Positions 1 through 64,000 of a stretch of 64,000 bases of DNA are shown piece after piece. The position numbers and the translations under genes are program-made. Under the pieces are notes generated by a model that ran no database searches, was not told the origin of the DNA, and saw only the letters and a list, made by a program, of their open reading frames with translations. The stretch's first letter is position 1. Each line of letters begins with the position of its first letter. Source of the stretch: Fimbriosthenelais zetlandica (Eukaryota); the NCBI GenBank assembly GCA_977030845.1, contig OZ365113.1, forward strand, positions 14,942,001 to 15,006,000, in the 5' to 3' direction.

Positions 1-12174: not shown

Positions 12175-15100
12175 ATGCATCAGAAAGGTAGCAATCCTCA
12201 AGATGGCAAAATGGAAGCAGGTACTCTTGATTCGAAAAAAACAACAGAGGCAAATGAAGTGGAAGACGAACCTGAAGATCCATGGGCAATAACAGACACT
12301 ATCATACCAACTGTTCCTTGGAGTGGTATGTAACTGTTACTCTTTTTAAAACGGGATTTGCAGGTTTGTATGGCCTGTGCCGATTTCACTCCAGCTCTAT
12401 TCGTCCAGATTTTAGAAGGATGGAGTGATTTGGACCTATGATCATAACATAAACGCTTACACCACAGGAGCGAAGTAAAGCTGAAGTTTTACTTTTCATT
12501 CCAGAATTATCGACTGCTGGTAAGGTTCATCGTGTATTATGGGAATATATTGGTCGTGCCTTGACACTTTTATGTCTACTTTATTTGTTCATTTGCTCCA
12601 TCAATTTGCTCAGCTCCGGGTTTCAAGCACTAGGAGGTGAGATGCATTTGCCTATTTTTCGACTTATAATTTTGAATAAAATGGTATAAATATATGGATT
12701 CTATTTGAGGGCATTATGTTTTACACTTAATTATTATTGCAGGTAAAGCGGCTGGAAAAATCTTTCAGAACAACAAACTCTTGTCTAATCCCATTTGCGG
12801 AATCATGATTGGTGTACTTGTTACAGTTTTAGTTCAGAGTTCTTCCACGTCCACCTCCATCGTTGTGACCATGGTATCTGCTAAAAGTATGTCTGATCGC
12901 TATCCATGCCAAATAATAATTCCTAATTTATACATATTGTTATTGGCGTTATGTGTTATGTGTGTCTATAATCAGTTTCAGTCTCCTGATTCAATGCAAT
13001 ACTTTTCTTTTAGTTTTGATGGTTGAACAAGCAGTTTACATAATCATGGGAGCTAATATTGGTACATCAGTCACCAATACCATTGTCTCTATGGGACAAT
13101 CTGCAAACAAGAATGAGTTTCGTCGAGCTTTTGGGGGTGCGACTGTCCACGACATGTTTAACTGGTTGTCGGTGCTGGTGATACTACCCATAGAGGCAGC
13201 CACAAGTAAGGGCACTACAACGTGTGTTTCTTTATGCATATAGTTCTATGATCTGCACCAATAAGTGGTCACAAATACAATGATCGTGACCTTAAAATAG
13301 TTAAATTCAGATTGATGTACATATATATATCTTTTATCCAGAAAAAAGTTATAGGTCTTAAAAATTTGACTTCGATCTTCTAGATTATCTTGTGAAGATG
13401 ACGAATGCAATGCTCCCTGAGAATTTAGATACAAGAGGAACCAAGGTCAAGTTCTTGAATGTCATTATCGAACCTTTCACAAAGCTCATTATTCAGGTCA
13501 GTATACATACTATTATATTGTGTAAGGTATACAATGTGTTAAAACTAAAGTCCTATGATGGGATGGCATCGAATTAACCTAAATATTATGACTATGGAAT
13601 TGTATATTGAATTACAGATAAATAAAGAGGCAATAGAAGAATCAGCAAAAGGCAATATCGACATCCCAGTTGTGAAGAGGTACTGCAAATTTGAGGAGAG
13701 ATGGATTGGACAAGAAAATGTAACAAAGGAAATTGAAGAAGACATTGGAAATAACATGACAATAACCAGAAACATTACAGTGTTACAGAATATAACGATC
13801 TCTGAGGGAATCGAAAGATGTAAGCTCCAGAGTTTTCTCTATCCTTTCTTTCCCAACACACATAGGCCTGTATGTGTGCAGTTAAAACAATTTCAACAGT
13901 ATTTTTGGGCAGTTTCAAATGAAATATATGTTAATTTAGCTATAATTAAGATATCTGAAGGTCAGGCCTAATCACAATTGCTATAAAGTTATTTTCCTAG
14001 GTAGTTCTGACCTTAGATACACATGTAGTTGATTTCACTACAAATTTCAGCTGACTGATGTCTCAGTAGAGGGAAATCAATTCCTAAACATGATAAGTCA
14101 GAGTGAGAGATTCATGAGAGTCAGTCATCTCTAGCGAGTATGATGTCATAGGATGTTGCACGGTGTTGGTTAGCCAATCAGAATGAACAACACAGGGGGC
14201 GCCACTGAGCTAAGACTGGACCCCTGTGTAGAAAAATGGAAATGCACCAACCCCTTCCTTATTCTGATTGGCTAACCAACACCAGGTGACATCATGAGAC
14301 ATCATTCTTGCTAAAAGATGGCTGCCCTTTAACTGGGGTGGGGCGACTTATCATGTTTAGGAATTGAATTTTCTCCCCTGAGACATCAGCCACTTGTAAT
14401 TTGTAGTGAAATCAACTATCTAAGGTCTAAATTGTAAAATATCTTTATACCCTGTGCTTCTAATCCCTTTATGTATGAGATTCACCGGCCGGCTGCAGTG
14501 TTGCCACATTCTAAACTTTAAACTAACTATAAGGCTTTATCTTTCTTTCCCCCAGGCAACGCACTCTTCTCACAAGTGGACTGGTCAGATGCTGCGATTG
14601 GAGGTATTGTCCTGTCTGTATCTCTCATTACCCTGACTTTATGCCTAGTAGGCATAGTTAAACTTCTCCAGTCCATGCTCAAAGGTAAAGTCTCGTCGCT
14701 TATCAAGAAAGTAGTCAATGCCAACTTCCCAGGTTATCTTTCATTCCTGACAGGCTATGTAGCCATGGTTGTAGGAGCAGGCCTCACAATTCTGGTTCAA
14801 AGCAGTTCCATTTTCACCTCCACACTCACCCCACTAGTAGGTATAGGTATGGTCAGCCTTGAACGGATGTACCCTCTCACCTTGGGGTCAAATATTGGTA
14901 CGACTGGAACAGGCATCATTGCAGCAATGGCCACGTCTGGAACCAAACTCAGACCGGGGTTACAGATAGCTTTGTGCCATTTAATGTTCAATATAACTGG
15001 AATTGTTCTGTGGTATCCCATACCACCAATGAGGAAGGTCCCCATAAATTTAGCGAAATCTTTGGGTAACATCACTGCTGAATATCGATGGTTTGCAATA

Positions 15101-15532
15101 TTTTACATCATTTTAGTCTTTTTCATTGTACCAGCAATCGTCATGGGTCTGTCTTTAATCAGTCTCTATCTTTTACTGGGGGTTGGTTTGCCCATTATCG
15201 TTATGATTATTTTTGTTATCGTTGTCAATGTCCTACAAAACAAGAAACCAAGTGCATTGCCCAAATGTTTGCGGTCGTGGCAGTGGCTTCCAGAGTGGAT
15301 GCGGTCTTTGCGCCCACTTGACAGCCTGTTTAGCAAATGCTTCCCCTGTAGATGTTGCGATAACATATTCCAGCGTACCAGGGAAGATGATGAATCCGAA
15401 ACTATCGACGTTGGATTAAACGAGAAATCAGCATCTAATGTGATTGACAATGGGTCAGACACAGAGGTTACTATAAATGCTGGCTACACCAATGCCGCCT
15501 TTATAGCCGAAAAGCAATCCACAGATTTTTGA
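12175..15532 (+). CDS. SLC34A: Sodium-dependent phosphate cotransporter, type II (NaPi-II / SLC34 family), ~636 aa from the first in-frame ATG
   Basis: join(12175..12325,12505..12636,12743..12886,13014..13205,13384..13496,13618..13819,14556..15532), 1911 nt, phases consistent. It contains EDPW, both QSSS repeats ([10 protein letters not shown] and [10 protein letters not shown]), both GANIGT/GSNIGT motifs, a loop with several N-x-T sequons, the Cys cluster KCFPCRCCD and C-terminal STDF. The true start may lie in an upstream exon. Confidence 0.96.
13985..14428. mobile_element. Fold-back MITE, copy A (SLC34 intron 6)
   Basis: About 180-bp imperfect inverted arms (GACCTTAGATA..GATTTCACTACAAAT..TTCCTAAACATGATA..GTTGGTTAGCCAATCAGAAT versus their reverse complement at ~14265-14428) flank a short spacer. 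It is homologous along its length to 42381-42931. Confidence 0.85.
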
Positions 15533-17449
15533 AGCGAATTTTTCTTTTTCTTTCCAATGCCGGTGATCAGATAAGCAAAAGACACAAACTGACGACACAG
15601 TAGCCTATAGATACATATCGACAATACTATATTTTCATTCCGCATTGTATATATTGATATTTGTTTTGATAAAAGGTGCTTGTATACAGTTCTGTTTCTC
15701 TAAGTTGTAAATTTATACATGCAAAGAACATGTAAATAAATCTTATTTTATATCGAACTCTTATCCTATTATCTTATTGCTTGTTAGACGTTATACATTT
15801 TAACCAAAGAAATTATATGAAGACTGAGAACTGGATTTTTTAGTCTTTTTTTATTCAGGCAGTGTCGTAGGAGCAGGTCAACGCTTCCAAATTGACTCTT
15901 TTTATTTCTGAAGTACATGAATAGCAAACTATATTAAAGTATCTTCTCTCATTCACCATCAGATCAGCATGTCTAGTAGTGATAACATTTCTCACTGTTA
16001 GACCTTCCTCAAACTGCCTCCAACAATCTCGTTTCGACTCAAACTGGTCGCAATAAAACATGAAGAATCTATATTTTAATAATTATGTAACATAGATACA
16101 TGGCATATAGAAAAAGCTGATGAACCATTAGGTGAACGTAAACGTTAACATTACATGAACGCCTTAAGGCTCACTGTCGCCAACGTGTGGATAAGAAAGA
16201 AAACATCATTTTCCATTGGATTAGAGAAGCAAGTTTGAATGACCATGGATAGTTTGTCTCGTGACTGGGTCCCTGACAACCATTCACAAGTTATTGTGAT
16301 ACCATTATTTGGGGCAGTAATAAAGGTATACAATCTCTTATGATGGCTCCAACATTCATAAATGAAAACCAAATGAACTTTCATCGCGTAACCGATAAAC
16401 TTTCTCTCTTTTTGATCACATATAGAGCAGACATGAATTGCACTAAATCATCCTCATGATAAAGCAATTGTTTTTTTGCTGTTTTTCATTTTTCACCACA
16501 AAAGGGCAGTTCATTTTCGCATATGGCCTTTGTGGTCACCACATGCACATTGTCCGGATCAAACATATCTTAATAGTGTGTAGTGTGCAAAAACAGCTTC
16601 CGCAGGGACCGGAACATAATGTATGCAGACATCGATTGGAGTAATGAAAGACACGGTAGTAAAATGATTGTGTTCATAACATCCGATACACAGACTGTGT
16701 TTGGATGTGATGCACAAAGCGAAAGCAAAGGCTTCGTCATTTGCCTTGGTCTGCACCAAGCTCAATCTCGACTCATTATTGGTGAAATGTTAACGAGTCG
16801 AGTTGCAAGCATGATACTCATCATTGGCATTTTCCATCGTTCGATAGCAGGATTCTTTTCAATAAATCTCATTGAAATATATCATTTTCACTTCTATAAT
16901 CTTCGTGCGTCCTGTGGCATAAACACAATCCTTTCCAAGTATTCCCTCAACGCCAACAAGGGAAACCGGAGGATGGCGCGGACGGTTCATAGTATTTGTA
17001 GGTTTGTCATTCCTTCGGTAATGTCCTAGTTTCCATGAACTCCTGTTATTACTAAGGAGTGACAATGTCGTGTTCACAATATTTCTTTCATAAAATGTCT
17101 CACTGTATACATAGGCATAGGAACTTTTATAGCCTCCTGTATATAAAACCTTGGCAGACATATAATGGGGCTGCTTTAATCCCTGTGACATTTCCAAGCA
17201 TTGGTCTTGTTATTCACTGCCTACCAAGGTGTGTTCTTCCTGGGCTTAGTATCAAGCCCATTTGTATATTGTCCTTCTTTTTGCAGAAGAATCATTATCT
17301 AAAACAATGTCCTCAAACAAATTTTCACTTTCCAAGCAGTCAGGATTTTTTACTTAAAAAAGTACAGATTTTAGAGATCAAAGTCCAGGGGAAATCCGGG
17401 TCGTCATCCAATTGCAGACGTCACACACTTGAGACATATGACGTCAGAC

Positions 17450-17641
17450 CTAGTAGTAGATACGTCTATGGTGATGATAACGAGGGGAGTAGACGATACG
17501 TTCCGAATAGTGATGATAAGGGCGAGAGGTAGGCCTACGTGGTGATCCAAGGGACTTAGTAGTAAGGGGATCCCTTAACAGCAGGGTGACGAAGCCAATC
17601 GGTGACCACCACGTCTCTGGAAAGTGGGTGGGAAATCTAGG
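17450..17641 (-). CDS. Alternative terminal exon B of the uncharacterised minus-strand gene (63 aa)
   Basis: Acceptor AGTTTCAG|CCT. Phase 0 gives PRFPTHFPETWWSPIGFVTLLLRDPLTTKSLGSPRRPTSRPYHHYSERIVYSPRYHHHRRIYY*, with the same composition as the upstream exons. Its WSPIG motif is shared with exon 33710..33456. Confidence 0.55.
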   Translation of the reverse strand, partial: PRFPTHFPETWWSPIGFVTLLLRDPLTTKSLGSPRRPTSRPYHHYSERIVYSPRYHHHRRIYY

Positions 17642-18645
17642 CTGAAACTTTTATTCGGAGAATGGTTAAAATCATGTTGCAATAAAAGCGTAAAGACTCA
17701 AACAGGACGCAAAATTGGAGTCATCTAGTTTAAATTGTGATGCATTGTTTCATAAAATTCACCACAGCTGCAAACTTTCCCAAACACTTGTCATTTGTTA
17801 ATATCCGACAAGAGATGATTAATCTCGTGAAACATTGTTGACTTCTGCAATTTCTCAGTATACAAAGTTCACAATTTAGGCCTACGTTAAATGTAATGGT
17901 TACAGATCATACTTGTTTCGAATTCCGGTTGACTACATTACAAGCGAATCTCCAAGAAAAAAATCTAAAAGCTATAGATAAAAAGAGCCTCTATCATTGA
18001 CGTTCATAAGGAGAATATAGAATGTCACACCATTATGTATAAAGCCTAGATTACAAAAGAGAAATTGATAGAAAAATGGAGACACTTACCTAAGTAGATT
18101 ACAAAGTCGAGATACAAAAAAAAGACATTTTACATGCAGGAAATCCTTAGAGAATTATCGTTTTAGATACAAGTAAGGATTTTACAACAGTTCCTGTTAC
18201 ATAAAACATGGCCTCATTATTTTTACAGGTACCGTGGCACACTTATAAATGCACAGGAAAGGTATAGTTATACAGAACGTATCATTAAACCGATAGAGAA
18301 ATGGCAGATTAATTGGCATATACCACGCTGATAAACACACGAACAAAAAAATAGGATTACACAAAGCTTCAAAAATAGCATCTCTCAGTCCCATCGCATC
18401 CTCACAGCGGTACATTATACTTTGGCACGCCAAACTCATGAGAAAATAGACAAAATGGTTTCCTCACCTCAAATACCAAAATGTTAACCAAGAGGACAAA
18501 CTTATGCGTGTTAAGTAGTCAATGGTAAAGAATTATAATGAAGGAAAAGATAGGAAATGTGAGACCATGTATGCATGGTATATGTAGAGAAGACTGTCAT
18601 CACACTGTGCTTTACTTACCGAAGTGTGGGTAGTTGTAGAGATGT

Positions 18646-21600
18646 TTAATAATCGTAGTAGCCGGGGTCACCCTTTGTCTTACATAGTACCTCACGGGCC
18701 CTCTTCCTAGCTTCCGATAGAGGAGGGCGCCGAGGCGGCCCCTATAATGGGAAGGGAAATTGGCAAAGTGGTCGTTACGTACTATGTATTACATGGGTTA
18801 ACATACGCTGATCGATTATAAAAGCATAATCTACATTGATGCCTATCATACTTTGCATATGTCTTACATTTCTGCTTAAATGATTACATTACTTATTTTG
18901 TATCTGGGATACTTTGAAGTGAGGTCACATATTGATTATTTAACATCATTACGTTGACGTTATTATTGTTCTTCATTCAGAAATATAGATCTTTATACAT
19001 CTGCTAAAATTTCATAATTACAATAACAACAATATTTATAATATCGAAAATACTAGGTACCAGGCATGCTACCAGTATGGGTCATTCTCATGCCTTGAAA
19101 ATGTACTACAGAGTATTTCTTTTAAACATCATTCCTTGTCATGAAAGGTAACAACTATGACCATGCGATGAACATTTGGTGTTTTGCAAAGCATTAGATT
19201 TGTGAGCCTCAGCTTAAATACCGTTTCATAACGTGCAGATCAGTTAAACGTATGGGCCAAAATGAAAAAATGTAAACTATTGAACAAGAATGAAACTGAA
19301 TATTTTTGAAAGAAATGTTAAACACTTAGTAAATACTAAACATAGAGCCATGCTGCTTTGTATCGCACAAAACCCTGGTTTTCTGTAATAATCAATTTAA
19401 GGATTTACCAACAATATTACACTACATGGTTATTTTTTGGCCTACCGTTTGGGCAGTAGCAGATGCTTCTTGTCTTTTCTAACAACATTCTTCATTTGAT
19501 TCTGCCTACTTGGCTCTGTTGCAAAATATGAGGCTGCTTCACAAAACGTTCATCACATGATCACAAACAGTCACGTGACGCCAACGAGTGCCATCACGTG
19601 ATCACCTCTCACGACAGGTCATTTTTCCACACAGAACATTTGGATATAGATAACCGTTTCGGCATTCTATTAGGGTCACACTATCTTTTACAAATGCTGC
19701 CACATAGATAAGGCATACAAAAGAGGTGTACATCAAGTACAAAGGGTGTAGGTGTTTGAGAAGGAAAAGTAACATGAAGGATCTTTTTATACTCTCCGGG
19801 AGCTTCTTAATCATTAATTTCAGGAACACACGTAACCTGCACCTATAGGCCTAGGCCTACTGGTTCAAAGTGGGACGGTAGGCTACAAAATATTATAGAG
19901 AGCTACTTATACTAGCCCTAAATTGGAAGAGAAATTTATTTGGTATAAAATTCGGCCAAGAAATCTTATTATGCCTATAAGAGGTAGCCATGCTAGGAAA
20001 AAATCTAACACTGGCAGGTTACGTTTGTCCCTGATCACCTTGAGGCATCCCGACTGTGTGACAAAATGAACCTAAGACACTCGGAAGTTTATAGGCCTAC
20101 ATTCAACACATATTATAGAATGGGTTGTATAGTTCATGAGAGAAGATTTCAGGTAGGAGAAACACACACCAAACTAAAGATTATAATCCATCTAGGAGAA
20201 AAGTAGGCTATCAATGGTGGCATCAAATGATCATTGGTACAGCTTTTTAAAAAGGGATTAGAAAGATAAATTAACATATATAGGAGAGATAAGAGAAGAA
20301 GTAATAGTAATAAAGGGTCTATATATCATAGGAATACAGGTGACATTCAAGAAAACACAACATGTGGAGGGAAGACGTCGGAGAGAGAGAGTGACGCGCC
20401 GGTTGCATGTGAGTATGTGACGTCATGGATAGTTGTGCACTACTTCATGGATGTACGGCTTACCCTCTCGACCTTGGTGGGGGTTGATGGCAGACTCATC
20501 CTTCGCCCAGTGGAGACGGGTGCTGGTCTATAAGATGGTGTATAGGACGGTGCTGGAGTGGTGTGAACAGGAGCTGGGCGGTAACGCTCAAGTTGCGGCA
20601 TTCTAAATTGAAACACCCCCCAGAACAGGAAAACATTAAGGCATCCCTAAAAATTAACATGGCCTTTCGAACACACAACTGGTACAGGGGATTATATCTT
20701 AGAAATTATAGGAATAAAAAATAGCAAATAATAACTGAATTCTGTGTTGGAAGAATTGGCCATATTGTTGGCAATTAAGAAAATTAATAATGGCAATAAA
20801 TGAACTTAATGAATAAGAATAGGGAAAACATATTAGGCCTTTATATTATAGGCGTACTGGAGTTAAAGAATAAACTTGTGAACCAAAATCGGAGAATGAT
20901 AAATAATGGGCTAAATTAACAGCAGAAAATAATAATTGGACCCTGTACCAGGGAGTCCGATTTAAAGAAGAAATGCTACGAACCTTTTTCCCAGAGTTTT
21001 CTTGCGATACATGCTAGCTATAGTACAGGCCTATAGGCCCATCTAGGCACGAAGCATCATCAGTATAGTAGGCTAATGCAAAGCAGAGAATTCCGTGGAA
21101 TTCTATATAGGTTGTCATTCAAGCTTAGATTTGTTCCATTAAGGCCAAAACTGAGATGGCTCCAAAGATCGTTTGTCAAAAACCATTTCATTTTGTTTCG
21201 ACTTTTTGACAAAATTCCAGAACCTTACATCCGATTTCAGGAGAATTTCGGCCTTGTATCATACAGGCAATTTAGGGCAATATTAAATAGCGTCATAAAT
21301 CTTTTTACATTTTATTTCTATTCAAACACATACTTTATATCTGATGTTCTAATACTCTCAAGACCTAAGTGTTATAGCAAACAAGTCTTTCGGAACAAAC
21401 CTCACTCAATAAGTATTTAGGTTCATTTAAGAGTAATAATATTCATCACACTTTCAATGGGTTCCCTGGGAAAATATATATATATGAATCATAATTCTAA
21501 TGGATCAAGCAATACTCTCTTTAAGTTTCACAAATTGAATTCTTATACAAACTAACTAATGGAACTAGTCTATGTTTGATAGTAACGGGTAAAAGGATGT

Positions 21601-24600
21601 TGGTGTGACCAATGCGGGGGTGCAACAAAGGCAATGATTAAGCGGCCAACAGTCTAGGCTAGTTAACATGTTGAATTAATCAACATCTGGATGCCATTGA
21701 CAAAACATTACCAAGGCATGCGGTAAATGTCGAATGTGGAGTGCAGATGGCATTTTGGGACTGATTTTCTGAAGCCGATAATAAAAAAAATTACAAACGA
21801 AAGAAATTATGCATAATTAGGGAGCGAGGAACAATAAATCAGTTCATTATTGAAAGTACTATAAACAAAAATACTTTTGAATATGGTGCTCTTTGGGTCA
21901 AGCGCTCAAATTAAGACAAGACGGTGAGGTATCCAGAATTTAATGGATAACCAAATAATCAAGCATCTCAGCTACCTTTTGAAGGGTTTACCCAGTGAGA
22001 GCGCTGCATACCAACTGATGCCTTGCTGGAGGCACCAATAATGTTTTCATTGGCACATTTTGTGCAAGCAGCTTTCAGAGTGGTAATTTTGAAAATGGAG
22101 CACAAGCTCTCTTTTTTTATCTTTTTTTTCTGTTATGGATTGCTCGAAGCAGAAAAAATAATAATAGAAATGATTGTGTTGGTCGATATCCCGCACACCA
22201 ACATCCTTTCATTTACCGGGTGTACCTGGCGGCCAGCTCGTCATATTTTTGTTCCACTTCATACCCAACATCCGGTTCCGGTCCCAGGTGAACGGGGAGG
22301 TAGCGGTCCAGCATCACCCTATGGTGGTCCATCTTGTTACGGGCATCAACAGCCCTCGAACGGAGCCCGGCATAGGACGAGTATCGATCAGGGACGATCA
22401 TAGACTCCAGTCGCGACTGAAATTGGTAACATTTTTTGTTATGTATGTATTGAAATAAAAGGTCAAGTATATGAAAGCTATAAATCAAATGAAAGCTATA
22501 ATTGATAGATGGTTGAAAAAATATTCAAATATTCAAGAAGCAATATTTAGTTAGAGTTCTTTTCCTAGTTATAACATTGAACAATATAGCTTTCAGGCGT
22601 AGTTTTTAGTTCAATTCATCAATTTTCATTCATAAGCCATTGGTTATGGTATAACTATTTGGAATTCCCATGAGTTCCATGAAGGAGGCAGAGATAGGCC
22701 GATCAGACTAATGAGAAATGTATCAGAACTGCGTGGGCGTATGTCTGCTGAGCCAACGAAAGAATGTGCAAGCAAAATATAAAGCTTCTCCAGCGTTTTT
22801 AAAATTGTTGCCATGTTCACAAAATTGTACAATATGGACAATATAAAGAAGAGCATTATGTCTAGATAGAACATTCAGCGATAAACCTGTGAAAGAGATA
22901 CATTTATGAAAGCCACATGCAGAGGTAGACTTGCACATCATAGGATCATAATGCAAAATAAAGTAATAAATAGTCATTTGATAATAAATTCAAAAGAAAC
23001 AAAAAAGTAATAACAAAATCTTCTCCTCACATGCAAAAGAATTTTCGAAATTAAAGAGTAATGATAAAAGCTGCAATTCAAAATCAGCGCCAGGTCAAAG
23101 GGCTCTTTGTCGGCAATGACCAAGGCCCCTGAAGACAGTCAAAATGGGGAAAATGACGAATGCACCAGCTGACCAGGAAATCAGAAACAAACACTGCTTG
23201 GCCACAGATCCTCTCTTGTGGCTACTGACCTCAATGTCCGCCGCCCTTGAGTATCGGGGGAGGCTAGGAGAACGCGGGACTGTCGTTACATGGACAGGTG
23301 CGGGGCGGTAGTAGGAAGAAACACTATCAACCTGAAAACATGTGAAATCATCCAGGAAATCAATTTCTTATCTATTAGAACACAATATACCCATACCACC
23401 CACGTTATCTACAAGGCTTATATACGAGTGTGTTAACAATTAATAGGGGCGGGCCTAACTTTGTTCCATTAACTGTCCATATACTGGGCGAGTTCTCTAT
23501 GATATAAAAATGAGTTGCCACTGGGTTAGAATCTGAATTTCTCTGTGTTACTGACGTCTTTTCGCTATAGAGCCATAAGATGTTAGAACAGATCGCTTTT
23601 CAATGGTAGAGGCCTAAAACATCAGGTCAAGCCAAAGCCACAAACCTTGTAATATAAACAAATGTTTATGTGATCATTTTATTATTATTATCCTATATTT
23701 TAATACTTGTATTGCATGGGAGCCTTAGTAATATATACCTTTATTATGAGAAAGATCTCAGACCCAACATATCCACATTATAAGAATAATATTCACGGGG
23801 CAAAAACCCACCAAATAACCCTAGGTACCTGTGCAAGTTCTATAACGTGGAGGTCTGACTGTGGGAGGCTTGTGGAGGTGGAAACCTGAGAGGTCTAGTA
23901 TTTATAGGAAGTCCATAGTCAGGAGCTCCAAGACTTCCCAGCAAAGAAGTAATGTACATCTACCAGTAAACTATAGGACGCCAACTCTTGTGGTAGAATG
24001 GCACTCAGTGAGCCTATGATCATAATGGTGGATAATTGTATTTATTCTCCAGCAGCCAGGAGGCTATAATAGCCATATGGTTAAGCTGGTACAGTTGGGT
24101 GTTTTGAAATACAGAGCATACAGGCCCCATGGAAATCTCCATGTGCACAGACATTCAGTCCATAAAACTTCACATGTACAGTTAATACAAATTGGACTTC
24201 CATCTTCATGTCCTTTCCCCAGTGATATGGTTAAATTTAGCAGGAGGGATTACTATCATTTTGCCAAGAGATCCACGATATAGTTCGAACAGTTATCGAC
24301 ACAAAATGTAATGCTGAAAAATCCCCTCAGTCACAATCAGGCTTTCTGCTACTTTTTGATTTCTTAAATTACCTCTGAAAAGGACATAGTGGATCTATAG
24401 CAAGTTCCCTCCAAAACATCTAAGCAGTGTTAAGCCTATGATTAATATTCGATTTGAAATGAGCTCTTGGAGGTGGAAACCCGAAATAGGTCTACACTGA
24501 TTTGCTTTGGTATATCAATAAATAGATGCTGGAACTGCAAACACATAATGTTACAGTAAGGATGGTAATCGCAACAGAGGTTGTTTCCTATCTAAATACC

Positions 24601-27600
24601 CACATTTCTTATAGAGGAAGATAGAAGCTGAAGGCAACATGGTTTCTTATCACTGAATGACGCACGTGCAATGGCTTAGCATGGAAATGTATTATACTAG
24701 ATAAGCTATACAGGAAACATCCGACTTGCTACTTGGGCTTGATATGATTGGATTCAAGTAGCATAATTATGGATCTTCAGTCGGTGCCCTTAACTATAAT
24801 TAATCTCCGTCCCTTTCATTCCACCTCAGATGCCTTTCAATTGATCTATGTGGATGGTGGGCTGACATTTACCTTGACCAAATGTTTTAATAACCAAAGA
24901 AGACCGACAAAACTTACTTAGGGCCTACATATTCTAGCCAAGACCCTGAAATACAGTATGTATGTTCAAACAGAATGTACAACATATATACCACCAGTGA
25001 GACAGGTAAACGAAATGTCCCTCCAGTCCAATACCACCTATGGCTTTTAATCTGTTACCCTACAGGAAGTCCAAAGTGATCACATCAGGCAAACCCAGAC
25101 ACATCATCGATGTATAAAGAATATAATTATGTATATTTAGTATGTATAATTTCATGGAAAGCTGGCACGATAATGGCAGAGCTGTTTTTCCCCAAATTTA
25201 TGGGTACACAGATTATAATATACATTATGATATGTTCTAGCTGCATATCTGCGAATAGGGAGCCATCAATTTGCCCTTCCTAAATGCAATTCGCTAGTGT
25301 TTTTTCCTCTTCCCAAGGACGAAATATTTCCATTGTGTAGGAAGAGCTTTGTTTATTTTCACCATTCCCTCAAGGGGAAGTGTGTATATAAATTATCATA
25401 CAGATCGTGGGGCCCTATGAACACTGGTACTAAAATCTCACATAATATACAGGAGCTAGGGAAGCATTCCTTGGGTAAGAAGGAACGAAAGATCTAGTCA
25501 TGGCCTAGAAGTGCTGGCTGCTACAGGTTAAGCTATTTCCCTCCAAGTCATCAATCTATCTCGAGCCTCATTTTCAGCGGGTGGTGAATGTATATATACA
25601 CGCCCTGGCTTATGGACTCTAAGTACACTCCCATGGCTCACATACTAAGTTAGTATAGTGAGCTAATGATTTCCGGCTAAATGGATGGTAGAAGAAAGGG
25701 CGTTTCCCTTCATTATGTTTTGTATATAAGAAGTAAAATGATTAGTTAAAGACAAAGAGGATGTTAACATTTGTAGGCTACATTGATACATGAGCTTCGC
25801 AGATATTATATATGCCAAGGTGATAATCAGTGACATTTATGTTTGGGGAAAATGCACTGGTATTGCACTTAATTATAATTTTAGACTGATTAATATAGGC
25901 CTAAAGGCAATCATGCAGATGGGATGGCTCCTATTTCACAATGATTTTACTTTTGCATGCGGTTGGTAAAAGCATAGAGGAAACGACCTCCTGGTATAGG
26001 TTAATTCTGGGGCCTGTTTCAAAAGGAATATTAGCAATGCTAAGTCTATGGCTAATATTTGTTTTGAAACAGGCTCCTGATGCGAGTTGTTGTCATTTCC
26101 GCTAAATAGATTTTCTTTTGCGACATCGTCGTTTCTTTTGCGACATCGTCGTTTCTTTTACGACATCATCATGAAGTGAACACTTACTCCCGAAGTTGTG
26201 TATTTCATTTGGGTATAATCCTCTTGGTGACACAGTGAATGGACAGAAGTGAATCATTCACATGAACTTACAGAGAGGAAAATCACTCTTGTAATCACCT
26301 CTTTTCACAGACAGCAGTAGCACAGCGCACAATAGAAACCTTCAGGTATAGCCTTCATATTGAGACACATTTCACTTCCGGTGCATGACTTTAACTGACG
26401 TCACACGCGCAAGTATAGACACAGGCAACACACTGACTTGAACCACGTGTAAATTAGGCTACATAAAGCACTCATTAAAAATAAATCACGTTCCAGATGT
26501 GATCATTACCTTAGGTGTTGGTGGCTTTCTTCTATATGAGAACAACTCGTCAGTATCATCAGTATCCAAATCAAGGGATACAGGGCGTGCAGGGAGGGAG
26601 TAACGCCTGTCACGCTGGAAGCCAGGTGGATAGTGGACAGGGCGATTATAATCCCTTCTAGGTTGTGTAAGGTAGGATGCGTATGTACGAGTGGGAAGGA
26701 CATATTCCTTATAGTCTTTGTCATAGGTGGCAGCAGCAAGGGGCATGCCCCGGAAGTAGGCAGGAACACTGGAACCAATCCTAGGGTTAAGGGTGGACTG
26801 GGTAGATCTTGATAGGGGTCTGTCAATGATTTCACTGGCTTTTGATTCAATGACACGGTGGTCAGGGTACGTACGAGTTGTCCTCGCAGTGTAGGGCACA
26901 AGGGCAGTGGAAGAAGAGGACTGGTAACCAGCAGGGCTTCTTTGTCTTGTTGCTTGTGCCCTGGGGGCAGGCAACCTATCGAAGGTCCTGCTGTACACAG
27001 GCACATGAGCAATGGCGGTGGATTGTATTGGTTTCTGCACGTGAGAAGATACATGGATGTGTTTAGATGGAGATGGTGGGGGTTTTCCTACCGTGGGACG
27101 GCGTTCAATAACACTCTTAAACTTCTCTGTTATAGTTGAAATTGGTTCATAACTTCCGATGAAGTCATCCTTGGATGATAAGAGTAAATCAGTGGTGGAG
27201 GGTGTTGGCCGGCGCCTGGTCGAGCCGCCGAACGTCGGTTTATGCCAGGCCAATGACTCAACTTGTGGCCCAGCCTCTGACAGCAAGTTCCTGAATTTGA
27301 CAGCATTTCCTCCCGTGTGATCCTCTCGTGTCCTGACAGAGGTAGACTTGTTGGTTATTGTATAATTCCCGGCTCGTTGGTCGCTTGGCACTACAGCTAA
27401 GCGTGGGTCCTCCTTCTGCCATTTTCCTCTTAGATCACTCTTGGGTAGGTTTAGAGCTATTTTTCGTTTTAGTGTGCCATCTGGATTGGCATTGGCTTCT
27501 ACCACCATAGTGTGGGAAGCCACAACGAACACCATCTTGTCGTTTGTTGTGTCCTGAACGGTCTACAGACACTCGAAAGGCCGGTCGTAGTGGTACATGT

Positions 27601-30600
27601 ACCCCTACTCCGGCAGGTTAGTATAGCATTAGCTACTCCTGATGTACTGAGTAGCCACACAGCCTGTTGTGGCTGTGTCCTCCTTGACTGTTCTGTTCTG
27701 TTACTAAAGATGAAGCAAGCGCCTTGGAGAGGCGGGAGCGAAAGAGCAGCTGGAGCAATAGCAGCAGCACTAGCTCACCTAGAAGCTAAACCTTTCCCCA
27801 CTCCATGTACACCCTGGCCCCCCAGATGGATTAGCTGGCGAAAGCTTGTGGATTTGACTGGTAGTACTGTGAGTAAGTTGCCTGTGGAACTTACAATCGC
27901 CCTGCCCACTTCACACTGCTCCGAAGCATATGGCAGTGCACTCTGCTAGAGCTGGATATTTCCTTTTTCTCCACCACAGGTCTGCCCAGTACGATGCCTA
28001 TACTCCTCACACCATCACTATTGGCTTGACCTTTTCTAGCAGTCGACCTTTCCTAGAAATATACTCCAACATGCCTCATGGGTGGACTACATCAGCCCAG
28101 TAGCTGGGTCAGACAAAAATAGTTTACGCCCCGGATTGCTGACACCCACACTTTCAGAGTGCTCCATTATATAGTATCTAGATATTCACACTACAATAGA
28201 GTTCATTATCATTATTATATGAATTAAGATTCCAATCCAATACAGTCCTTGTCTCTGGACATTGTGCTACATTAATGGATCAAATAATACTTTCTTAGAT
28301 TCTTTAAAAGCTGAAATTCAGTCTTCCAATATTCCTCGTTGTGCTGACTGGGTTTAACTACATTTATACCCCTTGTTTTTGACTCCCCTGTTTGCGTGTA
28401 ACGCGATGGCACTAAGAGATAGCTGGATGCCCTCAGGGCCAAATGCCAGCCATGATCTAGTGACCCGGTTCTATAGTCTGCATGCTAGGCGCCAAAGTCA
28501 AAATATTTCCCCTGTTCTTGACACAAAGAACATACATATTTCTGGATATTATTCAACATTGATCTATGGGAGCATACAAATTTGCGGCAAAGCCATATAA
28601 CATTGCTTTCAAACCTGACCTGTATGTATGTAGATAGCTCCTATGTAAGGAATGTTGAAAGGTTAATACCCAAGTTGAACTCAACCTTTTACCCTCAAAC
28701 AAAATCCCGGGATATAACAAACTTCCGTGCCAAAATTCAATTTCATCTGCTTTCTGCCTTTCCTGACCTTAAAATTCATTGCTCTTCTCTCAAAAGTCTC
28801 GAATTAAGATGTCATTCAGTGCATTTAATGGAACCTCTTATGAACAATGCAGCAGGATTATAATAGATGGTATATTATAGATATCGCCAGAAATCTAAGT
28901 CGACATAATATGCAACAAATGTCAGATACAATCAGGTTGAAAGTCAATCCTGAAACGATCGCCAGTTTAAACACCCTACATTCACATACGTCTTACCAGA
29001 CTAATGAGTGGAAACATAATTTTACTGTTAAGGGTATCCTTTTCAACATTTCCACCAGAGGTTTTATAGTGTTAAGCCTCCTATATTTCTTCCTCATGGT
29101 AGTGCCAGGAAGATGGCCTATTTCCTGGCAGTTTGGCTGATAGTGTGTGTACTGTTAGGGCGACCTCAGCTGTTTCTTAAAATAGCGCAGGTGATGCAGC
29201 TGATGGTTGCTATGGTAACGGAGATAGGGAATAATATAGAGTGTTTCTAGGAGACGGGTGTGTTTGCTGCTCCAGGAGATCGTGATAGCCCCTGTTTTTA
29301 CAAGTCCTTGCAACATGTGTGACTGACATTGACTGATAGCATATTGTCATTGGAGCTTGTAAGTCATTATCGAGGGCAGATCGACCTAAGTCAACTCTGT
29401 ATATTGTAGCCGAAATCCATATTCCCGATGGGCAATTGCATACTCTATGATGATATTACTACTTATTTTGTGCCCTATAATGTCTTGACACCTTCATCCT
29501 CTGAGCAAGTGTTTTATTGGGGTTTTTTCTGACATCGTTCAGAACAATGTAAATAAAACACTAAAATCTGTCAAAGGAATAGCAGTTTTTCATAGTTGGA
29601 GATACGCCAACATAGATAACACAGATGTTCGGGAGAAGAATTCAGATAAATCTACCGCCTATCCACAATTAATGGTCTAATCGACTGAGCATTCACAGCA
29701 TTGAGAGACAAAAATGTATCTAAATGTATAATGTAAAGTTGTTCAATCAAGTCAAATGCCAACTTATATCCTCAATCCGTTGTTAAATGCTAAATGCAGC
29801 ACCAAATACTCTAAAGTGCATGCAGGTAGTACAACAATAATTCAATAATACATTTTTTCCAATGGTAGCCTATAAGCAGAAACGTGACAGCCTTTACTGA
29901 AATGGAATTATCACACCCCAAGAAGATTCAGCTGCATTGCTGAGCAGTGAATCGAGTTTTTTTTTACTTGGTCGGATCTGTGGCTTCCACCCACACATTT
30001 TCCTGCAGAGAACCTTATGGACTTTCATAGTTTCTTCCCACAGAAGAAATCAAATTTAAAACATACTGTTAACTTTCATTTTTCCTTCCCTTGTCATTTA
30101 CATCTTATATGCATATATGCAAGGTTAATTACTAAAGTCTGCCACATCACAAGATCAGAACTCATATCAATACGTTTTCAGCTTCAAAGTGTACTTTCTG
30201 CGACATCAGCTATGTGCTGACGACCATATTGAGTCACGTCATTGTACAACCAATGGCAAAAGCCATTAATTGAAGGTCCTTCCTGACAGCAACTTACAAG
30301 TGTAGGCCTATCATAACAAGGTCATAGTGGGTTCCAAACCTATAGCATCACAGTTGTATCTAGGTGATATACCTTGGAGATCTTAACAACAGTATAGTGA
30401 GTCTAGTCAATATAGGAGAACATATATCATGTGATCCCACACAAGTGTAATTGCATTGTTCTCAAACAGAATTTAAACAAGTTCCGGGAAAGACACATCT
30501 AGCCAAATAAAGAACCACAAGGAAATCTCGAAAGGATTTAGTGATTCAGTGATATATCATACAGCATTAGATATAATTATATGCTGTATAATAATGAAAT

Positions 30601-33600
30601 AAAATTGTGTTGATTGACAGGCAATTATTCAAGGTACAACCATTACAAGAAGATTCAAACCTCGTGGCAACTCACTAAAATATTAGTGACAGACCCAGTT
30701 TAGGAACTAAATCGGTTACCCAGCATTCTTAATGATGGATAAAAACCACACAAGAATAAATATTTAAACCCACATCATTGCTACTTTAATATTAGTCAGT
30801 GCAACCAAAGTTCTCATATAAATTTAATTAGCCTATATCCAAAATATACTCACCCCGCCAAGACGACCAGACTGTCTGTATGGTCGCACTGGAGTATGTA
30901 GATAGTCAGAATGGTAGTAGGGATCGTCCCATCCCGTGCTGAGCTCACGCTGAAACAAGACATCATCCGAACCACTTAGGTAACGCATACTGGACACGGT
31001 TCACTAGTCTCCCACAGAAACAAAATCAAACCCTGGCTCTCACAAAGACCGAAATAATCCTTTGAAGTTTACACAGTGTCTTATTTTTTCCCCTTGTTTT
31101 CCTTAGACTCTAAGTGGAGTCTTAGTGAGATAGAGCCGGGGTTTGAGTGTGAGATAGTCTGTATTGGAAGGCTTATGGATGGATGGATGGCTGGCCTGGC
31201 TGGCACTCAGGAAGCTCTCTGGGGAAGCACAAGAGCCTCCTGTAAACTTCCTACCCTATGGCAAGCAGGGGATGTAGCAGAGCTATCTGTTCACAGTATT
31301 TCTACAACCCACGCCCCCCTCCACATGCCCTTGTACTTATACATGTGCGATTTTCCTCGGCTGGAGGAAATGTTGCTATGGCAACCGTCTATTAGATGCA
31401 ACACAGGCAGTAGTTGCAGAACTAGAGAATCGATGGTGCCATCGTGAGGTGGTCGCCATAATCATCTGCTTCATCCCCTGACAGTCAAGGTGGCTATAAT
31501 GTTGCCGAGTCTTGCTTTCAGTATTGAGATATGACCTTAGATTCTTTATCATGTGCAGCATTTGGTGGTTGGAGGTTAGATATATATACTGTACCTCGAG
31601 TCTGCTGAGGGCACCACGGGCCTGGCGAACGGCGAGATCTGCGGATGGCACATGAACATCTGGCCTATGGACGGTGGTCCTTCTATCAATTGGTGGCTCA
31701 CTTCCTGCACGGGCACGGTGCGACACATAGGCGGTTATGGGCGTGTAGTGATACCCTGGGTGACTATCCTATATGGAATAATATTCCAATACAGCAATCT
31801 TCATCTGAAGGTAATTTCCTCCACATGGGTCCCAGGAAGTCACGAGGAATTCCCATCCTCTGACTCCCTGCGACATATGACCATGTGGCAGTAGAAGATC
31901 ATGCCATATCCGCCATGCTGAATGAAGAAACAAGATCTCTTGCTCTCAAAAATTCTTCATCCATGTGAGTGAAGCAGGCATCGAGTTGTAAACACGCTGG
32001 TTATCTCTTTTAATTGTGAAGCATATCTCAAACTAAGCCATTCTGTAACCTCTAATAAGCCGCGTGGCAAGAACTATCATTGTGTGAACAAGAACGTCAT
32101 GCTAGTAATTGTATGATAAATGTCCAGTTTTAACAACATTCCTCCTGTCACAAGGATATGCGTAATGCAGCAAGATGCCTCAAAATATGCATGGTCAGCA
32201 TATTTCAAGATTACTTTTTAGCTTAGTCTATAGTTTGGTGCAGCCCCCAATCCCTCTGATTATATTAGTCAGGAATAGGTGGGCTCTCCTTCACACTTTC
32301 TCCCAGATATTTTACGGATATGTGCACCAATGTGAAAATTAGTCAGAAGCCTTCACATGCCAAACAAGCTTCTGATGCACAGATCAGTGAACGAAATTTG
32401 CCAAAGAAGGAGACCCAAGAAAAATCATTTGTGACAAGCTGATGTTGATATTGCGTTAACGAATTGATATTAATACTACAATAACCTTATGACTAGAGAA
32501 ACAAAGGAAACAAACTGGAATACTACGTGCAGTTAAGGTCATAATTCCCCGTGTCTCTACATTTTGTGATTCTTATATGGTACTTCAGAGTATCAAGACC
32601 TATTTGATATTTACTCTTACCAGCCAGGCAATCATCCATCCAAGAAAACACTCTTTATTACAATATATTCCTTTTAAGTTCATATATCAGACTAGATTAA
32701 AGTTACACTCATAGAGCATGAAAAGTAGAAGATAGACATGTAATAATCATCCCCAGTTCAACGAACTTAAGGTCTAAGTCTACTATGTACGAAGTCTTTT
32801 GATATGATAATGTAATAGTGTGAATTACTAACATGATATTTTTTAAAGAAATACTAGACTCCAAAGAAGATGGTATTTTATTTTAAATTGAATACCAATC
32901 TTACGAAATATTGATCAAAGTAAATTTATAAACAGAAATTTAAAATAGAATGCTCCTATTGGAATCTAGTTTCTCTTACAAAAATCACCATAATTTGAAA
33001 AGAACAATGCATCCATGAGAAGTATTTCATGCAAGAGTAGGGTGATACAGGTTTAGATATTTCCTGGTAAACACTTCATGGATAGAGAGTGACAGATATG
33101 AAAGGATAGGATGTTTTAAACTGGCTTCAGAACATGTCGACAGTACTATTATCATAAGTAGCCTACACCTCCCATTTTCATGATCTGCACATTTTGGACC
33201 TGGATAGGCTCTCTTGTTGTTCATGACTGTGTCACCCACATTTCCTCTGAAGGAAAAGCTTATTAGTTCATGGCTGCAATATTTCTGAAACGAAACTGAC
33301 GTGCAAACTGGTATGGTATGGCAATTAGGCATTTAAGCTCTAGGCATCAAGCGCCATCTTGTGCATGAGATGCAACCTGGATTGAAACACATTGTTGCTA
33401 GATCAGAGTGCAATCATGAAACAGTAGATCTGCAGTTTTCTGTGTTTTTATATACCTCGTAACCGTAGCCAGCATAACCAATCGGAGACCAATGGTAAAA
33501 GCCATGGTGATAGCCAGGGTGATGCCATGGCTGGTGGCGGTACTCTGTTTCACAGCATTCTGTCTCACGGAAAGAGGGTGGTACACTGGTTGCACGCTGG

Positions 33601-36600
33601 CGAGTCCTGGGCAAGTGAGTTGTCCCCAGCAGAACAACTGGGGGTGAACGTGACCTTGCACGTCCACGCGAGCGACGCACCAATGGAGTTGTCCTGTAGT
33701 CTGATGCATCCTACGAGGAATACAGGAAAAGTAGAGCAGCCTCTATGAGTTTCAAGTAGTTTCTCCATTAAATATCAGGAGATGTACTGTCCTGTCATGT
33801 ATTGTCGGAGATAATAAAGTCACTAAATATCAGGTCCTATACAGAGGCTACCCTGTTGGTGTCCAGTTTTGCATAAAGTTTCTGCTGATCAGGATTCTTG
33901 AGGAATGACTGGCAGTACCTTGAAATGTGAGGTGAGGGTTGGATTTCAGGTATGGTACACATGCAGTAAGTATTTCAGATGCTGGTAGTGGTAGATTAAA
34001 ATAGCTTTTTGGAGACGGGATGGGGGGAACAAGAGCTAAGAGCAAGGAGACGTTTGGTAAAATGATTAAAATATACTTCCCTTACCAGGATGATAAACTA
34101 TCCTAGACTTTCTGGTGTCTAGTGACCATAAACACTTGTATATGAACACCCCTGAAAGATTGTTTAATGGACATTTGGATAGGCCCTACCTATTTACAAG
34201 CCTGAGTATTGGGCAAAATATATCCGAAAGGTAAAAGAGGAAACTTAAATTAAATGGTTCAGGGTCAATGTGGAAAAAGAGGAGAAACTAACAGTTCACT
34301 CACAATGTACGTCTCATGAGGCAGAGACATATTCTACAAGTGGACAGAAATAAATGTAGACGAGGATACACAGCAATTCACCACATAGCACACAGTGCCA
34401 CTCGGAAGAAGAGAATAGCATTGCATTACCTCCTCTTCGTTGACCACCTCCTCATCAGGGTCCCCTTCATGAACTGCTTCTTTAGCAATAGGTTCATTGG
34501 GATCAGCAAGAGTATACAGTGCACTGGATCGCTTCGCTCCCTTCACCAGAGGCGGGGCTACCGGGTTCATCAACCTATGTTTTTTGCTGAATTTAGTATC
34601 TAGCATTCTTTCAAATTCTTTGAGTTCATTTCGCCCAGCTTGAATCTTTTTGCTAAGCTCTGGATCAAGTTTATCATCGTCCATGTATGAGGGACTGAAA
34701 TCATAAAGATCGCCTGTTGCAGGTACGAAGTCTTCCAGTCCAGATTTTGGGAGTGGTCTGTTGATGAGGCGTTCAAACATGATGTCCGCATCATCACTTG
34801 GATCACGCTCTGTCTTTGCTACAGCTGCCTTTGCCTTTGCTTTGATCAATACCTGATTCACAGGCATTTTCTTCACTTCCTTTTCAGCTTCAGATTCTTC
34901 AAGGGGCTTATGCTCTCTAACTGGGCGTGGTTTGTACACACCAAGGGGGTCATACTCAGGATATGGATCTTTTGGTTCTTCTTCCTTGGCTGTAATCCGC
35001 TCCCAAAGCCGTTTTTTCTCTTTGATTGGTCTCGGCTTTGGCTTTTTGTGGTAGATGTTACCTTTTGTGTAGTCCCAAGGATAGCGCAGCTGGTCTTTTC
35101 GGCGCTCCTCTTTGACATTTTTGTCAACTGGTGCACGTCTCCTTTGGAAGAGGAGACGGCGAAACCCAGTTTTGACAGCCACATCAGAGTCTGGCTTGAC
35201 ATTATCGAAGTCCAATCTGTTCTGTGTACAAAAAGATTTCTCATACATTTGAGGGCATCGATCTGCATCGGAGGCTTCTCTCAACTTAACAGGTGGATTG
35301 ATTTTCTTACACCAATCTTCCAATTATATCTAGGGGAACCAGAACCATTCTAACGTTACTACATATTTATTGTCAAAGCCTATGCGTTGCATGGAAAAAT
35401 TGTATGTTAATGTCAGAATATTTTCCGTTTTTCATGCTTGAAGCTCTTATCCCATGCAGAACGATTGTCAGAATTCTGTTCGAGCTAAATATATATTCCA
35501 CTATCATGACAAAACAAACACCAAGTATATTCTAGTTCTAGTCTAGACAAAATTTAAAGACTGCAATAGAGACCCCTTATTATAGGAGCTTACAACAATA
35601 CGTACAAGTACCATTCGACACAACTCATAGTATACATGGACCAAGAACATATACAATGTAAAGGGAATAAAGAACTACCCTTCCTGCATCATGACCCTGC
35701 TTTCTACTGTATAAACTCGACCCTGAGTGCCAAAATATATATAGCATAATTACTTCTACTTTTCTTATCCACTGTTGGTCTCATCAAATTATGAAATGGA
35801 TATTATAGTTGAATACAGGGATTGAATAAAGTCAATAAGTATGTTATTCAAAAAGGCAATAAGTATGTTATTCATTGCATAAGCAGTTGAAGAGAGTACA
35901 CAAGAGTTAAAAAATACTTAGTGCATGCGAATTTGGGGGTTCCACCTTATTTCATTTTCAAAATATCACTCTATAAAACTTACAAAAGGATTTCTTGATA
36001 GATTATTATCGTACTAAACTATCAAAGTCAAAGGGGGTACCGTAAATCGTAGTTCTGAACAGCAAATATGAATTTTCAAAACCTGGTTAATTAAACATTT
36101 CTAAGCCCACACGGCAGTGATGGTCTTGATAAAAGCGTGCAGGAAAATTTTAATTAGGACATTCAAGTACTATATGTTTTACTGAGGTAAAACACATGTA
36201 AAATGTAACAATTTCCTGTTAATGTATGGGTATCCATGGTTAATTTATGAGTGTGTTGCTGTACACATAAATTATAAAAAAAAACGGAGGGGAAAACTTG
36301 GATGTTTAAAAAAATCATGGGATCCACAATTCTGCTGTCCGAATGTATGCAGGAGTTAAGTCATACTTAATATTTCTTTCAAGGTCGGATAAAAATAGAG
36401 CAAACCACCTCACTGCAACTTAAAGAAACACAATCTGGACACCTTACATAAAACATAACACAGTATATAAGATATCAACATTCAATAATTATCAAGAAGT
36501 AGATATTTAAGATTTCAACTATTATTTCAAGTCTACGATCAAAGTATAGATGTATCTGATTTAAGAACTACTTATTATAAATAATATCTTGGTCTTCATT

Positions 36601-38667
36601 TAATAATAAAATACTCTACATGTAATTTATGCAATACTTAAGGTAGAAATTCAATTTAACATAACTATTTCATTCTCTCTCTCTCAATCACACATAGCCT
36701 ACAAACTCCCTCTCTTTCGCAAAGACAAACATAATATGTCATGTATATCATGTCAGTATGTGCCTGTTTGTCCAGCTGAGTTACTCTTGGGGAACTATAC
36801 ACAATAATACATGTCTACGTCAGTCGTTGCCCCATATATCAATCTTACTTTTTTCGGTCATTCAAATAAACCAACTAAGTTCTCAGGCAGCCCATGCAGC
36901 ATTACTTACCATCCTTGCTGTGATGTCACGAAGCAGAGCAGCGTCCTGGCGTCTGGAGGCTGAGCTCAATGCATCATGGTCATCACAGACATACCTGTGG
37001 ATTCTTTGGGCCTTCCGAGCAGCTGGCTCCCCAAAACCGTAGTCATAGTTCACCTCAACTGTTAAGATAACAGATAGAACTATGTAACTCTTCTCAAGCT
37101 TTTACCGAAGAGTAACCCTTGGTTTGCGATCAGACTGCACAACATTTTAGTGCAATTTAATTCAATGACCTTTATTGAATGTCATTCATAGTGCCTCTGA
37201 AGGACAAGCTCAAGGTTGGAATAGTAAAATCACAAAATTGCGTTAAAAGCCTCAATTAAATTGACACTGCACGCAATTATATATATGTGTATAAAGTAGA
37301 TGCAAGTGGTAAGACGAACTTACCTACGGATGGGGGCACGGACCTGCACCTCCTTGTTGATAGCGCTACCATACTTGATTTGGTTTCGTAACGGAAGCCC
37401 TGAAATCACAAGTAGGAAGTCCCTGTACCGATTGAACAATTTGATTGTAAACAGAAGATTTCTAATGTATGCTCCCTGATCCAAGTCAGCCATGGAAGTT
37501 TCTTTCCTTGAGTAAGAAATAATATAATTATTTGAAATTCACACTGCCAATTTCGCAACAGAGAAGCTATCCACAGAATCGATCGTTTCGTTTTTTTTTG
37601 TGGCTGTTCCACCACTCAGGAAGCATACATATAATCGAAATTACTCCATCCAGCCAATATGCTAGTTTCAATTAGCAGATGTATACAAACATACAAAATA
37701 GTACATTCAAGAGATTAATGTCCGAACAGCACATTAATCACGATTTGTTTGCACAAATAGCATCCCAGGTGATCACTTCATAGGTCTACAAATCCGGGAT
37801 GATTTGCATTAACTCAGGATTGCATGAGAACATGAATATATTGGATGAGATGCTTTCTTTTTTCGGGGTTAGAGGCAGCCATTCTTATGAATGTTATCTT
37901 ATAATTATTATTGGATGTGGAGAAAGAGAATGATTAGAGTAGAGAAATAAAGAGTTCAATAACAAGAATATAAATCGGAAAACTTGATGCCTAAAACAAG
38001 AAATGAGTAGTAAAAAAAAAAAAAAAAAAAAAAATGTCGGTGATAAAGAATTTTGTCAAGATTTTCACCTGGCATCTATATCTTGGTAATCTAAACATAA
38101 TGATAGAAATATTATGATTACTCTGCTGAAAAACTTGACCTGGCATTTCAATCATTTTCATTATACAATGTATGCATGCTGATTTGAATACGATTATATT
38201 ATCATGCAAGATATGGTTTCTTCTTAAATAGTATCACGCCAGTAAAAACCTTATAAATGAGGCTGCATTCAGATGATGTACTTAGGAGAATTCAGGTGAT
38301 ACGAAATACATTTATGATATACAAGATTAAATTCGCAAACAATGAATATTGGTACACAAAGGAAAGGATGGAAGTGGTATTCCGTATTTTATACATGGTC
38401 CGGCCAAAATCCATTGCAATGCATGACCTATGGACTGCAGAACAGAACCAGTTTATATTGGTATATATGTGTATTAGAACGAGGGCAGAGTTTCAAACAG
38501 ATTGGTCACCCCTTTGTGGTGGTACGACACTGCAGTTTTGGTCTTCAGAGAGTAAGGAAAGGTATTTGTACGTCATAAGGAAATGATCACATCAATCTAT
38601 GGTCACAGCACACCAGTCAGGTGGGATTCTCTGTACTTGTAGCTATACTTACTTGTCCCTTAGCCAT
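18646..38667 (-). CDS. Uncharacterised multi-exon Pro/Arg/Tyr/His/Ser-rich protein (~780 aa, or ~1070 aa with the optional 35-kb exon); possibly a muscle filament-associated protein
   Basis: complement(join 38667..38653, 37399..37324, 37058..36910, 33710..33456, 31768..31595, 30949..30854, 27562..26510, 23331..23230, 22416..22217, 20602..20464, 18741..18646). Every junction is GT-AG with matching phases (0,1,0,0,0,0,0,0,2,0), and the peptides join naturally across them (RQARGALSRLE|RELS, RAADIE|SRLESM, KYDELAARYTR|MPQLERY). The protein ends ...LSEARKRAREVLCKTKGDPGYYDY*. The start is uncertain because the exon is open from 38699. The function is inferred. Confidence 0.8.
26009..26077. mobile_element. 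Small inverted-repeat element (MITE-like)
   Basis: 27-bp arms GGGGCCTGTTTCAAAAGGAATATTAGC and GCTAATATTTGTTTTGAAACAGGCTCC with 3 mismatches. Confidence 0.6.
26112..26170. repeat. 20-bp tandem repeat (TTTCTTTTGCGACATCGTCG) x3
   Basis: Two exact units and one diverged unit are directly visible. Confidence 0.9.
26510..27562 (-). CDS. Large (351-codon) exon of the uncharacterised gene, S/T/P/R-rich
   Basis: Open reading frame TVQDTTNDKMVFVVASHTM...FSYRRKPPTPK. Acceptor GTCTGTAG|ACC and donor CCTAAG|GTAATG are both phase 0, so the exon can be skipped. It could also start at its own ATG (27535). Confidence 0.8.
29167..29219. promoter_or_regulatory. Intronic cluster of three E-boxes, a MEF2-like site and an RFX X-box
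   Basis: CAGCTG 29167-29172, CTTAAAATAG 29176-29185 (one mismatch to the MEF2 consensus), CAGGTG 29188-29193, CAGCTG 29197-29202, GTTGCTATGGTAAC 29206-29219 (perfect X-box consensus). Motif match only. Confidence 0.45.
31372..31385. promoter_or_regulatory. RFX X-box-like palindrome GTTGCTATGGCAAC
   Basis: Exact match to GTHNYY-AT-RRNAAC in an intron. Motif match only. Confidence 0.35.
34430..35329 (-). CDS. Large optional K/E/P/D-rich exon (~285-300 codons) of the uncharacterised gene
   Basis: 298 open codons (LEDWCKKINPP...DPDEEVVNEEE) end at a phase-0 donor GAGGAG|GTAATG. The best acceptor (CCCCTAG|, exon start 35329) is in frame but is followed by ATA TAA. A weaker in-frame acceptor would start the exon at 35284. 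Confidence 0.65.
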
Positions 38668-39639
38668 GTCTTTATCATTAGCTTCCGTCGTATCAGGACC
38701 TGACAGATGAACAAAATATAAAAAAAGTAATCCTTACACAAAAGCCTTTAAGATGCAACCCGATACGTGTATCTTTATAATCCATGGAGTGATATACAAT
38801 CGCTTTTAGTTCCTTGGCTTATGGGGCTTTTCCTCTAAGGGGTCCTAATGAATATTGGCACATAAATGCATAGTTCATGAACAAAGCGATTCGTGACAGG
38901 CAAATATATGCTTTTCAGGTTGCAAACCCAAGCAACAAAGAGAAGACCAACTTCTCTGAGGCTATTTTTGTACTCAAAGTATACTGCCAATTAGACCTCA
39001 GGTATTAGGCCTACCCCGTATTATGGCATTATGATGAAAAGGCCCTTGTACAGCAATGGTTGCAACATAATTATGTGAATATAGGTGATGGAGAACGATT
39101 CCACTTCAGTTGTTTTGCAGGTATCATATATATTTCTCAAAAATTCATGTTATCAGGAAAGTAGTTATCTTCTCATCTTCATCGACAATCGAAAGTCAGG
39201 TTGGATTTACATGGCGACATTTTCTGGTCAGTCAAATATCAGAATTCTGTGCCCCTAGACCGGATTACTATGTACATGATTTGTAGTTGGAGTGAAGGTT
39301 CTGAAAAATGGTAGTTCAAGGCAGGGGTAACCCACGTCTCATAGTATGACGCACCAAGGAATTCATCCCTCTCATGATAGTCTTGTCTTGTTACCCTTTC
39401 AAAATATTCTGTTGGTAAGTTCAACCTATACAGAATGCTAGCTCAATTTAGCAAGGGTTAAGGGACATGATGAACTCGTACCATTAGCGTATAAAACGAA
39501 AAGACTTTGTCTAGGCCTACCATGTTTTATGTGGACATTATTACCTGACCCGAATAGGATTTATATATAAGACCTTATTAAGACAATAAATTAGACTATT
39601 TGTCTAATCAAATATTATATAATATTTGCCTTCTACATA

Positions 39640-41330
39640 CCATCGACCTAAGTCTATGCTTCCTACCATGCAGCATTTGGCTTTACACATGATCTTGGTA
39701 ATCTTTGCCTTCCAAACCTGTTTCTATTTATGGGACAAGCGCCTGTTTCCTTTCAGCAGATCAAGCTTTGCGATACAGGAGACATGCGGGCAGAAAGCCA
39801 GAATTTTTCATTCAATTGATTTTGCGCCTCCACCTATGGACAAAAATGCTTTTGAAGACCTAATAGACTGCACCAGTTACTTTACACCTGCTCTTGAATA
39901 TTTGGATCATGAACCCGTACCTTTGCATATGGAAAAAGGTCACATGGGATTCGGAAAGGCTGCCATGGCAGGTAATAAGCACCCAAGCTTTATAGGCTAG
40001 AAAGCGAGTTTGTATACATACAATTTGGGTCTATTTTTTCCCAATGCTGCCATTCTGTCTATATTTAAGACAACAAAACATAGACATACAATCTGAGGTG
40101 TAGGTGGAATACCTGTATTGGTCTAACTGTTGTACAGCAAGCTGTACGGTCCAAAGACATTGTAGGACAGCGAGAGAAAGAAACTGGAAATGGAAAGTGT
40201 ATCCAGCATAACCAATATCCATGGAAAACAGGGGAAATTGGTATATATAATATGCATAATATGTACACGCACTTTAATTTGTAATTCGTTGGTAATGAAA
40301 AATAAAATCGATCTACTTAGGCCTGTTTAAACAAGAAACGATTAAAGTTATAAATATATTATCATATATATGTTGTCCTGAATTTCAACACTAGGAAATT
40401 GAGGAGTGAATGATCTTCTGACCTGGGTATGCCCTTCCTGTTTGCTTTTCATAATCAAGCTTATTGCTTACAAATCTATCAATGTGATGGTCACTGTCCT
40501 GGTATTTATCAACCCAATTACTTTCTCCCGGCATCTTAAAACTGTAAGAATCCTTCAATATTAGTGTATTCCTCTGACCAATTGCCTCTGACTTGCAATG
40601 GAGTCCAGTTCAAGTAGGGGTATCAGATGTCATAACAGATACCCAATCTTGTAATTTCCATTTATCTTTTCTCATTCTTCGTGCCTACTTCCGACGGTCT
40701 AGCCTGAATTCCGTTTTAGACCTTTAACTTTAATTTTGATTTAGCCTAAAGCTTTAAAGTATTGGATCCATGCTCGTTCCGAGACCGCTCCTGGTCTCAA
40801 CCGTTCCTCATGTTATGCCAATGATCCTGCAGACTAGTGGAGGAGAGGAGTTAGCAGAGTATAGGTCTACCCAAGGACTCCCATCAGCCAGGTTCGCCAG
40901 TGTAAACTTTCCTGGATCCCCCACCCTCACTGCACCCCATGCAGCAGAGGCTGGTGAAAGGAGGGGTAAACTCCAGAGCACCAATGGTCTCCATGCTATT
41001 CCCTATGTCCTACAAGACATGAAAGTGGTCCACCGAGTTATCCCCCAAAGTTCTTCCCCTCCAAATGTAAAACAGAACCAGCTGCAGCAGTTTGATATTG
41101 AGGAGGTAAAACTCACAAGCAGTCGGCATGTTCATGACGTGGCAATTGCCAGTTGCTTCCGATGGATAAGGCAAAAGGGTGAAAGACTAGATTGTTCACC
41201 CCCTTCTCTGCCTGTGGCTGACGCGTTGCTAGCTAGCTCTTCTTTCTTCTTTAAGAGGGATACGGTTGATAGTGTGGGCGGATTGAGGTTTCAGGTGAAT
41301 GGTTTCCATTATCACTTTAAGGGGAGTTTC
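39640..41330 (-). mobile_element. Decayed DIRS-like (tyrosine-recombinase) retrotransposon relic
   Basis: Frameshifted, stop-ridden minus-strand peptides occur in DIRS order. An RT N-terminal-like W.IT..DHF.VL..I....LEFTPP lies at ~41040-40957. RNase H-like LQVRGNWSEE..NIE lies at 40598-40569, and KQEGHT (compare NKQGGT) at ~40446-40426. A weak recombinase-like RP..PPTPQIV lies at ~40130-40090. Recognised by eye only. Confidence 0.5.
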
Positions 41331-42380
41331 TCTCTTAAATTCTACACATATAAAATACATTATTAATTTCATTTTCATCAACACACTTAATGTTAACTAT
41401 GCAGTGTCAGCATTAGTCATAATATCAGGAACCTATTATATAATGAACTTGGTATCTTTGCCTCATAAACGAAGCTGGTAATTCATACCACTGAAAATCC
41501 TTCAAATGGTCTCTGTCATAAAGCCATTGCAAAACCTTGCATAAACCTTTTAGTTCCTTCTCTTATTATGTGATTATTTTAAGCAATTTGTCCATTCATA
41601 CATTCGGTTATGAGATTGCTATTGTGAAAGTGAAAATCCCTGTCCATTTATCATAGAACGTACTGGTATCTTGTTCACCTATAGATGGTGCATGGTGAGG
41701 TCCAGTTCTCCCCTTACTGAGCAGTAGGCAGTCAAGATGCCAGCTAGGCAGGAAGTAAAAATGAGTACCTATAACACAAACAAACAAATGACTGCTCTAG
41801 ATATTCAGCAGGAGACCTGGTAAGCCCAGCAATGTTCACTTCCAGTGCCGAGGCACAGGAACTGTAGTCTACCAAACTCTAATCATTGATTGATGGTAAT
41901 GAGTTTTGGTGGAGTTACCTGGTGCTGCCTGTATGCTGATATGACTCAGCAGCCCTATACTATAGATGCAAGCTTGGGCTGTTCAACAGATTTCGAAGAA
42001 AATGCAATGGGTATTTGAGCATTTAAAAATCCTGAAATGTGGGATCACTGTCATTAAACATACATATGATACGAGTTCTATGACGGAGGCCACTCGACGA
42101 TGTACCGACCAAGGAGGTCAATGTACATGAAGTTGAATGTGATACATATTGAGTTTAGGCAGTTTTAGTGGTTTCAGTTCACATAAAGGACCTCTCAGAC
42201 CTGTTAAACAGGGATCTATCATGATAGGTGACAACTAATGGTCATTCCGTGATATTTTCTGGCATATTTAAAGCCTTCTAGCAAATAAGCATTTTCCCAT
42301 TGACTGCCATCATATCATCAATATGGTTGACGTCTATATTGTTTTCGGCCTCGACTGAATTCTTAAAGGGACGCCAATAC

Positions 42381-42931
42381 AAAGTAATTTTCCTAGGTAG
42401 TTCTGATCTTACATAGTTCATTTCACTACAATTTATAGCTGGCTGATGTATCAGTAGACAGAAATCAATTCCTAAACATGATAAAAATCCCTCCACCCGA
42501 AATCAATGGGCAGCCATCTCTTAGCAATTACGATGTCACAGGATGTCACATGGATTTGGTTAGCCAACCAGAATAAGGAAGGAACTACATGTAGTGCATT
42601 TCCATTTTCAACACAGTGAGACGCCATCTAACAGTCCAGTCTCAGTGGTACTGCCCTGTGGTAATGTCCAACCCCTTCCTTATTCTGATTGGCTACTCAA
42701 CATCATGTGACATCCTGTGACATCATACTTGCAAAAGAGGCTGTCTTTCATGAATATCTTGCCCTTACTTATGTTGTTTAGGTATTGATTTCTCTCTACA
42801 GTCTGTTCATCTAAGTTGATCCGAAACTACCATACATATGTACTGTAGTTTCGGATCAACTTAGAGTGAACAGACTGTACTGAGATAGCCAGCTATAATG
42901 TGTAGTGAAATCCATTATCTAAGGTCAGAAC
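42381..42931. mobile_element. Fold-back MITE, copy B, carrying a nested insertion
   Basis: It shares AAAGT.ATTTTCCTAGGTAGTTCTGA.CTTA, GAAATCAATTCCTAAACATGATA and CCCCTTCCTTATTCTGATTGGCTA with 13985-14428. It ends ...ATCTAAGGTCAGAAC. Confidence 0.85.
42799..42877. mobile_element. 79-bp hairpin MITE (Tc1/mariner-type ends, TA target-site duplication) nested in fold-back MITE B
   Basis: TA|CAGTCTGTTCA...TGAACAGACTG|TA is a near-perfect palindrome. Removing it and one TA restores the host arm. Confidence 0.9.
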
Positions 42932-45900
42932 CTTCTATTTGAGCAACAACAAAATCGCTTCCATTATGCATTGGCATTTGATCCGCCTATAACTAGTTGC
43001 TACTACAACACCAAATTTCAAAGGTATTCAAAGGCGTGGTTTTAACTAGCGAAGTGATTGATGGGATGTCGCATACCCGACATTTAAGCATATGGTTCAC
43101 ATAAGTTTATAACACATTCATTTCGTAAAAGGCTGATGCATTATACTGTTTGGCAGTGGAAAAGGGTCCAGAAACAGAAGTGGAATGTCAGTCATTATTA
43201 AATTTGGACACGTTTACAAGTTGTAGAAGAAGCAGAATGGACCTGGCAGAAGTCAACTGGAGATGCCAGGCTTTCAATTGTGATTCCCTGACCCATGCAT
43301 AATGGGAAATTCGCCGTTTGAAGCTAACCGTTATAATGCAAATAGGACATCTTTAACCAGGATTTGAAGTTACTCTCGTTCTTTCTTATTGTGAAATTCA
43401 AGTGTTCGTCAGTCGGGTATTATAATGAGACTATCTGTACGGTGTTGTCCTCTGACTGGAACTTAGTCGTTAGTAACACATCATTTGTCATGGAGTTGAG
43501 AAAAGCTACTAGCTCTAATCACCTTCAGAGTTTAGCAAGCTCGCCAGCTGTTCCGTCAGTCTGGACCATTAACATCAGCATTGTTTTAATGTTGAACCTA
43601 GGCAACATTTAAATTGATCTGCTCTAGAGTCAAAGCAATATGTCCCATTCTAATGCAAAGAATTTTGTAATATTACAAGTAGCAAACCATGCAGACATAA
43701 GCTAGCTGTCCCAGTTCAAATCGCACATCAACTACTTGTAGTGTATAAAGTGTTGCGACTAGAGATCTCAGGCGAGCAGGTGAGCAATAAAATACCAAAT
43801 TTACTTTCAAGAGGCACCCTCGGGTCATTCCTGGCAGTATCTGATGGGGCAATCTGAGCTGAGCCAATGTTGACTTTGGAAGTCTATCCCTGCTATATAT
43901 GAATACCCTTCTAGAAGCAGTATAGAATCATCACATTTTCTTGAACAAGGCGAGAAAAACATTTTCATTAAAAATACATTCTTTCTAAGGACTAAGGATG
44001 GAGGTATCGGCAGAGGCATAGAGCACCCCAAATGCTCGGCAGGAGGTCTGGCAGTATAGCTGGCTGGTGGGTGGGGGGTGGTTTTGCTGTACTGTGTACT
44101 TTTTCGGCAAGGCAGTGTTTTTCAACTTCGGTATATATACATTATGCATGACAATTAGAGAAAATGGATTTACCATCGACTAAGCAATATCAAAAGTGGA
44201 ATGTGTATAAAATCATGAAAGTTCTGTCCATAGAAAGAAGTCAGTATATGAAATCCAAGTTAGGCCGACTTAAATTGACAGCCATATTGTCTCAAAAGCA
44301 ATATTAGAATATTAGAATTCTATTGGTTCTTAAAACGTATGAAAGTTACAACTCCAAGGATATTGATAACTCAAAAATAGTCGGCAATCGAATGCAAAAC
44401 AAACTATTTTTGTTGATCTGGGGAACAAGTTCAGAACCTCTGTCGTCAAGCTACATGCACAGGCATGTTGATCAGTTTTGGACCAGCTTCCTACTCGACA
44501 TTCGTTGTCACTTTCTTCACTTTACTTGTCTTCCTGAACACTAGTCTAGAATGCTGAAGAAATTGAAGCACCAACTGTAATCAGATGTGCTTTGACAGAG
44601 TGGAAATCTGGTAGCTGTAGGCCTGGTCATGTTTATTTCTTTGCCCTGCAGGCTAGAGAGATGTTTAGATAAACCCCAACATTTCGCCATTATCAGAATA
44701 GGGAACCTGTTAGAGTAGGCGGGACTAAGCAGCTATCCAAAGTGTCCATACAACTAAATAGTTCGCAGACGATGGTTATGAAACAAGTTTGTCTGAATTG
44801 GCTCTAGCTTGCGTGTAAATGTTAGCTCTTGTTTCTTTAAACCTTTCCTTTCATACAACAAGGAAGGCTCGTCATTTATGCTTGCACCGGGTATAGATTT
44901 TGGCTGTGTCCCGGCTTTGTACCCCCAGTCCCCCACCTGGCCATTTTGTTTTGGCTCCACCTCCCATATAACTCCCATAACTGCTCCTCCTGAAAGATCA
45001 TATTTTAAGAGTTATTCGTCACAAAAGGATCAAAGAAGACGGTGGTCAAAAATATTCCCTTACCTACGGTGGTATATAATGACGAAAATGGTCGGCAAAC
45101 TGTCGCCCCAGGTACTCGCAGGGGTGAAGGAGGTAGTAGAAAGAGGAAGGCCCAGACAGTGGTAGGACAGATGTGTGATGTGCCGTGCTTGCTAAGCTGC
45201 TGAGGGCCGACCGACAAACCAAGCCAGAAACTCTTCCCCCTCTTCCACCACCTCCTTCTACTTTTCCTGCGGCTCCTGCTCCCCTCCTGCTCCTGCTCCG
45301 CCTCCTGCTCCTCCTCCTCCTGCTCCTCGAACCTGGGACCCCCCTTTTCGGGCTATAATTAGTCTGCCTTGAAGTACAGGCCTCCACGCAAACGCAGAAG
45401 AGTTCCTCCAGCAAAATATTAGGTCGCTGAGGCTGGGGAGGCCAGAGTAACGCAGGATGGTTAGATGCTGATGAGCAGAACAACAGTGCAATACTAAGAC
45501 CTGCCCATACACATTTACCAAGACTAAACTCCTCAATTCAAGTTCGAAACCAGTTGTTCTCACTGATAGTCAGAACACCCCTTACCATGGAAGAGAGTTG
45601 GATATTCATTGTCCGGGATTCATTGCTCGCGTTAAAACCCTATGAGGACTGATTAAGAAGCAATTAAGTCATTTTTCTCCATATGTTTGGTTAGTTGCAA
45701 AATACACATGGTTTTAATGCAAGCGAGGGACAGTCCAGAATCTGCCAGCGAAGGGTAGAGCGAGGACATCCTGGAGTAAACAGTCTACAGCTTACAGCTC
45801 TCCCTCCTCCACCTTTTCCTCCGCCCACATGGACCCTCCCTTCCAGGAGCAGATTCCTTGCATTACCAGCTCCCCCCATGCTAAAAATGGCAATGTAGTG

Positions 45901-46707
45901 CTCCTTTGGCCGACTCACTGGAGTGGCAGTGGATAAGTACAACTTCCCCATCTCCGACACATCTCTCATCCCCCATGAACTGCTTGCTTGGCATTCTTTG
46001 ACCACTACTCAGTAATCACATCTGAAATGTGTACATACATGCAAGGATAAATGCTACCTGCTCAAATCGTCAAAATATCAGAGGATGAGATAATAAAGAA
46101 ATCTTTTCATAATACTAACCATTGTATGTAGAATATGACTAGAAAAACATTGGTATTCCACATTCAGTACATGATATGTATTAAAAGGATATACCACGAA
46201 TATTCTCTTTATACCACGACTAGAATATTATCTTTTTACCCCGAATAAGTCACAATATAATGAATTCGCATTTCCTAGTGTTAGATACAAAATAATTTTC
46301 TTTCTAGCTACAGGGCAAATATTGAAGGTGGAGAGTTGCTGAATGGTATAATCACCTATAATATATACGCTAGAGTGTACGGAGATGAACTATGGAGTAC
46401 CTGCCTCTATGTCTGGCACCTGTCTGGCAATGGCACTCGTGATATGATGACTAGAGTGTTTAGATGTCTACAGTATGACACAGCTTTACACCTCGTGTTG
46501 ACGATATGGTGTAAAGCTGACGCTAGGAAAATAAAAATATATAAATACAAGCATTGATTTGATGCAAGAAAAATGATGACCGGAAATCTAAGTTGACATT
46601 ATTCCAAAACTACTTATTTTTGTATTTCATTATGCCCATTATAGTGCAGAAGATAGACACAGGTACATCAGGGTACACAGGGACCTTACATCAGGTCTGG
46701 TCATCAA

Positions 46708-46961
46708 AGGCCAGACCTGGAGCTGGAAGGGCCAGATCTTGAGCTGGAAGGGTCAGATTTTGAGCTGCAAGGGTCACACAGCTGGAAGGGCGGGACCTCG
46801 AGCCGGAAGGGCAAAATCTGGAAGGACTATAGGTGCAGATATGGCCAGATCTTGAAGGGTCAGATCTTGGGATGAAAGGGCCAGATCTTGGGATGAAAGG
46901 GCCACATCTTGTTATGGGAGGGCCATGTCTTGGGCAGAAATGGCCAGACCTCAAGCTGGAA
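46708..46961. repeat. Degenerate 21-bp minisatellite (consensus GGGCCAGATCTTGAGCTGGAA), ~12 units
   Basis: Units such as GGGCCAGATCTTGAGCTGGAA, GGGTCAGATTTTGAGCTGCAA and GGGCCAGATCTTGGGATGAAA (x2) are directly visible. Confidence 0.85.
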
Positions 46962-47230
46962 CTTTGGTTTGCCTCATTGGATGATCCCTAGCTATAATTT
47001 CACACATTCTAATTAAATAAACATTCAATCTTCACTTTTAATTACCACCCAGACCGGCCCGAGGCGAGTTCTATCTAGGCCTATAAGCCTAGTTTTAATG
47101 CATTCATCCTATAGGCCTAGGTCGAAAGAATTAGGTTTAGGCCTATTTTTTATCTAGCCTTGTAGGGTGCCATTAGATCCTTTGTGAAAGGAAAGAGAAA
47201 CCAATTTCCAACTTGTCAAAATAAGCTATG

Positions 47231-47279
47231 CAAATCATTACCATTCATGGTGGCACCATGCATGAATGGTAATGATTTG
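47231..47279. repeat. Perfect 19-bp inverted repeat with an 11-nt loop
   Basis: CAAATCATTACCATTCATG (47231-47249) / CATGAATGGTAATGATTTG (47261-47279). Confidence 0.95.
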
Positions 47280-47552
47280 TAAACATTGGCTGCATCATGC
47301 ATGACAACACCCACAACCCAATCTAGGCCTACAGAGAGTAGAGAGAGAAAGAAGACAATGGACCTACTGTTTAGTGTTTGTCACACGTACTGCCACTGGA
47401 ACCATCTGTTTAATATAGGCCTAATCCTCTCCGTTGCTGTTGTCATCTTGTTGTTTCAGGGGTGGTTCCGAAGCCTTTAAGGTGAATATAAGCAAGAAAT
47501 CGACGTAAATCCAGCTGCATATCATGCTCTGATTTCGGAAATTTAGTCCATA

Positions 47553-47856
47553 GTCGGCCATTTTGGCAACTTTTGCCCTTTTTACGATGAAACTTGCGGC
47601 ACTTTTTGCACTTCCGGACCTAGCTGTCGACGGTGCTGCCACGCCAGATGAACGGCGAACTCGAGAACTAAAAATGAGGCCCAGATTATGGTAGACTGTA
47701 GTGAGCGAGCGGCGTGGGGTAAGATTATGGGTATGAATGCTGGACCTCGTTTTAGTTACCTTACTCACCGTTTAGGCCTACTGGGCGTGACAGCACCGTC
47801 GACAGAAGTGCCGGAAGTTTAACCGTAAAAAGGGCAAAAAATTCAAGATGGCGGAC
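47553..47856. promoter_or_regulatory. Inverted-repeat element with outward-facing ETS and YY1 motifs in both arms (candidate bidirectional promoter or MITE)
   Basis: The left arm (47553-47647) and right arm (47781-47856) are reverse complements apart from a ~17-bp insertion. The right arm has CCGGAAGT (47811-47818) and CAAGATGGCGG (47844-47854). The left arm, read on the minus strand, has CCGGAAGT and CAAAATGGCCG. Confidence 0.55.
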
Positions 47857-48830
47857 AAAATGACAACAATGGAGCATTTCAAGACTTTAACATTAGGAAA
47901 AAGTGGAATTACTTAGCCGCAAGAATGTTTTGAGTTCCCCAAATCATGGGAATAGTAGGCCTAGAAGAGGGTAAGACGGTCATGTCTTTTTGGGCAATGT
48001 TAGGACTAATACAAATCGTTTTATTTGACAAATATTGAACATTCATTGTCGTCCACGCCGACCATCCCAAGACTCATCTCGATCGCCCCGCCTCCACCTC
48101 TCCTTCGATCCTTTATTGCCCTCTGTGGGGCGATCTCCTCTTAACTCCATCTTAATTAGGCCTAGGCCTAGGCCTACATGTCGCTACGGGTACCTAGCTC
48201 GATCTGAGTGAAGCGTCGTGACAGTCTGTGCCGGTGCTGTGACGCGTGACAGTCGACTATCACTATTATATAGCCTAGGCCTATAGACTAGAGTCACAGT
48301 TCAATAGGCTAATAGGCTACCGGTAGGCCTACGGTAGGCTAGGCCTAATAGTTAGGCCTAATTATGCACAACCAAAGGGACCTCATAGACACTGGCATCA
48401 ATTCTATGTTTATTCAAAACATTCAATTTAATGGAATTTTGAAGCAATAGGGCTAGGCCTATTGAAGCAATGGAACCATTTTGCATGAATTAATTGTTTC
48501 CATTAGGCCTATTAGGTATAGCCTACCTAGATCTATATTTGCAAATGTAGGCCCTATGACCGGAGAACTGCACCTCTTGGAGAACAATAGCCTAACTGTT
48601 CTATGGAATAGGCCTAACCATAGAAGTAGAGAATTAGAGAGACCTCTCTAGTTCTTGACGGTCTATGTTCTATGGTTCTATCAAAGAGTGTAGGAAGATC
48701 CTACACTCTTTGGTTCTATGGGTATGACGCGGGAAATGTGCACAGGGCGAAGCTCCCGCCGCCATGTGGGAAAATAAGAAACTACAACGCCAAGGTCAAG
48801 GTTACAACTCACAGAAGACCGCCCTCAAAC

Positions 48831-52179
<3,349 letters not shown>

Positions 52180-53192
52180 ACCTCAGACTAATATGATTGG
52201 TCCATCCCAATCATTCCCGGATTAATTATAGAACGATAACAGGAATTCGACATAATGACAATATCAAACTCAACTAACAAATCGAAATTATTTCAATGAG
52301 AAAGCTAAAATTGTCTAATCCAGGCTTCGGAATTATGATAATCGTGACAATCCAGTACTAATAATATGGCATGAGGGTCTGGGATCTCTATAAAATTATA
52401 TAATGGTAATGATAATGGCAAGCATGTGCTAATATTAATACAACCGTAGTAAGGTTTAGGATAGGGAATAGATGATCTGAATTTTCATAATACATCACTG
52501 TTTACCGTAACAGTTATCTAATAATATTCTTATAAAGTCTTGTCTAAATGGAATATGATAATCAAGAATATCCTTCCCATTCACCTTGGTGTTAGATTTC
52601 GGAGTATAGGATCAGGCTGGAACTAGTTTTCATAAAATGTATTTAATTGGGAATAGTAATTTTGTTTTCGCATTTTTGTTTTCGATGAAACTTTTGTTAC
52701 CTCCTTTTGTAAATTATTAACGATGGTGACAGAAAAATGGAAGTTTCCCTCTGGAAATTGTCCAGAAAACCTGGGACGTTCACCGGTGTGTTATATATAT
52801 GTAATAAATGTGTTAAACAGGAACCTACTCATGGTTTTCCTTTCCCACTAAATGTATTCTTAGACGACAGCTACACAAGTTAAGACCCAAGTTGAGTGTA
52901 GAGTAGACTATAGCTGCTCGATTAGTTTATTCAGGTTACTCCGAGAAGACCCATTATATGTTTTGTCTTCGTTGAAAAGAAAATCACGCATTATCTTTGG
53001 TGAGTGAAATCAAATTTATTTCTACAAATTTCTGCACAGCTCTTCTAAAACCATTTTTTCATGTATATAACGATAAAATTTCGTTGATATATATCATGAT
53101 AGTGATAAATATGTGAAATATAACAAAGAATCACAGACGTTTATAATATAAGATGCGAGGAACCAGCTTGTAAACACCAGATTTTTATGCTA

Positions 53193-53274
53193 CAGTCGGT
53201 TCACTCTAAGTTGATCCGAAACCACCATACATATGTACTGTGGTTTCGGATCAACTTAGAGTGAACAGACTAAG
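53193..53274. mobile_element. Second copy of the ~80-bp hairpin MITE
   Basis: TA|CAGTCGGTTCACTCTAAGTTGATCCGAAACCAC...GTGGTTTCGGATCAACTTAGAGTGAACAGACTAAG|TA belongs to the same family as 42799-42877. Confidence 0.9.
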
Positions 53275-53455
53275 TAAAAAAAAAAAGCATGGAACTCGTC
53301 TGGAGCAGTCATCTTCTTTGAAATTTCTTGTAAAAGACTGACCCGCCCATACATATTTCATTATAGGTTACGTAAGATCTCTTTTGAAGGTTTCTATGGT
53401 TCTATATGAGATGTTCTAATATAGCCTGCTTAATTCTAGCCGTTTTTTTCTCTGT

Positions 53456-56400
53456 CTAGGACATTCTCTGTCCTATTCTGCTGATGTTACCATTCCTCAT
53501 TCTGGTGAGGAGGGCGGTAAGCTCCTGTGGCTGGGCGTTACTCAGTTCCTCCTTGCTAACCCGGAACGTCCAGGCGAGGTAACGATCCATGTCGTTAGCG
53601 TCGATCTCTGGGTCGGCGATGGTAATGGCTCGCTTCAAATCATTCAATTCCACCATTCTGTCAACGAAAGACATTCGTTATAATTCTAATTTACATCAAA
53701 GGAAATTGTCACAGTACATTTTGAATTTTTTATCCTTGAACTTTTATTTCTAAATTGTCATAAAAACACAACTTACGAGGAATCGCCCATCTCTGTACGA
53801 ATGTCATCTATGTACTGCATTCTATCAGCCTTGAACTGACGGCCCAACTCGGCGAAAAAGGGAGGCAAACGAGCCTCATCCTCCTGTCAAATGAATTTAT
53901 TAAATTAATTATATTTTCTATAATTTCGTCTTGAGCAATCGATAGTAGGGAAAGAATTTTCCCAAAGAACTCCAAATTTTTTAAAGTACTGTTGTTTCTT
54001 GTTATCACATTTGTTTTCTTGTTAAAGTGGCGATAGTCACAATTGTTATCATTTTAATATATTTTCACCTGGTAGAAAAAACTCTTGTAATCGAGAGTAT
54101 CTGCCTCCTTGGCGTCCAGTTCAGTATCGGCAGCCTTGAGCAGCATGCCAATGTTCTCCTCGTCTCTCTGAGGGAAGAACTCCTGGAGAGCTTCCTTAAA
54201 GTCAGACTTACTGAGGATGCCCTGGTTACCTTTATCTACGTCCACCTTGGTCAGGCAATTCTCTAATAGACTGACCATGGTCAGTTGTGTGTGGTACAGT
54301 CCTTCATCAGCCTATTAAGTAAATAATCGTTTTAATTACCGTCAGAAACCACAAATACATATATGTATACATCTATGGTATTCTAGACATCTCTGATTAG
54401 ACAAATGATAGTAGTAAATGTAAATGAAGTCATGACCCAGGCGCCAGGGGCCTAAATGAAGACGTGTGTAAGTAGTATAGGTAGTTGGGCCCTAATCGCA
54501 GGCAAATTCAAGTTAGCATGGATGGACATAGTTATATAATAACTCCGCGCTTACCTCGCCTGAGAGAATGGACCAGAAAAGGCCAATCCTCTCGTCGTGA
54601 GCGTATCGCTGGCAGGCGTCATGTAGATTATACGCCCACTCTGAAACCATAGGTTCCACAGCAAAGCGTCTCATCAGATAGGTATGAACAAATTCTGACA
54701 AAGCCACCCGCTTTTCTTCCTCTGCATTTTGCTGAAGAAATACCAGTTAAGATCAATGTATGCTCATGTATGAAACATATATAATAACAATTGAACGCCC
54801 AATGCACATTGCTTGTAGCGATATGTGATACAATAGAAATGCGGAGTGTGAAAAACAGGGGATATATGCAAATGGGATGTCATGCCGTTTATCTGTTTCC
54901 CTTATTCACAGTATAACTTCAATCATAACTAACACATGCTGAGACATGGATATCATATATGACATTTCCAACTAATCATGCAATATCTATTATCGTCATG
55001 GCCATAATTATATTTCTTTAGAGTTAATTCTACGAATTCTACGAAACATGTGTATTGTGGAAATGCATGGTAAAATCGTTAAATTTTCTCTTTTCTCTTG
55101 ATTGGCCAATTTATTATGGCAAACGGCTGCATACATAACAAAAGCATTCATGCCCTATGTCACCTGTGTAGTTATCAAGACTTTTGTGACGCACGAGCAT
55201 TTATTATGGAGGCATGCATGTTTATAACACATGTGACGATATCTTATATCGTTCCATTATTCCAAGGAAATAAAATGAAGGCTGGACATCAGGGATACAG
55301 GCAGGAAATGATACATGCCACTTAATATATAATAGGAATGTGCTATGCCACTATGACGCATGCGGGCAGTTTTATACCTTAATCTTACGTCCTTTTTTCG
55401 TTTCGGGAGGAGGTGTGGGTGGTTTCATCTGGGGCATAATAGAAAATGTTTCTTCAACAATATTCAACAGCTCTCACCAAACATCAGCAGACTTACCCTC
55501 AGATTTGTTTTAAACCCGACCTCAGATGATCGGCCAAAGGAACAGTCTGTATTGTGTTACAGTCCTAGGACCATACAAAACTGTAGTATCAATGGGTCAG
55601 TCACTCCACGACTTACAAGGTGTAAAGGCAGAAAAGTTAAAGAATATAATATTCACAATTCAAAATACCTCTGCATCGTGCGCAGCTTTTTCTCTCCAGA
55701 TATCCTTGATAAGTAAAGTAGTATCCCGTTTCCCCAGATATCTGTTTCTTATCTGTCCCTCATACCGCAGGTAGATTGGAACTTCTGGTCCTGTACCCTA
55801 TATTGATTAAACAATAATTAATAAGGACACAAAATCAAACATATATGCCACAACCTTTTAATTTCATTTTGTTTTTCCTATCCTGTGATATCTAAGGAAA
55901 CTTTTACAAAAAAATAAAAATAAATCATGGGACAATTTACTCTTCTGTATTTTATGGTTGATTTATTAACTCACCAAACCATCAAAGAACTGCGCCCCGG
56001 CCTGTTCTGCCCCCGGACTACCAGCTATCTCCGCCAGGAGGACATCCACAAGCTCGTTACTAGACTTGCCTTCGTGCTCTTTCCACTTGATGATACCACC
56101 CGTGAGGTAATCAGCACACTTATCCCAGTCCGGTCTGTTGGAGGTGAGAAAAGCAATATTATGTAACTTATCGAATATCACAGTACGTGTGATTCAATTT
56201 TATGACCAAAATTCCTCTGACGGATGGGGGTCTGACACATAACGCCTACCTAATTCAATTTGAAGCCAATTAGGAAGACAACCATAGGCTATATGTTAAT
56301 CGAGAATTAATTATTCTGTGAATAACGAGAATAGGTTTCGATCAACATCTGAAACAAACTAACCACACTATTACATGAAGTGAGAATGAGGGACTACAGC

Positions 56401-59400
56401 CGATATGTAACTGCGGGCAACAGCCATGTCAGCTCTTTTGGAAAAGATGTGCCATAAGCTGCGAGATCTCATCATTCCGTAATAAATAACGATGTTGTCA
56501 GTTCAACAGCCACACCCAAATTAACAACTACATAATATATTAATGTATTTTGCACGGTTATCTAGACCAACTGTGCAATAAAAGAAAGTGAAGTCAGAGA
56601 TAACGTCAGCACCATTACGAAAATATGATAATATATATTAATGACGTAATGACGTGTGGGAACGCATTTATGAAAATATTTTCATAAGCTTTCAAACTGA
56701 AAATCAAGACTGGTCCCTTTTAATACATCGCCTCTCATTTCTATAATAAAGCGAGCTAGTACATTAAACTCGATCGTGCACCTAAGCCTCAAGGTTTGTG
56801 TATCAAGCATTGAAATATGAGAAACTTTCATACATGCTGTAAATCCAGCGGCAGAAGCGAAAAAATGAGCAGTCATTATACATTTCCAGTTCGTAGTCGT
56901 TCAGCTAATAGTTCCATATTATCCACTTTGACTCAAAATCGATCATAAATTGATATTTAAAATCACTTTTCTAAGCCTAAAGATGGACCTACATTCTTTG
57001 GATCCGGGAGGTGATAGATAGAAAGAAAGGAATTTTATTAATATCTTCGACGGATACAGAAATGATCGAGTGAAATGCTTTTGCTATTCATGGTATTTAC
57101 TCAGCTACTGTTCGTAATGATCAGTGTTGGAACTCGGTTACGGTATCTTTAATATAATAATAAACTACGCAATCAGCTAATTATGTAATAGATATTTCTT
57201 GATGAAGTGGATATGGTTTCATGTATATTGAAGAATCATATTTAATTAAATATCAGTACGAGAGCTGTGCTTCTGTCAATATAAGTTTAAATTTGTGGCT
57301 GTTTTTTCTTGTGTCAATTTACATGCAATGCATGCCTTTCTAGGTGAAAGAGAAACAAACTTGTGATACTTCGCTCATCAACACGATACAGACCAAATAA
57401 GCTCTTCAAATATATGTTGAAATTGAAACTGAAGATCTACAACGATCATACAATCAATGCTTATCTACGAGTTTCTAAATTATGCTAAAAGAAAATTGAA
57501 TATAACTTTCAAAGATTCCTGCTTCCATCCTCCTTTATGGATTGGAAATTTCTCTCTAGACATTCTAAAGATTATACCTATGTATGTCAATAACCTGCAT
57601 GGTGGATGACTAGACAAACGAGTGAGTCAGTGACAGCATGCAGATCCAATCGTGAGTACAAATATCAAATTGAAATTCATACATTCTTCCAGGGAGCATT
57701 AAATACATGAGACAAAAATCAGATCAGAAACTACGTTTACATAATGTTACGTAACATTATTTTAGGGGTAGTCAATGTCTTAAGTTTCTTAAAGTGGTTC
57801 GAAAAACTTTTAGGATTAGAACTGGTTATTTTCCAAGAGCGAAGCAAGAATTTACCTTGGAGTCGATCTGTGTTCAAGTTCCTCTAATTGTAAATAGTAT
57901 TTATCTCTGGCCGCAGTCACTTCCTGATGAGCATCTTGAAGAGCACTGTAATCAAGTTGGTTTCAGGTAAATCATAAATTAAATTATGGAAAGGAAACAA
58001 AAGTGTGATAAAATATTGTACCTCGGGCAAAATGTCCGATCTGAATTAGGTTTAGAAACTACTTACGCGTGTTCATCCTGCAACTTCTTGAAATTCCTCT
58101 GAATCTGTTGGATTTTTTCTTCCAATTCCTATGATATTTAAACAGGGAAACATATATTGAAAGACAACAATATATAAGTGCATAGGAATATCCCAAGAAT
58201 TCTTTACTATTTAAATAATTTCAAAAATTGTTTAGAGATGAATATCTTGGGGTTTCATCATTGGAAATGGAGCCTCACATTGAAATCTTTCTGTAACTGT
58301 TCGTAGTCTCGCCTGGGGATCACATCCCCATAATTCGCCTCCATCTCATTGAGACGTCTAGAAGCCGCTGCTTCATCCTCCCGAGCTTTCCTGACAATAA
58401 ATAACGTATCAATATTAATTTAAAATAATTCAGAATTGTTTAAGCTATTTTTTCTATTTCCATTTTAAATTCTGTAACATTTATCGTTCATTTAATTGCA
58501 AATGATGGTACAAACTATATAGACTACATGCCATGCAAAGGAAGGTGTTCGAGCATCCCGTTTTCAAAAGGTGAAATGAAGTGAATGTAACTAAATGACG
58601 AATGTCGAATGGCGTCAAAAGAAGACGCAAGAATGAAGATGACGGTGACTTTGCTAATAAGAGTAGACTGCAGCGCTAGTGCTATATTATATTATCGGAC
58701 CAAGCAAACAAAGGAAGGACATGGGATGCCCATCTCTGCACGTTCTATATAATAATTGCCTTGTCCAATTGAAATGCTGTGATGTATAAGCATATTAATC
58801 AGATAATAATATTTTGTCTTTACCCTTTTCTCAACAAACCATTAAGAAGGCTTTTCTTTTTGTCTCCTTTCTTGCCCGGCTTGGCTTGGTTTTTCTGCCA
58901 ACTTTAATGTCATTAGAAAAAAGTGTGTTGGAGTAGAAGTTTCAGCCACACAAAAAATGAGTATGCACATTAATTTAAAACAATATTGACTTTAGTATTG
59001 ATTAAATACAGTTTTCACCACTAATATGACACGATGCTTATATTATAAATTCAGCAAAAAATAATCCAGACATTCTTTTCCACACCCTAATAACTAGCGA
59101 TCAATCCGGCCACATTCCTACATAGGGCCATTCAAATATTACGTAACGGGGTAAGGGGATGGGGGGTTGTTACGCCCCACGTTGCGTTATAGTGTTACAG
59201 TGGGTGGGTTGTTAATTTAGGAGCAAAGACAGCGTTACGTAACATTTGTTTAATGGCTCCACTTGTTTACCCACCCTGCAACGCATATTTGATAAACATG
59301 ATTAGTTTGTTGAAATAATACTCAGTTACTGTTCGCTTTGGTGTTTTTTGAAGTAAAGACATTTTACATACCGGAGTGCTATCTTTAGTGTGACCGGGTC

Positions 59401-61635
59401 ATCCTGCTCGCCCTCGTCTAGCTCCTCCATGCTATTTTTGGACAGGATGATGTCCTCCTGCTGGTAACGCAACTCATTAATATCAGAGACGAGCATCTTA
59501 CGGGCATCACACTCGTCCCGGTATTTCTTATATTCCTCCTTCAATTCCTCTTGAAGTTTCTCCACTTGTGTTTGTAGAGAAACTTGCTCTTGGCGGAATT
59601 CGTCAATTCTACGGTAGAGGTTTTTGTTTTCTCGCTTTAAATCGATTATTTCTGCATTGACAATAGTTGAAGGGACGGATCAGTTGACAGTATATTGGTA
59701 TGATAGTACAGTTTGATTCACTAGTAGGTATTATAGTATTAAAGGAAGATACTTAGTATTAGGCTAGGACAACATAATATTATACGTTTACCTTGTTTCT
59801 CCTCTTCTCTCAGACTCATTATCTTTTGATCACACTGTTCAGAAACCGTGACAAGCATTTGCTGGAAAATCAAAACGAAATATTGATGCGTACATATATA
59901 CTGACGTGATATTGATAAGTTAACTTAACAACGAAAAATGTAATATACTCTTTAATAGTAACAGATACGGTCAAGGCAATATTCCCAAATCATACCTTCA
60001 GCGGTTCCATCTGTCTGATCAATTCCCGCTGGTGTGAAAGCATCATTTCATACTCATTTTTGATGCTTGATAGGAGTGGTTTGTACGTCTTAAAATCTTC
60101 AATCAGGTACTCAAACACTTCTCTATGGGCCTGAAAATAAAATAAATTTGAAATAATCGTACTCTTTTGCCATCGTTGCAAACATTGAAATAATCGTACT
60201 CTTTTGCAATCGTTGGTTGTTTAACTTGTCAACTTAATTTTTGAGAGAATTGAGACTAAATTAATTACTCATTTACCTGCAGCCTGAGTTCACTGGGGCC
60301 GACTTCTTGTACTCCCATAGCTGCTATCTCTTTCTTTAAGAACGCCTCTAGCTGCTCTAGGAAGCGCGGTTTGGGAACCATCTGTGGCTTTCCTTGTGCC
60401 TCTTCATCTACTACTCGGAGCTGTTTGTCTTTGGTTAGGGCTACAGAAGTCATTGATGTGGCTTGACCAGTTGCATGAGCCGGCCATGTCTCCAATGCTC
60501 CAGCCTTTGTATCTTGGTATGGCTTTAGAAGTAAAAAAAACCTCAAGACTAATATTTATCAATTTTAGGAAACGCATAAATTATAATAACCTTTAGAATT
60601 CATATAGCTGGACTGGTATTAACATAATATGAATTAGAAGGTAAGAAAGAAATATCACTCTCATGCATGCTTTATATTCATACACTTTAGATCATCTTAT
60701 TGACTGAATTTGTCATGACATGATAAAAAGTTTTTGTGTTTGTGCTTCAAACAGAAATGACATGCGCCAATAAATCATGACCAACTTCATTTCCTACCTA
60801 CACCATTAGATTCCATGCCAATGTCCAAGGCTCTCTACACTATATGTACATACACAACAAAATTAATTGGACATTATTCGGAAAAAAGCGAAATTGCTAA
60901 CATGAAATCGTATTAAATTTAAATTAACAGGATACCGTACTGATAGAAATTAGGAAATTTTAGATAAAGGACATACATGTAGATAATTCACATTTTAGAT
61001 AAACTCTAAAGGAAGAATTATGATTAAAATACCGTAGCCGTATGCCTATTAAACTTACTCGGAGAACATTTGGCGAAGGTAGATTATAGGTCGCATCCCG
61101 GCCGCCTATGGTGTAAGATGGACCTGATAGCCCTTCATACTTTCGAACACGTCTTGGAGACAAATCTTGTGCCCTTGTGCTGCAATTGTATAAATTACTT
61201 CATGAATTTACATTTAAAGCTGCAACCGAGGGAGACATTACTAGTCATCATATAGATCTACCATGCCATGCCCATGGTCATGGACATTCAATGCCAGGCA
61301 GTACTACTACTAGCCAGTAGTGCCTAGTGCGTGGCAGTAGCAGTAGATCTAGTACTATAAAAAAAAATTAGTCTACTACTAGTAGTACTACTATAACTAG
61401 TAGTAGTACTAGTACTAGATCTAGTCTACTACTACTACTAGACTAGTTCTACTTAACTATTATATATGTACTAGCCTAGCCCTAGGCCTAGGGCTAGGCA
61501 TTACATACAACGTACCGTACACGGTACGGTATCAACAATAACAAACGTGTTTATGTCAGAGCCATATTATCTACTTTAAAATACTAACCTTCCTATTGGT
61601 GGAAGTCGAGCAACAGTCATACGTTCTAACGCCAT
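53456..61635 (-). CDS. TSNAXIP1: Translin-associated factor X-interacting protein 1, ~726 aa, 15 exons
   Basis: complement(join 61635..61589, 61179..61059, 60522..60277, 60130..59996, 59861..59792, 59651..59372, 58390..58279, 58128..58067, 57945..57856, 56134..55975, 55797..55669, 54731..54555, 54311..54069, 53883..53777, 53657..53456), 2181 nt, phases consistent. It contains KPRFLEQLEAFLKKE..ELRLQAHREVFEYLIEDFKTYKPLLSSIKNEYE, NYGDVIPRRDY, STPRPDWDKC and WAYNLHDAC, with coiled-coil and EF-hand-like C-terminal regions. Confidence 0.95.
60148..60215. repeat. 31-bp direct duplication near the TSNAXIP1 exon 4 acceptor
   Basis: TTGAAATAATCGTACTCTTTTGC(C/A)ATCGTTG at 60148-60178 and 60185-60215. 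Confidence 0.9.
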
Positions 61636-61753
61636 TTGTAGGCGTCGTAGATATTGCTGAGTTTTAATGCAGTCAGCAGCTGGGCAGCTTTAATTACACC
61701 CAGGCTCCCAGCTCTAAAATGCGATCTCCATTTTCTGTCAAAATGGCGTCGTA

Positions 61754-61767
61754 ATTGTCATGGCAAC
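61754..61767 (-). promoter_or_regulatory. RFX X-box-like site upstream of TSNAXIP1
   Basis: GTTGCCATGACAAT on the minus strand (one mismatch to the X-box consensus), 119 nt upstream of the ATG. RFX control is typical of ciliary genes. Confidence 0.55.
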
Positions 61768-63097
61768 ACTACCTTACGTACCCATTGGCGGTAGAGGTTT
61801 TACGACATTAAAATCAATGTGAAGACATTAAATTATCTAATCTAATGATTAAGGTAGCCTATATAACATTAGTTTAATTGAATTCGTGAATAAACAACAT
61901 GAATATTACATTTCTGTGGTTAATCCCCGCGAAAACAATGTGAAAGCTAGTTTATGCACCTTCCGCCTCTTTGATTGGCAGCACTGTACCACACCGTTCG
62001 CTCACTACAAAAACAAAATAGGCTTACTAGGCCTCCACACAGTCCCAATTGGCTCTTCCCAATAAAAAACGTCATTCGTATTTTATGATAAGGTGAAATT
62101 ACAACTTATTTTACGAGGCTTAGAGGCTTTCACTCTTGTGAAGACCCTGGCCGCCATCTTAGATTACTATCACATGCCGCCAATAGTGGCAGGGAGATGA
62201 ACTAAAAGGAGGTCGATATCATATGCCTGCAAGAATAGTACGGTAGGCCTAGACCCAGGGTCTGTGGTCTATTTTAGGCATATAGAATTCATATAGGCTT
62301 AGATTTGTTTAAATTAGTCAGTAGATCTAAATGAAGAATTAATATTAACAATTAGTTTTAACACGAGTTTAGTTTCCTGTGGGTCTAGGCCAAGCATAGG
62401 AGTGCTAGCCTTTAATTTAGAGTTTAGCTAAGTTTAAAATTTAGTTTAGACCCCCTAGCTATAGTATTTTTCGAAAATTGTCTGGGGAAAGCCTCGGGAG
62501 GGGGGGGCAGTGAGGCTTAGATATCTGGCTACATGCCAAGGCCTAGAGGCTACAAGGCTAGGCCATACCACCACTAGACTCTCCCACTAAGATTACCGGT
62601 ATATAGGCTACATTCCGATGTATTTTTTGTTCAAAGGTATATAACATAGACTACTATTCTTCGCCGTCTATTTTTGTCAAAATGACAAATTTTGGTAAAC
62701 TAAATTTAGAGACTAAAATAGTTAAATATGCGCGTTAATTTTCACATCACGTCTTGCTTAAAAAAACATATATTTATTGTCCTTAATTTCTCATGTGCTT
62801 TAGAGGCGAAAACGAGTCTACACTTTTGACTTATGCTATAGGCTTATGCTTTATTTTGCTTTAAGTTCTGGAATAGGATAAAGTTAAAACTGAGTTGAAA
62901 TATTTTAAAATGACTTTTATTCTTCCATGGGAGAACATTTGGCGTAAGAGAAACAACAGTTAAAAACTACTAAAATGAATCAATATATACTTTTTTCTAC
63001 GGAAATTATATTGATATAGATCTATTTAAGTTATATAAATATGAACCATGAAGTTTTAGCGACATTCTAGATGATCATGCGTGTTGAAAACCATTTT

Positions 63098-64000
63098 CTA
63101 TTTCTTCGCCTCGAAAGTTGCCGACATCCTTTCCAGTCCCATTTTCCTGCAACGAAATGTATTATAATTAAATGAATGAATAAATAGTGATTTTACGCCA
63201 TGCCAGGTGCCAGGGCTATATTCAAGCCGAGAAGAATTTCTGAAAACAAAATGCACCATTATCAAAACATATCAATTATTTCAGATTAATTACAGTATAA
63301 ATGAGCTAGCCTAGTAGGCCATGCTTATTTAATTGATCCAAATTTCGATTCAATGTAAAATTTACCAAAAAACAAGTAGGGTGAGGGGGAGGGGCGGCGG
63401 TTATTGAGGATTTACTTACGCTTCCCTAGCGAATGTTTCTTGAGCGATTCGGTCAATATCTGATCCAGAAGGGGTATCATCGTAACCGGTTACACCAAGT
63501 GTCCATAAAGCTGAATTGAAACCATATTTTGAGATTTTCATTATCAAATATTTAGACATAATCATCATTATGATTTATGTGGCTGAGGGATCGTTTCTTA
63601 ACAAAATATAATTAGACCTAGATACCTAGGAATACAAAATTACGAAGTAGATCTAATATAGAATAATTTAGTTCTCAACTAGCCGGTATAACCATCCCTA
63701 TAGCCTTATATGATCTTATTCTGGCTATTCTACATACAGGGAGGACGCGAGGTCTCAATTTATTTTCCAAAAAAGCGCCAGATCCACCTTGCCTTGGTAG
63801 AGATGGATCTACTGTCTAATTTTCAGCATGACCATGAATCATGACATGAAACTAGACGTACCTTGCTTGTATTGTTCCAATGTTATAAAACCCTTGTTTG
63901 TTGGGTCCATCATCCCAAATACCGATGTGATATTTGACTCGTCAAATAGGCAGGGAAAATCCAGTTTTGCAGATTTTGCCTGTTGCAACTTGGCAAGCGT
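63098..64000 (-). CDS. EFCAB10: EF-hand calcium-binding domain-containing protein 10, 3' part (runs off the window end)
   Basis: complement(join 64000..63862, 63510..63420, 63146..63098) reads TLAKLQQAKSAKLDFPCLFDESNITSVFGMMDPTNKGFITLEQYKQALWTLGVTGYDDTPSGSDIDRIAQETFAREAKMGLERMSATFEAKK*. It resembles EFCAB10 (FP..MD.SNI..MF.MMD..G.G.I...QYKEAL.TLG). Junctions are GT-AG with consistent phases. Confidence 0.88.

Follow-up and report, generated by a model that had tools for sequence, protein, structure and literature searches.

The window, that is, the whole 64,000-nucleotide stretch of DNA analysed here, carries on its minus strand one real, single-copy protein-coding gene, and sequence comparison identifies it as the orthologue of two unnamed annelid 'hypothetical proteins', ELU11057.1 of Capitella teleta (CAPTEDRAFT_228467 / R7UXP5) and KAK2145284.1 of Paralvinella palmiformis (LSH36_690g03072). 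The explanation that accounts best for the whole, to which we give about an even chance, is that this 11-exon member of the annelid family encodes a phospho-regulated adaptor or scaffold that is spliced in modules. For a family known only as "hypothetical protein", for which we found neither a Pfam model nor literature, the motif signature, the cassette-exon architecture and the candidate phosphosites predicted here may aid the annotation of spiralian genomes. As it stands, the result is a careful annotation of a conserved single-copy gene.

The gene comprises 11 coding exons joined in frame

The independently rebuilt model places 11 coding exons, from 38667 to 18646, on about 21 kb of the minus strand. 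All acceptors are AG and all donors are GT (mostly GTAAGT or GTAATG), the exon phases are consistent, and the coding sequence of 3027 nucleotides contains its sole stop at the end, yielding a product of 1008 amino acids. The model thus bears out the sequence-only reading of the same DNA, which had proposed one large gene of modular exons joining in frame at canonical splice sites: the exons are symmetric, and their products occur in one chain in homologues. In particular, N-terminal, middle and C-terminal motifs are found together in transcript-like homologues and in ELU11057.1 (P0028, P0029, P0043 and P0045), indicating that the exons belong to one gene. The junctions rest on conservation and on homologue transcripts, and small or non-conserved exons may be missing from the model.

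In addition, an orthologous contig of another species has eight of the exons in colinear order, with identical splice sites and phases. At codon positions 1/2/3, exon A differs by 0.27/0.18/0.59, exon E by 0.19/0.14/0.42 and exon F by 0.24/0.19/0.45, third positions showing two to three times more differences than first and second positions. Judged from these comparisons, the reading frame is under purifying selection, and the support for the gene is far above chance.

The first coding exon (38699-38653) harbors the ATG at 38667-38665, encodes the peptide MAKGQ, which is similar to MARGR and MTRGR of the homologues P0028 and P0012, and ends in phase 0 at the donor CAA|GTAAGT. Since an acceptor at 38700/38699 precedes it, at least one more 5'UTR exon should lie upstream. 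Exon 2 (37399-37324; 76 nt, phase 0 to 1) contains the first RxxSxP site, RCRSVP, which is aligned to RRRAASVP of Capitella and P0045. Exon 3 (37058-36910; 149 nt, phase 1 to 0), which was matched by tblastn with six homologues and by alignment, encodes a conserved helix motif of the N-terminus, S-RRQD-x2-LL-x-DI. The best conserved block is the cassette exon A (35221-34430; 792 nt, phase 0-0), comprising the motifs KTGFRR, RYPWDYT, YPEYDPLGxYRPRP, RPLPKS and ELxEFERxLD; it shows 67% identity to the orthologous contig and yielded 25 matches in a library of protein-cluster representatives.

Exon B (33710-33456; 255 nt, phase 0-0) has the same splice sites in the orthologous contig and encodes a disordered segment with two RxxSxP sites, RSRSPP and RATSVP, and a Y/H/G-rich tail. 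Exon C (31768-31595; 174 nt, phase 0-0) encodes RAGSEPP and the LAVRQAR helix; it is 52% identical to the orthologous contig, and both P0028, a Capitella protein, and P0031, a close relative of P0028, match it. It is followed by exon D (30949-30854; 96 nt, phase 0-0) with RELSTGW-DDPYY and 68% identity to the contig. The junction between exons C and D proposed earlier, ...SRLE|RELS, recurs in the rebuilt model, and homologue proteins show the same join (RIEKELG, RIERELG). With the acceptor cag|GAC at 27554/27553, exon E (27553-26510; 1044 nt) would be of phase 0-0.

The conserved helical module of exon F (22416-22226; 191 nt, phase 0 to 2) reads ARNKM-x-HR-x-MLDRYLP ... YEVE-x-KY-x-EL. The exon had been placed at 22416..22217; it is real, and its end is most likely 22226, 9 nt upstream of the donor chosen then. 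Both donors are in frame and kept in the orthologous contig, and the choice of 22226 follows from the homologues, which read ELAER|MPQL. Exon G (20602-20464; 139 nt, phase 2 to 0) starts with MPQLERYRP, is P/Y-rich and contains an RRMSLP site. The last coding exon H (18741-18646), the limits of which had been given exactly, encodes the C-terminal motif RKRAREVLCKTKGDPGYYDY followed by TAA. This motif is near-invariant in P0028, P0029, P0031, P0045, P0046 and P0048. The 3'UTR probably extends to the AATAAA at 17655-17650.

The relatives are unnamed annelid proteins

All named relatives of the gene product are annelid proteins, and the earlier assignment to a 'deuterostome' protein is therefore probably wrong. 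Membership in the annelid family is indicated by tblastn and full-length alignment, which reveal colinear motifs, beginning with the RRQD helix at the N-terminus and ending with KGDPxYxDY at the C-terminus. The Capitella and Paralvinella proteins contain the same blocks in the same N-to-C order, i.e., RRxxSVP, the RRQD-LL-DI helix, the exon-A block, RAGSEPP, the LAVRQAR helix, DPYY, the exon-F module, RMPxL and the C-terminal RKRxRxVLCKxKGDPxYxDY, although identity between the motifs is low. At the level of DNA, the Paralvinella locus shows exons 3, A, C, F and H in colinear order and the Capitella locus exons A, C, F and H, with a weak exon-D match out of order in the latter. The 348-residue exon E is present in the window's protein but absent from both loci. 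We found no published function for the Capitella and Paralvinella members.

In the Paralvinella annotation the gene is split in two. Homologues of the family are also present in marine plankton metatranscriptomes.

The product is predicted to be largely disordered with four short helices

The sequence-only reading had described a disordered product that is rich in P, R, Y, H and S, contains short helices and lacks a nameable domain, and each of these points was borne out. The computed composition is 10.0% P, 10.8% R, 7.9% S, 5.4% Y and 3.3% H. A Pfam search with the exons and more than 20 homologues yielded no family match even at E<=10, and no known domain or fold was matched when searches of PDB sequences were included. 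The sole PDB-sequence match of the N-terminal profile, the J domain of CbpA (E 0.27), was rejected as a DnaJ-type J domain, the aligned position being R-P-P instead of H-P-D and the Pfam DnaJ model giving no match.

AlphaFold models predict that about two-thirds of the product is disordered, with four short confident helices at conserved motifs: RRQD-LL-DI, LAVRQAR, the exon-F module and the C-terminal RKRAR-VLC-K-GDP-YF-Y motif. The AF2 model of the core isoform has a pLDDT of 48; 338 of its 526 residues score below 50, and its helices fall at the four motifs. The exon-F helices reach a pLDDT of 71-80 and the exon-H C-terminal helix 77-89, and in a homologue model the RRQD-LL-DI helix of exon 3 reaches 84-92. 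Exon A is modelled as helices without a compact fold (pLDDT 67, pTM 0.22). The four helix peptides quoted in the sequence-only reading are all present, and they coincide with the best conserved blocks of the family and with the confident helices.

RxxSxP sites and symmetric exons suggest a phospho-regulated scaffold

The product contains six RxxSxP sites, a number that none of 2000 shuffles reached, with 0.88 expected. The motif is likewise enriched in the homologues P0028, P0029, P0031 and P0039 and recurs by position, with RxxSVP near the N-terminus, RAGSEP and sites of the RRYSLP type. It is not universal in the family, as P0043 has none. RxxSxP corresponds both to the mode-I motif for 14-3-3 binding and to the basophilic-kinase consensus, and its enrichment and conservation suggest a phospho-regulated, alternatively spliced scaffold.

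If so, the protein would act as an adaptor or scaffold, the phosphorylation and 14-3-3 binding of which we infer from the short motif. Docking on a partner structure, most likely of the cytoskeleton, would be the task of the conserved helices, and the disordered linkers with the six RxxSxP sites would switch this docking or the location of the protein. The phase 0-0 exons A, B, C, D and E could be added or removed as modules by alternative splicing; the full isoform would have 1008 aa, that lacking exon A 744 aa and that lacking exon E 660 aa. Skipping of exon A is seen in two homologue transcripts, P0045 and P0031, the latter being a TSA-derived ORF that is called complete.

Synaptopodin and myopodin are disordered cytoskeletal adaptors that are regulated through 14-3-3. 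By analogy, the window's protein shares with them long, proline-rich disordered stretches and several R-x-x-S-x-P sites for kinases and 14-3-3 switching. However, it has no similarity to any such family by Pfam or PDB match, so that the likeness is one of design only.

Exon E may begin a second transcript

Exon E is specific to a clade: neither the Capitella and Paralvinella loci nor the transcript-like homologues have a counterpart of it. It may serve as an alternative first coding exon. Tentatively, the gene could give rise to two kinds of transcript, the full-length mRNA and a shorter mRNA for exons E to H that is translated from the ATG at 27535-27533. The promoter of the latter would lie near 29200, at the conserved intronic island described below, or in a conserved stretch of 600 nt upstream of exon E. 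We regard this possibility as rather unlikely; it is compatible with the scaffold explanation.

In the three species for which DNA is available, exon E is conserved from exactly AAG-ATG-G onwards. Moreover, the orthologous contig has an in-frame TAA 9 nt upstream of this ATG, so that AAG|ATG is the one phase-0 acceptor that the three species share. About 600 nt upstream of exon E align to the related locus L003 at 60-75% identity, and since the gaps in this alignment are not multiples of three, the stretch is conserved non-coding sequence. In addition, a TATA-like CTATTT(T/A)(A/T)AG follows the X-box of the island after about 25 nt both in the window and in the orthologous contig, and the absence of exon E from the transcript-like homologues would fit a separate mRNA. 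On the other hand, a phase-0 acceptor (cag|GAC in the window, gag|GAC in L003) is located 18 nt upstream of the ATG, and through it the frame stays open from exon D in both sequences. Furthermore, no transcript beginning at exon E was found, and the ORF of the third species (P0003) begins at the second Met.

The island itself (29256-29110 on the minus strand; 147 bp) lies in the intron between exons D and E. It shows 80% identity over 148 nt to L003, with the flanking intron unaligned, and is not coding, because the stops differ between species. It comprises the X-box GTTACCATAGCAAC at 29219-29206 together with CAGCTG, CACCTG and the MEF2-like or TATA-like CTATTTTAAG. The intronic cluster of E-boxes and a MEF2-like site noticed earlier is real, with two E-boxes and one MEF2-like site kept in a related species. 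In the same intron, the orthologous contig contains an X-box-like site and CTATTTATAG.

A relation to myofilin is a weak lead

The product could instead be the spiralian counterpart of arthropod myofilin, a thick-filament protein of insect flight muscle, which we consider unlikely. It would then be a disordered, phosphorylated protein of muscle thick filaments that a short conserved helical domain anchors among the myosin tails. Myofilin is mostly disordered, has a single short helix-loop-helix conserved at the N-terminus and is reported to be phosphorylated in myofibrils (PMC9820631, PMC10573858); its N-terminal domain of ~35 residues contains an LKG that is invariant near residue 32 (PMC9820631). 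The window's family resembles it in being mostly disordered, basic and rich in S and P, with a short conserved helical domain that folds. The two differ in size (168-370 aa for myofilin vs 490-1008 aa), and the conserved C-terminal motif and the exon-F module of the window's family are not described for myofilin in these papers.

In a language-model search, the two named clusters nearest to P0045 were both Myofilin (PF15929), with scores of 0.85 and 0.83, and Myofilin ranked third for P0029 with 0.76; by the tool's own calibration, scores below 0.9 are leads only. The match shares 157 features (below 170), 5 of the 10 best matches are in that family, and the similarity may come from composition alone. 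Membership in PF15929 was taken as a match of at least 27 bits; the window exons and the homologues were tried at E<=1 and E<=10, and none of more than 20 family members matched even at the latter threshold. A six-frame PF15929 search of the genome also gave no match, but this carries little weight, as its controls gave none either. The nearest equivalent of the LKG is L/V/M-K-T-G, ~30 residues after the RRQD helix, which is not LKG and sits in exon A, the exon missing from P0031 and P0045.

A role in muscle would agree with the conserved island and its two E-boxes and MEF2-like site, with a perfect MEF2 consensus in the same D-E intron of the orthologous contig and with another one in Capitella, 140 nt upstream of exon A, but such motifs are short and common. 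Taken together, a thick-filament role of the product is a weak lead, and actual homology of the family to arthropod myofilin appears less probable still. If true, it would matter more than the annotation, since the proteins that determine the structure of thick filaments in invertebrate muscle are known almost only from insects: a non-myosin core component of the invertebrate thick filament, so far described only in arthropods, would predate the split between arthropods and annelids, and myofilin would persist in annelids in a longer, alternatively spliced and multiply phosphorylated form.

X-boxes at the locus

The X-box consensus occurs at the locus and is conserved between species. A second X-box, GTTGCCATAGCAAC (31385-31372 on the minus strand), is located in the intron between exons C and D, so that introns C-D and D-E together contain two strict X-boxes where about 0.02 are expected; one of them is kept in a related species, with the X-box-like site of the orthologous contig in the corresponding intron. 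The gene might accordingly be an RFX target and encode a protein of cilia or sperm flagella rather than of muscle, which strikes us as quite improbable. In this genome the X-box is clearly functional (3064 strand-hits vs 4 for the reversed control), and four X-boxes, including two intronic ones, occur at the Capitella locus. However, the 40-kb Paralvinella locus has none, RFX factors also regulate non-ciliary genes, and both X-boxes of the window are intronic in the full-length model. SPATA6, a family of the sperm connecting piece, was the next named cluster in both language-model searches (0.78-0.80), but its Pfam model (PF14909) matched nothing. The plankton homologues are in line with an RFX target as well. 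Should the island with its X-box serve as an internal promoter that links the gene to ciliated cells, the result would gain in importance.

A single gene with eleven coding exons on the minus strand

The window derives from contig 19 of a 447-Mb assembly comprising 79 contigs. The gene model was rebuilt independently of the exon list of the sequence-only reading, which had joined eleven exons in frame via canonical splice sites. In line with this claim, the rebuilt model comprises 11 coding exons (exons 1 to 3 and A to H) on the minus strand between positions 38699 and 18646, with AG at all acceptors, GT at all donors and consistent phases. The CDS of 3027 nt contains a stop codon only at its end and encodes a product of 1008 residues. 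An acceptor at 38700/38699 is located immediately upstream of the first coding exon and therefore indicates at least one further 5′-UTR exon, and the 3′-UTR likely ends at the AATAAA at 17655. The gene is present as a single copy in the genome, and its existence is near certain.

A search with exon A (35221-34430) against a library of protein-cluster representatives, performed without a length filter, yielded 25 matches. Together with their cluster mates, these include transcript-like proteins, that is, long ORFs filling contigs of 1.6-3.1 kb (JGI, Logan and Tara metatranscriptome), as well as the annotated annelid proteins ELU11057.1 of Capitella teleta (714 aa; P0028) and KAK2145284.1 of Paralvinella palmiformis. 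The cluster representative P0022, which was likewise among the exon A matches, was rejected as a repeat artefact with a marginal match to DUF7690. Employing P0028 as query returned only P0028 and a near copy, as the search was swamped by low-complexity words, and the C-terminal region of the homologue P0029 retrieved four unnamed transcript-like proteins. No literature was found on the Capitella identifiers of the orthologue. Since all named relatives are annelid proteins, the premise that this is a deuterostome protein is not supported and probably wrong.

Between them, the single chains of P0028 and the homologues P0029, P0043 and P0045 contain the N-terminal RRxxSVP, the RRQD-LL-DI helix of exon 3, the exon A block, RAGSEPP, the motif LAVRQAR...RxE/xEL (the slash denoting the junction of exons C and D), the exon F module followed by RMPxL across the junction of exons F and G, and the C-terminal RKRxRxVLCKxKGDPxYxDY. 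The homologue proteins thereby confirm the junction of exons C and D as it had been read from the DNA. Moreover, the exons of the window are colinear in the genomic loci of Paralvinella and Capitella. At the Paralvinella locus (JAODUP010000690.1, 10001-34959) the orthologue is annotated as two separate models, KAK2145284.1 (partial, 569 aa) and, following it, one of 174 aa with exons F and H. Taken together, the homologous chains and the colinear annelid loci argue against the possibility that the exons belong to separate genes, and they are therefore assigned to one gene.

Alternative exons and splice sites

The protein sequences identify exon A (792 nt, phase 0-0) as a cassette. P0045 and P0031, a TSA-derived complete ORF with 85% identity to the Capitella protein, run from the RRQD helix straight into the next disordered region and thus skip this exon.

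Exon F contains two in-frame donors located 9 nt apart, CAG/GTACAC at 22226 and CCG/GTAAAT at 22217, and both sites, together with approximately 25 nt past them, are conserved in the orthologous contig. The second donor harbors a TAA at which translation would stop upon retention of the intron. The sequence-only reading had placed exon F at 22416-22217 and the last exon, H, at 18741-18646. The latter was borne out entirely and the former except for its donor: the homologue proteins read ELAxR/MPxL, and the donor at 22226 is therefore preferred over that at 22217.

Exon E (1044 nt; 27553-26510) was found only in F. zetlandica and three relatives, and no counterpart was detected in the Capitella or Paralvinella loci, nor in any transcript-like homologue. 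Its conservation begins precisely at AAG-ATG-G. The orthologous contig carries an in-frame TAA 9 nt upstream of this ATG, and both the window and L003, the DNA of a closer related species, contain an acceptor 18 nt upstream of it, with the frame remaining open from exon D. Given these features, exon E may be a cassette confined to this clade; alternatively, an internal promoter may give rise to a shorter isoform whose coding sequence begins with exon E.

Conservation of the reading frame

A search with the large exon yielded three ORF-style homologues, and the contigs of two of them were used for the DNA comparison. In the orthologous stretch of 39.7 kb (merged from L006, L002 and L005), exons A to H follow one another as in the window, all of them on one strand, with identities between 40% and 71%, and splice sites and phases match at all junctions inspected. 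The differences at codon positions 1, 2 and 3 amount to 0.27, 0.18 and 0.59 for exon A and to 0.24, 0.19 and 0.45 for exon F, and to 0.19, 0.14 and 0.42 for exon E when compared with the closer species. This pattern indicates purifying selection on the reading frame.

A predicted disordered protein with four short conserved helices

In agreement with the claim that no domain can be named, Pfam searches with the exons and more than 20 homologues revealed no family even at E<=10, and searches of PDB sequences with P0029 and with profiles A1 (exon A block) and A2 (N-terminal motif) gave no significant result. The best PDB-sequence match, a J domain (E 0.27), was discarded, its HPD tripeptide being missing. 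Likewise, an Atlas search, which employs a protein language model, gave no usable match with the 329-aa ORF. The AlphaFold model of exon A, calculated from 21 sequences, contains confident helices without a compact fold (pLDDT 67, pTM 0.22), and Foldseek searches with it against AFDB clusters and the PDB returned only noise (TM 0.1 or less).

The product had furthermore been described as mostly disordered and rich in P, R, Y, H and S. Its measured composition (P 10.0%, R 10.8%, S 7.9%, Y 5.4%, H 3.3%) and the AlphaFold model of the core isoform P0045, calculated from nine sequences (pLDDT 48; 338 of the 526 residues below 50), support this description. The confident helices of this model coincide exactly with the four short conserved motifs for which helices had been predicted. 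R-x-x-S-x-P is the consensus of basophilic kinases as well as a mode-I 14-3-3 binding site. The disordered parts of the window protein contain six such sites as compared to 0.88 expected, a number reached in none of 2000 shuffles; the enrichment is also present in P0028, P0029, P0031 and P0039, and the position of several sites is conserved.

Candidate function

The most defensible mechanism, which we consider to have an even chance of being correct, is that of a candidate adaptor, a disordered protein that would be subject to phospho-regulation and alternative splicing and would dock via the four short conserved helices.

The myofilin-like role in the thick filament that had been proposed is unlikely. 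Two Myofilin clusters were nearest to P0045 in the Atlas search (0.85 and 0.83) and Myofilin ranked third for P0029 (0.76), but by the calibration of the tool these scores are leads and may reflect composition only. Moreover, the Pfam Myofilin model (PF15929) matched neither the exons nor any of more than 20 homologues; a six-frame search of the genome with this model remained without a match, as did the control searches, and is therefore uninformative. Myofilin carries an invariant LKG (PMC9820631), and the only counterpart, when compared by description, is an L/V/M-K-T-G look-alike within the skippable exon A. The gene and its description in the sequence-only reading are right, and the muscle label is a candidate only.

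Conserved non-coding islands, X-boxes and neighboring genes

The intronic cluster of E-box and MEF2-like sites noted previously is real and lies within a 147-nt island (29256-29110) that shows 80% identity to L003 (2013-2159), the surrounding intron being unalignable. Only four non-coding islands can be aligned with L003; this one starts with a perfect X-box (29206-29219), followed in order by CAGCTG, CACCTG and CTATTTTAAG, and is possibly an enhancer or an internal promoter. A second X-box is present in the previous intron (31372-31385), and the orthologous contig contains an X-box-like site together with CTATTTATAG in the same intron as the island (14855-14902). In intron E-F, two more short islands match L003, with 76% identity over 101 nt (25498-25598) and 86% over 43 nt (23870-23912). 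Unlike other introns, the approximately 600 nt upstream of exon E (27554-28143) show 60-75% identity to L003; as the gaps are not multiples of three, a coding function was ruled out and this stretch represents conserved non-coding sequence. Similarly, the islands at 29256-29110 and 25598-25498 were rejected as additional exons: stops interrupt their open frames, and do so differently in the two species.

Genome-wide, the X-box GTTRCCATRGCAAC gave 3064 strand-hits as compared to 4 for the reversed control (approximately 750-fold), which indicates a massive over-representation of RFX-type sites. X-boxes are likewise enriched in the orthologous contig (three loose sites) and in the Capitella locus (four sites); none was detected in the Paralvinella locus. 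The abundance of X-boxes in the window introns, the orthologous contig, Capitella and the genome at large thus speaks for control by RFX-type factors no less strongly than for myogenic control. A function of the protein in cilia or in connection with RFX, with which these sites and the placement of SPATA6 next after Myofilin in the Atlas searches are consistent, is improbable.

Downstream of the gene, and convergent with it, the plus strand carries a Na/Pi cotransporter exon (14576-15532; PF02690, E 4e-10); this neighborhood is common to the window and the orthologous contig. In addition, the plus strand of the window contains a 440-aa ORF (2857-4179) with a C-terminal FAM210A/B-like domain (PF06916, 27.3 bits).
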